This document shows positions 1-64,000 of a stretch of 64,000 nt of DNA, one piece after another; the first letter of the stretch is position 1; each line of letters begins with the position of its first letter. This stretch comes from an uncultured virus (IMG/VR IMGVR_UViG_3300008266_000310). Taxonomy: Duplodnaviria > Heunggongvirae > Uroviricota > Caudoviricetes. The stretch lies in IMG/VR virus record IMGVR_UViG_3300008266_000310. One strand, given 5' to 3'. Position numbers and translations under genes: made by a program. The notes beneath the pieces are model-generated. The model had not been told where the DNA came from. It saw only the letters and a list, made by a program, of their open reading frames with translations, and did not search any database.

Positions 1-3000
1 TTTGATCGGAGTGCATAGTAACCTACAGCAATGTTATTTGTTCCTACTGTATTAGAATATAGAGCAGCACGTCCTACTGCTGTATTTTTAGCACCAGTAG
101 TATTTAATCTCATTGCTTGAGTACCTAATGCTGTGTTGTTGGTACCTGTTGTATTGCAAAAGAGGGATAAATATCCTACCCCTACGTTATTTGATGCTGT
201 ATTGTTACGTAAACTATTTACACCTATTGCTGTGTTAGTTCCACCAGATATATTAGCGCATAGTGCATAACCACCTATTGCCGTATTGCAACCACCAATG
301 GTATTTAATCTTAAAGCATAACTACCAATAGCTGTGTTACGAACACCTGTTGTATTTGCTTGTAATGTTCTTATACCTACAGCTGTATTGTAAGTACCAG
401 TAGTATTATATAGAAGTGAATAAGTACCTATTGCAGTATTTCTTGTACCTATTGTGTTGCATTGTAAAGCTCTATTACCAACAGCTACATTAAAAGAACC
501 TATTGTATTATCTCTTAAAGCACTACTGCCTAAAGCTACGTTAATACTTCCACTAGTATTACATCGTAAAGCATTATAACCTAAAGCTGTATTATAGGTA
601 CCTATTAAGTTTTCTCTTAAAGCATTATTACCTATAGCAGTATTATAAGGACCTGTTATATTGTTATATAAAGCATTAAAGCCTAATGCTAAGTTAAGTC
701 TTCCAGTAGTGTTACATCTTAATGCGCCTCTACCTACAGCAGTATTACTTACTCCTATAGTATTAGATATTAATGCATTATATCCAACTGCTGTGTTATT
801 AGCACCAGTAGTATTACATCTTAATGAACTATAACCAACTGCTGTGTTGTTTGATGCTGTGTTAGTAAATAATGAAAAATACCCAAGAGCTGTGTTGTTT
901 GAACCAGTATTTCCATATAATGCTGCTTGACCGACAGCTACGTTACGGCATCCTATTAGATTGTTCTGTAAAGCATTACCACCAACGGCCACATTACGTT
1001 GACCTGTTGTATTACTTCCTAATGCACAGAAACCTACAGCTACGTTGTTAGCACCAGTAGTATTACTTTGTAAAGCACTTTTACCAACAGCTGTATTGAA
1101 ATTACCTGTAGTATTTGCATTTAATGCTGCCCTACCTACAGCTGTATTATAACAACCAATAGTGTTAGATCCTAATACACTTCTACCTATACCGACATTT
1201 CCTACACCTGTAGTATTATTAGGTAATACAAACGCACCTATACCTACATTATCTGTTGCTATTGTATTAGCAACTAATGTGTTTAAACCTATTGCTACGT
1301 TAAAAGCACCTGTAGTATTTTGGCTAAGTGCACTGTTACCTATAGCTATATTACTAGTGCCTATTGTGTTAGCCGTTAAAGCACTTGCACCTACTGCTAC
1401 GTTATTTGCACCTGTAGTATTAGCAAATAAGGATTTAAATCCTACAGCAACATTTCCATCAGCTGCGCTGTTATATAAAGCGCCACATCCAATAGCAACG
1501 TTATTACTTATACCGTTTCCACATCTAAGAGCTAAATTACCTATAGCTATATTGTTTATACCGGTACTGTTGCTACATAGGGTGTAAAAGCCCAAACCTA
1601 CATTGCCAACACCTGTTGTATTACATCTTAAAGAACTACGGCCTACTCCTACACTCCTACAGCCTGATAAATTAGCCAACATAGAGCCGTATCCTATAGC
1701 TGTATTTGCTATTCCTGAAGTATTTAGTACTAATGCGTTGTAACCTATGGCTGTATTTCCTGTACCTGTTGTATTTGAAGCTAGTGATTGGAAGCCTATG
1801 GCTGTATTTCCTATACCTGTTGTATTACATCTTAATGCACTATAACCAACTGCTGTGTTGTTTGATACTGTGTTAGCAAATAAAGCAAGTCTACCTATAG
1901 CTGTGTTGTTAATTCCTACTATATTACATTGTAAAGTACTTGTACCTATTGCTGTGTTTGAAACACCTGTAGTATTAGCTAATAGCGCATTTACACCTAC
2001 TCCAACATTATAAATACCTGTTGTATTACACCTTAAGGCAAGATTTCCTACAGCAGTATTACTTACTCCTATAGTATTAGAATAAAGAGCAAGATAACCT
2101 ACTGCAGTGTTATTATTACCTGTAGAATTAAGTCTGAGTGCTTTAACTCCAATACCCACATTATTTGAAGCATCATTTACTCTTAATGCATCAAATCCAA
2201 TTGCTACGTTATCACTACCTACTTGGTTAACAAGTAAGGAACAAACTCCAATAGCAGTGTTTCTAACTCCTGTTGTGTTAGCACATAAGGAAAGAACACC
2301 TAAACCTATATTACAACTACCAGTAGTATTTTTATATAAAGACAAATATCCTAATGAGGAATTATTAGTACCTGTTGTGTTATTACCTAGAGCACTGCTT
2401 CCGACTGATGAATTACGAATACCTACTGTGTTACATGCTAAAGTATTTACACCCACTGCTACGTTATTTGTACCAGTAGTATTAGCTCTTAATGAAGCGT
2501 AACCAACAGCTGTATTGTTGTTTGCGGCATTGCTACATAATGCATTATGCCCTATAGCTGTATTACTACTAATCCCAGCTCCTGTGGATAGAGCATCTCT
2601 ACCCATTGCAACGTTATTACCGCCAGTTGTAATAGCACAACCAGCATGCATACCGATTCCTATGTTATTGGTACCTGAATTATTTAATCTTAATGCATGA
2701 TGACCTACAGCAACATTGTATTCACCTGTTGTAGCGCATCTTAAAGCACCATATCCTAATCCTGTATTGAAACGAGCTGTTGTACTACTCTGTAAGGCAA
2801 AGGTACCTACTGCTGTGTTTACTGTACCAGTAGTATTACTTCTTAAAGCACACAATCCAACTGCTACGTTATTAGCACCAGTAGTATTACTGCATAATGC
2901 ATTAGTACCGATTCTAGTATTAGTTGAAACACTTCCCTCACCTCTACCTATATTTACAGAATTAACTGTAATATCACGATCAAATGTAGTAGGGCCGTTT

Positions 3001-3308
3001 ACATTTAAACTACCAGTTACACTAACAGAACCTGTGAATTGATGTGTATTTGACAATGAACTACCAAATACGGTAGATCCTGTCATATAACTTATAGAAG
3101 ACGTTATAGTCTGTACTACAAGTGTTTGAGCAGTAATTGTACCTCCGACATTTAAACTTCCTGAGATATTGATAGATCCTGTAACTGAGTGTACATCGGT
3201 AATGACACTACCAATTTTTACTCCAGTTTGTAAGACTTCAAATTCAGTTGTACTCCCCGTGATAACTGATAACGATCCTGTAATTACTGTACTTTGTAAT
3301 TGAGCCAT
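1..3308 (-). CDS. Long repeat tail-fibre/adhesin-like protein B, truncated by the left edge; not in the ORF track
   Basis: ATG at 3308 (MAQLQSTVITGSLSV...). N-terminal TITAQTLVVQTITSS...HQFTGSVSVTGSLNVNGP module, then ~14-aa NTAVG..AL..NTTG repeats. The frame at the window edge (..NNIAVGYYALRS) matches the frame of the ATG. Confidence 0.85.
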   Translation of the reverse strand, partial: MAQLQSTVITGSLSVITGSTTEFEVLQTGVKIGSVITDVHSVTGSINISGSLNVGGTITAQTLVVQTITSSISYMTGSTVFGSSLSNTHQFTGSVSVTGSLNVNGPTTFDRDITVNSVNIGRGEGSVSTNTRIGTNALCSNTTGANNVAVGLCALRSNTTGTVNTAVGTFALQSSTTARFNTGLGYGALRCATTGEYNVAVGHHALRLNNSGTNNIGIGMHAGCAITTGGNNVAMGRDALSTGAGISSNTAIGHNALCSNAANNNTAVGYASLRANTTGTNNVAVGVNTLACNTVGIRNSSVGSSALGNNTTGTNNSSLGYLSLYKNTTGSCNIGLGVLSLCANTTGVRNTAIGVCSLLVNQVGSDNVAIGFDALRVNDASNNVGIGVKALRLNSTGNNNTAVGYLALYSNTIGVSNTAVGNLALRCNTTGIYNVGVGVNALLANTTGVSNTAIGTSTLQCNIVGINNTAIGRLALFANTVSNNTAVGYSALRCNTTGIGNTAIGFQSLASNTTGTGNTAIGYNALVLNTSGIANTAIGYGSMLANLSGCRSVGVGRSSLRCNTTGVGNVGLGFYTLCSNSTGINNIAIGNLALRCGNGISNNVAIGCGALYNSAADGNVAVGFKSLFANTTGANNVAVGASALTANTIGTSNIAIGNSALSQNTTGAFNVAIGLNTLVANTIATDNVGIGAFVLPNNTTGVGNVGIGRSVLGSNTIGCYNTAVGRAALNANTTGNFNTAVGKSALQSNTTGANNVAVGFCALGSNTTGQRNVAVGGNALQNNLIGCRNVAVGQAALYGNTGSNNTALGYFSLFTNTASNNTAVGYSSLRCNTTGANNTAVGYNALISNTIGVSNTAVGRGALRCNTTGRLNLALGFNALYNNITGPYNTAIGNNALRENLIGTYNTALGYNALRCNTSGSINVALGSSALRDNTIGSFNVAVGNRALQCNTIGTRNTAIGTYSLLYNTTGTYNTAVGIRTLQANTTGVRNTAIGSYALRLNTIGGCNTAIGGYALCANISGGTNTAIGVNSLRNNTASNNVGVGYLSLFCNTTGTNNTALGTQAMRLNTTGAKNTAVGRAALYSNTVGTNNIAVGYYALRS

Positions 3309-3309
3309 T

Positions 3310-6300
3310 TTACTGTGTTAGTTTTTTTACTTCTTCCTTTAAAACCTCTATCTGCGACTGTTGATACTTCAACACATTAATAAATATTGTCGAAAGCTTG
3401 CTATAGTTTATACCCGCTATTTCTTCCGAGCTATCTTTTGATACGAATTCAGGAAATATATTATAAACATCTTCCGCCAAAAGACCAACATCTTTATTTC
3501 CAGTATCTTTCCAAGTGAAAGAAATTGGTTGTAATTTGAGGAAATCCTCAATGTTTGTTGTGTATGGTTCAATGTTTTCTTTTAATTTTCCTGTTGATGT
3601 TTCGATAATGGCAACGAATCTACCAGTGCCGTTTACATCGAAGGTATAGGCAGGAGTTAGGGTGTTTATACCTGTATTTCCTGTAGATCCAGTTACAAAC
3701 ATCCTTATATTTCCAGCACCATCAGAAAGTATGATGTTGCAATTTGAGGTTGCGATGTCTGTACCTGAGTTAGAACCTACTATTACATTGCAGGCGCCGG
3801 TTGTAATGGAGCAACCTGAATTGGTGCCTAAAGCAATATTGTTTGCACCTGTTGTATTGCTAGCTAATGAACAAGCACCTACAGCTGTATTATTATTTCC
3901 TGTAGTATTAGCAAACATTGAATTAATTCCTATAGCTACATTGCAGGTACCTAAAGTATTTACAAGTAAAGCAGACCTACCTATTGCAGTGTTACAAACA
4001 CCGCTTGTATTGTCTCTTAAAGAAACACTACCAATAGCTGTATTGAAAAGACCAGTAGAATTAGAATTTAAAGAGCAAATACCTACGGCTGTATTATTTT
4101 GACCTACAGTATTATTTGCTAACGAATATTTACCTACGGCTGTATTTCCTCCTCCTGTAGTGTTTGAAGCTAAAGAGCTTCGGCCAAGAGCGGCATTATC
4201 TGTACCAGTAGTATTACTTCTTAATGCACAAAATCCTACTGCAGTATTGTCTGATGCTGTGTTTAAGTTTAATGCTTCTCTACCAACAGCTGTATTACTG
4301 TTACCAACAGAACACTGTAAAGCCGCAAAACCTAAAGCAGTATTATCGCTACCTACTATGTTCTGCTGTAATGCTAGAAAACCTACAGCTACATTTCTAA
4401 TACCTGTTGTATTAGCTTCTAAAGCGCTTGTTCCAAAGGCAGAGTTGCTATCACCTGTTGTGTTTCTAAATAATGCATAAGTACCTAAAGCTGCATTATT
4501 TATACCAGTAGTATTAGCTCTTAAAGCACAAAATCCTGTTGCGGTATTATTAGCTGCTGTATTACAGTAAAGAGACTGAAATCCTACTGCTGTATTTCTA
4601 ATACCTGTGGTATTATTTCTTAACGTACTAGCACCTACAGCTGTATTATTTGATGCTGTGTTTAAAACTAACGCATTATTACCTAAGGCGACATTACAGG
4701 CGCCGATTATATTATTCTGTAAAGCACTATTTCCAATTGCTATATTACAAGCACCGGTTGTATTAGCATATAAAGCAGCAACACCAATAGCTGTATTTCC
4801 AGTACCGGTTGTATTATTTCTTAATGCTGAGGTTCCTAGTCCTGTATTATTGTTACCGATATTGCATAGTAAAGTGTATGTGCCAACACCTGTATTACAG
4901 ATGCTAGTTGTGTTAGCTGCTAAAGCACAAGTTCCTATAGCAATATTTTGTGTACCAGTAGTATTAAATTTTAATGCATTAGCCCCAACTGCAGTATTAC
5001 TAGATGCTATGTTGCACAACAGTGAGTGATAACCTACAGCTACATTATTATTACCGGTAGTATTAGCTAATAAAGTACAGAATCCAACAGATGTGTTATT
5101 TGCTCCTGTTGTATTACACCTTAATGAAGAAAAACCTAAACCTGTATTTCTGTAACCTGTTGTGTTAGTTGCAAGAGCCAATGCTCCTACAGCAATGTTA
5201 CCTGCTCCAGTAGTGTTGTTTTTAAGGGCACAATAACCGACAGCTGTATTGTTTGAGGCTGTGTTAGAATATAAACTATATGCACCTAAAGCTACGTTAC
5301 TATTTCCAACTGTGTTTGCAAACAAAGCTTTATTACCTATTGCTGTGTTTCTTACCCCTGTTGTATTAGAGAATAAACTGCTAACACCTACTGCTATATT
5401 ACCAACACCTGCTGTATTATAAAGTAAAGCTGCAGATCCTAAAGCTGTGTTTTGATCACCTGTTGTATTGCCTTGTAAAGCATACATACCAACAGCTGTA
5501 TTTCTAATACCTGTTGTATTAGTACATAAAGCCTTTATTCCAACAGCTGTATTGCATGTACCTGTAGTGTTACAGAATAATGAATAGAAACCTACTGCTG
5601 TATTGTTTGATGCTGTATTAAGACATAAAGCACTTTTACCAACAGCCGTGTTTCTAAGTCCTGTAGTGTTATTAGTCAATGCCCCAAATCCTAATCCTGT
5701 ATTATAATTTCCAGTTGTATTAGCATATAAAGTATTTACACCTACAGCTGTGTTTTGACATCCTGTTGTATTACATACTAAGGCACTGAAGCCTATAGCT
5801 GTGTTATTTGATGCTGTGTTGGCACTTAATGTATATGTGCCAACCGCTACGTTGTTAACACCAGTAATATTATTTCGTAAAGCACCGTTACCGACAGCTG
5901 TATTACGATTACCAGTAGTATTAGCGCATAATACACATGAACCTAAAGCAACATTACTATAAAACCTACAGCTGTATTAACTGCACCTGTGGTATTAGTA
6001 TATAAAGCTAAGTACCCAATACCAACATTATAGTTTGCGGTTGTGTTATTATATAGGCTGAATTGTCCTAAAGCGGTATTTTTGTTACCTGTTGTATTTT
6101 TCCTTAATGAACCATTACCTACTCCAGTATTACCTGTTCCAGTAGTATTAAATCTTAATGTACAGAAACCAACTGCTGTGTTGTTTGATGCTGTGTTGCA
6201 ACGTAAACTTTCATTACCCACTGCTACATTATAGTTACCTGCAACGTTAGCTCCTAATGCACTATTACCAATAGCTACGTTACATCTTCCTGTTGTATTA

Positions 6301-9300
6301 CTGGCTAATGCACTTGCTCCAATTGCATTATTATATCCTCCTGTTGTATTGTTGGCTAATGCACTTCTACCGAAAGCTGAGTTATAGTTACCAGTTGTGC
6401 TGCAGCATAAAGCAGCAAGACCTAAAGCTGAGTTGCCTGCGCCTGTTGTATTACTTCTTAATGCACAGAAACCTACTGCTGTGTTGTTGTTTGCTAGATT
6501 AGAATATAGTGATTGAAATCCAATAGCTACGTTATTAATACCTGTCGTGTTTCCAAATAGTGAATTTACACCAACAGCAACGTTATTTACTCCTGAACCT
6601 AATGCAAAATATCCAACTGCTGAGTTTTGAGCTCCTGTTGTATTAGCTGCAAGAGCGGATACTCCTAATGCTGTGTTAAGTGTTCCTGTTGTATTACACC
6701 TTAAGGCATTAAAACCTATAGCTAAAGAGTTATTGCCAGTGTTTGCATATAGAGCATTTATTCCTATAGCAGTGTTATTAGCACCTCCTGCATTACATCT
6801 TAAAGCGTTTTGACCAACAGCTATATTATTACAACCTGTAGTGTTACCTCTTAAAGAGTATGCACCTACACCTACGTTATTTGCGCCTGTAGTGTTACCT
6901 CTCAAAGCAGAACAACCTATTGCTATGTTTTCTCTACCAATAGTATTAGCACAAAGTGCATTATATCCTACTGCTGCGTTTGAGTCTCCAGTAGTATTAC
7001 TTCTTAATGCACAATGACCTACTGCAGTGTTGTTGTTTGCTAGATTAGAATATAGTGATTGAAATCCAATAGCTACGTTATTAATACCTGTCGTGTTTCC
7101 AAATAGTGAATTTACACCAACAGCAACGTTATTTACTCCTTGTACCTGTTGTATTATTTCTCAAAGCACAAAAACCTACTGCTGTGTTGTTTGATGCTGT
7201 GTTAGAACGTAGGGCAAAAAATCCTATTCCTACGTTATTGCAAGCTGATATATTAGAATACAATGAATCTGTACCTATTGCAATATTACAACCTCCGGAA
7301 GCATTATAATTTAAGGCGTTTCTACCTATAGCTGTATTATTACTACCTACTGTGTTAAATACTAGAGAATTTACACCAACAGCAACGTTATTGTCTGCGG
7401 TGGTGTTTCTGTATAAAGAACCATTACCGACAGCTACGTTACCTTGACCTATTGTGTTAAGTCCTAGAGCAATTCTTCCTATCGCGGTATTATTTATACC
7501 AGTAGTATTAAATCTTAAAGCGCAAAATCCTACTGCTGTGTTGGATGATGCTGTGTTGCATTGTAAAGCAAACGTACCTAGGGCGGTATTGTAGTTACCT
7601 GTAGTATTAGCAAGCAAAGCATACTTACCTACAGCTATGTTTCTAGTACCGGTAGTGTTATTAAATAAAGCAGCATTACCTATAGCTACGTTGTAGCTAC
7701 CTAATGTATTAGCACCTAATGTATCTCTACCTAAAGCTGTGTTTTGTATACCTGTTGTATTATTCCTTAAAGCAGAGTTACCTACTGCTGTGTTGCTTGA
7801 TGCTAAGTTTTTATATAAAGAAAGTGCTCCTATAGCTGTATTATTTGTACCTGTTATATTATAAAATAAAGAAGCGTGTCCTAAACCTACGTTTTGGGTA
7901 CCTGTTGTATTAAAATATAAAGAGCGATTACCTACAGCAGTATTAAATCCTGCTATGTTACTAAATAAAGTAGCAGAACCTACAGCAACGTTAGAATTTG
8001 TTGTTGTATTGCTTGCTAAAGCAAACTCTCCTATTGCTACGTTTTGTTGACCTGTTGTATTGTTTCTTAAAGTACATATTCCTACTGCTACATTACTATT
8101 ACCTGTTGTGTTACATTGTAAAGCATTAATACCTATTGCTGTATTACAAGTACCTATAGTATTACTTCTTAATGCACAGAAACCTACTGCTGTGTTGTTT
8201 GATGCTGTGTTGCAGTATAAAGCATTAATTCCAATAGCTAAATTGCAATTACCAGTTGTATTACAAAACAAAGCGTTTAATCCAACTGCTATATTATTTG
8301 TACCTACTGTATTATACCTTAATGTACTGGCACCTATTGCGGTATTCGTTGCACCTGATGTATTATTAAGTAAAGATAAACCTCCTATTGCTACGTTACT
8401 AGCACCTACTGTATTGTTTGATAAAGTTAGCCTACCTACTGCTACGTTATCTGTACCAGTAGTATTATTTCTTAGTGAATTATACCCTAAAGCAGTATTA
8501 TTATTTGCTGTATTCTTATATAATGTGCCATACCCAACTGCTGTGTTACCGTTAGTGGTTAAATTATTAAATAATGAATAAGCACCAATAGCTACGTTTC
8601 TAATACCTGTGGTATTAAGTCCTAAGGCTTTTTGACCCATCGCTACTTGTTGGGCACCAGTAGTATTACTTCTCAATGCACAGAAACCTACTGCAGTATT
8701 ATTTGATACTCTGTTGCACAACAATGATTGATAACCTACAGCTACGTTATTTCCTCCTGTAGTATTAGCGAATAAAGATGAATACCCTATAGCAGTATTA
8801 TTTCAGTATTATAATTACCTACTGTGTTAGCTTGTAATGCATTTATGCCTATTGCTGTATTTGATCCACCAACACTATTAACTGATAAAGTGTTAAATCC
8901 TACTGCTGTGTTACCGGCACCGATAGTATTAACTCTCAATGCGGCTGAGCCTATTGCAGTATTGTTAGATGCTGTATTTAAACAAAGTGATAATGCACCT
9001 AAAGCGGTATTATTTGATGCTGTATTACAAAATAAAGAACGATAACCAACAGCCACATTATTAGCACCTACTGTATTATAATTTAGAGACTGAGCACCTA
9101 CTGCAGTATTAGCTACTCCTGTTGTATTGCATATTGCAGCATTTCTTCCAAAAGCAGAGTTACCTCCGCCTGTATTACATAGTAGTGATTGAAAACCAAC
9201 TGCTGTATTTTCACTACCTCCTATATTTGCATATAAACTTCTATTTCCAATTGCTGTATTTTGGGTTCCTGTAGTATTATTAAATAAAGCACTAAGACCA

Positions 9301-11366
9301 ACAGCAACACCTGTACCTGTTGTGTTGCAGTATAATGCTCTAGTACCTACTGCTACGTTACTGGATGCTACGTTATATCTTAAAGCACCTCTACCCACTG
9401 CTATATTTCCTGTACCTACTGAATTAATTAATAAAGCATAGTTACCTACAGCTATATTATCATTACCTGTTGTATTAGAGGTTAAAGCACTAGCACCTAT
9501 AGAAACGTTTCTAGTACCTATTGTATTAGAGCTTAATGCACAACGACCAACAGCAACATTGGCATTACCCGTAGTATTATTTCTTAGTGAATTATAACCT
9601 ACTGCTGTATTATATGTACCAATGGTATTATACCTAAGAGCATTAAAACCTACAGCTGTGTTGAAAGAAGTTGTGTTATTGTATAAAGCATTAAACCCTA
9701 ATGCTGTATTAAAACTTCCTATAGTATTGCAGTTTAAAGCACTCCTACCTACAGCTGTATTACAAACACCTGTTGTATTAAATCTTAAAGCCGTAGTACC
9801 AACTGCTGTATTACATACACCTTCAGTATTACAACTTAAAGCAAAATACCCAACTGCCACGTTTTGAATACCTGTAGTGTTAGAATACATAGCACTTCTT
9901 CCGATTGCTATATTATTACATCCTGCTGTGTTGCTTTGTAAAGAACGGAATCCAATTGCTACGTTGTGTCTGCCACTTGTGTTTAAAAGTAAGGCGGAAG
10001 CGCCTACTGCTACGTTGTAAATTCCTGTTGTATTACTTAATAAAGCCTGAACCCCCATAGCTGTATTACTATTACCTGTGGTATTAGCTAATAAAGCATT
10101 AGTACCAAAAGCAGCGTTACAGCTACCTATTGTATTAGTAAATAAAGAACCTCTACCTACTGCGGTATTACATACACCTGTTGTGTTAGCAGATAAAGCA
10201 ATATTACCAACTGCTACATTATAATTACCGACAGTATTAGCTCGTAAAGCACAGAAACCAACTGCGGTGTTACTTTCACCGGTGGTATTAGACTGTAACG
10301 ATCTAACTCCAACTGCTGTGTTATTTGATACTGTATTAGTTTGTAACGAATAAAAGCCAACGGCTACGTTGCTACTTCCTGTTACATTAGCTCCTAAAGC
10401 ACTTCTTCCGACAGCTGTATTATTATTACCTGTAGTGTTGCAAAATAAAGCACCTGCTCCTAATCCTGTATTATAACATCCAGTTGTATTAGCTAATAAA
10501 GCTCTATAACCTAAAGCAGCATTGCAAAATCCTCCAGTGTTACCACTCAAAGCTTGCATTCCAATAGAAGTATTTCTAATACCAGTGGTATTGTTTTGCA
10601 TTGCTCCGACTCCAACTGCAGTGTTTGCAGCACCTGTGGTATTGTATCTTAAAGTTCCTGTCCCTAATCCTGTATTAAAATTACCTCCTGTATTAGCTCC
10701 TAAGGCTAAAAATCCAAGAGCAGTATTACAGTAGCCAGTAGTGTTAGCCGTTAAAGCACAAGATCCCATTGCGGTATTGCACGATGCTGTGTTACAGTAA
10801 AGTGCACTAGTACCGACTGCTGTATTATGACTGCCTGTTACGTTATTACGTAACGAATAGGCTCCATTTGCTGTATTAGAAGTACCAGTAGTATTATTTC
10901 TTAAAGTACCAAATCCTACTGCTACATTATTAGATGCTGTGTTTAAGTTTAATGCTTCTCTACCAACAGCTGTATTGCTGTTTCCAACAGTATTACATAT
11001 TAAAGCACCTTGACCAACAGCAGTATTTGAAATACCGGTTGTATTTTTATAAAGAGATTGATGACCTACAGCTGTATTACCTGCTCCTGAAGTATTGGCT
11101 CTTAGGGCTTGGGAACCCATAGCTGTGTTAAAAGCACCTATACTGTTATTTCTTAAAGCATATAATCCAACAGCTGTGTTTTGTGCTCCTGTAGAGTTGT
11201 ATTGTAGAGTATTAACACCTACTCTAGTATTAGATACTACACTACCTCCTCCTTCACCTACACAAACTCCATTAAATATAGAATCACAAGTAGTTGACAA
11301 TGATCCTGTCACTTGTGAATTCTGTAGTGCTATTATTCCTAACCGGGCTACGAATTCATTTGGCAT
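3310..11366 (-). pseudogene. Long repeat tail-fibre protein A (~2,680 codons) with C-terminal intramolecular chaperone (peptidase S74-like); broken by three frameshifted junctions as assembled
   Basis: Starts MPNEFVARLGIIALQ at 11366. The same NTAVG/ALxxNTTG repeat continues through four frames (11366-8805, 8802-7141, 7139-5961, 5958-3310). It ends TSTGKLKENIEP...LQPISFTWK...VGLLAEDV..IFPEFV...INYSKL...QQSQIEVLK, the S74 chaperone pattern. Confidence 0.75.
6481..7140. repeat. Exact 114-bp direct repeat (6481-6594 and 7027-7140) inside tail fibre A
   Basis: Both copies read gtgttgttgtttgctagattagaatatagtg...cagcaacgttatttactcct; offset 546 bp. Confidence 0.9.
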
Positions 11367-11414
11367 ATATGTTTTGTTCTAGTTCACTTTCCCTAGAACG
11401 AGGGTTTACACAGA

Positions 11415-11422
11415 TATAAATA
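11415..11422 (-). promoter_or_regulatory. Putative late promoter motif TATTTATA upstream of tail fibre A
   Basis: Plus strand tataaata in the intergenic gap upstream of the ATG at 11366; same motif precedes many structural genes. Confidence 0.6.
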
Positions 11423-11450
11423 GTTGATATTGTACTATTACCCCCGTATT

Positions 11451-11627
11451 TTAAACCATAGCCACCCTGTATTTTCTTCCGGTCGGGTCTTGAGATTGCA
11501 GTTCATCGGCCTTGGCCTGGGCTTCTGGTTCATTGTCGTACTCGTAAATTGGATCTGTAGGAGTTAAATGTGCTACCCAAATTGAATCTGAACCCGGAAT
11601 AAATTGCATCTGAACTTGATATATCAT
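11451..11627 (-). CDS. Small hypothetical protein, 58 aa (not in ORF track)
   Basis: Read by hand: MIYQVQMQFIPGSDSIWVAHLTPTDPIYEYDNEPEAQAKADELQSQDPTGRKYRVAMV*; fills the gap between two fibre genes. Confidence 0.75.
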   Translation of the reverse strand: MIYQVQMQFIPGSDSIWVAHLTPTDPIYEYDNEPEAQAKADELQSQDPTGRKYRVAMV

Positions 11628-11638
11628 ATTACTTTATT

Positions 11639-14600
11639 TTACATGTAAGTTGCTAGAGCTTTTATACTCCAACCGCTTGTATTTGTGATTATGTTAAGTT
11701 GTGCTTCAGCCGAAACAATAGTAACCGATGCCGAAACAACGAGAGTGTTACCGAGATCGACTGTTGAGAAATCTGTAAATTCTATATTCCCTGCATTCCA
11801 CACTGCCATAACTTCACCTGTTCTTGCATTGGTACTGTTTGTGACTGTGTACTTATAGAATCCTGCTGTGAAAGATCCTGTAGGTTGGGTAAACAAATTA
11901 TTTGTACCTGAGATAGAAGATATTACAGTTGCATAGTCGTTTAATGTAGCATCAAATCTATAGGAGTTTGTTATTACAAAATTACTACCGCTTGAAGCAT
12001 TTACTGCATAAGATGAACTTAATGCGTAAGAAGACGATACAGACAAACCTCCTGTTGCAGCATAACTTGCACTCAATGCTTGAATAGCATAAGAAGCAGT
12101 TCCAAACAACGAACCAGTTAAGTTATTTGCTGTAACTACTCCGTTAAATGTACTAGGTCCGTTTACAGTTAAACTACCTGTTATACTTACAGACCCTGTT
12201 AATATCTGTCTATCTGTTAAACTATTTCCAAAAATATTAGAACCAGAAGAATAGACTATAGAAGAAGTAACGGTTTGTACTACTAATGTTTGAGCAGTTA
12301 ATGTACCTGTTATGAGAGCATTACTTGCTGTTACGTTTTGCCTGACTAGGAAATTATCGGCACTAGAGGCTGTTGCAGCAAATGATGCTGATACAGCATT
12401 TAAAACATAAGATGCTGTAGCTGCTTGATTAGAGCTTACAGCAAAGCTAGCAGATAATGCGTAAGATGAACTTATTGAATTAGAAGAACTCAACGCATAT
12501 GAAGAACTTACTGCTACACTAGAAGAAATACTAAAAGACGAACTTAATGCATAACTAGCAGATGTAGCAAATGAAGCGGATACTGCTTGTAAAACATAAG
12601 AGGCTGTGCTAGCTAGTATTGAACTAGATGCACTAATTGCATAAGAGGAACTTACTGCTTGGCTAGATGAAATTGCAAATGAAGCACTTATTGCATTTAG
12701 TACAAACGACGCTGTTGAAGCGAATGATGCGCTTACTGCGTTTAGAGCATAAGAGGCAGTAGTTGCATTTACAGCGAAAGAGGCAGTAGTTGCATTTACA
12801 GCGAAAGATGCAGATACTGCTGTGAGGGCAAAGGAAGCACTTGTTGCTATAGAAGCAGTTGCAGCATAAGAAGCTGATACCGTATTTATAGCATAGGACG
12901 ATGTAAGAGCAAGAGAGGCAGTAGCTACAGAACCAGTTGTAATATCGTTTATCAATAACGTTCCGGTCTTATCCGGAAATTGAAAAGTTCTTGGTGTATT
13001 GAGACTTAAATTTCCAACATTAAAAGTGAATCTTTTATAGTCTGATGGTAATTGTCCGAAATTAAAAACTAGCTGCGAATTTCCAAAAGCACCTATCTCA
13101 GTATAATCACCGCTGAGGAATGAAAGGGTACTAGACGGTTGCTTAAAGGCTAAGGTGTAATTATTCGACCCTGTACCGTCCAGAACTACGTGATTATTAA
13201 AGGTAGTTTTGTCGGTAAATGTTTTTAACCCGCTAATACTTTGACTTCCTGTAGTGTATACTACATTGGCTATAAAAGAAGCAGTTGCAGCAAACGATGC
13301 ACTTATGGCGTTATCTGCTCTTGATGCTGTTGCTGCATAAGATGAGCTTACTGCAAAGAAGGCATAAGAAGAAGTAAGTGCATTTGAACTACTTAGGGCA
13401 TAGCTAGAAGATACTGCAAAGCTTGCAGTAGTTGCAAAAGATGCAGAAGTAGCGGTACTTGCGTTACCTGCTATAGATGCACTAATTGTAGAAGTATTAA
13501 TCCACTTTCCTGCGGTAGTACTGTATGCAAGTGGTTGTAAGTTAGTAGGACCAGAGATAGATACATCAGATAGGCCTGCTAATGTCTGTGTTACTACAGA
13601 CCCGCCACCGCCAGATCCACCTACTTGCCTGAATAAGCCTCCAGGTAGTAATGTAAAATCATTAGCAGATGTAAAGACACCTGTACCGTTTATAACAATA
13701 GCCCCTACATAAACTGCGTTTGCTGCTGTATTAGGAGCTTCTACAAAAGATTCGATGTTTAAGTTTGCAATAGCATCTGCTTCAGTAGTGTATATGTTAT
13801 TGCCATAGTAAACAATAATTGCTTTAGCTACGCTATTAGGAAACCAGAATACTCTCTGTATCGACCAGTTGCCGGCTCCTACATTAGTGAGAGTACCGTT
13901 ATTAGAATAATTTTGAGGATCAATTGCTCCAAACCCAGCACCTGCATTGGTTAAATATACCCAGCTAGACCCTGTTTGATAATACCTGTATATTTTAGAG
14001 GTGTTAGTTCCAGGGTCAATAGCGTACGATGGATTGTTTGGATCTACAGTGTAGTTAGATCCTGGAGCATAAGCTGTACCGCTTCCTATCACTAAACTAC
14101 CTGTAGAAGATCCGCTAGGTGCTAAGGTAAAACCGGACAGTTTTAACGGTCCGAATGCTCTATTAAATATATTTTGTTGTTGTTCAAAACCATATGCTGT
14201 AGATGGTTGTGTTTTAACACCGTTAATTGTAGATCCGTTTTGAAATAATACAACACCTACATTAATTTCTGTATCAAATTGTCCAGCAGCATATGGTGTA
14301 CCCTGTTGGTAAATATTACCAGTTGAATCAATAGATACAAACGCTTGTTGATATGATGCAGTAAGCGGTGCAATACTAGCCGATAAATTACCCCAGTTTA
14401 GATATTGAATAGTGGGGTATGGGTTATCATTTAAACTTGCATTTAAGTTAACAATGATACCACTACCGCTTGATATTTGATAAACAGTAGATGATTGAGT
14501 TGTAATTAAACCACCGTTTAATAAACCAGTATATAAATTACCTTCTAACCAACGTAAACGAGTTACGTTATTATATCCTTTACTATTTTGAGAAAAATAT

Positions 14601-17600
14601 AAGTCTTGAGTAGATCCACTTACATAGATGTAAGAGGCAGATATTGAAGTATCTATATTTGTTGTTACAGGTAAGAACCTGGTATAGCCTGTTTGGTTTA
14701 CGTCGCCAAATATTTGAATAGTCGGAGTTGTGGCGCCTTGAGAACCGGAGATAATTAAACTACCCGATAAGGACGTATTACCTATTAAGCTGTTATTACC
14801 TACCTGTACTGTAGATCCTGTTATGTTTAAGCTCCCGGTTAGTACAGTAATACCGATTAATGTATTTGAACCTGTAGTAAATAAACTACCTGTTACTGTT
14901 TGATTTCCTCTAAATACATTTGACCCGGTTGTTGCAAATACCCCGGAACCTGTACCGTCAAGTAGTCCTGCATTTAATGCATAGGAAGCTGTTACAGTAT
15001 TTGAAGAGCTAATAGCATAAGAGCTTGACAGAGCATTAGATGCTGATATTGCATACGATGCACTTACTGCTGTTGTTGCATGAGATGCTGTTACTGCATT
15101 CAAGGCCCAGCTAGCTGTACCAAATAAACTACCTGTTAAGTTATTAGCGGTTACGCTACCGTTAAATATAGAAGGTCCGTTAACAGTCAAGCTACCTGTA
15201 ATACTTACTGAACCTGTAAACTGTTGCGTGTTACTTAACTGATTACCGAATATGTTAGAACCAGACGAGTATATTACACTTGACGATATCGTTTGTACTA
15301 CTAAGGTCTGTGCAGTAAGAGTATTCGATATTAAAGCATTGCTTGCAGTAATGTTACCTCTAACTAAAAAGTTATCAGCACTTGATGCTGTTAATGCATG
15401 AGAAGCAGTTAATGCATACGATGCACTTATAGAACTTACTGAGAAGCTTGATGTCTCAGAATAAGAAGCACTCAATGCATACGATGCACTTACTGCGTTA
15501 CTACTACTTACTGCATAAGATGAACTTAGAGCATAGCTAGATGAAATACTAAAAGATGCACTTGTAGAAGTTAACGAATACGATGCCGTAACGGCATTAG
15601 ACGAGCTTACTGAATAACTTGATGATATTGAGTTGGAGCTACTTATAGCATACGATGAACTTACTGAATTACTGCTAGTTAGTGCGTAACTTGATGATAT
15701 TGCATTTGAACTACTAATTGCATACGATGCACTGACGGCAGTACTGGAAGATAATGCATAACTCGAACTTATTGCATTAGAAGCACTCAGAGCATACGAT
15801 GCACTTATTGCAAAAGATGCAGTGTCTGGTAGGTTGATAGCAAAGCTAGCTGTCAATGCATAAGAAGAGCTTACCGAATTAAAGGCAAATGACGCTGTTT
15901 GTGAATACGAAGCAGATACGGCATAAGAAGAGCTTAATGAGGTAGGTGCATGAGAGGCAGAAACAGCCCAACTTGCCGTACCGTACAGACTTCCTGTTAT
16001 TCCTTGCTTAACTGTTAAACTATCACTGATCTCCAATGAACCTGTGATATTATGCTCATTATTTGGATTAAGTTGAAATTTATTGTCTATGAGAACATCA
16101 GGACCCCCTACAAAAAATCCTAAATGCTTATTAAGTGAAGCGTTACCAATATGAAACTCTGAACCTGTATTGAAAACATATGCATCATTAGGTCCACCGA
16201 GAAAACCGCTGTAGTTTTCACTGTTAATACCCATATTGACATAGTTACCATTCTCATCTCCGTTGTTAGCTGTTGCTACTACGTCAGAAGAAGCATTAGT
16301 ACCTTGATTAGTATTTTGAATATTAAGCTGTAAGTAGTTATTGAGATTACCCTTACCGCTTATTACATTAAAAGAGGAAGTACTTGGCTGCCAAACATAC
16401 AACGCTTCGGGAGCATCGCTTGTATTTCCAGTTTGGTTTATTATAACACTAAACGATCCAGACTGAAATATGCTACTCGTAGCAATTGTATTCGATGTAT
16501 CAAACAAAGGTATGTAAGTAGGTACACCTTTGATATTAGCTACAGAACCACTAAAAGATCCAGTGAAGAATCCGGAGAATTGTCCGGAGAAAGACCCTGT
16601 ATTGTAAGATTGACTAAAGGCTATAAAGCTAGAACTTAACTGGGAGATACTACTGCTAAAAGAGGCTGAGGCTATGTAATAAGAGGTAGTGAAGGCAGTG
16701 TAGCTAGAACTCAACTGCGAGATACTAGCACTAAACGAAGCTGAATCTGTATAGTAAGAAGAAGTAAAAGCAGTAAAGCTAGAAGTCAAGGTGTAGGCAG
16801 GAGCTACTGAGGCTGTATAGGCATTTACGGCGTTTTGTGCCCAGCTTGCTGTACCATATAAAGATCCTGTATTGTAGGATTGACTAAAGGCTAAAAAAGA
16901 TGAGCTTAGCTCGGAGATACTAGCACTAAAAGAAGCTGAGTTTATATAATAAGAAGCAGTAAAGGCTGTGAAGCTGGAAGTTAGAGTGTAGGCAGGAGCT
17001 GTTGAAGCTGTAAGAGCGTTTATAGCATTACTAGCCCAGCTTGCTGTACCGAAGAGGGATCCGGTCAAAGCACCTATAGTCGTACTTCCGTTAAAAGTCG
17101 CCGGACCGTTTACAGTAAGGGAACCGGTAATATTAACCGATCCTGTAAACTGCTGTACATCTGTTAATTCATCTCCAAATATATTAGATCCTGAACTGTA
17201 TATTACTGAAGAACTAATAGTTTGGACTACTAGAGTCTGCGCTGTTATAGTTCCTTGAATAAGAGCGTTACTGGCTGTTATATTACTACTGAATGTTGCG
17301 CTAGACCCTGTTAGTAATCCTCTTACTTGAAATTGATCGGCAGAAGAAGCTGTTTCAGCTGTCTCGGCATGTGATGCTGAAATTGCATAAGAAGCTGTTG
17401 TGGAAGAGGGTGCGTGTGAGGCAGAAACAGCGTAGGAAGCGCTAATAGCGAAAGAGCTACTTACTGCATATGATCCACTAGTAGCGAAAGAGCTACTTAA
17501 GGAGTAAGAGGCTGATTGGGCTTGTTGGGCAAAGATAGCATACGAAGCAGTTCCTGCCATAGCGGCATAACTAGCATAAGAGGCACTTACAACACTACCG

Positions 17601-17764
17601 CTTGTAGAAGCTAATTCAATGATATTCTGAAAAGTTCCTGTATCCTGCTTTAAAAATACCTTACCGTCGTAAGTGTTTATCGCTAATTCACCGAGATCTA
17701 GTTGCGATAGTTCAGGTATTTTTCCAGGTACAGAACTGCGTTTCAGTTCTATTCTAACTGCCAT
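11639..17764 (-). CDS. 2041-aa Ser/Ala/Thr-rich tail-fibre-like protein
   Basis: N-terminus IELKRSSVPGKIP...GELAINTYDGKVFLK resembles common fibre anchor (Mtd_N-like) domains. Many S/T-A-S-Y/F-A repeats and three copies of the TAQTLVVQT...FTGSV.ITGSLTVNGP module. Confidence 0.75.
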   Translation of the reverse strand: MAVRIELKRSSVPGKIPELSQLDLGELAINTYDGKVFLKQDTGTFQNIIELASTSGSVVSASYASYAAMAGTASYAIFAQQAQSASYSLSSSFATSGSYAVSSSFAISASYAVSASHAPSSTTASYAISASHAETAETASSADQFQVRGLLTGSSATFSSNITASNALIQGTITAQTLVVQTISSSVIYSSGSNIFGDELTDVQQFTGSVNITGSLTVNGPATFNGSTTIGALTGSLFGTASWASNAINALTASTAPAYTLTSSFTAFTASYYINSASFSASISELSSSFLAFSQSYNTGSLYGTASWAQNAVNAYTASVAPAYTLTSSFTAFTSSYYTDSASFSASISQLSSSYTAFTTSYYIASASFSSSISQLSSSFIAFSQSYNTGSFSGQFSGFFTGSFSGSVANIKGVPTYIPLFDTSNTIATSSIFQSGSFSVIINQTGNTSDAPEALYVWQPSTSSFNVISGKGNLNNYLQLNIQNTNQGTNASSDVVATANNGDENGNYVNMGINSENYSGFLGGPNDAYVFNTGSEFHIGNASLNKHLGFFVGGPDVLIDNKFQLNPNNEHNITGSLEISDSLTVKQGITGSLYGTASWAVSASHAPTSLSSSYAVSASYSQTASFAFNSVSSSYALTASFAINLPDTASFAISASYALSASNAISSSYALSSSTAVSASYAISSSNAISSSYALTSSNSVSSSYAISSSNSISSSYSVSSSNAVTASYSLTSTSASFSISSSYALSSSYAVSSSNAVSASYALSASYSETSSFSVSSISASYALTASHALTASSADNFLVRGNITASNALISNTLTAQTLVVQTISSSVIYSSGSNIFGNQLSNTQQFTGSVSITGSLTVNGPSIFNGSVTANNLTGSLFGTASWALNAVTASHATTAVSASYAISASNALSSSYAISSSNTVTASYALNAGLLDGTGSGVFATTGSNVFRGNQTVTGSLFTTGSNTLIGITVLTGSLNITGSTVQVGNNSLIGNTSLSGSLIISGSQGATTPTIQIFGDVNQTGYTRFLPVTTNIDTSISASYIYVSGSTQDLYFSQNSKGYNNVTRLRWLEGNLYTGLLNGGLITTQSSTVYQISSGSGIIVNLNASLNDNPYPTIQYLNWGNLSASIAPLTASYQQAFVSIDSTGNIYQQGTPYAAGQFDTEINVGVVLFQNGSTINGVKTQPSTAYGFEQQQNIFNRAFGPLKLSGFTLAPSGSSTGSLVIGSGTAYAPGSNYTVDPNNPSYAIDPGTNTSKIYRYYQTGSSWVYLTNAGAGFGAIDPQNYSNNGTLTNVGAGNWSIQRVFWFPNSVAKAIIVYYGNNIYTTEADAIANLNIESFVEAPNTAANAVYVGAIVINGTGVFTSANDFTLLPGGLFRQVGGSGGGGSVVTQTLAGLSDVSISGPTNLQPLAYSTTAGKWINTSTISASIAGNASTATSASFATTASFAVSSSYALSSSNALTSSYAFFAVSSSYAATASRADNAISASFAATASFIANVVYTTGSQSISGLKTFTDKTTFNNHVVLDGTGSNNYTLAFKQPSSTLSFLSGDYTEIGAFGNSQLVFNFGQLPSDYKRFTFNVGNLSLNTPRTFQFPDKTGTLLINDITTGSVATASLALTSSYAINTVSASYAATASIATSASFALTAVSASFAVNATTASFAVNATTASYALNAVSASFASTASFVLNAISASFAISSSQAVSSSYAISASSSILASTASYVLQAVSASFATSASYALSSSFSISSSVAVSSSYALSSSNSISSSYALSASFAVSSNQAATASYVLNAVSASFAATASSADNFLVRQNVTASNALITGTLTAQTLVVQTVTSSIVYSSGSNIFGNSLTDRQILTGSVSITGSLTVNGPSTFNGVVTANNLTGSLFGTASYAIQALSASYAATGGLSVSSSYALSSSYAVNASSGSNFVITNSYRFDATLNDYATVISSISGTNNLFTQPTGSFTAGFYKYTVTNSTNARTGEVMAVWNAGNIEFTDFSTVDLGNTLVVSASVTIVSAEAQLNIITNTSGWSIKALATYM
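12751..12804. repeat. Exact 27-bp tandem duplication in the 2041-aa fibre
   Basis: aagaggcagtagttgcatttacagcga x2 (encodes a 9-aa unit of the FAVNATTAS repeat). Confidence 0.85.
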
Positions 17765-17815
17765 ATGTAGGACGCTTTAAAAGTATATACTAATCAAGGA
17801 CTTATATAAGCCGTT

Positions 17816-17823
17816 AATAAATA
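17816..17823 (-). promoter_or_regulatory. Putative late promoter motif TATTTATT
   Basis: Plus strand aataaata upstream of the ATG at 17764. Confidence 0.55.
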
Positions 17824-17829
17824 GTTACT

Positions 17830-18432
17830 CTAAAAAGATCCTCCGTCAACAGTATTGGTTCCTTCCATAGATCCGCTAACAGATTCAATGAAGTTTTCAT
17901 TATCGACAAACGGCAAGACAAGACTTGAAGAAAAGTTCGCCGACCCGGTGACTTGCAAGCTTCCTGACAGTATAATAAGGTTCGGATTTATACCATTTAA
18001 TGCATTTATAATCCTGAGTAGATGTTCGGCTTCAATAATAGCTCCAGGGTAGATACCGGTAGTCGGAATAGTCCCGCTAGTAGGAGTTGGTTGGTAAAGC
18101 ACAATAGGGGCGGATGTTATTGAGCCTGATTGAACTGTAACGCTGGTATAAGGAATACTAAAACCGGTTAGGTTATTTACGTAGTCTACTAGCTCGTTAA
18201 TTGATCCGCTAGATAGTTGTGTAGAGGAGCTAATAATAATACCGCTAGCGGTTGGAACGTTATACCCAGTAAGTGAATTAATCTGTGATACAATTCCTGC
18301 TAGCGTATTGCTTACATAACCCGACATCTGTATAACCGGTACACTAGACGGTCCTGCCTGAATACTAGAGGTTGTTACGTTGTAACCAGTGAGTGAGTTA
18401 ATCTCTGCTACAATTCCTGCTAGTGTACTCAT
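17830..18432 (-). CDS. Putative virion structural protein with internal repeats
   Basis: TLAGIV..INSLTGYNV twice plus a degenerate third copy; ends VDGGSF like other structural proteins here. Confidence 0.6.
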   Translation of the reverse strand: MSTLAGIVAEINSLTGYNVTTSSIQAGPSSVPVIQMSGYVSNTLAGIVSQINSLTGYNVPTASGIIISSSTQLSSGSINELVDYVNNLTGFSIPYTSVTVQSGSITSAPIVLYQPTPTSGTIPTTGIYPGAIIEAEHLLRIINALNGINPNLIILSGSLQVTGSANFSSSLVLPFVDNENFIESVSGSMEGTNTVDGGSF

Positions 18433-19289
18433 AATACTTTTTCAGTGTTAAAAATTATTTTACACAAATTATAGGTTTTTCCAGATAACTGCGCTAAATA
18501 AGCATTAACCGAGTCAGGAATTAGATATCCGTTTAAACTTAATTCAAAATCAGTTCTTACTAGTCTATCCTCTCCTTGCTCGTAAGTTTGCGAGTCGTTG
18601 AAGGTCTCAAGTTTAGCTAGAAACTGAAAAGCAGAAGGGTCTCCCCAGTAAGAATTAGAGGCAAAGTTAATTGCTTCGATTAGTTTATCCATCTGCTCTA
18701 CATAGTTAGTCCAAATGATACAACTATAGTTTACAGTCACGTAGTCAGGAGTTACTACTATAGCAAATTCCTTCTGAGGCTTTTGATTTCGTAAGACGTT
18801 AAAGTTATCGTAGATATTTCTTTTTGAGTAAGCTTTTTCAAAAAGCTGCACGTTACTGGCTTGATTACCGTCTAGTTTATTACCTAAAGTACGGTTCTGA
18901 GTTACAGAAGCTCTCTTATATACTAACAAAGGAGACATGATTCTTGAAACTCCGTCACGGTAATAGCCGTCATGCTGTATTGACTTCCATTTTTCAGGAG
19001 AACCGTATATAACAGGAACTAAGACTGTTGAATTATTTTGAACTACAGTCAACTTTAGTACATTGTTGAAGTAGTACATAATAGCTTCGTCAATGTCTTT
19101 AATGCCAACAGAGAATTTTTTATCTCCAGTAGGCTCGTAGGCAGTCTCGTAGGCACGGTTGAACTCTGGCTGCCCTGGTTTGAAGGGTTCCGAGAAGGTA
19201 ATATTAGGATTTCCATACTGAGGATCAGTTGGAACATAGAGTTTATCCATGAACTCCTTTCGTGTCTGCGGTCTAACTTGTTGTGCCAT
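18429..19289 (-). CDS. gp15: Tail terminator / sheath stabilizer (T4 gp15-like)
   Basis: VPVIYGSPEKW, PDYVTVNYSCIIWTNYVEQMDKLIE, F.L.L.GYL motifs; follows the two neck genes. Confidence 0.65.
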   Translation of the reverse strand: MAQQVRPQTRKEFMDKLYVPTDPQYGNPNITFSEPFKPGQPEFNRAYETAYEPTGDKKFSVGIKDIDEAIMYYFNNVLKLTVVQNNSTVLVPVIYGSPEKWKSIQHDGYYRDGVSRIMSPLLVYKRASVTQNRTLGNKLDGNQASNVQLFEKAYSKRNIYDNFNVLRNQKPQKEFAIVVTPDYVTVNYSCIIWTNYVEQMDKLIEAINFASNSYWGDPSAFQFLAKLETFNDSQTYEQGEDRLVRTDFELSLNGYLIPDSVNAYLAQLSGKTYNLCKIIFNTEKVL

Positions 19290-19290
19290 G

Positions 19291-19785
19291 TTATAATCTC
19301 TGTCTTGTTATTCCTAACCTCTCCGGTGTTGTAAAGTGAGTATTTAGTATAATCGAAATACTTGCACCAAAGTTGTTTAATCCTTGAGAATAAGCATATT
19401 GAGGATTTTTTCCTAGGAAGTACTGATTTTCATTTACATTGTCTACCTCATAGTATAACTCATTATACATTACAATGTCCCCAGTCTCAGGTACTACGTT
19501 AGCATACTCAAGGTCTTGCTTTAAAAACCTAAAATCCACCTCTCTCCTACTGTCTGGTCCGAAATTATTATCAGTCACGGTAGCAAAGTCTCCTCTTACT
19601 ATTAAACAGTTTATGAGAACTGGACCAATATAGTCTTTGACCAAAGCTTCACCGTATACATTAGGTGGAGTTTGGTCTAAAATTACCCTGTAGTAGCCTA
19701 TTTGCTGGGTAACTACGTTACCTACAAACTCCGAAGCTACTCCAATTTGCATTATTGCGTCTCGTACTGTACCGAATAGAGCCAT
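19291..19785 (-). CDS. Neck / head-closure protein (T4 gp14-like)
   Basis: NVYGE, PETGDIVMYNELYYEVDNVNENQYFLG; position between gp13-like and gp15-like genes. Confidence 0.55.
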   Translation of the reverse strand: MALFGTVRDAIMQIGVASEFVGNVVTQQIGYYRVILDQTPPNVYGEALVKDYIGPVLINCLIVRGDFATVTDNNFGPDSRREVDFRFLKQDLEYANVVPETGDIVMYNELYYEVDNVNENQYFLGKNPQYAYSQGLNNFGASISIILNTHFTTPERLGITRQRL

Positions 19786-19788
19786 AGT

Positions 19789-20982
19789 TTAACCAATATA
19801 CACCATTAAAGGTATGTTACTTAATGTATCACTGAGAGAACTGTTTTCTGACTGTTTTCTTTCAAGCTGCTTCTGTCTTGACATGTCTTCAAGATCTAAC
19901 CTTAATTTCTCTCTTAAATCCTTTTGCATTTCCTGTCCCCGGTTAATCAAGTCGGCGTAGTTGAGTATAGTTTCTGCACCCGGTATCTGTACAGTCTGAT
20001 ATTTTCCGCGGATTAAACCGAGTAGCTCAGAAGTTAATGCAGCTGTATACTCTTTAATCCATTGCTTACCTGGTTGATTTATGTACGAGTAAGTAATCAA
20101 GCCGTAAGGTGCGAGACTTGGATTAGCTACCAACCCTTTATTAGCACCGTAAGGGCTATTTTTAGTCAAACTCATTAAGTCAGACTGGAATGCATACTGT
20201 ATTGATAGACAAGCTCCATAATTACCAGTATAATTACCTAACGGTACAGGAGTTACTCTAAGATTAGTACCGATTAGTTCAAAACTCCATTCAGGTAATC
20301 GTACGTCATTTGACATTTCTAACTGCTGTATCCTTTGAATATCCCAAAATATAGGGAAGTAAGTTGTACTATTACCGCCACCGCCAACTCCAACACCAGC
20401 TCCACCCCAATCACCAGGCCAAGCACCTGCACCACCTAACTGTGGATAATAACTACCGTAGCCGTAACCGTAAATTGCAGGCGGGGCTTGATACATTACC
20501 CTTTGAATTACAATTCTATCTGTTGGATTCATTCCTAAGGATCCTGTAGCCCAATTATAAACATTGTAGTTCTGTTGCCCTGATAGTAATGGTAATGAAC
20601 CACTACTCCAACTAATAAATCCACCTACTCCTGCTACCTGTCCGTAGGTTTCAGAGATATTAACCATATTGGTTAAGTTAGGAGAAACGACAGTGTTGTT
20701 GAGTAAGGAAGAAGTAGGTTGACCTTCTAGAGTAAGATAGTTATCTTTAATCTTTAACTGGTAAAGTTCTTCTGCGTAGATTGATACTGCTTCTTCAAAG
20801 CAAGCATAAATGTTTAAATCGTCTAATTCTACATCCAGTACCGGATACCCTAACTTCCTAGCACAGTAATTAGCTACTCTAGGTCCATCAGACTGGTACT
20901 CTGTATCATTATCATAAAATCCGAAAGGGGTACTACCTGATATAGGCCCCGGACTACCGTCGTAAATTATTGGATTTGCCAT
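19789..20982 (-). CDS. gp13: Neck protein (T4 gp13-like)
   Basis: YCARKLGYPVLDVEL at the N-terminus; WIKEYTAAL..ELLGLIRGKY..IPG...LN at the C-terminus. Confidence 0.75.
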   Translation of the reverse strand: MANPIIYDGSPGPISGSTPFGFYDNDTEYQSDGPRVANYCARKLGYPVLDVELDDLNIYACFEEAVSIYAEELYQLKIKDNYLTLEGQPTSSLLNNTVVSPNLTNMVNISETYGQVAGVGGFISWSSGSLPLLSGQQNYNVYNWATGSLGMNPTDRIVIQRVMYQAPPAIYGYGYGSYYPQLGGAGAWPGDWGGAGVGVGGGGNSTTYFPIFWDIQRIQQLEMSNDVRLPEWSFELIGTNLRVTPVPLGNYTGNYGACLSIQYAFQSDLMSLTKNSPYGANKGLVANPSLAPYGLITYSYINQPGKQWIKEYTAALTSELLGLIRGKYQTVQIPGAETILNYADLINRGQEMQKDLREKLRLDLEDMSRQKQLERKQSENSSLSDTLSNIPLMVYIG

Positions 20983-20987
20983 ATTAA

Positions 20988-21662
20988 TTAGTCTCTATGA
21001 TCAATGTAGATTCTTAAGATATCTTCTACAATTGGATCACGGTGGTTAGTTTTTAAAGTTACAACTGAAAAGCCTTTTACGTTCGTTAAGTTGTTACATA
21101 TAAACCCAAAACCTGATACTTTCTTATCTTTTAGGTCAATTTGGGCTGTATCTCCGCAAATAATCATTTTCGAACCTTCACACAATCTGCCCAGAATTAA
21201 TTCCATTTGACGGTGTGATATATTTTGTCCTTCATCAACTACTACACAGCAGTTTGATAGATTCCGACCTCTCATAAAGGCTACCGGAATTACTTCTATT
21301 CTGCCTTCTAAGATTTCTTTATCAACTTTATCTTTACTATACAACCTGTACATATTATCGTAAATTGCAGCGGTGTAAGGAGCTAATTTAGCATCCTTAT
21401 CTCCGGGCATAAATCCTAACTCTTCTCCTGCTGTTACAGCCGGTCGTGTCAGTATCACCTTTTCTACTTGATGCGTAAATAAAAGATCTAAAGCTACTTG
21501 AGCGGCAACCATCGATTTTCCTGATCCTGCACCACCTTTTAAAACAGTTATTTTATTTTCTAAAATAATAGCTTTTGCGACTTTTTGTTCTTCATTTAAC
21601 GTAACTTGAAACTTAATTTGATTTCTCGGTTTTCTCTTGTTTCCATTCCCTGTTTGAAGCAT
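20988..21662 (-). CDS. phoH: PhoH-family ATPase
   Basis: GGAGSGKS Walker A, TRPAV, LGFMPGD, AFMRGRNL, VDEGQN, GDTAQIDL, HRDPIV. Start placed at ATG 21662, just downstream of the promoter-like motif. Confidence 0.92.
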   Translation of the reverse strand: MLQTGNGNKRKPRNQIKFQVTLNEEQKVAKAIILENKITVLKGGAGSGKSMVAAQVALDLLFTHQVEKVILTRPAVTAGEELGFMPGDKDAKLAPYTAAIYDNMYRLYSKDKVDKEILEGRIEVIPVAFMRGRNLSNCCVVVDEGQNISHRQMELILGRLCEGSKMIICGDTAQIDLKDKKVSGFGFICNNLTNVKGFSVVTLKTNHRDPIVEDILRIYIDHRD

Positions 21663-21675
21663 AAACTTATTTTTA

Positions 21676-21683
21676 TATAAATA
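21676..21683 (-). promoter_or_regulatory. Putative late promoter motif TATTTATA upstream of phoH
   Basis: Plus strand tataaata between the capsid terminator and phoH. Confidence 0.55.
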
Positions 21684-21696
21684 TCCTCTAAACATA

Positions 21697-21724
21697 AATA
21701 AAAAACCGGCCTTACGGGGCCGGT
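21697..21724 (-). terminator. Rho-independent terminator after the major capsid gene
   Basis: Minus strand ACCGGCC-CCGTAA-GGCCGGT followed by TTTTTATTT. Confidence 0.85.
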
Positions 21725-21749
21725 CTTTATATTCTGCTATCTAAATTAA

Positions 21750-23426
21750 TTAGCTAGCTTGAGCTACCTGAAGGTCAGATACATTCACCTTACCATAGTA
21801 CTCAGGACGGATCATCTTCTTAGCGTAACGAGTCATAATACCTTTCCTTGGAGTGAAGGTATTTGGATCGTACACCAACGGAGTCATGATCAATGGTACG
21901 TACGGGGCATAAACGGCACCACATTCAAGGAATTGGTTACCACGGAAGCCCATAAGGATTGTATTTTCAGTCATGTATGGGTTCTTGTAAACCTTATAAC
22001 GACTATTGAGAGCACCGATCTTCTGTACGCCGAATGCATACTTCATAGTGTCTGCTGCACCGTCTGTATCAGCTGCAAATCCAGGAATAGATTCCAAGAT
22101 AGTAGCTACAGTTGGAGAACATACAAGGAAGTTAGCACCACCGCGAAGAGTCAACTGGTGGATCTTATTAGATACAGCTTGAAGCTTAATACCTAAAGTT
22201 TGGAACCAAGACATTTGGTTGTAGTAAGCACCAGCAGTATTAGTTACGAAGGCGTTACCAGCAGCATTGATTTGGTTACCGATTTGAGCAGACCAGTTAG
22301 CAGTAGTTTGAGCGTTCTCGATAAGCATATCGAGGATCTCAAGATCAATCTCAAGAGAGATGTACTCAGAAAGCATACCAGTCAATTCAGCTTCAGCATC
22401 AAGAGAATGGTAAGCATTCAAATCTTGAGCGAATTCTGGAGTCCATTGTGCTTTCAACTTACGAGTTTTAGCAGAAATGGTTTCAGATTTCATCTGAACG
22501 TTGATCTCAGGGATCACGATTTCAGAATCAGAAGCAGCGTTCGGGTTAGAGAACGGAGTTGGGGTATCATTAGGAGCATCTTCGAAGTCACCACGAGTTT
22601 GGAAGTTGGTAGCTTTATTGTACCATACCCAAAGTGAAGAAGTGGCTGCAACTGCTTGAGTAGTAGAAGCAGTAACGTAGAAGAGGATATTACCGCCAGA
22701 AAGTGCTGTAAACTCGTTAAGAGTAGTACTTGGATTGAGGTTAACACTAGCGCTTAATTCGAAAGCACGGATACCGTTAAGGTCTGGTGTGCTTAAAGAA
22801 GCGGTAGGTACAGCAATCTGCTTAATCTCACCAGCAACGATTGAACTAGAGTAGATGGTGTTGAAGTTAACGTTCTGGAAGGATGCAGTAGTTAAGGTTA
22901 CTGTACCTGCAGAAGCAGAAAACTGGTTGATAGAATAGCCATAACGGCCAGTTCCGTAAAGACCACCTTCAGCTAAGTTACCGAATCCGCTGTTAGGAGT
23001 TTGGTTCAAAGTACCGTAAACGGATTGACCAGCTACGAACGGCTTAGGAACGTTGTTACCATACTGGAAGTCTAAGTAGAATACTAGACCGGCAGGTAGG
23101 TTCATTGGCTGTACAGAAACGAATTCTTTAGAAGCGATCTGACCGAAGATCTTACGAACAAGAGGAAGAGCAACACCAGCCCACTGCTCACCATTACCTG
23201 GTGTGAAAGTAGCACCGTTGGTTACGTTACCACCAGTAGAAGATTGTTCCATTACGAGTTGCTTAGCTTGGTTTTCAAGAATAACGGCCATGTTATTACG
23301 GTCGTAATCTTTTAAACCTTCAAGAAGGCCAGATTTGGCCCACTTCTTGGCAAGCTTCTGGCTAGTACCCAACTGATCTTGGTATGGGTTAGCACTTTCA
23401 AGAAGTGATTGTACGAGGTTTGACAT
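21750..23426 (-). CDS. gp23: Major capsid protein (T4 gp23-like)
   Basis: AVILENQ, LPLVRK, VSVQPMNLPAGLVFYL, AKTRKLKAQWTPEFAQDLNAYHSLDAEAEL, YAPYVPL, FTPRKGIMTRY. Likely start MSNLVQSLLE at 23426 rather than 23495. Confidence 0.95.
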   Translation of the reverse strand: MSNLVQSLLESANPYQDQLGTSQKLAKKWAKSGLLEGLKDYDRNNMAVILENQAKQLVMEQSSTGGNVTNGATFTPGNGEQWAGVALPLVRKIFGQIASKEFVSVQPMNLPAGLVFYLDFQYGNNVPKPFVAGQSVYGTLNQTPNSGFGNLAEGGLYGTGRYGYSINQFSASAGTVTLTTASFQNVNFNTIYSSSIVAGEIKQIAVPTASLSTPDLNGIRAFELSASVNLNPSTTLNEFTALSGGNILFYVTASTTQAVAATSSLWVWYNKATNFQTRGDFEDAPNDTPTPFSNPNAASDSEIVIPEINVQMKSETISAKTRKLKAQWTPEFAQDLNAYHSLDAEAELTGMLSEYISLEIDLEILDMLIENAQTTANWSAQIGNQINAAGNAFVTNTAGAYYNQMSWFQTLGIKLQAVSNKIHQLTLRGGANFLVCSPTVATILESIPGFAADTDGAADTMKYAFGVQKIGALNSRYKVYKNPYMTENTILMGFRGNQFLECGAVYAPYVPLIMTPLVYDPNTFTPRKGIMTRYAKKMIRPEYYGKVNVSDLQVAQAS

Positions 23427-23451
23427 TTTTAAAATGTTTAGTTTTGAGAAA

Positions 23452-24717
23452 TTATTTAATTCCAGCAAGTTGCTGCCATCTTGATACGAAGGCATCAGCT
23501 TCTACGATTGGCCTAGCTGGAGCGTGACCAATTGGTTTTGATGCAAAACCTACAGACTCCTTAAGGGAGCTCTTTTTAGTCTCAGCGCTAACAGATTCAA
23601 GTAAAGTCCTGTAAGTATTTTCTACTTCTTTAACAGACTCAGCTCTATCAAATGCGTTGATAACTTTTGTCTTTTGGGCTTCAGAAAGATTCTTAGCTTT
23701 AAAGATTTTGTTAACGTAGAGAAGCTTGGCACTAAACAAGTTGATTTCGTTTAACTCGGTTTTAAGAGTTTTAATAGTCTTAACGGCTTCGTTAAGTTCT
23801 TTTTTCATCTGTTCAACCTTGTAAACATCACCAGCTTTAGAATCAATCTGTCCGCCAGGAATTTCACCGGCAGCAGCACCTTCTTCTACTTTACTTTCTT
23901 CTTCAAGTTCAGCAAGAATTTCATCAAGTGAAATTTCATCGCTCTCTCCTTCTTCGCCGCCTAAATCAGCAGCAAGGTCGGTATCGGCATCAAGAGCAGG
24001 ACCCATATCAGCACCACCTTGTAGTTGCATGAATACATCACGAATGATGTCTTTCAAATCTCCTACGGTAATGTCTACTACTTCTTGCTCATCTCCAACA
24101 GCTTCCATGTCTTTGGTAAAGTTCATACCAGCTTTTTCAGCTTTGTCGTCTTTTTCCGCATCTTCCTCGTCTTCATCTTCTTCAGCTTCGTGAAGTTTGT
24201 GATCGCCGTGAGATACTTTGGCTTTTTCATTGTAACCGGTTCCGCCTTTGCCTTTCTTGCCGTCATATCCGTCAGATTTAACGTGACCTTCTTCGAGATC
24301 ACCTTCCATGTCTTCGGATAGAGCATTAAGCTCAGCGAGAATTTCTTCGAGAGTAGCTTCATCCATTTCTGAATGTTTTGCTTCACTCATAAAATCTTTT
24401 ACAAAATCATCTACTTCTTCTGCTGATTCCATAGAAGTAAATAGGTCCCATAAATTTGGGTTGTTTTCACTTTCTTCAGCATCGAAAATATTTTGCTCTA
24501 TTTCCTTAGCTTTTTCAGCGCCGTACTTTTGAGCAATGTAACTAGGTGCATAAAATTTACCTGTGCCTTCTTCTTCAGATAAAGTTTTAACCATGGTTTC
24601 CTTGATGAAAGGCTCAAAATGTTCGGCGAGAGTAGTTCTGGCGGCAGCCATAGCGGTCTCACGAACAGCCTTTGCGTCAAGGATTGCTTGTTTAAACAAT
24701 TCTTGATTTTCCATCAT
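23452..24717 (-). CDS. Prohead scaffold/core protein (gp22-like position)
   Basis: Highly acidic, coiled-coil, many L-x-E sites; directly upstream of the MCP; ends RWQQLAGIK. Confidence 0.7.
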   Translation of the reverse strand: MMENQELFKQAILDAKAVRETAMAAARTTLAEHFEPFIKETMVKTLSEEEGTGKFYAPSYIAQKYGAEKAKEIEQNIFDAEESENNPNLWDLFTSMESAEEVDDFVKDFMSEAKHSEMDEATLEEILAELNALSEDMEGDLEEGHVKSDGYDGKKGKGGTGYNEKAKVSHGDHKLHEAEEDEDEEDAEKDDKAEKAGMNFTKDMEAVGDEQEVVDITVGDLKDIIRDVFMQLQGGADMGPALDADTDLAADLGGEEGESDEISLDEILAELEEESKVEEGAAAGEIPGGQIDSKAGDVYKVEQMKKELNEAVKTIKTLKTELNEINLFSAKLLYVNKIFKAKNLSEAQKTKVINAFDRAESVKEVENTYRTLLESVSAETKKSSLKESVGFASKPIGHAPARPIVEADAFVSRWQQLAGIK

Positions 24718-24805
24718 TAAATTTGTTTCGGGAATTGCTAATTAGAGTGGTAGCAATATAAGGGGTATAAAAAAAATCAGACACCATATTAGGATGGCGT
24801 ACGAT

Positions 24806-24813
24806 CATAAATA
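24806..24813 (-). promoter_or_regulatory. Putative late promoter motif TATTTATG upstream of scaffold/MCP
   Basis: Plus strand cataaata in the intergenic region. Confidence 0.5.
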
Positions 24814-24853
24814 TCAGCCCAGAGAGGGAAACCTTGATTCTCAGTAAAAATTT

Positions 24854-25174
24854 TTAGGCTATACCGAAAGGTTCTCCTGTTACGCTGTGTACGGCTCTTC
24901 TAAATGCTTTTTGAAACTCTGATTGCAGTGTTTTTGCTAGAAGGTCTTGTAGTGGTTTATTATTTTTTAGTAACGCTATCTTACCGTTTCCTTCATCATG
25001 AAAAAACCCGTTTATTTCTACGAACATTACATCTTTTCCGTGTTCGTCGTCTATAGTAAGTCTTACAGAAGGAACATCATCGTAAACATTTGGATCGTCT
25101 AAGGAGGTTACTTCATTTTCAACAACACCTGCAAGTTCTTGCAGTCTTTTAATTTCGTTAAGTTGCTGTTTCAT
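24854..25174 (-). CDS. Hypothetical head-associated protein
   Basis: N-terminal LNEIKRLQELAGV resembles the scaffold C-terminus RWQQLAGIK. Confidence 0.6.
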   Translation of the reverse strand: MKQQLNEIKRLQELAGVVENEVTSLDDPNVYDDVPSVRLTIDDEHGKDVMFVEINGFFHDEGNGKIALLKNNKPLQDLLAKTLQSEFQKAFRRAVHSVTGEPFGIA

Positions 25175-25186
25175 TTTATTTTAGAT

Positions 25187-25816
25187 TTACTGAATACAGC
25201 AGATACCTGACTGCGTACAGATAATGTCGGAGATTAACCTATTAATAGAATTTTTAGTATTATCTTGGACTTGTGGGTTGTAACTTTCGTTTAATCCGTC
25301 TACTGGTTTTACATAAGCACCATATGTGGATGGTGTTGATACAAAATCCCAGCAAATTAATTCTAAATCATCCTCTACTTGCACTAAACCTTCACCAATT
25401 GGTGTTACCGATCCCATAGCACGGGAAGAAACACCTACATTAATGCCGTTTAAGAATAACTGCTTTAAAATATTTCCGGAAGGAGTATCTAAAATTTCAA
25501 ATTCACCGTAAAGGTCTTTTCCTTCCCACCATAACCTTGTAATGTTATGACAAACGTTCTTAAGATTAATAACAGAAGATTCTGGATGATCTAATTCACC
25601 AAGAGCTCTTCTCTCTAACACAGGTCCGTCAATATAAAGCTGTACTTGCTTGCGTAGGGTACCGTAGTCGTAAATACGATGATTTGCGTTTGGCTTGTCT
25701 GCTGCCTGTACCTTACCGGCTACGAGAAATTTTCCATTCGGATTTACTCTAGCCTCGCGAAGTTGTTGAGGCATAGGCTGGAAAGGAAGATACTCTATTA
25801 AGACTTGTTTGTTCAT
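25187..25816 (-). CDS. gp21: Prohead core protease (T4 gp21-like)
   Basis: NANHRIY, ALGELDHP, DTPSGNIL, GVSSRAMGSV, WDFVSTPS. Confidence 0.93.
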   Translation of the reverse strand: MNKQVLIEYLPFQPMPQQLREARVNPNGKFLVAGKVQAADKPNANHRIYDYGTLRKQVQLYIDGPVLERRALGELDHPESSVINLKNVCHNITRLWWEGKDLYGEFEILDTPSGNILKQLFLNGINVGVSSRAMGSVTPIGEGLVQVEDDLELICWDFVSTPSTYGAYVKPVDGLNESYNPQVQDNTKNSINRLISDIICTQSGICCIQ

Positions 25817-25817
25817 A

Positions 25818-27245
25818 CTATTTAACGTCTTTTGTGCCCGGAATTGCTTTCATTCCTGCTCTTGTAAGAGCGCTCTTACTTTGAGGACTTGTTGCTACAA
25901 TTGGTTTATCCGTTGTACTTGTAGGGTCGTCGTACAGCTCCTCTTTCATAGCTTTTACTATTTTCTCTTTCAAGCTTTTAAGCCTATTTTTTTTATCTTC
26001 CTCACTCTCTTTTACCTTTTCTGCTTCTTGTCTCTTCATGAAAGGACTATCTGGAATCCTACCAAACCTTTCGGCTGCTTCTGGATGCTGCGGGATTTCT
26101 TTTTTGGTAAGAATATTTACCTGTACGTGTTCTATAGAATCGTTATCCCACTTTACAGTAGCAGTATCTCCGTCAAATTCGGTAACATTACCTACTTGTG
26201 CAGCATCGTAACCCTTAAGCCCTTTTTTTTTAACTCTTGAACCTACGTTAATATGTTCGTGTTCGAGGTTGGGTTGCATTAATTCATCGAGAATATGCTC
26301 TTTCAAAGCCATTACCTTCTCTTTTCCTGGTGTAGCAAATGCTTCTAAATTACCTTTAGGAGCTTGAGTCATTACAGGTATCTTAGCTGTCTTTGATTTC
26401 CTAGCTTCTTTCTTTTCTAAAGTAGCTTCAGTGTTAGCTTTAGCATCCTTCTTCACAGTCTTCATCTCATTTGGCTTATCGACTAAGTTGTCTTTTTTGA
26501 CATCTTTCATCTCTAAATCCTTATCCATTTCTTTTACAGCCTTAAAATTAGCAAGCTGCAAATCTTTGTACGCATCAGGGTCTTTCAAGATATTATCAAC
26601 AACTTTCTTTCTTGCCTTAATGTAGTTCTCATCCGTAATTTCAGGCATTTTAGATAGTTCGTATTGAATTCCCTTATAGGCTTGGTAATAATTTACGTAG
26701 TCAATACCCCTATATTCATCCATTTCAGCATTCGGATTATGTCCGTAAACACCGATTGGTTTTTTAGCCTCATTTAAATTTTTATGAGATTTTCTAAATT
26801 CTTCTATGTTACTATATAAGTCTTCCCACCATTCATCATTGCTCATAGCTTTATTTGCTACTCCCTGAGCTATATCACTATCTTTTATGTAGTCTTTTAC
26901 TGCTTTTTCTACGTCTTTATCAATAAAATTACTAGGTAATAAATCCGCTATTTCTAACGCAACATTCTTAGGCGAAATCATTCTTTGATCAATAGACATC
27001 CCAGTTCCTGATGGTGTACGCTTATACATTCCCCACGTCATATCTTGTCCACCTGAATCATCTCCGTACTCCTTAATTACTGTTTCGGATAGTATACGTT
27101 TTCCTTTTAGAATCTTAATTGAATCATCAAAAGATGATACCGGAGATACGTGTTGAGGAAATTGCATACGTACATTACGCATAAAATTTGCCTTAGACAT
27201 CCTACCTTCTAAAAGGTCTTGGTATTGAGCTTGAATATTCTTCAT
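25818..27245 (-). CDS. Hypothetical charged head-region protein (475 aa)
   Basis: Long ORF in the head module; Lys/Glu-rich with several L-x-E sites; small SH3-like segment (VGSRVKK...VGNVTEFDGDTATVKWD). Confidence 0.65.
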   Translation of the reverse strand: MKNIQAQYQDLLEGRMSKANFMRNVRMQFPQHVSPVSSFDDSIKILKGKRILSETVIKEYGDDSGGQDMTWGMYKRTPSGTGMSIDQRMISPKNVALEIADLLPSNFIDKDVEKAVKDYIKDSDIAQGVANKAMSNDEWWEDLYSNIEEFRKSHKNLNEAKKPIGVYGHNPNAEMDEYRGIDYVNYYQAYKGIQYELSKMPEITDENYIKARKKVVDNILKDPDAYKDLQLANFKAVKEMDKDLEMKDVKKDNLVDKPNEMKTVKKDAKANTEATLEKKEARKSKTAKIPVMTQAPKGNLEAFATPGKEKVMALKEHILDELMQPNLEHEHINVGSRVKKKGLKGYDAAQVGNVTEFDGDTATVKWDNDSIEHVQVNILTKKEIPQHPEAAERFGRIPDSPFMKRQEAEKVKESEEDKKNRLKSLKEKIVKAMKEELYDDPTSTTDKPIVATSPQSKSALTRAGMKAIPGTKDVK

Positions 27246-27248
27246 ACT

Positions 27249-27256
27249 AATAAATA
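27249..27256 (-). promoter_or_regulatory. Putative late promoter motif TATTTATT
   Basis: Plus strand aataaata 3 nt upstream of ATG 27245. Confidence 0.55.
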
Positions 27257-27257
27257 G

Positions 27258-27386
27258 TTATCGTCCTTGTCCTCGATAGTTTTTTTCACTCCTATCGTTT
27301 TTGTTAAATGATTTCTGTGCTTTTCCTTTTTTACGTTTTCCGAAAATAACTTTACGGCTATCTCCTTTTGCTGCGCCTTTTGCCAT
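27258..27386 (-). CDS. Small basic protein, 42 aa, ending YRGQGR (not in ORF track)
   Basis: Read by hand: MAKGAAKGDSRKVIFGKRKKGKAQKSFNKNDRSEKNYRGQGR*. Confidence 0.75.
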   Translation of the reverse strand: MAKGAAKGDSRKVIFGKRKKGKAQKSFNKNDRSEKNYRGQGR

Positions 27387-27410
27387 GACTTTTAATTTTA
27401 AAACAATAAT

Positions 27411-27848
27411 TTAAAAAATACCTTCAATACGTGCATTAATTTGATACTCGTCTAATCCATCTTGAATCACTTTTTCTAGTGCATCATACATCTCTTCGTC
27501 TTCTTGAAAAAACCAATATCCCTCGCGTGCATTCCACTCGCCATGTAACCCTGTCTCTTCTGCCATTTTACCTATTCTGGTATTATCTTCTATTGTCCTT
27601 CCGGTAACGTAGAGACCGGTTCTGTCGTCTCTTTCTAATTCATTAACTATACCGCCGTTAAAAAACTTTTTAAGCTTTTCATGAAGCTCGTAAGCTTCGT
27701 CGTCAGAGAGAGTTTTAGCTATTTCACTGATAGTCTCAATGAGGTCATCGTAAACTTCCTGCACCCTCTCACTGCTTTCATGCATTTTGATAGGAGCCGC
27801 TAATTTATTCTCTAGCAAAAACTGTTTTAAGTTAAAATTATCAGACAT
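27411..27848 (-). CDS. Hypothetical acidic protein with FNLKQFLLENKL leader
   Basis: ORF track; leader shared with 33081-33527. Confidence 0.65.
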   Translation of the reverse strand: MSDNFNLKQFLLENKLAAPIKMHESSERVQEVYDDLIETISEIAKTLSDDEAYELHEKLKKFFNGGIVNELERDDRTGLYVTGRTIEDNTRIGKMAEETGLHGEWNAREGYWFFQEDEEMYDALEKVIQDGLDEYQINARIEGIF

Positions 27849-27849
27849 T

Positions 27850-28824
27850 TTACTTTAATTGTCTTGTTTTAGAATAGATTTCGACTACTTTAGAATTGAT
27901 TCTCTCAAACATTTTTTTTGTGTTATGATTATATTCTAAAGTTTGTTCCCCTTCAGATAACTCAGCTCTCATTTGCTGAGCGTATTCTAGGATCTTTGAC
28001 ACCTCTGCAAGTCTGTTGTGAATCATTCTTACGGCTTCGTGCATTTGTTGATCTTTAGATCTAGTAGCGGCTTCTTTCTTAAATTTGGAATAGGCACGAG
28101 ATTCTTTTAAATCTTCTTCCTTCCAAAGCATATCAACATCTATACTTTTTAACTTCTTGCCAGCTTCTTCAGCATTTGGTGCTTTTGTAAAACCAACGCT
28201 AGAATAAGCAGAAAGATTCTTAGCACCCTGCTTAGTTGTTTTGGAAGGATCTCCGGCAAGACGCGGTGCATCTTCGTTTGTGTACCCCTCTAAGCCGCCT
28301 GCTACAGGATTATCTAAATCAAAGCCATCTCTCTTTAGTTTGGCTGCCATCTCTACAGCATTCTTAGCTACCATATCATAGGAAGGCTCTCCTTCAATTT
28401 GAGCATAGTAGGTTTTATCAGACTTCTTATATACGTTTGCAGTTCCGTCTATTCCTGAAAATATAGCTACATGTTCTTTTGAATCGAAAGTACCTTCTTG
28501 GTATTTCTTTTTTCTAGTACCTTCTGCATACTGTTCTCCGCTACCAGTTGGTCCTTGAGGATCCCAACTAGCACCGTCTGTTACACCGCCGCCTGTTGTA
28601 CTTCCTCCCCCTCCTCCTGATGTACTTGTTTCGCGTACACTTTTAACTGTTAATTTAGCTATCTCAATAGCACCTTCCGGTGTAATGTTTTTGGTTCTTA
28701 CCCCGCTCATTAAGACTTTAATAGCATCTTCACTAGTACCGAGATCTCTAAGAATAGATTCTAGAGAACTATACGCGTCTTCTATTTCTTCCAGTAAGTA
28801 CTGGGTTGCAAACTGATTATTCAT
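27850..28824 (-). CDS. Hypothetical head-region protein
   Basis: ORF track; Gly-rich linker, L-x-E sites, helical C-terminus. Confidence 0.65.
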   Translation of the reverse strand: MNNQFATQYLLEEIEDAYSSLESILRDLGTSEDAIKVLMSGVRTKNITPEGAIEIAKLTVKSVRETSTSGGGGGSTTGGGVTDGASWDPQGPTGSGEQYAEGTRKKKYQEGTFDSKEHVAIFSGIDGTANVYKKSDKTYYAQIEGEPSYDMVAKNAVEMAAKLKRDGFDLDNPVAGGLEGYTNEDAPRLAGDPSKTTKQGAKNLSAYSSVGFTKAPNAEEAGKKLKSIDVDMLWKEEDLKESRAYSKFKKEAATRSKDQQMHEAVRMIHNRLAEVSKILEYAQQMRAELSEGEQTLEYNHNTKKMFERINSKVVEIYSKTRQLK

Positions 28825-29675
28825 TATTTAATGTTCTTAAGTTCGCTGACTAGTTGATAATATTGCATTAAACCAATTAAAACTTCATCTTTAATTTGAT
28901 CATTAGCTCCTAAAGGCTTTATAAAGTTTAGGACCTCTTTCAACTTAATCTGCAATACTTTGTCTTGTGTACCTTCTTTTAGGGTAGAAAGTTCTGTCTT
29001 TACTTCTAGAAGTTTTGTATTAAGGTAGGTTCTTAACTTCTTTGTATCTGATACATTGTTAATATACTCTTTCAACAAATCTCTCTGCTCTGTAGATAAA
29101 CTAGCATACTTATCGTTAAATTTCTCTACGAGAATTTTATAGGCAAGAATTCTAATTTCTTTACTCTCTTTCATAAACTCCTCCACTACCCTAGAAGCTA
29201 CTTTTCTTTCAGTGAGGGTTTCTTTAGTGATATGTTCGAGAATAGCTAACTTGTTAGTAATGATCTGCTTAGTATTACTGCTCTTAGTAGAGAGTTGATT
29301 TTCTAACAAGGTATACACAGAAGCATATACCCTATAGGTGTCAATCTTTGCTTTAAAAAAATCATCGAGATCATAATGTTTTTTGATCTCTTTAATTAAA
29401 TTATACTTCTCTCTTCCTAGTTTTTCTCTATCAAGCTTTTTTGCCTGTTCAACAATAGTATTAATTAATACCTGAGCTTTTCCTTCGCTTAACTTTGGAG
29501 CATTTAATACAGTACTGTACAGATTGTACTCTCTTCCTAGTTCAGTATCTGTAAAATACTTTTTAAAAATCTTTACAGCTTTAGGATCTTTATTCAACAT
29601 AAGGTCAGAAGTAGCCTGCCTGACTAGTAGTTCAAATAAAACTCCTGTATTTTTATATTTGCTATGTTTAATCAT
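28824..29675 (-). CDS. Hypothetical protein downstream of the portal
   Basis: ORF track; MIKHSKYKNTGVLFELLVRQ start, helical. Confidence 0.7.
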   Translation of the reverse strand: MIKHSKYKNTGVLFELLVRQATSDLMLNKDPKAVKIFKKYFTDTELGREYNLYSTVLNAPKLSEGKAQVLINTIVEQAKKLDREKLGREKYNLIKEIKKHYDLDDFFKAKIDTYRVYASVYTLLENQLSTKSSNTKQIITNKLAILEHITKETLTERKVASRVVEEFMKESKEIRILAYKILVEKFNDKYASLSTEQRDLLKEYINNVSDTKKLRTYLNTKLLEVKTELSTLKEGTQDKVLQIKLKEVLNFIKPLGANDQIKDEVLIGLMQYYQLVSELKNIK

Positions 29676-29691
29676 TACTGTTAAGCTTACT

Positions 29692-29699
29692 AATAAATA
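29692..29699 (-). promoter_or_regulatory. Putative late promoter motif TATTTATT
   Basis: Plus strand aataaata between the portal stop and ATG 29675. Confidence 0.55.
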
Positions 29700-29707
29700 T
29701 CAATGTA

Positions 29708-31660
29708 TTATATTAAATCTGAATCTGGCTTAATACGTGATTCGTTGAGAAGATCACTCGTTTTTTGGTATAAGTTCACTCTTTTCTTCTCAAAAGCTTT
29801 AAAAGCTTCTCTATTCTGTAGATAAGTAGCTTTGGTTATACTACGGTCTTCCCTTAAAGATAATGGACTTCCGCCTGTAAACTTAGCTTTTAACCCACTT
29901 CCATTCTCTCCTGAGTTGGGTTTTGACTTTAGATCGTAAACCCCTAATCTATCTCTTCCGAGAGGATCGTCGTGTGTATTGATCAATGATACCTTACTTT
30001 CAGGTCTACCTGGAAGCTTTGTAGGTTCGTTAGGATTTGTTTCATCATATCCTTGCGGTACGTTATTTCCACCAAGAGGAGCTGTACCGTACCCGCCATA
30101 CATAGAAGCGATTTGATGCGGAGTTCCGTATGCTTGACCGCTCTCTGCTGGATCATTACCTTCTTCTTCTATTTGCTTAATTCGGAACGCTCTCTTCTTA
30201 TCTTCGACTACTAAATCACGGTATTCATCAAACTCTTCTTCAGAGAAGTGGAATAATTTATCGTAAATCCAGTCTGTAGGTAGGAAGTTAGTCTCCATCA
30301 TTTGAGTAGCTAAGTCCATCTTCTCTTTCATAAGAGCAATTCTTTCTTGCTCGTAGATAATAGAAGGAGTAGTTAGACTAAGATCAAAATTAGTCAAAGA
30401 TTCGTCGTCATACCCGTGTGCATAGAGATGTACAAGAGCTATCTTAGTTAATTCACTTAAGACAATTCGCTGAATCCTTTCAATAGTACGTGCAAATCGA
30501 ATATCTTCGGCAGCTAGAGTTGCTTTACCTGTTAAGTCTTTTTCGTATCCGAGGAAAGCTTTCGGTATTTTAAGGGCTGCAAATAATTTATTGAGTAGGT
30601 AGTTAATATCTTCTATACCATTATACTCAAGAGGAGGTGCATTGTCGATACGGGTCGAAGTATCATTACCGCGTACAGGAATGAAGAAATCTTCAAGCAT
30701 ATTCTGTACATTATAATTTAAATTATACTGACCTGTTTTTTGATCAACAAGAGGAGTCTTCTTCATCTTATTAATCATCCTCTGCATGTAGTTTTCAACT
30801 TCGTTTGGAGGAATAGCACCAACATTAACATAGAAAATACGACGCTGTGGGGCACGAGTAAGACGATGAATCATCATCGCATCCTCCATGAGTATGTACT
30901 GTTTGTACAACCTACGTCCTGGTTCGAGATAAGAACGGCCGTATGGTAGATAGTTTATATCACCAATCAACCTCAAATGTGCCATTTCGTAGTTATAGAA
31001 CGTAATACCAAGGTCTGTATTCTGATAAGAAGTCGAATACCCTGCAGTAGCTCCTAAAGCAGCAGTTGGGTCATACTTAAAAATTACCTCCGACGGGTTT
31101 GTAGGATTGGTACCTTCAAGCCTTACAATGTTATAGGCCGAAAATGGAATAACGTTGTACACTCCATACTTTTCTGCAACCTCTAACTTAAGGAAAAAAT
31201 CGCCATACTTACACATATTTCGAATCCAGAACCAGAGGTTAAACTCAATGTTGAGCACATCATAAAAAAGGCTTCGAAGTATCTTTTGAATGTTTTCATC
31301 TGCTGATCTAATTTGTATTACGTCTCCTTGTGAGTTTTTTAAAGTACATTCATCGGCGATAATATCAAGAGCGGAAGCAATAATCGGATCTGTATCCATT
31401 GCTTCATAGTCGGCGTAAATTTGTACGCGTGCACTCTGATAATTCTGAGAAAGGTTTAGATTTACACCATACGAAGTTGAGGTGGTGTATATACGGTTAA
31501 AGCGGTCTACAAGAGCGTTAGTCTGTAGTACACCGTTTACCTGTATATTATCTACGTCTACTGTTTTAAGCTCTCCTCCATCGTTTCTAATAATAACGTC
31601 TGTGGAAAAAAGTCTTTTTAGGGTAGAAAATAGATTTCTTTGTGGTTGTTGTTCTGCCAT
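29708..31660 (-). CDS. gp20: Portal protein (T4 gp20-like)
   Basis: ALDIIADE, LMEDAMMIHRLTRAPQRRIFYVNVGAIP, MLEDFFIPVRG, IEDINYL..KLFAALKIPK, EDIRFARTIERIQ. Confidence 0.95.
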   Translation of the reverse strand: MAEQQPQRNLFSTLKRLFSTDVIIRNDGGELKTVDVDNIQVNGVLQTNALVDRFNRIYTTSTSYGVNLNLSQNYQSARVQIYADYEAMDTDPIIASALDIIADECTLKNSQGDVIQIRSADENIQKILRSLFYDVLNIEFNLWFWIRNMCKYGDFFLKLEVAEKYGVYNVIPFSAYNIVRLEGTNPTNPSEVIFKYDPTAALGATAGYSTSYQNTDLGITFYNYEMAHLRLIGDINYLPYGRSYLEPGRRLYKQYILMEDAMMIHRLTRAPQRRIFYVNVGAIPPNEVENYMQRMINKMKKTPLVDQKTGQYNLNYNVQNMLEDFFIPVRGNDTSTRIDNAPPLEYNGIEDINYLLNKLFAALKIPKAFLGYEKDLTGKATLAAEDIRFARTIERIQRIVLSELTKIALVHLYAHGYDDESLTNFDLSLTTPSIIYEQERIALMKEKMDLATQMMETNFLPTDWIYDKLFHFSEEEFDEYRDLVVEDKKRAFRIKQIEEEGNDPAESGQAYGTPHQIASMYGGYGTAPLGGNNVPQGYDETNPNEPTKLPGRPESKVSLINTHDDPLGRDRLGVYDLKSKPNSGENGSGLKAKFTGGSPLSLREDRSITKATYLQNREAFKAFEKKRVNLYQKTSDLLNESRIKPDSDLI

Positions 31661-31664
31661 ATTT

Positions 31665-31672
31665 AATAAATA
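31665..31672 (-). promoter_or_regulatory. Putative late promoter motif TATTTATT upstream of portal
   Basis: Plus strand aataaata 4 nt upstream of ATG 31660. Confidence 0.55.
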
Positions 31673-31675
31673 TCT

Positions 31676-33070
31676 TTATCCCAAAAGCCAAGTAATATCG
31701 TCGTGTTCGTTACCTACTTGCATACTCCACGGATTATCACGATTCTGACTGTTTTGCGGGGTGTATACTTGAAAGTCTCTTTGAGTTCTTGAGTAATTGT
31801 TCAGGCTTGCATAGGTTAGATCCATTGCAGTCTGTCTAAATCGAATAGCTGTATCGCGTAGGAATAGAGCAGTACTGAAAGACATTACAAGGTCATCGTT
31901 ATACCCTTGAAGTGCTTGGGCTTTTCCATGCTTCCAAATAAAAACTCTGTATTCGTCTAGAAGCCTTTGAGATCTTATTACGACACTCTTTTCTTCTATA
32001 AAAGACCTTGATTTCTCAATTACAAGAGGACGGGTTCGTTGATTCATACTAAAACCAGGTACCATTCCGTCTCCTCTATCAAATTTTTGCACATAAAGCT
32101 CTATTTGAGTTCCTGCTATTTCCGATTTAGGTGAGTAGTATAGGTTTGGATACCCCATTTCCTGGATAGTTGTGACTACATCCCATCCTATATTAGCGTT
32201 TTCTATTACGAGCATGGCATTATTCCATTCAATAGCTCGTGAAACGAGTATTCGGGCAAAGTCTTTCGTAGATACCTGATCTTTATACTCAGCTACCTGC
32301 GTTAAACTGTCGATATCTATAACATGGTAGGTAGAAAAGTCTTTTCCGTCCCCTCTAGCTACGTCTGCTACTACCATGTAGTTTTTCATAGCATCGCAGT
32401 AATGCCAAACCCAGTAAGATTGATTAGGTCCTGATCTCTCAACCGGCTCTCTAACTGTATTTTCTTGATACCAGTTGAGAGTAGAAGGTTCGAGTACAGT
32501 ATCACCTGATGTACTAAAGTCACAATCACATTCCTGTGCAGCAGCTCGAGGCCCTAGCTGTGCTGTTTGTTCCTCTCTCCAATCTTGTGTTCTTTCTGGG
32601 TGTACAGTCCATGGTAAGCTAATAGGTATAAACCTATTTTCACCAATTTGTGCACGAGAAAATTCTCTATGAAACCAATTACCAACACCATTCGGTGTAG
32701 ACAATGCAATACATCGACCTCCTGTTGCAAGAGTTTGTTGAGCGGCAGTAAAGATATCGTCAATCCTGTCAATAAATGCAGCCTCGTCAATTACTAGTAG
32801 AGATACTGCTTCGGAACGTGCACTATCTGCGAATGAAAAGGCTGAAGTTAGAGTAGATATACCTAACTGCCTTGACTTATTAATAATAGAGTAGTCGTGT
32901 TTCTGTAAAAGGTATAAAACTTTTTCTTGAAAAGGGTAGAGATTAAAAGTCATCCTACCTTTAGTTGGATGTTGAATCGTGTAGTACTTCTTCATGAAGT
33001 ATACAGGATCTTGTTTGCACCTTATAAGCTCTTGCTTAATAGCTTCACTTATATTTGCTCTTTGACTCAT
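31676..33070 (-). CDS. gp17: Terminase large subunit (T4 gp17-like), apparently with an in-frame internal deletion in the ATPase domain
   Basis: LYPFQ adenine-binding motif, KSRQLGIST Walker A, LLVIDEAAF Walker B, STPNG motif III, ADVARGDGKDFS nuclease, NDDLVMS. Confidence 0.92.
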   Translation of the reverse strand: MSQRANISEAIKQELIRCKQDPVYFMKKYYTIQHPTKGRMTFNLYPFQEKVLYLLQKHDYSIINKSRQLGISTLTSAFSFADSARSEAVSLLVIDEAAFIDRIDDIFTAAQQTLATGGRCIALSTPNGVGNWFHREFSRAQIGENRFIPISLPWTVHPERTQDWREEQTAQLGPRAAAQECDCDFSTSGDTVLEPSTLNWYQENTVREPVERSGPNQSYWVWHYCDAMKNYMVVADVARGDGKDFSTYHVIDIDSLTQVAEYKDQVSTKDFARILVSRAIEWNNAMLVIENANIGWDVVTTIQEMGYPNLYYSPKSEIAGTQIELYVQKFDRGDGMVPGFSMNQRTRPLVIEKSRSFIEEKSVVIRSQRLLDEYRVFIWKHGKAQALQGYNDDLVMSFSTALFLRDTAIRFRQTAMDLTYASLNNYSRTQRDFQVYTPQNSQNRDNPWSMQVGNEHDDITWLLG

Positions 33071-33080
33071 TTAATTTATT

Positions 33081-33527
33081 TTACAACTCAGCGTCTTCGT
33101 CATCTAATGTGACATTGGTAGCTTTTTCTATGTCAGCTCTCAACTTTTTAATCTGAGCAGGTATGTTACTAATCGCAGCTTTATATTGATCGATACTAAT
33201 AATATTGCTTTTTAATTGCATTAATAAAGCATCTTTTTGATGTTCTAAAGCCTTTAATTCAGCTTGTTTTTTATGAATACCGCTTGAGACAGGCTCGTTA
33301 CTTTTTACGTCTTTTGCAGAAGGTTCTTTTTCGAACTCTGCAGAATCGTCTGAATCGTCTTTAAACCAATTATCTTCGCTTTCTTCATCTCCGAACATTT
33401 CATCGTCATTCATTTCATCCTGTTCGGCATCAGTCTTCAACATCCCGCCCGTGTTATCGTTTTCGTTTAGGGTAGACCTTTTGGTAAGTTTATTCTTAAC
33501 TAAGAATTTTTTAATATTGAATTCCAT
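33081..33527 (-). CDS. Hypothetical acidic protein with FNIKKFLVKNKL leader
   Basis: ORF track. Confidence 0.65.
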   Translation of the reverse strand: MEFNIKKFLVKNKLTKRSTLNENDNTGGMLKTDAEQDEMNDDEMFGDEESEDNWFKDDSDDSAEFEKEPSAKDVKSNEPVSSGIHKKQAELKALEHQKDALLMQLKSNIISIDQYKAAISNIPAQIKKLRADIEKATNVTLDDEDAEL

Positions 33528-33540
33528 ACAAATCTTTAGT

Positions 33541-33548
33541 TATAAATA
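33541..33548 (-). promoter_or_regulatory. Putative late promoter motif TATTTATA
   Basis: Plus strand tataaata upstream of ATG 33527. Confidence 0.6.
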
Positions 33549-33556
33549 GTTTGATA

Positions 33557-33808
33557 CTACTGTTCTAAAATAAGCGGATCACCGGATGACATAGCCTTAG
33601 CTTGGGATAGTGCTTCCTTCCACTTAGCTTTTGTGTATTTTATTCCATGCAAGTAGTATTCTGGAGCTAAATTTTCGTGTTCTGGGTATATAATCGCAGG
33701 TCCTTCAGCTGAATGTGCTTTCACTAAAGGGTCTCCGGTAGTTTGTAGATAACTTACTGTTTTACCGCATGCGGTTTTAATAGTTCGTTGTATAGTTTGA
33801 ATTCGCAT
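33557..33808 (-). CDS. Small hypothetical protein (H..EGPAIIY...EYYLHG motif)
   Basis: ORF track; single copy of a motif familiar from phage repeat proteins. Confidence 0.6.
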   Translation of the reverse strand: MRIQTIQRTIKTACGKTVSYLQTTGDPLVKAHSAEGPAIIYPEHENLAPEYYLHGIKYTKAKWKEALSQAKAMSSGDPLILEQ

Positions 33809-33854
33809 AACTAATATTTAATTAAATATATGTAAATTTTATCGAAAAAACAAC

Positions 33855-33880
33855 AAAAAACCCAGCTTTATATGCCGGGC
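33855..33880 (-). terminator. Probable rho-independent terminator
   Basis: Minus strand GCCCGGC-ATATAAA-GCTGGG then TTTTTTGTTG, just after the 33893 stop. Confidence 0.65.
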
Positions 33881-33892
33881 TTGCTTTTTAAG

Positions 33893-34366
33893 TTAAGATT
33901 CTGTTTCTTCTTCTGCTGCCTCGCCTGGTGCTTCTGTTTCCGAAGCTCCTTCTGGCTCTTCACCTGCTACTTTCTCCCCTCCTTCAGGTCCTTTCGTTTC
34001 GATTGGATTACCAATTGCAAGAAGTCTAGCAATAGCATTAACACACCTCTCTCTTTCACCGATAGTTTGCAAATAAAACTTTTTACCTCCTACAGTTGCT
34101 TCATAAGCTTTACCTAGGAAGGTTAACATAAAACTTTGACCGTTGTGTAAAACAATTTTAAACGTTGTAGGCTTTGGAGCAACAATATAGATTCCGGTAA
34201 TATAGTCTTTGAATGCCGGAGTCATTAGCATTTCTAAAGTCTTATTTAAGGTCGGGTATTTTTGTAGTATAAAGTTAATAGGATCATCGTCAAAAGATTG
34301 AACTTTAGCTTCCATTTTCTCAACTTCTCTGAGAATTAACTTTTTTATAATCTCTCTGTTTGTCAT
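33893..34366 (-). CDS. Hypothetical protein
   Basis: ORF track; IKKLILREV leader, acidic tail. Confidence 0.65.
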   Translation of the reverse strand: MTNREIIKKLILREVEKMEAKVQSFDDDPINFILQKYPTLNKTLEMLMTPAFKDYITGIYIVAPKPTTFKIVLHNGQSFMLTFLGKAYEATVGGKKFYLQTIGERERCVNAIARLLAIGNPIETKGPEGGEKVAGEEPEGASETEAPGEAAEEETES

Positions 34367-34367
34367 A

Positions 34368-34967
34368 TTACGCTAATAAACTATAATACTCTTTAAAATG
34401 TTTAATTCTATCGGCAAGACCGATCGTACCGCCGTTTACCAGCTTAGTAGCTTTAGTTACTACAACGTCAGTAGCACCTTGATCAGCAACTGCACTAAGC
34501 TTACGGCTATTCCAATACCATGCAGCCGATAACAAAGGATATTTCGTAGCTACGAGGTCTGGATTAGTTAATGTATCCACTCCTGCAGCTTTACCGAAAG
34601 CAGTATAGTTTACTTTTCCAGTTAACTGTATGTATCCACGGCCGCGAAACTTAAATCCCTCCCCTGATGCTTCAGCACCATTACCCATTCTAGAGGCGTA
34701 GACGCGATTAGCAATCTTTTCAGGCTTACGTTGATATTGTTCGGCTAGGGCCGGAGTAGGAAAATATTTTTTAAAAATTCCTTGCAAGCCTTTAGCGCTA
34801 TAATTTAAATTTTCATTTACAACCCTAAATCCGCCTGATTCATGTCCGCACTGTGCTAGGAAATGAGCAAGACGGAGCGGAGTATTGATTTGAAACTTCT
34901 CCATTACTTCTGGAATTTGTGCAATTACAGAATCAGGTACGTGTCCTTTTAGTTTTTCTAAGTTCAT
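34368..34967 (-). CDS. Glycoside hydrolase family 19 (chitinase-like) endolysin
   Basis: LAHFLAQCGHESGGF..ENLNYS, KFRGRGYIQLTGK.NY, PDLV, SAAWYW, VNGG.IGLADR. Confidence 0.92.
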   Translation of the reverse strand: MNLEKLKGHVPDSVIAQIPEVMEKFQINTPLRLAHFLAQCGHESGGFRVVNENLNYSAKGLQGIFKKYFPTPALAEQYQRKPEKIANRVYASRMGNGAEASGEGFKFRGRGYIQLTGKVNYTAFGKAAGVDTLTNPDLVATKYPLLSAAWYWNSRKLSAVADQGATDVVVTKATKLVNGGTIGLADRIKHFKEYYSLLA

Positions 34968-35023
34968 ACTTGTCTAAAATTTGGATGAATCGTAACCTTT
35001 TCTTGTATATTGACTAAATTATT

Positions 35024-35893
35024 CTAGCTTCTATAGGGGTTAGGAAAATTAAAGTTACCGTTTTTAGTTATAGTACCTTTTAAAACGAAATACTTTTTAT
35101 CTTTTATCTTTACTTGATCTTTCATCGACTTTTTAACTGCCGTCAACATCTGAGCTGCTAAGTACTGGTCGGATGGCGGTACTGTACCGTAAAACTCTTG
35201 TTTAAATTTAGAGTCTGTTTTATTTCTACCCAACTCAATTTGAATTATCTCCGGAACGTATAATTCGTTTCCAGAAGTAGAACTCTTCGTTCCGTGACTC
35301 TTAAAAAGATTTAATTGTTCCGGAGTGAATTGGTAGTTGGTAGGTACTTTTTTATCTTCTCTTTGAAGTTTTTTTTTAGCTTCGTATAGACCTTTTTCCT
35401 GAGCTCTGCGTTTTGAGTAATCAGAAATGTACTCTTCTTCTTCTTTTTCTGAATCATATCCTACTTCGTCAACAAACTCCTGTAATTCTTCTAATGCTTG
35501 AAGTAGTCCAGTTTTTTCTGCTATAGGAATATTAGAATTAGTAGCAAGATTTCTCTTTAAGTTACGTAGGGCATCATCTGCAGCCTGTATTTTTCTCATA
35601 TCTACACCTTCGTACATTACTTCGGCATATCCAGGTCCTGGTCCTTTCGTCCTACTAGATTCACCGTCTAAATATTCAGCAACTGAATGCATATAGTCGG
35701 CAGCAAGAGAAACATAAGCTGATACCCATCCTGGAAGGTTATCGCTTTCACCAATCATTTGATCGATCTTGGAAGCATTGGAGATCATATCTCTTAACTC
35801 GTTTTTAGCCATGCCAGCTTCGTGGTCATGTCCGTGATTCCAATCACGTCCACATTCGTTACATTCTGCAAGTATGTGTTTTAGCTTTATCAT
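35024..35893 (-). CDS. Hypothetical protein with MIKLKHILAE leader
   Basis: ORF track; DHEAGMAK...LPGWVSAY...AADY motif, multi-segment. Confidence 0.65.
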   Translation of the reverse strand: MIKLKHILAECNECGRDWNHGHDHEAGMAKNELRDMISNASKIDQMIGESDNLPGWVSAYVSLAADYMHSVAEYLDGESSRTKGPGPGYAEVMYEGVDMRKIQAADDALRNLKRNLATNSNIPIAEKTGLLQALEELQEFVDEVGYDSEKEEEEYISDYSKRRAQEKGLYEAKKKLQREDKKVPTNYQFTPEQLNLFKSHGTKSSTSGNELYVPEIIQIELGRNKTDSKFKQEFYGTVPPSDQYLAAQMLTAVKKSMKDQVKIKDKKYFVLKGTITKNGNFNFPNPYRS

Positions 35894-36246
35894 TTTATAG
35901 CTCTTGTTATTTTATCGTTTATTTGCTTTTCAGTTTCTCGTGGAAGAACGGTTATTTCATCAGGAAAATCTTTAAGATTAAACTGTATAAACTTACCGTT
36001 CTCTACCTTTCCTATCAAAGCAGTGTTGAAATGTCCACCTGTTAATTTATAGACTATTTCAAAAAACACGCCACTCTGTCCAGGATACGTATATAAATAG
36101 ATACCAGCATCATTAACTACAAGATTAAAAGCTCCTAATTCATTCTTTGGAATTTGAGCAAAATATAACGAGTCGGTTATTTTTTTAAACCTGTAGTTAC
36201 CTTTGACAGCACGGTTAAATATGTCAATATCTTTTGGATTTATCAT
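35890..36246 (-). CDS. Hypothetical protein
   Basis: ORF track; tightly coupled to both neighbours. Confidence 0.6.
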   Translation of the reverse strand: MINPKDIDIFNRAVKGNYRFKKITDSLYFAQIPKNELGAFNLVVNDAGIYLYTYPGQSGVFFEIVYKLTGGHFNTALIGKVENGKFIQFNLKDFPDEITVLPRETEKQINDKITRAIK

Positions 36247-36434
36247 TAACAGTGGTAGTTTAAATATCTTTGAAGTGCTTTTGCGTAATGAGTTCCTTTA
36301 TCCTTTAACTTAGATTTCGCCGATCTAACTCTAGAACACGATAATTTTCCAAGTCTTTTTTTGAGAATTCCAGGTTTTACTGGGTCGTGAACTCCCTCTT
36401 TAACTTCATTTAGTATGTCGGTAAGCTTAATCAT
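36246..36434 (-). CDS. Small basic protein with MIKLTDILNE leader
   Basis: ORF track 36246-36449; start moved to the MIKL Met overlapping the upstream stop. Confidence 0.6.
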   Translation of the reverse strand: MIKLTDILNEVKEGVHDPVKPGILKKRLGKLSCSRVRSAKSKLKDKGTHYAKALQRYLNYHC

Positions 36435-37288
36435 TTTGTTTTTCCCCAAGTCTTACCCTTACCCGGACGGCTACATTGTGATGGTGTTGGACGGCAGGAT
36501 GGATACTTAGCACGCGTTTCACCTTTCTGCCTGCCGCAGGGTTTACATTTTTTCTTGCCGTCAACTTCTCGGCATGTATTACAATCGACCCAGCCTTTTG
36601 AACTACCTGATCCGCCCTGTCTTGAGAACCATTTATGGAGAGATTCTTTTTCCTCTACGAGATCTTCTTCTTTTAACCCTTTCCAAATATCTCCTTTACG
36701 GCATCTTACTATAGCACCTGATCTGTATGCAGTCGATTTCTTTCCGTATCTATTACGTGCAATACGAAGACATCGGTCTGCTTTTTTTTTCTCTTCGATT
36801 ACTTCGTTTAATTCAGGTTTAAATCCTTCTTTTTCAAACCCATCACGAAACCATTGCGGTAAATTACTAAACTTAGATTTTACCGATGTTTTACCGTTTT
36901 CAAACCAATCGGGGAATAATGTATAATAACCGCCTATTTTTCTGTATTCTGAAGGAATTTGACTTTCAGGTGTAATTTTCAACGGTTCAGATACTCCTGG
37001 AAATTGATTAGCTGTAAAATCGATACCTAATCCATCTACGATAGAAAATATATGTGAATCTCCGTCACCGCTCTTACCGGGAAATTTTTTTGTATCTTTA
37101 GGAGGGGCTAATAATAGAGCAACGGGTTCAAATCCTTTATTCTTTTTAGTCCATTTTATAAATTCAAAAGTAGAGCGCTTACAATCATGGTTAGAGTTAT
37201 AGCTTTTAGAATTCATAAATTCTTTAGCTAGACTACCAACTTGTTGTTGATTTAAAACTTCGTTTAATATGTCTAATAACTTAATCAC
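36431..37288 (-). CDS. MIKLLDILNE-leader protein with possible Cys-His-Asp (papain/transglutaminase-like) domain and a basic Cys-rich C-terminus
   Basis: HDCKRST...SHIFSIVDGLGIDFTANQF; then LNE/LKE/LVE sites and a C-terminal CxxC-rich basic region. Confidence 0.55.
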   Translation of the reverse strand: MIKLLDILNEVLNQQQVGSLAKEFMNSKSYNSNHDCKRSTFEFIKWTKKNKGFEPVALLLAPPKDTKKFPGKSGDGDSHIFSIVDGLGIDFTANQFPGVSEPLKITPESQIPSEYRKIGGYYTLFPDWFENGKTSVKSKFSNLPQWFRDGFEKEGFKPELNEVIEEKKKADRCLRIARNRYGKKSTAYRSGAIVRCRKGDIWKGLKEEDLVEEKESLHKWFSRQGGSGSSKGWVDCNTCREVDGKKKCKPCGRQKGETRAKYPSCRPTPSQCSRPGKGKTWGKTK

Positions 37289-37605
37289 TTTTTATCTCTG
37301 ATTAGGAGTTCACCTAATACCTCCATACGACCTACTTCACGTTGAAACTCTATTTGAGTCATGTTTAATGAAATCTTTTTATGTGTTTGCTCGAATTCTT
37401 TCATAGCAGCTTCTTTATTAAATTTACCCTCCTCTGCTTTTTTGTAGTAGGGAGCTTTAACTTTGAAATGATGCCATGTTAACAGTGATAATCCGCCTTT
37501 TTCCTCGGCATTTGACGCTATCTTAGCAGCACCTTTACCACGGGTAGTAGCAAAGTTTTCAAATGTTTCTTGTACTTCTTTTAGTATGTCTAATAATTTA
37601 ATCAT
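37285..37605 (-). CDS. Hypothetical protein with MIKLLDILKE leader
   Basis: ORF track. Confidence 0.65.
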   Translation of the reverse strand: MIKLLDILKEVQETFENFATTRGKGAAKIASNAEEKGGLSLLTWHHFKVKAPYYKKAEEGKFNKEAAMKEFEQTHKKISLNMTQIEFQREVGRMEVLGELLIRDKK

Positions 37606-38106
37606 TTACCAAGCTTTACAAGACCAGTACCTTGCTTTGGTACGAGGTCCGGGGTTAGCACAGTTATGTCTTGCTCTAAAACTCTTCCTGCGGGCAGGAA
37701 TATTCTTTTTTATCTTCATGTTAGGGTCACCGAAGTTAACCTTTACAACATTACCTTTATCATTTTTAACATATACAGATCTTTTCTTAGGGCCTCCCGG
37801 TGTTAGAAAGGGTTTACCGAGCTTAACTTTACGTCCTTTATACTCAGCTTCTTCAAGTTTATGCTCGTATTCTAGAAGGTATTCAGCAAGACACGCAGTA
37901 CAGTAGTTTTCTGTTTCGTAACTCTCCTCATGATCGGCTCTTACTTGATGAAACTCGTCTGGTCCATCATCAGCCATGGTATGCATTTCGTTAGTTCTAC
38001 GACTACAATGATGTTTTCCTGTTAAGAAAGGTTTAGGGCATGATGTGCCCTTTACGTGTACGTGTCCACACTTACCGCAGCAAGTACCTTTTTTTTCGTC
38101 TAACAT
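37606..38106 (-). CDS. Basic phage protein (DUF6321-like C-terminus)
   Basis: [14 protein letters not shown]...[26 protein letters not shown]...ARYWSC..W, recalled from T4-like phages. Confidence 0.6.
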
Positions 38107-38468
38107 TAGTGTAAGAATTTAAGCTTGTACTTAGTAGACTCTACCAAATCAATTACTTCATCTACTTGATTCTGTATGTAAGAATCTTGAGGAATCTGAG
38201 TTCTGATAGTCTCTACGAACTTAGCTAATCCTTCGAAGTAGGTTATTGCATTTTCATCTTCTTTTATCGCACCAGCCATTTTATATCCACGCAAAATACC
38301 GTAACGGCCTTGGTAACTCTCTACCAATCCGTCGATAAGTTCTATAATACCTTCATAGTATCCCTGCAATGCCTTATGCTGGGCATAAGAGCTGGTCTGT
38401 AGGTGGTAAATATGAGCTTGATTGCGGCTCTGCATTAAAGTTCCGATAAAAGTTCCGTACTGTTCCAT
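38106..38468 (-). CDS. Ferritin/Dps-like four-helix protein (DUF5856-like)
   Basis: [31 protein letters not shown]...YKL. Confidence 0.65.
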
Positions 38469-39106
38469 TATTCTTCCTCTTTTTTAGGTAATTCTTTCTT
38501 AGCTTCTTTGACCATTTTATGCTTACTGCGTAATGCTCTAATAACATTCATCTTCTTTTCAGCAAGTCCGTGATGACCTTCTGCAAGTTCTGGGCTATTA
38601 GTAGCTTCTTTCATGTGAGCATTGATCTCTTTTTGAAGCCTAGCGATATGCTTCTCAATTTCACCTATTACGTGATCTTTTTTCTTCTCAACTTCAGAGA
38701 GATGCTTATAAAGTTCAGTGCAAGCAGCTTCAGCTACTAGATCTGCTTCGTCTTTATCAGCATAAACACCATGAACTCCGTGAGGTTCAAACTGTCCCAT
38801 ACCGAAAGCATGTGTTTGATGTACGATATCTTCAGGAGTAGATTCAGGAGATGGTTTTAAAACCACGAACATCTTACCGATCTTATCTTCACATCCGGGG
38901 TGTTCCCAAGAATTTTCCATTGAAGGCATTCCCATTCCCATAGACTCTTTCAAACTTTTAGATTCTTTCTTAGTCTTTTCATCTGCAATATGTAGTGCAG
39001 CTAGGTATTTTTTGAGAGCTTCTTTTGTACCTTTAGTAGCGCCGACCTTCTTACTTCCTTTGTAAACTACGTATTGGTCGCCAACTTTTTTATGAGTATA
39101 CGGCAT
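38468..39106 (-). CDS. Hypothetical protein
   Basis: ORF track. Confidence 0.65.
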   Translation of the reverse strand: MPYTHKKVGDQYVVYKGSKKVGATKGTKEALKKYLAALHIADEKTKKESKSLKESMGMGMPSMENSWEHPGCEDKIGKMFVVLKPSPESTPEDIVHQTHAFGMGQFEPHGVHGVYADKDEADLVAEAACTELYKHLSEVEKKKDHVIGEIEKHIARLQKEINAHMKEATNSPELAEGHHGLAEKKMNVIRALRSKHKMVKEAKKELPKKEEE

Positions 39107-39108
39107 TT

Positions 39109-39693
39109 TTATGGATTTTTTCCATTATAAATATCCCGTTTCTTTAGTTCTGCAATTTCTTCTTTTACCTGTCTATAAATAGCTTTTTTGTCTCCGCCTC
39201 CCCATTTTTCTACTTCGCCAGCTTCAGATACAAAGGTTTCTGAGTCTTCCATCCAGTCTTCCAAGGCTTTTTCCAGATCGTCTAGCTCGGCATTCTTATT
39301 CCGACTCATTATACTAGTGCAGTACTCTTCCCACTTTCCTGAACGCTTCACCTCACTTTCCATTTTTATAACACAGTCAAAACACATTTGATGGATTGCC
39401 CACATTTTCTTGTTGTACTCGTCTACTTTCATTACCTGCCTACATTTCGGACAGGAAAAAGGTAGTACAACTAGTTTCTTAATCTCATCTAACTTAGTTA
39501 CAGACTGCTTTATACCGTTTTTAATTGTCCAAGTCTTACCGTTTTCACTCCAAACATCTCCCTCTCCGTAAATTGGGTTATATTTTTCGTATCCGGTCTG
39601 TATTTGAGTTCTATCACCAGTATTCCCGGTAATAATATTTCTCATCCTCTGTACATCACGAGGATTAAACTCTTTTTTGAGGTTATTTTCCAT
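39109..39693 (-). CDS. Hypothetical protein with CxxC...CxxC zinc-binding motif
   Basis: CPKC ... H.MCFDC. Confidence 0.65.
   Translation of the reverse strand: MENNLKKEFNPRDVQRMRNIITGNTGDRTQIQTGYEKYNPIYGEGDVWSENGKTWTIKNGIKQSVTKLDEIKKLVVLPFSCPKCRQVMKVDEYNKKMWAIHQMCFDCVIKMESEVKRSGKWEEYCTSIMSRNKNAELDDLEKALEDWMEDSETFVSEAGEVEKWGGGDKKAIYRQVKEEIAELKKRDIYNGKNP
39126..39133 (-). promoter_or_regulatory. Putative late promoter motif TATTTATA
   Basis: Plus strand tataaata 19 nt upstream of ATG 39106, inside the end of the upstream gene. Confidence 0.5.
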
Positions 39694-39700
39694 AACAAAG

Positions 39701-40552
39701 TTATTTATACTGGTCTACTAACTTAAATTCGATATTTTTAGCATTTAAAATTTTAAGTACTTGCTCATATGCTAGTAGACTTGGCGGTTCAAAACCCTCT
39801 TCGTCATCAAATCCTGAACTATATGTTGCACTTGGTTTTTTAATTTCAATACTTTTTATTGCTTTCGAAATATCTACACCCTCTGGATATCTTTCTAAAC
39901 TCACTCTCTCTTCTGATTCGTCCGCACTATTTCTTCCGTACCCTGCTTTAGTATCAGCATAAGGTTCGAATTTATACTTATTGGAAAGTTTATCTCCGTC
40001 AACAGTAATACGAACACTCTGTGAGATTGTATCACTTTTCATTCTTTTGTTTCTAGTAAAAGAAACGTAGGGCTGTATGTTAGAATTAAGTTTAAAACCA
40101 TTCTTAATTATACCTACCAACGAAGGATAATTAGTAAAGTGGTACACCACTCCTACCTGCTTTGCTTCGCTTAGAGGTGTTACTTTCGAATCAAGGTTGT
40201 ATATATTGAGGTTTAGTTTTCCGTACTCCCTCATTATAATACCTGCCATTGCATTAGCATCGTTCTCAATATCAGTACCTGTTTCTCCTGCAGTATCATG
40301 TATCAGCCCTAATTCATGCTGTCTGTGATGAGTTAATTCATGTGCAAGACTTCTACAGACATCGGCTAAATTTCTTCCTAGAGAAAAAACCTTGATAGAC
40401 ATCGATCCGGGATGATACTCACCAAAAGATCTACGTTCTTCAACAAAAGATTTGTCGTTTACCATAGATATTTTAGGCAAGGACTGTATATTTAATTCTT
40501 TTTTACAGAAACGAATAAAGTGTTTTAGTGTTTCTAACTTGTTTTGATCCAT
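39701..40552 (-). CDS. Two-domain protein: HExxH metallopeptidase-like plus possible ADP-ribosyltransferase-fold domain
   Basis: LAHELTHHRQ...ENDANA; after LSE: YHFT...YVSFTR...ESEER. Confidence 0.55.
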   Translation of the reverse strand: MDQNKLETLKHFIRFCKKELNIQSLPKISMVNDKSFVEERRSFGEYHPGSMSIKVFSLGRNLADVCRSLAHELTHHRQHELGLIHDTAGETGTDIENDANAMAGIIMREYGKLNLNIYNLDSKVTPLSEAKQVGVVYHFTNYPSLVGIIKNGFKLNSNIQPYVSFTRNKRMKSDTISQSVRITVDGDKLSNKYKFEPYADTKAGYGRNSADESEERVSLERYPEGVDISKAIKSIEIKKPSATYSSGFDDEEGFEPPSLLAYEQVLKILNAKNIEFKLVDQYK

Positions 40553-41133
40553 TACTTTTTAATTTTTGGTGCAAGTAACTTAAAAATCTTCGATGCAGCA
40601 CCTCTATTGAATGCAGCTTCAGGAACAGCTTCAACGAAAGATTCGTAATCACCAGAATCTAACAAGTTTCTTACGTGCGGGGCTGTTATATCACCTGCTT
40701 TTTCATGAACCTTTATCAACTTTACTCTATCTCCAAACTCTTTTTGTAGCGAAGTAACATACTCTAGATCATCTACTTCGTCATCTCCCGCTGAAACATA
40801 TACAGGATTTACTGTTGAATTTTCTTCAAGGTATTTGTAGATATCTACTACTGGAGATTCTTGGTCGGAGATTTTTACCTTAATTTTAGAATTTGGTTCT
40901 GCTTGAAGGTATATATTCCAAATAGCAAGAGAATCTTCAGGGGTAATTCCGTCTACTACTTTCTTACTTATTATGATATATACTACCTTAACATAGTCTC
41001 TACTAGCCAAATCTTTTGCAGCCTGGTAGTGTCCTTTATGTGGCGGTTTAAATCTTCCTGGGTAGAAGCACGGACCAGATTCATTTATAAGTGCCTCTGC
41101 GATTCTTTTCCCTAATAATTCAGCATTAATCAT
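40552..41133 (-). CDS. Cytidylyltransferase-like (HxGH) nucleotidyltransferase
   Basis: FYPGRFKPPHKGH, ITAPHVR. Confidence 0.75.
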   Translation of the reverse strand: MINAELLGKRIAEALINESGPCFYPGRFKPPHKGHYQAAKDLASRDYVKVVYIIISKKVVDGITPEDSLAIWNIYLQAEPNSKIKVKISDQESPVVDIYKYLEENSTVNPVYVSAGDDEVDDLEYVTSLQKEFGDRVKLIKVHEKAGDITAPHVRNLLDSGDYESFVEAVPEAAFNRGAASKIFKLLAPKIKK

Positions 41134-41139
41134 ACTGAT

Positions 41140-41147
41140 TATAAATA
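41140..41147 (-). promoter_or_regulatory. Putative late promoter motif TATTTATA
   Basis: Plus strand tataaata 6 nt upstream of ATG 41133. Confidence 0.55.
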
Positions 41148-41148
41148 T

Positions 41149-41787
41149 CTACAGGGGTTGATACTCCGGACAAGCATTTTCTATCTCCTTTTTTAACTGT
41201 TCCATATACTCTACGGCGATTAAAACCTTTTCTTTTACGTTCGCTACCTCTTCCTGATCTAACTCTAACCTAAAAACAAACATTTGATAACCTTCCAATA
41301 CACGGGGGTCGAAACTAATAAAGTCACACCAGGTTGCTCCAGCACAAATCATGTTCGAAATACACTGGTAGTAATAGTTAGGTACTACTTTTTTAAACTT
41401 TGCAGCAGAATCAATGAGTCCATACTTAAAGTGATTGGCGGAATTATAAGGACATTTAACCTCTATAATACCTTCCGGTGATACTATTCCGTCAGGCGAT
41501 CCTCCGTAGTATTCATCTGCAAGAATAAACGAAGCTTTTTCTACCTTGTTATTAGTCACTTGCTCGTAACGTTCAATAGCAACAGATTCTAACTCGGTAC
41601 CCCAGTCAAGAGCTTGGCCGCTGGCTGGTTCTTTATATCCGTTAAAGTGTTCACATACTTTTTCGAGAAGGTAGGTCTTAGCTGTTTCAGTTAATCCCTT
41701 ATCGCTCATTATCTTGTGTATTTCTGAGCTAGTTATTTTACCTCGTCTCATTTCAAACCACTCCGGGCTTCTTTGTTCAACTATCAT
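41149..41787 (-). CDS. YqaJ / lambda-exonuclease family protein
   Basis: EQRSPEWFEMRRGKITSS, WGTELE, GSPDG, IEVKCP, YYYQ. Confidence 0.9.
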   Translation of the reverse strand: MIVEQRSPEWFEMRRGKITSSEIHKIMSDKGLTETAKTYLLEKVCEHFNGYKEPASGQALDWGTELESVAIERYEQVTNNKVEKASFILADEYYGGSPDGIVSPEGIIEVKCPYNSANHFKYGLIDSAAKFKKVVPNYYYQCISNMICAGATWCDFISFDPRVLEGYQMFVFRLELDQEEVANVKEKVLIAVEYMEQLKKEIENACPEYQPL

Positions 41788-42707
41788 AAGTGCATTTTTT
41801 TTAATAACAGCTCCCTGAATGTAAGCTGCTTGGCGGTGTGTAAATATTTTGTCATTTCCTCAAAACCGATCTCTGAAGGATCTTTACTGTTTAGTTCAAT
41901 CAAGTAGACATCTTTACCTAGGTTGAGTAAATCTACAGAATACTTCAGAGCTTCTTTTAGGGCATCGTTATCTAAAGCCAAGTAAACTGTTCGTACATCA
42001 CTCTCTACTAGCTTCATCATAAGAGCTTTAGGAATTGTCTTTCCAAATAGCGGTATTGCGTTTCTTCTCAATGTTATTGCATCAAAAATACCTTCACATA
42101 ACACTACAGGTACTTTCCAATTGATATAATACTCAAACCCTATCAATTCGTTCTTATTACAGGAAGGTGCATTATACTTTCTAGCTGGATCTCTTTCATA
42201 TGATCTAGAAATAAAGTAATTTACACGGCCATTACTGTCATAAGAAGGAATAATTACTGAATTTGCATACCTACCTGTCTCGCAGTACCCGATATTATAC
42301 TTCATAATGTCTTCATCTGTTATACCTCTACTCTTGACGTAGGCTTTAGCTTGTCGGTAACTTAACTTTGTACTGTTTTGTGTAAGAGTTAAAAACTCTT
42401 TCGGCAATTGCACCACCGTGTAACTCTTCTCATCTACATCTCCTTTACCGTCAGGGAAATAACTTCGCATTTCTGACAACTGTGTAGGACTGGCATGTAA
42501 TTTTTTGAGTAAAGAAATTAAATTTCGTCCTTTTGTAGCAGGTTGACAAGTCCAACAATGGTAAAATCCTGTTTTTGGATCTACCTCTAACTTAGGTTTG
42601 TGATGTTTACAGAATGGACAGTGAAAGGCATAGTTACCTTTTGTGGAGGGTTTAGATTTACCTAATAAACTATGTAATAATCCTAGTACGAGTCGTGAAT
42701 TTTCCAT
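41784..42707 (-). CDS. DNA primase (zinc finger + TOPRIM)
   Basis: CPFC...HCWTC, YVKSRGI, LCEGIFDA, LALDND. Confidence 0.9.
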   Translation of the reverse strand: MENSRLVLGLLHSLLGKSKPSTKGNYAFHCPFCKHHKPKLEVDPKTGFYHCWTCQPATKGRNLISLLKKLHASPTQLSEMRSYFPDGKGDVDEKSYTVVQLPKEFLTLTQNSTKLSYRQAKAYVKSRGITDEDIMKYNIGYCETGRYANSVIIPSYDSNGRVNYFISRSYERDPARKYNAPSCNKNELIGFEYYINWKVPVVLCEGIFDAITLRRNAIPLFGKTIPKALMMKLVESDVRTVYLALDNDALKEALKYSVDLLNLGKDVYLIELNSKDPSEIGFEEMTKYLHTAKQLTFRELLLKKMHL

Positions 42708-42740
42708 GTATATCCCTGTTCTACAAGGAATATTAAGTAA

Positions 42741-43208
42741 TTATTCTGAGACTTCCAAGTCTCTTCTAAAAAATTTTGCTAAAACATTGTCATTGTACGA
42801 CTTATCTGAAATAAGTACTTCTTCTACACACTGAAAATGCACCTCCCAGTAAGTAAGCTGCTTTTTATTAAAGCAAAACTTGAGGATTTCTTTACGGAAA
42901 GCTTGAATTCCGTTTTGTTTAATTTCGTCTTGAATAGTCTTGTTAGATCCCCAGTATTCTTGCCAGTTTGACTCTGTAGTTACGAGCTTTTTTGTAGGTT
43001 TTCTACCCGGACCCTGGTGTTCTGCAAGCTCTTTTTTTGTTAGCTTCTTTCTAACGTTCGAATATAGAGATTTTTTACCGATATAAAATTTACCAGTCTT
43101 AATATTCGTAATTTTGTATACAAAACCTAAACATTTTTCTGGAAATTTATCGATATTGTCGTACTCCTTTATAGTTCCTTTCTCGTATATAAACCATTTT
43201 TCAGTCAT
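42741..43208 (-). CDS. GIY-YIG-like protein (Seg-like nuclease fold)
   Basis: GFVYKITNIKTGKFYIGKK, YWGS, FRKEIL, YN. Confidence 0.75.
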   Translation of the reverse strand: MTEKWFIYEKGTIKEYDNIDKFPEKCLGFVYKITNIKTGKFYIGKKSLYSNVRKKLTKKELAEHQGPGRKPTKKLVTTESNWQEYWGSNKTIQDEIKQNGIQAFRKEILKFCFNKKQLTYWEVHFQCVEEVLISDKSYNDNVLAKFFRRDLEVSE

Positions 43209-43226
43209 AGACTTTTAATTATACTT

Positions 43227-43598
43227 TTAGCTATCCCACCTAACAACAAAAGTTATATCTGTATTAGAAGGAATAGGGTACGGAGTAGCTAATTTTCCGA
43301 TAACTAACAATTCGTTAGCTTCGTTATACAAGCCTACAGTCGTAGCATAAGGATGAAAAGAGGATCCTGTTATATTATCTGCAAGAGTACCGTCTACGAT
43401 CTGGCCATTTATAGCTGAGCCGCTTTCTGGCGCATAAAAAGGTAATGCAGATAATCCCGTGATAAGGGTAGTTGCTTTAAATACAGTAGGATTTTGCGAG
43501 TAATTAAAGTCGTTTTCTAAAACTCTACATTTAACCTCATTTACGTAAATCGTGGTTTCAGCTCCTAAAGCTAATTTGTATGGTGCATACGATGGCAT
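43227..43598 (-). CDS. Structural protein corresponding to the C-terminal half of the 47328-48413 family
   Basis: ETTIY...FNYSQNPT...PYATTVGLYNEANELLVIGKLATP...FVVRWD parallels ETIS...YNYSTNPT...TYVTTVGMYNDNSELLAVAKMSKP...IRVKLDW. Start placed at MPSYAP (43598). Confidence 0.7.
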   Translation of the reverse strand: MPSYAPYKLALGAETTIYVNEVKCRVLENDFNYSQNPTVFKATTLITGLSALPFYAPESGSAINGQIVDGTLADNITGSSFHPYATTVGLYNEANELLVIGKLATPYPIPSNTDITFVVRWDS

Positions 43599-43600
43599 AC

Positions 43601-44473
43601 TTATAAATAGTAGAACGGCCAAACATTTTTGTGCAGCCCCCAGTAACTGTGTTCTCTAAACGTATCTTTCCTGTATACGTTATAGTGAGAAGTAAAATGT
43701 TTTCCGTGATTTACGTGTATAGCCGGATGTATACACTCCCACTGTTTCCGTATCAGGGTTTGAGGTTCTATAAGTCCGGCATTTCTAATAAGAGCATTAG
43801 CTAGAATAGATTCACAGTGGTGAATTGCTTCGCTAAATCTCATCGTCATTTGATGAAAAGGCTCATCTCTTTGTCCTAAAGGTTGAAATCCATTAGCATT
43901 AATTCCCATGTAATTCATATTAGTCAATACGCAACCCTCTTCAAATTCAGGAAATTCAAAGTATCCTTCCGGATATAATACGTCATGTTCTAAAAAAGAA
44001 ACATACTTGTAATTACCAATCTCTTTTGCTTGGTATAGCAATTGCATTACCTGTAATAACTGGTTTAAATGACTGCAGGTATGAGTCCAGGCAATAAACT
44101 CAGGAAAAGGATTTTCTGGTTCATGCTGCCACATTGAGGTTAGGATATCGGCCCTACTCTCAGACGCTTTTAGAATGGATTTTAACGAGGCTTTTATTGC
44201 AGGGTATATAGTACTATTATTATTATTTGAGTAGAATATCCCCAGTCTCTCGTGCTTTGATTGAGGGAATACAAAGAGGGTATGCTCCTTAATACTGTGA
44301 TCGGTAATTACTCTTTCGTTTTCTACTATAATATCTAAATACTTAACCACTCCGGGCTGGGTATCGCCAATAATGCTGTTATCAGATCGAACAATAAGTT
44401 TATTTCCATTAACTTTAGACTGTATTTTTTCTGTACAGTCGACTCCTCCGTATGTTGCTTTTAAAATTTTCAT
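43601..44473 (-). CDS. Putative GT-A glycosyltransferase with N-terminal SUEL/galactose-lectin-like domain
   Basis: ILKATYGGVDCT...NSIIGDTQPGVVKYLDI (A-x-YG...GDPxPGxxKYL pattern); YVSFLEHDVLYP DxD-like motif; IHVNHG.HFT. Confidence 0.55.
   Translation of the reverse strand: MKILKATYGGVDCTEKIQSKVNGNKLIVRSDNSIIGDTQPGVVKYLDIIVENERVITDHSIKEHTLFVFPQSKHERLGIFYSNNNNSTIYPAIKASLKSILKASESRADILTSMWQHEPENPFPEFIAWTHTCSHLNQLLQVMQLLYQAKEIGNYKYVSFLEHDVLYPEGYFEFPEFEEGCVLTNMNYMGINANGFQPLGQRDEPFHQMTMRFSEAIHHCESILANALIRNAGLIEPQTLIRKQWECIHPAIHVNHGKHFTSHYNVYRKDTFREHSYWGLHKNVWPFYYL
43602..43609 (-). promoter_or_regulatory. Putative late promoter motif TATTTATA
   Basis: Plus strand tataaata 3 nt upstream of ATG 43598. 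Confidence 0.55.
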
Positions 44474-44992
44474 TTATTTTCTTTTAGCATGCATTATGCC
44501 CATTTGATTAATATCAGTACAGAACCACCCGAACTGATTTATTGCAAAAATTTCAAAGCCAAACTCTTCTAGCTTTTCTGTTAAGATTCTTTTACACTCA
44601 TGATTGTGATACTCTATTGCAACTTCTTCCACACAGGAAAATTGTTCTGAAGTTATGTGTTGCATATGTGCTTCATGTCCTTCGATATCCATCTTAATTA
44701 CTGCTGGTTGATACTCGGACAATACTTCTACAAGACTCTCTACACTTGTAATAGCTTTACATATAAAAATATGGTCTGAATATTTTACTTTTAGTTGTTC
44801 TATCTCGCTGCAAGCTACATCTACTCCTATGACTTTACTAGCTCCTCTATTTAAAAGATATTCAGGAGTTGATTCGTGGGGTTGAAATAACCAACCGCAT
44901 CCTAAATCTAGAACTACCTTGTTTTCTACTTCTTTTAGATCAGACCAATGCTCTAAAGGATTTTCCGAATGTACTACTTTTGTACTAAACAT
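44474..44992 (-). CDS. SAM-dependent methyltransferase, FkbM-like
   Basis: VVLDLGCG, GASKVIGVD, IKMDIEGHE, IEYH, L...GF. Confidence 0.7.
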   Translation of the reverse strand: MFSTKVVHSENPLEHWSDLKEVENKVVLDLGCGWLFQPHESTPEYLLNRGASKVIGVDVACSEIEQLKVKYSDHIFICKAITSVESLVEVLSEYQPAVIKMDIEGHEAHMQHITSEQFSCVEEVAIEYHNHECKRILTEKLEEFGFEIFAINQFGWFCTDINQMGIMHAKRK

Positions 44993-45939
44993 GATTTTTT
45001 AGAGGTTTTAATTATTTCTTTAACGTAGTTATAACCGCAGGTAGTACTTTTAAAATTATCTTGTTCTATATCGTACGGTAACTTTTCCATGTAATTAGCC
45101 TTGTAGAACTGCCTACCACATGAACAAGTAACGCCTGCATTATGAAAAATAGTCGTTTCTTCCCACCGTTCTATGTTATCTGTAGCCCAGCTAAAGTTCA
45201 TCTCTGGTACTACTTTTGTTTCATTTCCGAGTAACCATCCATTCCATAAGACAGCCCACATATCAGCACACCAAATTTGAAGGGGATGATGTGAAGGATC
45301 TTCTTTTACTTTTTGTTCATTTAATTTAGTGATCCAATAAAATAAATCTTCGCAATCTGCTTCAACTTTTTCCCAGAAATTAGCATTTATATTTTTTAAA
45401 ATATACTGAGCTCCTCCTGAATTGGAATTCATTAATTTAGGAATCAAAGGATCAATCTGCACTATTTTACACATTCTAGTATAGACATCCTGTCCTTTAG
45501 ACATAATGTAATCGTAGTTTATATAACTATTCGTATTACTCAAATACCATACACCGTCCTGTATAAATGAATCCCAGTTAGGTTTTTTAGTAAATACAAT
45601 ATCCGAATCGTAGTAAAAGATAGCTTCTTTTTCTAGTTCAGGGTATGCTGTAAAATGCTGTTTAAGTACATTAGGTCGAATAGAAGAAATATAGCGAATT
45701 GGCTGTTGTCTAGTATCTTGATAAAAGAAAAAACGAACATTGTTATAATGATTTGCTAATGCAGTCCATGCTTCTATGTTTTCCGGGGCAGACGTTTTAT
45801 CTTCTGGATTCCAGGCAACTAAAATGTCGATACTATTAGGGTTGATTCCATGCTCTAGAAAATTGTTAATCATTACTTCAACCTGCCAAGCGTAGTATAA
45901 GAGTCTAGGCTGGACGCATACATAACGTAAATTCTTCAT
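44974..45939 (-). CDS. Putative glycosyltransferase resembling peptide O-glycosyltransferases (GT95/GT96-like)
   Basis: Ordered motifs YYAWQ, YISSIRP, YYDSDI (DxD), SGGAQY, FW, WCADMWA, FH. Confidence 0.6.
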   Translation of the reverse strand: MKNLRYVCVQPRLLYYAWQVEVMINNFLEHGINPNSIDILVAWNPEDKTSAPENIEAWTALANHYNNVRFFFYQDTRQQPIRYISSIRPNVLKQHFTAYPELEKEAIFYYDSDIVFTKKPNWDSFIQDGVWYLSNTNSYINYDYIMSKGQDVYTRMCKIVQIDPLIPKLMNSNSGGAQYILKNINANFWEKVEADCEDLFYWITKLNEQKVKEDPSHHPLQIWCADMWAVLWNGWLLGNETKVVPEMNFSWATDNIERWEETTIFHNAGVTCSCGRQFYKANYMEKLPYDIEQDNFKSTTCGYNYVKEIIKTSKKSCLVQK

Positions 45940-45960
45940 AACAGATTATTATTTTACTTA

Positions 45961-47316
45961 TTATAAGGCTGCGCAAGCATCACCGCATGTTGCATAATTT
46001 CCAGAAGATGTATCTAAGACATATCCAGGACCTGTAGGACTAGTTCCTGTGATTTGATATACATGATTAAGATCTGCTGCATCTGGGTAGAATCTACTTG
46101 TAGTTACAGTTTGTCCAGCAGGGAATGCTACTATTAATCCGCTGCTAACCACAGTACAAGTAGAACATTGGTATTTGTCAGCTGTGTAGTGATCATAAAC
46201 TACTGTTGTTGTTGTAGTTGTTGTACTAGTAGTAGTTGTTGTGGTGGGAGTAGTACAGACTGTTATATCTCTTACAACATATCCATTAGTTTCAAAATTT
46301 ACATAATACGGACCAATTTTAAAATATTGCTGGGAAGTATCTGTATAAGCACTAGCTGTTATAGGTACAGTAAGGCATTCATCATAATATAAAGGTGTAC
46401 CATTAGTAAGTGCTAATGATGAAGAATAATATATAGTAGAAGCACTAACTAATAAATTACATGCAGCATCAGCAGAACTAGTTCCAAACATTCTAGGTAA
46501 TCCTGTATCATAATTATAATACATACTCTGTGCATTTTGTGGAGCACAAGTTGTTGTAGTTGTAGTAGTACTAGTAGTAGTTGTTGTTGTTGTTGGTACT
46601 GTTGTCGTGCTTGTAGTAGTACTAGTAGTAGTTGTAGTTGGTACTGTCGTAGTCGTTGTAGTCGTACTAGTAGTCGTAGGTACTGTTGTCGTACTAGTAG
46701 TTGTGCTAGTAGTTGTGGTAGTCGGAGCAGTAGTAGTTGTACTAGTTGTAGAAGTAGTAGTCGTTGTAGATCCGGTAGGACATGGTAGAATATCTAGATA
46801 ATTAGGGTTGGTAAAAATAACCATTCCCTGCGGGTATATAACATTACCTACATGCAGACTTCCAGATACTTTATCTACGAGATTACCGTTACCGTCATCT
46901 ACGATATAGTAAGCAGAAGAAGAAAGTATAAAATTATTCTTAGCTATCTTTTCGCCGAAAACTCCTCTTGGTACTGATAAAATAGTTATACGGGCATTTG
47001 ATTCTGTAGGAAAATACCTATTATCTGAATCTAAAGAACCAGAAGCGGCAGTAGATTGTAAAAAATTATCCGCACTTGAAGCAGAAACTGGAAATGACCC
47101 GGTGAGGTAGTTAGAATAATACAAGTGCCTGATTGACCAGTAGTTCAAAGTTTCTTGCGGAATAGATCCTGTTATAGTCACAGGACCGTTCACCCCATTC
47201 AAAACTTCCATTCCATACTCCGCAAGCGTACTACAATTGTACGACGAAGTGTATATTAGTTTGATCGGAGTAGTAATAACATCAGATGTTTTAAGACTAT
47301 TTGATGATCTACTCAT
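45961..47316 (-). CDS. Virion structural protein with mucin-like Thr/Pro tracts and Cys-containing distal domains
   Basis: N-terminal GEKI...IVDDGNGNL...VGNVIYPQGMVIFT domain; ~75-aa TTTTSTTTSTTTVP tract; second shorter Thr tract; two small Cys-flanked domains. Confidence 0.75.
   Translation of the reverse strand: MSRSSNSLKTSDVITTPIKLIYTSSYNCSTLAEYGMEVLNGVNGPVTITGSIPQETLNYWSIRHLYYSNYLTGSFPVSASSADNFLQSTAASGSLDSDNRYFPTESNARITILSVPRGVFGEKIAKNNFILSSSAYYIVDDGNGNLVDKVSGSLHVGNVIYPQGMVIFTNPNYLDILPCPTGSTTTTTSTTSTTTTAPTTTTTSTTTSTTTVPTTTSTTTTTTTVPTTTTTSTTTSTTTVPTTTTTTTSTTTTTTTCAPQNAQSMYYNYDTGLPRMFGTSSADAACNLLVSASTIYYSSSLALTNGTPLYYDECLTVPITASAYTDTSQQYFKIGPYYVNFETNGYVVRDITVCTTPTTTTTTSTTTTTTTVVYDHYTADKYQCSTCTVVSSGLIVAFPAGQTVTTSRFYPDAADLNHVYQITGTSPTGPGYVLDTSSGNYATCGDACAAL
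46549..46770 (-). repeat. Low-complexity ACN-codon (poly-Thr) tract
   Basis: Plus strand gtagtagttgttgt... runs; translation STTTTTSTTSTTTTAPTTTT... Confidence 0.9.
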
Positions 47317-47327
47317 GAATTATTTTA

Positions 47328-48413
47328 TTACCAGTCTAATTTTACCCTGATTAAAGCTTCTTTTGTAAAGTCTTTTACAAGAGGTTTAGACATTTTAGCT
47401 ACTGCTAAAAGCTCGCTATTATCATTATACATTCCTACAGTTGTGACGTAGGTTTGAGGGCTGTAAATCATAGTCGGGTACAAGACTTCACCAGATCCAG
47501 ATACAAATGTCGGATTGGTAGAGTAGTTGTAGTCGGCGTTACCAATTCTAACAAACACGTAATCGGATGAAATAGTTTCTTGAGAGTTTAACTCAAATTC
47601 ACCGCTACGTGAAATAGCTTGAAAAAGTATAGTGTTATTGGTAGAGGTGTAAGAAGCAGAAGCGTTTAGGGAATAGCTACCTGATCCGTAATTAGCTCTA
47701 TCTAACGGTAATGCAATACCTCCTTGAATAGCTGGCAAAGCGAAGGCGCTAGCATTAAGAAGAATGGTACCGATATCTGGAAGATAAAAACCATAAGAAC
47801 CAGAAGCGGTGTATCCAGGGGCAATCTGACCGGCACTATTTGTAGAAGTAGCTCTACCGTAAGAACCTGATACGAGGTTAAATACCCTACCACAATCCAA
47901 GTAAGTAACAGTAGTAACATCGTTACTATTATCACAGACTGTAATTTCACCTGCAGAACTTGAAAGACTTAAATTAAAAGTACCGGGCATTAAGCTCTCT
48001 TTATACCTGTTTCTATCTACATTTATAGCTAGAATATCTGGAGCATTTGTAGCAAGGCCTCCAAAATTAAAACCTTGAAGAGAACCTGATAGAGCAGGGC
48101 CGTATACAAGGGTTTCGTACTGCCTGTAAGTAGTTAAAGAAGGCGATACACCTGGAACGAGAGGGTTATACCACTGAGATCCGGAACCGTTGATATTACC
48201 GTATGCAATAGCGAATTGTGTAGCAGCTCCTGTGGAATTACTCTGCGTCTGGTAGACATTCAAGTAGAATGCACCCTGAGTAATAGTAGTTGAGGGAATA
48301 GACGAGGCTGTATAAAAAGTTGTTAACGTAGGCTGATTAGCACTCCAAGCCGGAGCTGTAATAGAGTCCGAGCTAATCACAAAATCTGTTGGAGCAAGTC
48401 TTGTAAATGACAT
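47328..48413 (-). CDS. Virion (baseplate/tail-associated) structural protein
   Basis: QFAIAYG, RYKESLMPG, YNYSTNPTF, YVTTVGMYND..ELLAVAK; in the structural cluster. Confidence 0.65.
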   Translation of the reverse strand: MSFTRLAPTDFVISSDSITAPAWSANQPTLTTFYTASSIPSTTITQGAFYLNVYQTQSNSTGAATQFAIAYGNINGSGSQWYNPLVPGVSPSLTTYRQYETLVYGPALSGSLQGFNFGGLATNAPDILAINVDRNRYKESLMPGTFNLSLSSSAGEITVCDNSNDVTTVTYLDCGRVFNLVSGSYGRATSTNSAGQIAPGYTASGSYGFYLPDIGTILLNASAFALPAIQGGIALPLDRANYGSGSYSLNASASYTSTNNTILFQAISRSGEFELNSQETISSDYVFVRIGNADYNYSTNPTFVSGSGEVLYPTMIYSPQTYVTTVGMYNDNSELLAVAKMSKPLVKDFTKEALIRVKLDW

Positions 48414-48417
48414 ATTT

Positions 48418-49083
48418 TTATTGTGTTACTTTTGTTATTTGAACTGGAACGAATAATCTTGCACCAGAGTCGCGTCCTATAACAGTGAGTGTGGTGTAGA
48501 GAGTGCTATTGTTTCCAAAGAGAGTATTCACTGTCGTACCGGTAATATTAATCGAAGTACCTATTACAGTTTTAGATACGTTAGTTCCAATTGTAGTTAC
48601 ACCTGTAGCATTTAGAGCAGTTGCTTGTGGAGTGTTAATACCTACACCATTAAAGGCAGCTGTAGTTCTAACATCTCCAATAGTTGCAACATATCCAGAT
48701 TGTTCGAAAGTTGAAACAGCTCCAAGATAGTTTAATGTTTGAGGCGTAATAGAAATAGAAGCACCTTGCTTAAGAACGATAGTAGTGTATCCAATACTGA
48801 TAACTGGAAGCTTAGCTGTACCTCTCGGTAGAGTAATGAGCTTATACTTCATAATCTCTTGAGATTCAGGGAAAGCTTGTATAATTGGCATATTTTCAAT
48901 AGCTTCTCCGTAAAATGCCGATCCAGAAGGATGGTTTGGATTATAAAGAGTGTAGTCTACTTCATCGTCGGATAAAGAAAACTGTGTGATTTGGAAAGAG
49001 CCATCGTTTTGAGCGAGTAATTGCCTTCCCTTATCGGTTAGAATAGCGTCTACAACAACTGTCGTGTTACTTAAATATGCCAT
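48418..49083 (-). CDS. Virion structural protein
   Basis: VDAILTDKGRQLLA...ITQFSLSDDEVDY N-terminus typical of baseplate/fibre-attachment proteins. Confidence 0.65.
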   Translation of the reverse strand: MAYLSNTTVVVDAILTDKGRQLLAQNDGSFQITQFSLSDDEVDYTLYNPNHPSGSAFYGEAIENMPIIQAFPESQEIMKYKLITLPRGTAKLPVISIGYTTIVLKQGASISITPQTLNYLGAVSTFEQSGYVATIGDVRTTAAFNGVGINTPQATALNATGVTTIGTNVSKTVIGTSINITGTTVNTLFGNNSTLYTTLTVIGRDSGARLFVPVQITKVTQ

Positions 49084-49103
49084 GTTTTTACTGTTTTTCT
49101 TCT

Positions 49104-49111
49104 AATAAATA
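49104..49111 (-). promoter_or_regulatory. Putative late promoter motif TATTTATT
   Basis: Plus strand aataaata upstream of ATG 49083. Confidence 0.55.
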
Positions 49112-49117
49112 GGAAGT

Positions 49118-52100
49118 CTATCCAAAAGTTCCTCCGTTTATTGTATTAATAGGCGGATCTGCTTGAGTAGATAGTAGCTGAGATTGTACAGCAGCTTGAA
49201 GAGTGTTTATATTGTTTGTTACTTCGGGGGTAATTGTATCTGGAATTAAAAATCCGTAGGAGGTTTGTCCTGGATTCTTATTAAAAGTTAATATAACGTT
49301 TTGTTCGTCTTTATACCTTCTTAACAGTAAGAAATTAGTAATTAAACTTGGATTTAATCTCCAGTTTTCAATAACCTGCGGTACTGCAGTAATAACTAAT
49401 TTACTTGTCGATGAATTAATACTTCCCTGTAGTACATCTAACTCTTGAGTTAATCCGCTAAAATCAGACATTACTATCTTATCTCCGGCTTGTGGGATAA
49501 ACGTAACGTTTATATCTCCATACTGTGTGTATAGGCTACTTGTATAAATTATAGAAGCAGATATAAAAGCCGGAACAAACTGGTATCCGTAATACTGACT
49601 TAAGTTACTACTAAAAGTGATAGTACTCTCTAGGTCGCTAGTATCTTGTACACTCTCAATATAGTTACCTAAAGAAGATGTTGCGTACGGGTAACCTCCT
49701 TGTCCAATGGAAATAGTTCCTGCGGAGAGAGAATTATTAGTAGTTCCTATAGCAATAGAAGAAGTAAAGTTAGAGGTAGACATTCCGTCTTGTCTAAACT
49801 TGAATACAACTTTATCGCTAGGACCTAGATTAACAGGCGGGGTTGTATAACTTATTACCTGCTGCGAAGAAGATACTCCGCTTGAAAACGTACTACTACC
49901 TCCAGAAGTTGGAAAGTCGTTCAGGACTGTCGGGTATGTTGTATTATAAAAGTTAAAGTTACTTGAAATATCCAAACTACTACCGATTACAAGGTACTCT
50001 TGACGATAACCTCCTCCTTCGTACCACTCAAAGATACTAGAAGAGATCCAGGAAGCAGTAGATCCTATTGTGTTAGAGAATATACCGTTTACGTATAGAT
50101 CAAAAGGACCGCTATTAATTAAATCGGCTCCGGTCTGTGAGGGTAGGCTGTCTGGATTAGCAGGGATACTACTTTCGTAAATAGATCCTGTTGTAATTGA
50201 AGCAGGAGTAAAGCTAGAAGTGTATTGCACTGTCTGCAAGGTTCCTATCAAACTTGTTCCATTTAAATAGGCACCGAAAGAATATGATCCGCTAGATACA
50301 TCGGCGGATGAGGCTAGGCTTTTGAACTGTATATTAACTCCTAAATCTACGGTAAAAGTTTTCTGACCTGCCTGCGAGGCTGTATAGCTTGGGTATACAC
50401 CGGCTGTACCTGGGGAGAATTCTGTACTAGCTGGGTTTTCTGTGTTAAAGATATTAAAAATATCTCCTGACCTTAAAACTGTATTATCTAATACAACCGG
50501 ATAGTCAACTACGTTGGAACCGCTTATTCTTCCGCTACCTATATTATTAAGTCCGGTAAAAGAAACTACTGAAACATCACCTGTATACTCAAAGTATAGT
50601 CTTGTATCTGCTCCTATAAGTCCAGTAGATCCTGTTGAAAAATATAATTGAGGTGTATAATTATACCCACTGTTGTAGATAGACTTTACTCCGTCTGTTC
50701 CTACTTGATTCGAATACTTTTTGTTATCGAACTGTTTAATAGTTCCGACAGTTCCTGCCTTGAAAATATTCTGTACATCAGCCCAGTTTCTATTATTTTG
50801 GTTTAGTTCAAATAAACCTCCAGAGACATCGGCAAAATAAGCTAAAGTAGCATTTACTTTCCCTGGTAGGAAGGAACTAGTAACTACTTGTGTAAATAAG
50901 CCGAGCTTATTTGAGTAATAGTTAATAACTGGTTCCCCTCCGTAAGAAATGTCTCCTGAATACATTATACTTTGAGAAGTGTATTGGTTGTAAACGAGAC
51001 CAGAAAGATACGATCCGCTATACCTTGGTATTATATAAGGACGGGAAATATGGTTAAAATCTTGATACTGTGCGTACTGTGAGTAAGGTTGTTGGCTCTG
51101 ATTTACTGGACCTACAACAAGACTTTGACTTAAAGACTGAGTTATTAGTCCGTAGTTAGTAGGAGCAAGTTGACTATAGTTGTAATCTAAATCTAAGACT
51201 CTTTGAGAAATAACTGATCCTGTAATATTTTGGAATATAGGACTTAATGAATAAGTTAAAAATAAAATATTCTGACCTCCATGCTGTGAAGGAGGTACAG
51301 AAGAAGTCCACGGGAAGTAGTAACTTGAAACATCTGTCTGTGGAAAATAGTTGTTACTAGCATCAATATAACTACCGCTAAACTCTCCTGTATATTTCTG
51401 AACGTTATCAGAAGAACTCATATACACAGTGCCTGGTGATCCAGATAAAGGGAATGAGTAATTACTGTATTGAACAGGTACGGCTTCTACATAACCGGTA
51501 TTTCCTACAACTGCACCTCCGTCGGACCCTGTTACAGTCAGTAAGTAATAATCAGCATCGAAACTACTAGTTGTTCCAGTTGGTTCTTTTCTCGGATACT
51601 TATTCCTTTCAAGCATATGAGACTTAATCACGATACCGGTACTAGGACTTGTCCTAGCTGGTACCCAGTCTTTCAGCATCTTAAATAGAGAGTTATTATA
51701 GTACTTTATAACTCTAATAAAATCCCAAACATTATACCTACTTGTATATTCTGCGTTAAAATAAGTATTAGCAGTATTTACGAGAGGTATGTAAGAGCTT
51801 GAATACTGTAAATTAGGAGCTCCAATAAGCTGCATAATGTTAAAATATCCGGGCTGTGTAGAAGAGGTTACATAACCTGATGAAGTTATACTTGCATTAA
51901 TTGAATCGGCTGGAGAGAATGCTATTTCAACATCTCCAGAAGTTTTCATTAAGGTATAATCGTAATACTGAGAAGTAACATAAGGGTCTAGCAAGCTACT
52001 TGAAAGCTCTAAAACGCTTCCTGTTATGATTCTAGTATTTGATATTTCTTGAATACCCGGAACCTCAAGGTAGTTGTATCCGCCGTATTCATGAACCTGT

Positions 52101-53920
52101 AGTATGTCGTTCGGAATACCGAAAGTGGCTATCAAAGCTCTTATACCTCTTTCTGTCCCTCTTGTCTTAAGTAAGTACGGGAGATTGTGGTAAATACGCT
52201 TATAAATTTCGTCCGTGATTTGAGTACTTGGTAGAGTTTCAAAGCTCGAAGTATACCCCGGAGATCCAGTTATAAACGTAATAACATATCTCTCGATCTT
52301 TTCTTCTTCAAAAGGAGGTAATGAAAGTGATGCTGTCAAATAAGGCTGTCCTGCTAGAGGATAGATACTACTACTAGCATATACAACAGTAGAGTATAAA
52401 CTCGAAGTTACAGGTAGTGAAGAGCCTGTTTGATTTAATCCAAGAAGTGAATAGTATATGTTATCTGTAATACTTGTATTAGTATACAAATTTACTCCGA
52501 AAGATTTTATAGCTTCAGAAACTTGGTCTAAAGAAATACCTACAAACGGATTATTTTCTGCTGAGTATCTATTTGTAACGTCTTTTAAATAAATCCAGAT
52601 ATTGTCAAAATGTTGACCGATCATATCTAGGAATACTAAATACGGGATGTTTTGACTATCGTCTCTTATATACTGCGGAGCTGTATATTGTAGTAGGTTA
52701 GAGTTTAAATCATCGTAAACAGAAGCAGAGTAGTATAAACTTGCTGTTCCCGGTGAAGGAACAATATCTACGCTACCTAACCAGTTAACGGCTTGGGAGG
52801 AGGTTACAGAGTATAGTAAGTAGGGCTGTGAACTATTTCGCTTAGGCCAAGAATAAGATCCAGAATTAAAGTACAAGAAGTACTCATACCCGTCAAACTT
52901 TGTAATCGTATTATCGACTTGTGCTTGTAATAAAATCTTAGCCTGTGTTGTATTAGGTTGTGATAGACCTACAGAAGCAGATTCAATTAATTGAAGCTTG
53001 TATACAAAGTTATACAGTCTCTCTGTTGCTGAAGAGAATTTTACGAAATTTTCAAAATTGTTATAATTAACGTTAATCTGTATTCCCTTCTCATCCATCA
53101 TTGATTTAAGCTGCTGGAAGGAGGAAGTTACAGACGTAGCAAACAGTGAAGTATAATCGTAATACGGAGTTGTTTGGTTAACAGTATCGTTAATATTAAC
53201 TTTAAAATTAGGTCCTTTTATAGGACTGAAATCTTGAGTGATTTCAGGTTCTACATTTATACTTACATTAAACTCTGCTGAATCAGCTACAGCTATCGTA
53301 GTCCAAAAAGTTGACTTTACGTCAAATTCGTCAGGTAAGGGTTCGTAGAGTTTAAATAAGACATAACCGTTTTCTTGCTCTTCTATGTAGAGGGCATTAA
53401 CGGCTATTACCAATCTATCTGTTCCAAAATTTAAATAGAAAGAAGGATAGTAGGCGTCCGCAGATAAAGTAGCATTAAAGAGAGCGAAAGCATTTAATAA
53501 CTGATCGTTAGATAGATCCTGTCTTGCTACTTTCAGTTCTGTTCTAGAAGGAGATATTTCTGTAATCCAAAAATTCTGTTCAGGAGTAGGAGCAGAAAGT
53601 AATAGTTTTCTAAAAAAATTATACTTTACATTTACTATACCTCTATTATAACCTAACCTCTTTACATCTTCTTCTGGATTGACGTATATGGTTGTAGTAG
53701 TTCCTGTAACGGGATCTACATCTCCTATCTCGTAATTAGCATCAAAATAATTACTACTTAAAACTGTACCTGCTTCGTCTTTGACGAAATACTCAATATA
53801 ATCTTCTGCACCGCCAAAATTAGTAGTTATTATCGCTTTACTAATCAAAGCAAGATCAGACGGAGAGTATTCTTGATACTGCCCATCGGATCCTAAATAT
53901 CTTACGTCTACTACTTCCAT
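49118..53920 (-). CDS. Large baseplate wedge-like structural protein (1600 aa)
   Basis: FLDMIGQHFD, HNLPYLLKTRGTERGIRALIATFG (gp7/tail protein I-like segment), LKDWVPAR; downstream of gp6. Confidence 0.6.
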   Translation of the reverse strand: MEVVDVRYLGSDGQYQEYSPSDLALISKAIITTNFGGAEDYIEYFVKDEAGTVLSSNYFDANYEIGDVDPVTGTTTTIYVNPEEDVKRLGYNRGIVNVKYNFFRKLLLSAPTPEQNFWITEISPSRTELKVARQDLSNDQLLNAFALFNATLSADAYYPSFYLNFGTDRLVIAVNALYIEEQENGYVLFKLYEPLPDEFDVKSTFWTTIAVADSAEFNVSINVEPEITQDFSPIKGPNFKVNINDTVNQTTPYYDYTSLFATSVTSSFQQLKSMMDEKGIQINVNYNNFENFVKFSSATERLYNFVYKLQLIESASVGLSQPNTTQAKILLQAQVDNTITKFDGYEYFLYFNSGSYSWPKRNSSQPYLLYSVTSSQAVNWLGSVDIVPSPGTASLYYSASVYDDLNSNLLQYTAPQYIRDDSQNIPYLVFLDMIGQHFDNIWIYLKDVTNRYSAENNPFVGISLDQVSEAIKSFGVNLYTNTSITDNIYYSLLGLNQTGSSLPVTSSLYSTVVYASSSIYPLAGQPYLTASLSLPPFEEEKIERYVITFITGSPGYTSSFETLPSTQITDEIYKRIYHNLPYLLKTRGTERGIRALIATFGIPNDILQVHEYGGYNYLEVPGIQEISNTRIITGSVLELSSSLLDPYVTSQYYDYTLMKTSGDVEIAFSPADSINASITSSGYVTSSTQPGYFNIMQLIGAPNLQYSSSYIPLVNTANTYFNAEYTSRYNVWDFIRVIKYYNNSLFKMLKDWVPARTSPSTGIVIKSHMLERNKYPRKEPTGTTSSFDADYYLLTVTGSDGGAVVGNTGYVEAVPVQYSNYSFPLSGSPGTVYMSSSDNVQKYTGEFSGSYIDASNNYFPQTDVSSYYFPWTSSVPPSQHGGQNILFLTYSLSPIFQNITGSVISQRVLDLDYNYSQLAPTNYGLITQSLSQSLVVGPVNQSQQPYSQYAQYQDFNHISRPYIIPRYSGSYLSGLVYNQYTSQSIMYSGDISYGGEPVINYYSNKLGLFTQVVTSSFLPGKVNATLAYFADVSGGLFELNQNNRNWADVQNIFKAGTVGTIKQFDNKKYSNQVGTDGVKSIYNSGYNYTPQLYFSTGSTGLIGADTRLYFEYTGDVSVVSFTGLNNIGSGRISGSNVVDYPVVLDNTVLRSGDIFNIFNTENPASTEFSPGTAGVYPSYTASQAGQKTFTVDLGVNIQFKSLASSADVSSGSYSFGAYLNGTSLIGTLQTVQYTSSFTPASITTGSIYESSIPANPDSLPSQTGADLINSGPFDLYVNGIFSNTIGSTASWISSSIFEWYEGGGYRQEYLVIGSSLDISSNFNFYNTTYPTVLNDFPTSGGSSTFSSGVSSSQQVISYTTPPVNLGPSDKVVFKFRQDGMSTSNFTSSIAIGTTNNSLSAGTISIGQGGYPYATSSLGNYIESVQDTSDLESTITFSSNLSQYYGYQFVPAFISASIIYTSSLYTQYGDINVTFIPQAGDKIVMSDFSGLTQELDVLQGSINSSTSKLVITAVPQVIENWRLNPSLITNFLLLRRYKDEQNVILTFNKNPGQTSYGFLIPDTITPEVTNNINTLQAAVQSQLLSTQADPPINTINGGTFG

Positions 53921-54267
53921 TACAGTATCTTACTTAAGTTCAAATAATTTTGATTCGCTTCAAGCAATTGCTGTCTCAAAGAATTAATTTCTTCGATATA
54001 AGCCCTTTCGTTATCCGTTATTACACCCCCTCCTAAATATTCCGTACTCCTCTTAACTAAATACTCGTGAGAATTAACTTCTCCCATTGCAGGAATTTCA
54101 AAAAATAACTGGTCGTATAAATCAAAAAATCCTTCTACGGAAATTTGTTCAGATAAAACAGAAGCGGTTACTGGAGTATATAACTCCGTAAAGGAAGTAT
54201 CTACCACTCTAGTATACGTATTACGTCCGTAAACTTCTTTAACAAGATTTACTTCTTGTTTCATCAC
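53920..54267 (-). CDS. Hypothetical protein (baseplate cluster)
   Basis: ORF track; coupled to neighbours. Confidence 0.65.
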   Translation of the reverse strand: MMKQEVNLVKEVYGRNTYTRVVDTSFTELYTPVTASVLSEQISVEGFFDLYDQLFFEIPAMGEVNSHEYLVKRSTEYLGGGVITDNERAYIEEINSLRQQLLEANQNYLNLSKIL

Positions 54268-55523
54268 TCAATTATTTTAAACATCAAATTCTGACCTGTG
54301 TATATAACTTCTTCTGCCGGTAAAAGAGCGAGGCTTCCTGAACCATACAGCGATAATGCATTGTAAATTGACTGCTCGTTATCGTAGACCGACAAAGGTC
54401 CGTAAGTGGTTGAATAAATGTTCGTCTTTATTAATATACGGTAAAATCTATTAACTTCCAAACCAGCCGTATATAAAGTAAAATAATTACTTACACTATC
54501 GGCACTTATCTTTGTAAACGAAGTATCGAAGTCTACTACCATTTCTTCTGTCTTTACATCCTGTAATGCCCAGTATGAGTTTTCAGGTAGGTATAAAGAA
54601 GTCAAATAGGTAGATTGTGTAGAAAAAGTTCTAGGAGGGTATGTATACCTTACTCCTGTTCTCATCTTATAGACCTGATTCTGTTTAAACTGTCCTTGAT
54701 TATTTTGTAGGACAATAGTAATTTGATCGTTAAGTACGTAGTTGGTACCCTGTGGGTAGTAATAGGAGTCGTCCCACATAAACTGAATAGTCGGTGGGTA
54801 TATTGTGTGAGTGTCAACAGAAAAGAATTTAAGATCTATAAAAGAACTTGTATTCTGCTCTATGTAACTCGGATGTTTAACTACAACTCCATAATTGTTT
54901 ATACCTCCGGGACTAGATCCAGAGAACCAACCGTTAACTATGTCTGAGATATCCATGTTGATATCTTTATTAGACATATAATCGAAGAACTGACTCCCTG
55001 AATAGTTTGTAAGAAACTTACTGCCGGTTATACTCCAAGCAGGTGATGCTTGATAAGGACCTGTATACTCCCAGCTTACTCCGTTTCTAGATTCAGGCTC
55101 TTGTGCAAACTGCCCTGTACCCATCGTCCAGGATTGCGATACTGCGTAAGCCTCTAAAGAATAGGTTGTGTTTAAGTTTTGTGCAGTTGCTAAAAACATT
55201 TTTAAATTCGCTTGCCAAGATCCGCTTATGGACTGTGAGGCAAAAGTTTTTAACTTAGCGATTTCAGCTGGAGCAAACTGCAGAAGCGCTCTCCTAATAT
55301 CAGTTACTGGAAAATAAGCATCAGTTGTAGAGTAGTCGCTATTAGCAGCTAAATCGTACGTATAGTACGGATTATCAGTTATAGAGGTTCTATTTAAAAA
55401 CCTAACTCCGTCCTGTGAATTTTTTGCAGAAACTTCTAGAATAGGATCCCTGCCGGTATTCTTAGAAGGATACCTTGAATAGATAGTAGCGTCTGCGGAT
55501 GAAAATATTTGATATACTGCCAT
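54264..55523 (-). CDS. Virion structural protein (baseplate cluster)
   Basis: DATIYS...NTGRDPILE, RALLQF, W.MGTG, KFFSVDTHTIYPP. Confidence 0.65.
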   Translation of the reverse strand: MAVYQIFSSADATIYSRYPSKNTGRDPILEVSAKNSQDGVRFLNRTSITDNPYYTYDLAANSDYSTTDAYFPVTDIRRALLQFAPAEIAKLKTFASQSISGSWQANLKMFLATAQNLNTTYSLEAYAVSQSWTMGTGQFAQEPESRNGVSWEYTGPYQASPAWSITGSKFLTNYSGSQFFDYMSNKDINMDISDIVNGWFSGSSPGGINNYGVVVKHPSYIEQNTSSFIDLKFFSVDTHTIYPPTIQFMWDDSYYYPQGTNYVLNDQITIVLQNNQGQFKQNQVYKMRTGVRYTYPPRTFSTQSTYLTSLYLPENSYWALQDVKTEEMVVDFDTSFTKISADSVSNYFTLYTAGLEVNRFYRILIKTNIYSTTYGPLSVYDNEQSIYNALSLYGSGSLALLPAEEVIYTGQNLMFKIIE

Positions 55524-55527
55524 GTTA

Positions 55528-57387
55528 TTACATTGTGACTACACGTCCTTTAATATCAACATCTGGATATTTAACTTCAAAGATACTCGGATCTAGAGAA
55601 GGGTATATAACTCCGTTTAATGTTGCTCCTGGTATATCATAACTGTATTGCGAATAACCTTGCCCAGTACCTGCAATATTATTAATCTGTACTTTTTGTA
55701 CAGTTTGCACTCCGGCTATTTGATCTAATAAAGTATAAATTTCTGATAGAATTATCGGTTCGTTTATTTGCCAATTCTCTCTATTGAAGTAAGCTTTTAA
55801 AGCTATTAAACAATTAGCAATAACATCTCTAGATGTGTAATTAGGTCTTACTATAATATCAAAATTAACCTGAATGTTTATTATGTAAGCAGGTTTTAAA
55901 ATAATAGTATCGGTGAGCATTCTATACTCCCCTAAATAAGTTTGAATATTTTTAAGCAAAGCAGGTCCTGGATCTGTGAACTGTCCTGAGGTGTTGTAGC
56001 TTAGTAGGTAAATTGATGTAGCTAAAGGATCTCTCTCTCCTGGTTCACCGACAAAATACTGAGCAAAAGTTGCTGTATCTTTAGTTACGTAAGCCTTAGC
56101 TACTTGTCCAAACTTAGGAGGCATTCCTAAAACCATTCCGAGATAGTCTTGCTGGGTTACAGCTCTCATTTGAGATGGATACATTGCTAGGGTATTCAGC
56201 TTTAAACTCTCCGGAGTATCGCCATCCCCTCCGCCTACGGCTCTAGTAGTATTATTTGTAGCTACAGAATTCTGTATAGTCGTAGCGATTGCAGGATTTA
56301 CAGTACTTGTAAAGTTAGAGCTAATAGAAGCAATGTAGGTTAATTCATTAATTTGGGCATTAGCTGCTGCTCCTCCTCCTACTAAATATGTTATAGTTAG
56401 GGTAGTATTTACCGGAGCTAAGCCGTAAGAATCGTTGGTTACAAAGTTTGTTGGATCGAAAGCTGTATTAAGTAGGTCAATACCATTTACAGTACCTATA
56501 CCTACATTAAACGGATCTGGGATTGAACCTGATACGGCAGTTATACCTGCTCCGAATTCAAGTTCTAATAGAGCGTTGGTCTTAAATCTAGATACGAATC
56601 TTCTCGGTACGTCTATTTTTCTTAGTATGTACGGGACTTGATTAGCTTCTTGATACAGTTGAGGGTAGTTAGTAGAAGTGTTTTGAACAGGATTTAATAT
56701 GTAATCTTGAGCTAAGTAAGGTACTTCGTACCACTTATTACCATTACTATCTGCCACACTTAAAATCTCGATAATATTCGCATCTTCGATAGTTCTAATC
56801 GGAAATCTTTCTGCTGCACCAAAAGTCAATGTAGTTGTCTTAACTTGACCGGAAATAGCAGTAGTAGTTTTCTTAAGTAGATACGTGTTTGGATTACCTC
56901 CTACAGTAGTATAAACAGATACGTCTGTTGTGTCTATTGAAGAAGATAAATTAAAGTCTACCTTGTTTGGACAATAGAAGAAATTAGAATTATTAATATT
57001 AGATCTAACTTGCATTCCTTCATCTATAGTCAAAGCGTAGTTAAAGTCAGGCAGGTAACTAGCACCGGAGGCCGGTAGCTGCTGATAGATGTCTAGATTT
57101 ACAATAGCGGCAGAAGTTACCTTTGGACGATAACCTAACATGTAGGCTAGTGCATAGAGGTTATTAGTCTGCTTTGCATACTCTAGAAACGTTTCTTGAA
57201 CTTGGTTATCCAGATAAAAAGAAAGTACATCTCCTACATAAGAGGCCATGTCGATGAACATGGTACCAGGAGAAGAGGTTGAAAAGTCATTATAAGAATT
57301 AGGGTAATACGCTTTTGCATACTCTATCAACGCTTCTTTGAAGCTATTAAAGTCCTTATTTAAGTACCGTATATCTTTGTTAGCCAT
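55528..57387 (-). CDS. gp6: Baseplate wedge subunit (T4 gp6-like)
   Basis: DFNSFKEALIEYAK.YYP..YNDF...SPG.MFIDM.SYVGDVLSFY, LGYRPK, A.GG.D.D, QMRAVTQQDY. Confidence 0.88.
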   Translation of the reverse strand: MANKDIRYLNKDFNSFKEALIEYAKAYYPNSYNDFSTSSPGTMFIDMASYVGDVLSFYLDNQVQETFLEYAKQTNNLYALAYMLGYRPKVTSAAIVNLDIYQQLPASGASYLPDFNYALTIDEGMQVRSNINNSNFFYCPNKVDFNLSSSIDTTDVSVYTTVGGNPNTYLLKKTTTAISGQVKTTTLTFGAAERFPIRTIEDANIIEILSVADSNGNKWYEVPYLAQDYILNPVQNTSTNYPQLYQEANQVPYILRKIDVPRRFVSRFKTNALLELEFGAGITAVSGSIPDPFNVGIGTVNGIDLLNTAFDPTNFVTNDSYGLAPVNTTLTITYLVGGGAAANAQINELTYIASISSNFTSTVNPAIATTIQNSVATNNTTRAVGGGDGDTPESLKLNTLAMYPSQMRAVTQQDYLGMVLGMPPKFGQVAKAYVTKDTATFAQYFVGEPGERDPLATSIYLLSYNTSGQFTDPGPALLKNIQTYLGEYRMLTDTIILKPAYIINIQVNFDIIVRPNYTSRDVIANCLIALKAYFNRENWQINEPIILSEIYTLLDQIAGVQTVQKVQINNIAGTGQGYSQYSYDIPGATLNGVIYPSLDPSIFEVKYPDVDIKGRVVTM

Positions 57388-57790
57388 TTAAATTTAATAT
57401 TACATTATCTGACTCGCCTGTATTAGCTATAGTATACGAAAACTGAATTGTTAATAAATTCTTATCCGGTTCTGCTCCTATAACGAGATTTGTAATTACT
57501 ACGTTTGGAAAGTACTGCTCTACTCCCGATCTGATCTGAGTATCTAGAACATCGAAAGTATCGGCTGTAATTTGCTCAAATAACTGCCTTCTAATATCTG
57601 CTCCAAAATTCACATTAAAAATTCTCTCTCTCTTATCTGTTAGTAGAAAATTAATTAGGTTATATTTAAGTTGTTCCTTTGTTGTATAAACTGTTTGAAA
57701 TACCGCCGGAGTATTAAAAGGTAAAGCCACTCCAATACCTGTAGAGGCTCTTAAATCTAATACATTGATATTTCTTAAGTTATATGCCAT
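57380..57790 (-). CDS. gp25: Baseplate wedge protein (gp25/GPW family)
   Basis: NLINFLLTDKRERIFNVNFGADIRRQLFE...YFPNV.I. Confidence 0.85.
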   Translation of the reverse strand: MAYNLRNINVLDLRASTGIGVALPFNTPAVFQTVYTTKEQLKYNLINFLLTDKRERIFNVNFGADIRRQLFEQITADTFDVLDTQIRSGVEQYFPNVVITNLVIGAEPDKNLLTIQFSYTIANTGESDNVILNLNG

Positions 57791-58209
57791 TAGAGTATAC
57801 CCATTTTATTCATTGCAGCAGAAAAATCAGGAACTGCATTAATCTCAATTGCTTCTAGATTAGAACTTTTTCTAGCGCTAGTAAACATCTGACCTACAGA
57901 TTCTACGATTGGAGCTTCCCTGTCGATTGTTTGTCCGCCAAACACTCCAAACTCTTCCGGAGACATAGCTTGAGCAGTTTCAGCAAGCAAGCTACTAAGT
58001 GGATTGTTTGGTCCTAAAGTAGGTGCTATAGGCCTAGGGGTTTCCCTGTTTAGAGTACCGGGAATAGATTTAGCTTTAGGAGTCTCAGTAATTGTATGCT
58101 GTCCCCTATTTGCTATAATAGCTTCTTTTAAAATTCCGGCAAGTTCCTCTTGGAATACTCCTCGAACTTCTTCGCGAATAATTTTTCTAAGTGCATCTAA
58201 TTTTCCCAT
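57790..58209 (-). CDS. Hypothetical protein with LRKIIREEV leader
   Basis: ORF track. Confidence 0.65.
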   Translation of the reverse strand: MGKLDALRKIIREEVRGVFQEELAGILKEAIIANRGQHTITETPKAKSIPGTLNRETPRPIAPTLGPNNPLSSLLAETAQAMSPEEFGVFGGQTIDREAPIVESVGQMFTSARKSSNLEAIEINAVPDFSAAMNKMGIL

Positions 58210-58213
58210 ATGT

Positions 58214-58221
58214 TATAAATA
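58214..58221 (-). promoter_or_regulatory. Putative late promoter motif TATTTATA
   Basis: Plus strand tataaata 4 nt upstream of ATG 58209. Confidence 0.55.
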
Positions 58222-58227
58222 TATTTA

Positions 58228-60198
58228 TTATCTGTTTCTACGACCTGTTCTTGGAGGTACTACTGCCTGTTGTTGAGGAGTTTCACCGCCTGTTCCTACA
58301 GAAGTCGCAGTATTTTCTGCAAAACTTATAGACGAAGCAGCTATCTCTCCCTCTGCTGCTACTTGAGATTTTAATTTATCTGATGCAGCATTCAAAGCTG
58401 CACGAGTTCTCTTTCTCAAGCTTCTTCCGCCCGGCAATTTATTAAGAAAAGCATTAAGTCCAGTACCTTTACTTTCATCTTCGTTATCAGGGCTATCTAG
58501 ATTTTCAACGGTTTGTAAATTTAAATTATCTTGAAGTACGTCATTACTATCTAAATAGTCTAAAGATACACTAATAACAGCTAAATCAGACCCGTTTAGT
58601 ATTGATAATGAAGGCTGTACAAGCCCTGCTGATATTAGTTTAATTTTAACTTCTTCAATAATTACGGCAGTATTTGTGGCAAAAGTAAGATCAGATTGAG
58701 TAACAATAAATCCGTTCTTATCCAAAGCTATACCCCTCCTTCTCTTATTCGTAACTGTCCTCTCTACAACCTCCTCGTCTACTACCTTAATTTCATACTG
58801 TCCGAAAAGAGCAGTGTTTGGATTAGTTTTAGAATCGTACTGGGTTATGTAAGCTGCAAGGTCGTTTCGAAGATTCTCTAAACTATCTGCTGCATCTCTC
58901 AACTCTGCTAGTACTTCTGAATCTTTCATAGCATCACAACCTTCTAGAGCAGCTAAAAGTTCTCGGAGTCTAATTAAAATTTCATTAGCATTTACAAGTA
59001 AATATCTAACAAAAATAAGTACAACGGAAAGTAGAGCATTTATCTCTTTCAGCAACCTAATAAGTCCACTCGTAGTATCTTCAGCGGCACCACGAGCTTT
59101 ATCGAAAGCAGCCTGTATCCCCACTGTAGTAAATATATTTCCTAGAGGTAAGGCTAGAATGAAGGCTTGTACGAATTTAAAGACTTTGATAACTAATAAA
59201 GCTACTTTAATTATAAACTGAGCTTGTTTGATTATACCCTGTAGTCTTGTAGCTATCCTAATAAAAGATTGAACGGCTCCTACAATTTGTCTTAGAGTTG
59301 GAATAATCTTAGTAGGGTTTACATACTTACTTAGCTCTTGAATTTGAGCTCTTATATCAATATTAAGGAAGTTACCTACAATTGCTGCTGCAGACTTTAT
59401 GTTTAAAGCTTCGACAGCTACACAAATAGATCTAAGCTGTGAGATTTTATTCTGCAGTTTTAATAAATCTGCATTAGTAATAGTTCTGTAATCTGTATAC
59501 TTTCCTGTAAAGCCTAGAAAATCGTCGATAAAGTTAACATTTCCTGCCAGACCTGGTACCAGATTTAGTATCTGTTTTTCTTCTGGAGTAAATAAACCTG
59601 CAGTAGCTGTTTGAGTTTCTCTTTGAAAGATATCTTGAATAGCTAAAATTAGATTATAAGTATTCAACCTTGCAGCGGAAGTACCTGAGATGTCTGTAGA
59701 GTTCAGAGGAGTTCCAAATGTATTAACTGCTTCTTGATTTGTTATAGCTTTTAAGTCTGTCCCTAAGTAAGAAGAGACTAATGTATTAGGGAATGCAGTA
59801 TACTTATCAATCAACACCCTTACGGTAAAGCACTGATCTTGTAAAAAATAGAAAGCTTCTTGCTCCGGTCCCCATGTCTCGCGTGAAGGTCTAGGAAGTT
59901 TTTTTAAGTTTACAGTATCGAGAGTGTATGTAATAATGTTACAAAGATCTACAGAGTTGAGGGCATCGAGAGCATTATAAAGTCCTGAATTGAGTAAAGA
60001 ACCTTGCTTTACGGTTGAGGGCTGTGTTGGCTGGGCTGTATATTGTAGACTACCGCTAACAGGGTCGTACTTAGCAGAAAAAGCAGGCTGTGTATTAGCA
60101 TTCCCCCACAAGATTTTATTTACACCAATCTGCAGGTCTGCAACTCCTTTAGCTGCTCCAGTAATTAGTTTTTCTAATGATATTCCAATGCTTGCCAT
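58228..60198 (-). CDS. Large helical protein with a hydrophobic central region
   Basis: ORF track; amphipathic/hydrophobic stretch FIIKVALLVIKVFKFVQAFILALPLG; between hub and gp25 genes. Confidence 0.6.
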   Translation of the reverse strand: MASIGISLEKLITGAAKGVADLQIGVNKILWGNANTQPAFSAKYDPVSGSLQYTAQPTQPSTVKQGSLLNSGLYNALDALNSVDLCNIITYTLDTVNLKKLPRPSRETWGPEQEAFYFLQDQCFTVRVLIDKYTAFPNTLVSSYLGTDLKAITNQEAVNTFGTPLNSTDISGTSAARLNTYNLILAIQDIFQRETQTATAGLFTPEEKQILNLVPGLAGNVNFIDDFLGFTGKYTDYRTITNADLLKLQNKISQLRSICVAVEALNIKSAAAIVGNFLNIDIRAQIQELSKYVNPTKIIPTLRQIVGAVQSFIRIATRLQGIIKQAQFIIKVALLVIKVFKFVQAFILALPLGNIFTTVGIQAAFDKARGAAEDTTSGLIRLLKEINALLSVVLIFVRYLLVNANEILIRLRELLAALEGCDAMKDSEVLAELRDAADSLENLRNDLAAYITQYDSKTNPNTALFGQYEIKVVDEEVVERTVTNKRRRGIALDKNGFIVTQSDLTFATNTAVIIEEVKIKLISAGLVQPSLSILNGSDLAVISVSLDYLDSNDVLQDNLNLQTVENLDSPDNEDESKGTGLNAFLNKLPGGRSLRKRTRAALNAASDKLKSQVAAEGEIAASSISFAENTATSVGTGGETPQQQAVVPPRTGRRNR

Positions 60199-60626
60199 TA
60201 GTTAGTAAAAGTTGATTTTGACAAACAAGTGGTTTTTAATTGCGACTTTATTCTTGTAGCTTGAGAACTCAACACCTTACTCTCTTTTACGATACCGGGT
60301 ATTGAAGTTTCGAGTTCTTTTTCCGACATCTTAGCTAGAGCATCACTCAGGGCTTTTATTGCATCTAACAAATCCCCTAACTGCTTTACTGTTTTAGCTC
60401 CTAGTAGAATAGGGTCTCCGTTTTTTTCAGCTTGATAACCTAATTCAATCTTAGGTGAAACTAGTATCGTTCTTTCGTTAGCATCTACAGTGAATGTAGC
60501 AGGTGACGAGATTGATACTCCCTTCTTACCGAATAAGAATACGAAGTCGTCATAGGAGTGGTGTACTACTCTCCCTGAAGAGATAATAACTTGATTACCT
60601 GTGTATGGGAATTGTGGTACGTACAT
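60198..60626 (-). CDS. Baseplate hub/spike-like protein (gp5 C-terminal-like)
   Basis: GNQVIISSGRV, beta-strand repeats, IELG....PILLG. Confidence 0.45.
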   Translation of the reverse strand: MYVPQFPYTGNQVIISSGRVVHHSYDDFVFLFGKKGVSISSPATFTVDANERTILVSPKIELGYQAEKNGDPILLGAKTVKQLGDLLDAIKALSDALAKMSEKELETSIPGIVKESKVLSSQATRIKSQLKTTCLSKSTFTN

Positions 60627-61570
60627 TAGGAACTAATTCTTTTATCTTGATCTAGAGGAGATAGACTGTCATAACTTGCTAGCTGCTGTTGTACAGGTAT
60701 AGCAGTTGTAACTATTCTCTCCAGAGATACTTGTAGACTTGTTAAAGTAAAATTGTTTTGTATATCATCTATAACTACTCTTTGCCCAGAAGTTAAATAG
60801 ATAGAAGAAGGATCCCTGTTGATATCTTCCACAGTAGGAACCCATGCAGTAGGGTCTACTTGCTTTCCTTGACCGTTTCTAATAATAGTAATTGGATCTC
60901 CAATCGATCCTGTGGATGACCAATTATTCTCTTTTCTGTTTGCTGTAGTAGACCCAAACCTAATTGAATTACCCCATCTTCCTTCTACAGTAACATCTCC
61001 TACGAAAGGTCTTAATGCTTTTATAGTTGACGATTCATTAAATTCTGGATTTAAAGGGTAGTTACCGGATTGAGTTACAGAGAGGTTAGCTGGTTGATTT
61101 AACTCTAAAGACTGACCGTAAGTCCTTTCATTGGAGTTGGCGTACTCGTCTAGATCCCCTAAATCAGGAAAAGCATTGTGATGGCTAGCATTCCATAAAT
61201 TAAACGGAGCTAAATAGTAGTACTGTTGTTGCCCTCTATTTTCGTTTAACTTTGGACTAGGACCAGGAATAAGTAGTACTAATTCTCCTTCCAGAGGTAA
61301 GTGTTTTACTGCGGAGTTAGCCGGTTTGGCTACTGGATTTCCTCCGCTCTGTAAAGTTCTATCTTGAACACCTTGTATCAACTGATACGTAATGTTACCT
61401 ATGTCGGTAGGATTTGTATAATACGGGTCTTTTGTAGTTGATGCAGCATAGTTAGGACCGACCACAACATGAGTTACTCGTCCTAGTAAGTAAGGTGCTT
61501 TTGGACGAGGAGCGTTTTGAGTAGTTTGAGCTACACTTTGAACAAAGGTAGTATTTAGGCTAGTTGCCAT
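60626..61570 (-). CDS. Baseplate hub-like protein (gp5 N-terminal-like)
   Basis: HLPLEGELVLL, YYY, GDVTVEGRWGNSIRFGS, PITIIRNGQ, SSIYLTS. Confidence 0.5.
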   Translation of the reverse strand: MATSLNTTFVQSVAQTTQNAPRPKAPYLLGRVTHVVVGPNYAASTTKDPYYTNPTDIGNITYQLIQGVQDRTLQSGGNPVAKPANSAVKHLPLEGELVLLIPGPSPKLNENRGQQQYYYLAPFNLWNASHHNAFPDLGDLDEYANSNERTYGQSLELNQPANLSVTQSGNYPLNPEFNESSTIKALRPFVGDVTVEGRWGNSIRFGSTTANRKENNWSSTGSIGDPITIIRNGQGKQVDPTAWVPTVEDINRDPSSIYLTSGQRVVIDDIQNNFTLTSLQVSLERIVTTAIPVQQQLASYDSLSPLDQDKRISS

Positions 61571-61925
61571 TCGTTATCGCTTTAATCTCGTCTTCTTTTA
61601 GTGGTACAGTTGTTTTTTGAATATCGCTAAATAGGATTTCTAGATCTTTTTCGTTAAAGAGTCCATCAGCGGCTTCAGTACTTTGATTTGCTTTTTGTAA
61701 TATTTGAGCTAACTTAACTAAAGCTTCGTCATTTTTTATATCAGAATCTAAGTAACCTTTAATTAAAGGCACTACCATAACAGCGTCGCCAGGTTCACTA
61801 ACCATATCAACTAACTGGTCTGTTAGTAACTTAATTTGGCTTTGCTTTGCTTTATGATTCTTAACAATATCTTTTACTAAGTCGTTATATTTTTTCCCGT
61901 CGTATATTTCAAAATCAAGGCTCAT
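61560..61925 (-). CDS. Hypothetical helical protein
   Basis: ORF track. Confidence 0.65.
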   Translation of the reverse strand: MSLDFEIYDGKKYNDLVKDIVKNHKAKQSQIKLLTDQLVDMVSEPGDAVMVVPLIKGYLDSDIKNDEALVKLAQILQKANQSTEAADGLFNEKDLEILFSDIQKTTVPLKEDEIKAITNGN

Positions 61926-61938
61926 AAGACTATTTTAA

Positions 61939-61946
61939 AATAAATA
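61939..61946 (-). promoter_or_regulatory. Putative late promoter motif TATTTATT
   Basis: Plus strand aataaata between the sigma gene stop and ATG 61925. Confidence 0.55.
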
Positions 61947-61947
61947 G

Positions 61948-62721
61948 CTAGCGAGAAAAAATATCAATTTCAGTACCTTTCTCTAAATAATCATTGAGCA
62001 TCTCCTTATAAACTTCCTTTAACACCTTTATTACCTTAGTAATCACTGGTGTAGGTGCGTCAGTAATCTCCTTTATGTATATAAAAAGTGCTTTCTTATT
62101 GAATATGTCAATATTTTCTCTCCGCTTAAATAACTCTAAAATAGCATCTCCAACCCGAGCTTCTTGTGGTTTTGTAAATAATTCTAAAAGATCTCTATCT
62201 ATACGTGCGATAAACAAGTTGATAAACGTTACCTCTTCTAACAGTCCCGTGTCGTTCTTTAAAAGCTCGTTAGTAATTGTCTTATCAGTATCTACATCGT
62301 CTACCGCTGCTCTACCTTTCAGCCTTTTATAGTTGTTGTTGTTATATACAATAAGATACCTTTTTGCAATAGTTCCAAAGTACGAATAAGCCTTGCCTTT
62401 GGTTTGATCATACAAGTGTAATTTCTCAAGAAGAAAAGCAATTACTTCGTGCTTGAGTTCATTAATATTACTAACTTCGGTGTAATAGAACTTAAACGTA
62501 TGTATAATATTCTCTGCAAGTTTGTAGAAAGCAAAATATATTCTCTCATTAAAGATCTTATCTCTAATAGCCTGTACCTTCTCTTCTCTGTAATCTAGAA
62601 TAGCTTGCTGAGTATCTAAAGTAAAATAGTCTATAGATTTTTTAGGTCTTCTCTTCCTGACCTTACCGTCTTTTGTAAGCGCAACTTCTAATTCCTCTAC
62701 CTTAAAAATATCTTCTACCAT
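61948..62721 (-). CDS. Late-transcription sigma factor (T4 gp55-like)
   Basis: YFT, KLAENII..FKFY, LHLYDQTKGKAYSYFGTIAKRYLI resembles sigma region 2 of gp55-type factors (FD..K..AFAYFT.I). Confidence 0.65.
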   Translation of the reverse strand: MVEDIFKVEELEVALTKDGKVRKRRPKKSIDYFTLDTQQAILDYREEKVQAIRDKIFNERIYFAFYKLAENIIHTFKFYYTEVSNINELKHEVIAFLLEKLHLYDQTKGKAYSYFGTIAKRYLIVYNNNNYKRLKGRAAVDDVDTDKTITNELLKNDTGLLEEVTFINLFIARIDRDLLELFTKPQEARVGDAILELFKRRENIDIFNKKALFIYIKEITDAPTPVITKVIKVLKEVYKEMLNDYLEKGTEIDIFSR

Positions 62722-62993
62722 TACCTTCTATTAAATTGATTTAGCGCTTCTTGAATTGCTTTTAGATTTTGAAAAACTGTTTGAAGTTCTTTATCACTCT
62801 CAAGCCATATTTTATCATCTAAGTTTTTTAAAGCTCTATCAGACTCTCCTATTAAGGATTGTAGCCCTGATATAAAACTAGCTTGATTTATTACAGTAGT
62901 TTCTAACTTTTCATTCTTACGGTACAGGTTAAAAATAACCCAACCTACTACAGTAGATGCCCATAAGGCGATCATTATCCATCCAAATACCAT
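62721..62993 (-). CDS. Small membrane-anchored coiled-coil protein
   Basis: N-terminal hydrophobic helix FGWIMIALWASTVVGWVIFNL. Confidence 0.65.
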   Translation of the reverse strand: MVFGWIMIALWASTVVGWVIFNLYRKNEKLETTVINQASFISGLQSLIGESDRALKNLDDKIWLESDKELQTVFQNLKAIQEALNQFNRR

Positions 62994-62994
62994 A

Positions 62995-63798
62995 CTACAG
63001 TCCTTTTAGTGCGTTTAATAATCCGGGATTATTCTTACCAATATTGGTTAGTTTTTTAGCTTCAGCTTGTTGTTTATATTGAGTAGGAGTAGCAGGCTTT
63101 ACTTCTTTTGGCTTAGTAGGAGTAGCAGGCTTTACTTCTTTTGGCTTAACAGCACCTACCTTATTGATCCACTCTTTCTCCCACTCTACCCTCGCGGCTA
63201 TTATATCAGCTTGATGTAATATCAAAGGTAATGAGGTCCTTAATTTTGATTCACTATGACTAGAGATAAGATATGCTTTATTCCCTTCGTCGTAGAGTCC
63301 ATCGTGAGTTTTAATAGCAATAAACTCATTAATAGACATCAGAATTCCATTAGCTTGTAATGTATATAAGGAACTATCTTGAATTAGAATAAAAGGAAGT
63401 TCTACATTAGGCTTATAGTTTGCACCTTGGTTCTTAACGTGCCATTCGGAGTCGTTAGGTATATATGCGGGTTTTCCGTCAAATCCTAATTTCCCTAAGT
63501 CGTGATTAATTGCCGAGAATACTAATTCCTCTTCCGTGAAGTTGATAGTCGCTCCCATTTCTTCCCATAAGCTTCGAACTTTCAAAGCCGCTTCTACAAC
63601 TCTAATAACATGGTCTACATAACCGCCCGGAAAGGAGTTATGATACGATGCTCTAGAAGAAGCCGGGGCTAGTGCTAGATTTTCTTCTTGTTGCTGGTAC
63701 AGAGCTAGTAGTTTAGAAGCTCTAGGCTCTGGAATATACTCCTCGATTATTGAGTAAAATCGCTGTAGATTAGTTTGAATTTGTTCTGCTGATAACAT
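62995..63798 (-). CDS. HD-domain phosphohydrolase (YhaM-like)
   Basis: APAS...YHNSFPGGYVDHVIRV, NHDLGK, THDG, LHQAD. Confidence 0.85.
   Translation of the reverse strand: MLSAEQIQTNLQRFYSIIEEYIPEPRASKLLALYQQQEENLALAPASSRASYHNSFPGGYVDHVIRVVEAALKVRSLWEEMGATINFTEEELVFSAINHDLGKLGFDGKPAYIPNDSEWHVKNQGANYKPNVELPFILIQDSSLYTLQANGILMSINEFIAIKTHDGLYDEGNKAYLISSHSESKLRTSLPLILHQADIIAARVEWEKEWINKVGAVKPKEVKPATPTKPKEVKPATPTQYKQQAEAKKLTNIGKNNPGLLNALKGL
63082..63147. repeat. Exact 33-bp tandem duplication (KPKEVKPATPT x2)
   Basis: agtaggagtagcaggctttacttcttttggctt twice. Confidence 0.9.
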
Positions 63799-63854
63799 AC
63801 TTTTAGGTTTATCTAACTAATATATTACCTTTTGAGAAGAATAGCAACTAAATC

Positions 63855-64000
63855 TTAGAAAGATTCTTGTTCGGTATTAACTAACGTCTGTACTTCTTGG
63901 ATCTTTTCCCTTAATGATTCTACAACTTGTTGAAATTGCTCTCTTGTAAAATTCTGAGATAAAAGGGAATTTAACCTACTTACAGAGTTGTCTAGAGCCT
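63855..64000 (-). CDS. 3' end of a hypothetical protein entering from the right edge
   Basis: Read by hand: ...ALDNSVSRLNSLLSQNFTREQFQQVVESLREKIQEVQTLVNTEQESF*. Confidence 0.6.
   Translation of the reverse strand, partial: ALDNSVSRLNSLLSQNFTREQFQQVVESLREKIQEVQTLVNTEQESF

What the first reader, a model, noticed from the sequence alone, without database searches (positions are those of the whole stretch)
44974..45939. Transferase whose motif order matches plant/algal peptide O-glycosyltransferases (GT96 SGT1 / GT95 HPAT)
Seen: YYAWQ ... YISSIRP ... YYDSDI ... SGG ... FW ... WCADMWAV. From my memory of plant peptidyl-serine galactosyltransferase SGT1 and related HPATs, the order is YxxWQ ... 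YxxxNKP ... LDADM ... VGG ... W ... WISEMYGY. Six motifs in the same order suggest homology to enzymes that put the first sugar on a peptide hydroxyl. These families are best known from eukaryotes, so a phage member beside a plausible acceptor is notable. The alignment is recalled, not computed.
Basis: partly seen in the sequence, partly recalled or inferred. Interest (0 to 1): 0.8.

Follow-up and report, generated by a model that had tools for sequence, protein, structure and literature searches.

The report
Phage sugar-transferase for poly-threonine virion proteins
This phage gene encodes a sugar-transferring enzyme from a large unnamed family that sits directly behind threonine-run particle proteins in many phages, so it probably sugar-coats the virus particle, although no sugar has been measured.

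Summary
The ORF (44974-45939, minus strand, 321 aa) is real.

The gene lies in a tight operon: a 451-aa protein with 74- and 19-residue Thr/Ser runs, this GT, a small methyltransferase-like gene, then a second GT2-like GT.

- In 49 of 77 related phage loci the ORF directly upstream has a Thr/Ser-rich run. The background is 8 of 522 ORFs.
- Cultured phages with the GT (phiFL1A, R3.3) have poly-Thr tails on head and tail proteins. Five GT-less phages with a homologous major tail protein, two of them in R3.3's genus, do not.
- In Bacteroidota chromosomes, fused homologs sit in bacteriocin/RiPP-like clusters with double-glycine leader peptides.

Kinship to plant HPAT/SGT1 (PF23452) is hinted at, not shown. 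The hints are language-model neighbours and five sub-threshold HMM hits.

This scan has already reported this family on at least 14 other genomes.

The parts
44974..45939 (-). 321-aa GT-A glycosyltransferase of an unnamed family (PHROG 4417). It is the proposed Thr/Ser O-glycosyltransferase.
   Evidence: ORF. PHROG 4417, E 2.8e-63. AF2 model pLDDT 96.9. GT8/GT24-like fold.
45601..45609 (-). Codons of D111-S112-D113, the DxD motif that follows strand 106-110.
   Evidence: D113 is invariant and D111 is invariant or nearly so in A1, A2, A4 and A6.
45961..47316 (-). 451-aa candidate acceptor. It has an N-terminal domain homologous to the front of Flavobacterium phage immuto gp105, then a poly-Thr/Ser stalk, a Cys-containing domain, a second stalk and a C-terminal domain.
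   Evidence: The N-terminal roughly 180 residues are conserved in 19 related loci.
46549..46770 (-). First Thr/Ser run: residues 183-256 of the 451-aa protein, 74 residues, 89% S/T.
46198..46254 (-). Second Thr/Ser run: residues 355-373, 19 residues, 84% S/T.
44474..44992 (-). 172-aa class-I methyltransferase-like protein. Its start overlaps the end of the GT gene by 19 nt.
   Evidence: Weak, sub-threshold hits only: Methyltransf_25 E 0.033 and FkbM family TIGR01444 E 0.0014. The sequence contains VLDLGCG. Homologs follow the GT in 9 related loci.
43601..44473 (-). 290-aa second glycosyltransferase: an N-terminal beta domain (1-70) plus a GT2-like GT-A domain (73-290) with invariant E162-H163-D164.
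43227..43622 (-). Small ORF (131 aa from TTG 43622; more likely 123 aa from ATG 43598). It is the detached C-terminal part of the gp105-like gene whose front part heads the 451-aa protein.
   Evidence: 41% identity, E 4e-26, to residues 257-356 of immuto gp105. It is also similar to residues 272-344 of the 361-aa ORF 47328..48413. Start read. Relatives align from residue 9 onward.

Best explanation
The gene encodes a soluble, metal-dependent (DxD) GT-A glycosyltransferase. It acts in the infected cell's cytoplasm on the phage's own particle proteins. It most likely puts the first sugar from a nucleotide sugar, probably a UDP-sugar, onto the hydroxyls of the long Thr/Ser runs of the protein encoded directly upstream. 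The two downstream enzymes, a GT2-like transferase and a small methyltransferase-like protein, would then extend and methylate the glycan. The result would be a mucin-like stalk on a baseplate- or fibre-region protein.

Shown here: the fold, the conserved DxD/His/Lys core, the operon, and the statistical and phyletic coupling of this family to Thr/Ser runs.

Inferred: that the acceptor is the Thr/Ser run, that this enzyme rather than the 290-aa one starts the glycan, that the mechanism is retaining (from GT8/GT24-like fold), and the identity of the sugar, which is unknown.

For: (2) Conserved core. D111/D113, H266, K280 and Q178 are invariant or nearly so across four alignments.

(3) Operon. 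The genes have 21-nt, -19-nt, 0-nt and overlapping junctions.

(4) Gene pair. In 49 of 77 loci that have an upstream ORF (30 of 47 clusters at 80% GT identity), the ORF directly upstream has a 30-aa window of at least 70% Ser+Thr. This holds for 0 of 77 loci in the three ORFs downstream, and for 8 of 522 other same-strand ORFs.

(5) Natural experiment. GT-positive phiFL1A has poly-Thr tails on both the major tail protein gp50 and the major head protein gp45. GT-positive R3.3 has them on head and tail proteins. GT-negative phiJL-1 and ATCC8014 (same genus as R3.3), Javan47, Javan505 and SPP1 have homologous proteins without such tails. The A1 profile finds the GT in 4 of 4 positives (E <= 7e-83) and in 0 of 6 negatives.

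(6) phiFL1A (38.8 kb) has no other annotated glycosyltransferase.

(7) Fusions. 9 of 28 longer relatives carry a second GT domain behind this one (GT2, GT6, GT7C, GT25, Gly_transf_sug). Others carry a methyltransferase or radical-SAM domain, and one a GT29 domain.

(8) Independent context. 30 of 49 fused Bacteroidota homologs lie within 4 kb of LanC-like, LanB, radical-SAM, C39-ABC exporter or VKOR-thioredoxin genes. 22 of 49 lie within 4 kb of small ORFs with double-glycine leaders, whose cores often begin Thr/Ser-rich.

(9) No membrane segment: maximum Kyte-Doolittle 19-residue mean is 0.89.
Against: - No glycan, activity or binding has been measured; everything rests on sequence, models and gene neighbourhood.
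- 28 of 77 phage loci lack a Thr/Ser-rich ORF directly upstream. Only 9 of 73 bacterial-genome loci have one.
- The window has two GTs, and nothing here shows which one starts the glycan.
- phiFL1A's lack of other GTs rests on the record's annotation only.
- The natural experiment is small: 2 positive and 5 negative phages for the tail protein; 1 positive and 2 negative within Coetzeevirus for the head protein.
- The thresholds (70% S/T, 30-aa window, ORFs >= 70 aa) are my own.
- A GT8-like fold does not by itself give the acceptor. Many GT8 enzymes act on glycans.
- The equivalence of H266/K280 to the GT8 metal-binding His and phosphate-binding Lys is recalled and inferred, not checked by superposition.
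Confidence: 0.65

Rival explanations
1. The enzyme belongs to the same virion-glycosylation pathway but extends a glycan that another enzyme starts. That other enzyme could be the 290-aa GT2-like protein or a host enzyme.
For: The window has a second GT. The closest solved folds include glycan-extending GT8 enzymes such as LgtC, LARGE1 and GlyE.
Against: This family is the constant partner of Thr/Ser runs. The 290-aa protein has homologs in only 24 of 82 loci. phiFL1A has no other annotated GT. In fusions this domain comes first and the other GT domains follow in most cases listed.
Confidence: 0.17
2. The enzyme glycosylates something other than protein, such as modified bases in phage DNA, or a host surface polysaccharide or teichoic acid.
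For: Phage GTs are best known for DNA glucosylation and serotype conversion (passages in PMC12619734, and PMC12801897). In the window the cassette borders the replication genes: primase, YqaJ exonuclease and a SegE-like endonuclease.
Against: - In siphophages the gene lies inside the head-tail module, between the major tail protein and the tail chaperones.
- The coupling to Thr/Ser runs and the natural experiment are unexplained by a DNA or surface target.
- There is no membrane segment.
- No hydroxymethylase or TET-like gene was found in the 64-kb window. The rest of the genome was not seen.
Confidence: 0.08
3. The protein is a true member of the plant/algal GT95/GT96 clade and, like HPAT, acts on hydroxyproline or uses an arabinofuranose donor.
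For: PF23452 is the nearest named family by language-model features: 22 of 30 named hits. There are five weak PF23452 HMM hits among relatives; the three whose coordinates I saw are colinear.
Against: No prolyl hydroxylase was detected in the window's Pfam scans. The adjacent tracts are Thr/Ser with only sparse Pro. No family member reaches the PF23452 cut-off.
Confidence: 0.05

Closest known systems
Retaining GT-A transferases of CAZy GT8 and GT24 (glycogenin, LgtC, Skp1 alpha-galactosyltransferase, GlyE of the pneumococcal serine-rich-repeat pathway, UGGT catalytic domain)
   Different: There is no sequence-level match: no GT8 family among the Pfam hits shown, and no PDB relative by profile search. 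Sequence identity in the structural alignments is 7-13%. There is a long helical insert at residues 186-236. The family has its own conserved WQ, SSIRP and QxWCADMW blocks.
Pfam PF23452 HPAT (plant/algal hydroxyproline O-arabinosyltransferases, CAZy GT95) and, by recall, the related peptidyl-serine alpha-galactosyltransferase SGT1 (GT96)
   Same: Both would put a first sugar on a peptide hydroxyl of repetitive, extended protein segments. PF23452 is the nearest named family by language-model features. There are weak HMM hits; the three I could place are colinear and cover the WQ-DxD and QxWxxDMW regions.
   Different: No family member reaches the PF23452 cut-off, and the window protein has no hit at all. 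It is soluble, with no membrane anchor. The plant enzymes are Golgi membrane proteins (recalled). The acceptor here is Thr/Ser runs, not hydroxyproline. A direct comparison could not be run.
Mycobacteriophage virion glycosylation (Freeman et al. 2023, Cell Host Microbe). I saw it only as cited passages in PMC12619734 and a reference entry in PMC12801897; the paper itself is not held.
   Same: Phage-encoded GTs modify C-terminal parts of capsid and tail-tube subunits. phiFL1A and R3.3 show the same layout of tags on head and tail proteins.
   Different: I could not compare the enzymes. By recall, the mycobacteriophage enzymes belong to annotated GT families, whereas this family is unnamed. Here the hosts are Bacteroidota and Firmicutes, and the acceptor in the window is an internal stalk of a fibre-region protein.
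Glycocin glycosyltransferases (SunS/ThgS type). I saw them as abstracts in the search listing, for example PMC12457901.
   Same: A GT encoded beside a double-glycine-leader precursor peptide, a C39-ABC exporter and thiol-disulfide proteins. The fused Bacteroidota homologs have this layout.
   Different: The known glycocin enzymes are GT2 family enzymes of Firmicutes (recalled). Here the first domain belongs to the unnamed family and the hosts are Bacteroidota. No product is known.
Chlorovirus PBCV-1 A64R, the capsid-glycosylating GT-A domain (PDB 2p6w)
   Different: The match is lower than for GT8 enzymes. It is a eukaryotic virus with a different acceptor chemistry (recalled).

Membership tests
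GT-A fold, DxD-type nucleotide-sugar glycosyltransferases | Single Rossmann-like alpha/beta/alpha GT-A domain | tested here: met
GT-A fold, DxD-type nucleotide-sugar glycosyltransferases | Asp-x-Asp at the end of the fourth strand | tested here: met
   D111-S-D113 follows strand 106-110. D113 is invariant in all four alignments. D111 is invariant in two and at least 90% conserved in the other two.
GT-A fold, DxD-type nucleotide-sugar glycosyltransferases | Transfer of a sugar from a nucleotide sugar | not testable with these tools
   Needs an enzyme assay.
CAZy GT8 (Pfam Glyco_transf_8) | Significant match to the family's sequence profile | tested here: not met
   The window protein has 0 Pfam families at E <= 1. 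No GT8 family appears among the families listed for 46, 104, 79 and 118 relatives; two of those lists show only the first 25 families. A PDB profile search finds no GT.
CAZy GT8 (Pfam Glyco_transf_8) | GT8-type three-dimensional structure | tested here: met
CAZy GT8 (Pfam Glyco_transf_8) | C-terminal metal-binding His and phosphate-binding Lys (recalled feature) | tested here: inconclusive
   H266 is invariant in A1 and A6 and at least 90% conserved in A2 and A4. G269 is invariant in A6 and at least 90% conserved in the others. K280 is invariant in all four.
Pfam PF23452 HPAT (CAZy GT95; GT96 SGT1 by recall) | Score over the family's gathering cut-off (23.9 bits) | tested here: not met
   The window protein has no hit at E <= 1. 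Relatives: 1 of 46, 3 of 104, none listed of 79, 2 of 118. The best E is 0.0012, and the best bit score I saw is 14.8.
Pfam PF23452 HPAT (CAZy GT95; GT96 SGT1 by recall) | Full-domain colinear alignment of the WQ, DxD and WxxDM regions | tested here: inconclusive
   There are three partial hits in one register: P0140 9-114 against profile 9-115, P0256 63-112 against 64-114, P0252 217-267 against 189-242. No single hit spans the domain. No residue-level alignment was printed.
Pfam PF23452 HPAT (CAZy GT95; GT96 SGT1 by recall) | Nearest named family in an independent similarity measure | tested here: met
   In the ESM Atlas named-only search, 22 of 30 hits carry PF23452 (scores 0.95-0.96; 198-203 of 256 features shared) and 6 carry DUF7164. 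The tool's own caveats apply: only 10% and 58% of the members of the two shown clusters carry the family.
Pfam PF23452 HPAT (CAZy GT95; GT96 SGT1 by recall) | Profile-profile or fold match to plant HPAT1-3 / SGT1 | not testable with these tools
   No plant sequence could be fetched. No GT95/96 entry appeared among the PDB matches. No AlphaFold DB library is on hand. PF23452 searches of 886 records found no member to align against.
Phage virion protein O-glycosylation cassettes | GT gene inside the structural module, next to a Ser/Thr-rich segment of a particle protein | tested here: met
   For the window. For phiFL1A. Counts are 49 of 77 loci against a background of 8 of 522 ORFs.
Phage virion protein O-glycosylation cassettes | GT and Ser/Thr tags come and go together among related phages | tested here: met
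   phiFL1A and R3.3 (GT present, tags present) against phiJL-1, ATCC8014, Javan47, Javan505 and SPP1 (GT absent, tags absent). The sample is small.
Phage virion protein O-glycosylation cassettes | Glycan detected on the particle protein | not testable with these tools
   Needs mass spectrometry or glycan staining.

The most novel reading that the evidence does not exclude
This unnamed family is the viral and bacterial branch of the plant GT95/GT96 peptide O-glycosyltransferase clade. Its members are soluble enzymes that put the first sugar directly on Thr/Ser runs. Phages of Bacteroidota and Firmicutes use them to give heads, tails and fibres a mucin-like coat. Bacteroidota have recruited them, fused to a second GT, to make a so far undescribed class of glycosylated, disulfide-rich bacteriocins.
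Probability: 0.35. Interest if true: 0.8.

Novelty: new variant of a known kind. Interest (0 to 1): 0.62.

Why it matters
Glycosylation of phage particles is known from a few mycobacteriophages. If this reading holds, an abundant enzyme family marks a widespread and easily recognised way for phages to sugar-coat their particles. It would explain the poly-threonine tails and stalks seen on many phage structural proteins. It would matter for phage stability, adsorption and immune recognition in therapy candidates such as Enterococcus, Staphylococcus and Lactobacillus phages. It would give glyco-engineering a soluble enzyme with a simple peptide tag. The Bacteroidota clusters would point to a new group of glycosylated bacteriocins. 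Several cultured phages make the idea directly testable.

Tried and rejected
(1) Direct family assignment. Pfam, NCBIfam and PDB sequence searches of the window protein and of profile A1 gave nothing usable. The TALE-repeat hits are a low-complexity artefact of the SGGAQ segment.

(2) Getting true HPAT-family proteins for a profile-profile comparison.
- PF23452 was searched in the nearest virus record (0 of 1), 40 viral records with the GT (0 of 40), 41 bacterial genomes with a homolog (0 over the cut-off; 6 weak hits at other places with stops inside), 3 further genomes, 401 genomes of the phylum of G078 and 401 of the phylum of G483. There were no hits.
- The tool's 14 control genomes did not ring either, so these blanks show nothing.
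- A taxon name as the centre of the search was not accepted.

(3) A word-index search with the three HPAT-hitting relatives (A3) returned 120 close relatives, none with a precomputed PF23452 label.

(4) The Freeman et al. 2023 paper is not held.

(6) The promoter/terminator scan of 42600-49300 found fewer sites than shuffles give. It adds nothing on operon boundaries.

(7) Model coordinates are not exposed to scripts, so active-site residues could not be superposed on GT8 structures.

(8) Literature searches that found nothing:
- 'hydroxyproline O-arabinosyltransferase' + bacteriophage: 0 papers
- 'major tail protein' + 'threonine-rich' + phage: 0 papers
- phage + 'poly-threonine' + glycosylation: 0 papers
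- glycocin + Bacteroidetes: 20 papers; none of the 12 listed describes such clusters, judged from title and abstract start only
Subscription journals are largely outside the library.

(9) No complex prediction was run, because an enzyme with its substrate is a poor case for that tool.
Full report
**What is there.** The ORF at 44974..45939 (minus strand) is real: 321 aa with an ATG start. They coincide with the most conserved columns of a large family. In 46 relatives of 33-78% identity the invariant residues are W18, Y83, D113, Y139, G176, Q178, M227, F249, H266 and K280. Q19, D111, W189, Q221, W223, W228, W232, N267 and G269 are conserved in at least 90%. The same core holds in three further alignments of 104, 79 and 118 sequences.

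**Family and names.**
- The protein has no Pfam or NCBIfam hit and no PDB relative by sequence.
- It matches PHROG 4417, 'unknown function', at E 2.8e-63.
- The family is very large. It has 3350 proteins at E <= 0.001 among 3615 candidates and 860 representatives at 50% clustering. So were 134 of 138 in prokaryotic genome contigs.
- 77 cultured-phage records hold a match, all below 60% identity: Lactobacillus 23, Enterococcus 21, Staphylococcus 11, Lactococcus 8, Bacteriophage 6, Clostridium 3, Lacticaseibacillus 2, Chryseobacterium 1, Arcanobacterium 1, Levilactobacillus 1.

**Fold.**
- With alignment A1, AlphaFold2 gives pLDDT 96.9 and pTM 0.93. The model is a single GT-A domain, with the DxD (D111, D113) directly after strand 106-110.
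- Foldseek agrees: UGGT at E 4.4e-8, then WbbM, the Skp1 galactosyltransferase and glycogenin.
- Among predicted viral structures, the best matches after two family members are giant-virus GT8 proteins.
- The enzymes heading these lists are retaining transferases (established knowledge), so a retaining mechanism is the best guess.
- The protein has no hydrophobic segment (maximum 19-residue Kyte-Doolittle mean 0.89), so it should be soluble.

**The cassette in the window.** The window is the structural region of a T4-like myovirus.
- It has baseplate wedge, portal, major head and terminase PHROGs, and prohead protease S77, PhoH, a SegE-like GIY-YIG endonuclease and a primase.
- Its major head protein is closest to Flavobacterium phage vB_FspM_immuto at 54.8% identity.
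- At the end of the baseplate/fibre genes the order on the minus strand is: a 451-aa protein, the GT (21-nt gap), a 172-aa gene (19-nt overlap), a 290-aa gene (abutting), then a small ORF.
- The 451-aa protein is 24% Thr. It has a 74-residue run that is 89% S/T and a 19-residue run that is 84% S/T. It is the only such protein in the window.
- The 172-aa gene has only sub-threshold methyltransferase hits: Methyltransf_25 at E 0.033 and FkbM family at E 0.0014.
- The cassette therefore encodes two transferases and a probable methyltransferase behind a mucin-like protein.

**Coupling to Thr/Ser runs.** My script covered 82 of the 83 phage loci held at that point: 80 viral contigs plus three cultured phages. 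In one locus no GT ORF was found. It used same-strand ORFs of at least 70 aa. It scored each ORF by its highest Ser+Thr fraction in any 30-aa window.

| Position relative to the GT | Loci or ORFs with a window >= 70% S/T |
|---|---|
| ORF directly upstream | 49 of 77 loci that have an upstream ORF |
| Same, counted per cluster at 80% GT identity | 30 of 47 clusters |
| Any of three ORFs downstream | 0 of 77 loci |
| All other same-strand ORFs | 8 of 522 ORFs |

The upstream partner varies in kind. In phiFL1A it is the major tail protein gp50. The GT is gp51, between gp50 and the tail chaperones. In Lactobacillus phage Semele it is a small 'major tail protein'. In Chryseobacterium phage MA9V-3 there are two Thr-rich proteins.

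**A natural experiment in cultured phages.** The phiFL1A tail protein belongs to the SPP1 gp17.1 type, which is found in 76 records.

| Phage | GT | C-terminal tails on head and tail proteins |
|---|---|---|
| phiFL1A | present | Tail protein ends in about 25 Thr/Ser; head protein gp45 ends in a Thr-Lys-Pro-rich tail |
| R3.3 (Coetzeevirus; GT follows the head gene) | present | Head protein and tail protein both end in Thr runs |
| phiJL-1, ATCC8014 (same genus as R3.3) | absent | Homologous proteins stop at the point where the R3.3 tails begin |
| Javan47, Javan505, SPP1 | absent | No such tails |

The A1 profile finds the GT in 4 of 4 known positives (E <= 7e-83). It finds it in 0 of the 5 negatives above and not in immuto. 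phiFL1A has no other annotated glycosyltransferase in its 38.8 kb. That is the main reason to think this family starts the glycan. The sample is small.

**Domain fusions.** Of 28 longer representatives scanned, 9 carry a second GT domain (GT2, GT6, GT7C, GT25, Gly_transf_sug). One carries a methyltransferase domain and one a radical-SAM/SPASM domain. Another carries a GT29 sialyltransferase domain. In most of those listed this domain is N-terminal.

**An independent context in bacteria.** Of 80 loci in prokaryotic genomes, 31 have single-domain proteins, mostly on phage-like contigs. Across all 73 loci that have an upstream ORF, 9 keep the Thr/Ser-rich partner. The other 49 are fused proteins of at least 440 aa in Chitinophaga, Pedobacter, Sphingobacterium, Mucilaginibacter and relatives.
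- Pfam on the neighbours of five of them found LanC-like and radical-SAM genes (L096). It found LanB N and C domains, HlyD and a C39-ABC exporter (L117). It found VKOR-thioredoxin-C39, AhpC/thioredoxin and a C39-ABC exporter (L124). It found a GT2 (L138), and no RiPP or export hallmark in L116 (an amidase and a GntR-type regulator).
- With those proteins as BLAST queries, 30 of 49 fused loci have at least one such hallmark within 4 kb, against 1 of 31 single-domain loci.
- 22 of 49 fused loci, and 0 of 31 single-domain loci, have small ORFs with a double-glycine leader (26 peptides). In 12 of the 26 the first 20 core residues are at least 30% Ser/Thr, and 18 of the 26 have six Cys.
- This looks like glycosylated bacteriocin biosynthesis. 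It supports a peptide acceptor for the family, independently of the phage data. It is correlation only.

**The plant connection.**
- PF23452 (HPAT) exists in the Pfam copy used. The window protein does not hit it.
- Among relatives it was hit by 1 of 46, 3 of 104, none listed of 79 (25 of 29 families shown) and 2 of 118. That is 5 of about 302 distinct proteins, with best E 0.0012. The best bit score I saw is 14.8, against a cut-off of 23.9.
- The three hits whose coordinates I saw lie in one register. They cover profile positions 9-115, 64-114 and 189-242. By my reading of alignment A3, these are the WQ-to-DxD part and the QxWxxDMW part.
- For a hypothesis named in advance, the library-wide E-values overstate the search space. 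By my arithmetic, 0.0012/24,736 times 302 proteins is about 1.5e-5.
- Against this, clearly spurious families recur at similar levels among these related sequences (NMT_C in 8 of 118, best E 0.0085).
- The ESM Atlas gives the strongest lead. Of 30 nearest named clusters, 22 carry PF23452 and 6 carry DUF7164, at scores of 0.95-0.96. One is a mostly bacterial cluster with PF23452 on 58% of its members.
- I could not fetch any plant or bona fide PF23452 protein, so no profile-profile or fold comparison was possible.
- I put true kinship to the GT95/96 clade at roughly 55-60%. Membership by Pfam's own criterion is not met.

**How it most likely works.** During infection the soluble enzyme binds a nucleotide sugar through the DxD-bound metal. 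It transfers the sugar to Thr/Ser hydroxyls of the extended runs on newly made particle proteins. Where further enzymes are present, here the GT2-like protein and the methyltransferase-like protein, the glycan is extended and methylated. The runs would become stiff, protease-resistant, hydrophilic stalks or tails on the particle surface. The steps shown and inferred are listed under Best explanation.

**Rivals.**
- The enzyme may extend rather than start the glycan (about 0.17).
- A DNA or cell-surface target (about 0.08) does not explain the coupling to Thr/Ser runs or the position inside head-tail modules.
- An HPAT-like action on hydroxyproline (about 0.05) lacks a prolyl hydroxylase and Pro-rich tracts.

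**Relation to earlier work of this scan.** Look-ups by sequence and by words show that the scan has reported this family before. The sequence look-up found look-alike stretches in 20 windows of 14 genomes. The readings were the same: a phage GT paired with poly-Thr virion proteins, with GT8 fold, HPAT or mycobacteriophage glycosylation as the closest known. I reached the gene-pair result before opening those notes.
- One note (e1-5774179) describes a tail gene split by such a cassette. I tested this here and it holds. Immuto gp105 (357 aa) matches the front of the 451-aa protein (E 3e-8 and 6e-6) and, at 41% identity (E 4e-26), the small ORF behind the cassette.
- The Coetzeevirus comparison does not appear in the notes returned.

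**Verdict.** This is a real and well-conserved glycosyltransferase of an uncharacterised family. It very probably acts in O-glycosylation of Thr/Ser-rich phage particle proteins. The plant-type kinship is plausible but unproven. It is interesting and directly testable, but within this scan it is a repeat find.

Noticed in passing
L096, L117, L124, L125, L145, L150 and others among L084-L163 (for example L124:2452-2724, L125:102-380, L150:2522-2812): Fused two-domain homologs of the GT in Bacteroidota chromosomes lie in bacteriocin/RiPP-like clusters. The clusters hold LanC-like, LanB, radical-SAM, C39-ABC exporter and VKOR-thioredoxin genes, plus small ORFs with double-glycine leaders. Twelve of the 26 leader peptides have Thr/Ser-rich core starts and 18 have six Cys. 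They may encode an undescribed class of glycosylated bacteriocins.
   Followed up: partly
window 43227-43622 and 45961-47316; L171:7018-8091: The homolog of Flavobacterium phage immuto gp105 is split in the window. Its front part heads the 451-aa poly-Thr protein. Its last roughly 100 residues are a separate small ORF behind the GT, methyltransferase and second GT genes. The cassette therefore sits inside a baseplate-module gene. The small ORF also resembles residues 272-344 of the 361-aa ORF 47328-48413.
   Followed up: yes
window 42741-43208 (-): A SegE-like GIY-YIG homing endonuclease (Pfam E 3e-25) lies directly behind the cassette, between it and the primase gene. It could bear on how the cassette moves.
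   Followed up: no
L177:267-2130 (Lacticaseibacillus phage R3.3) and L081:1960-2955 (phiFL1A gp45): In R3.3 the GT follows the major head gene, not the tail gene. In both phages the head and the tail proteins both carry Thr-rich C-terminal tails, so one enzyme may serve several acceptors.
   Followed up: partly
window 11639-17764 (-): A 2041-aa ORF has Ser-rich repeats of the type SSYALTSSNSVSSSYAISS (65% S/T in 20 residues). It has no family hit. It is possibly a fibre, and perhaps another acceptor.
   Followed up: no
window 3310-11366 (-): Four consecutive paralogous genes (789, 320, 531 and 859 aa) match the repeat-rich 'virion structural protein / tail spike' PHROGs 23837, 6002 and 4636 many times over.
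   Followed up: no
window 44974-45939 (-), residues 1-22: The Atlas record and several database gene calls start at residue 23. Residues 4-22 include the near-invariant W18 and Q19, so those gene calls look truncated.
   Followed up: partly
window 34368-34967 (-): A 199-aa protein has a glycoside hydrolase family 19 (chitinase class I) domain (E 1e-10). It is probably the endolysin.
   Followed up: no
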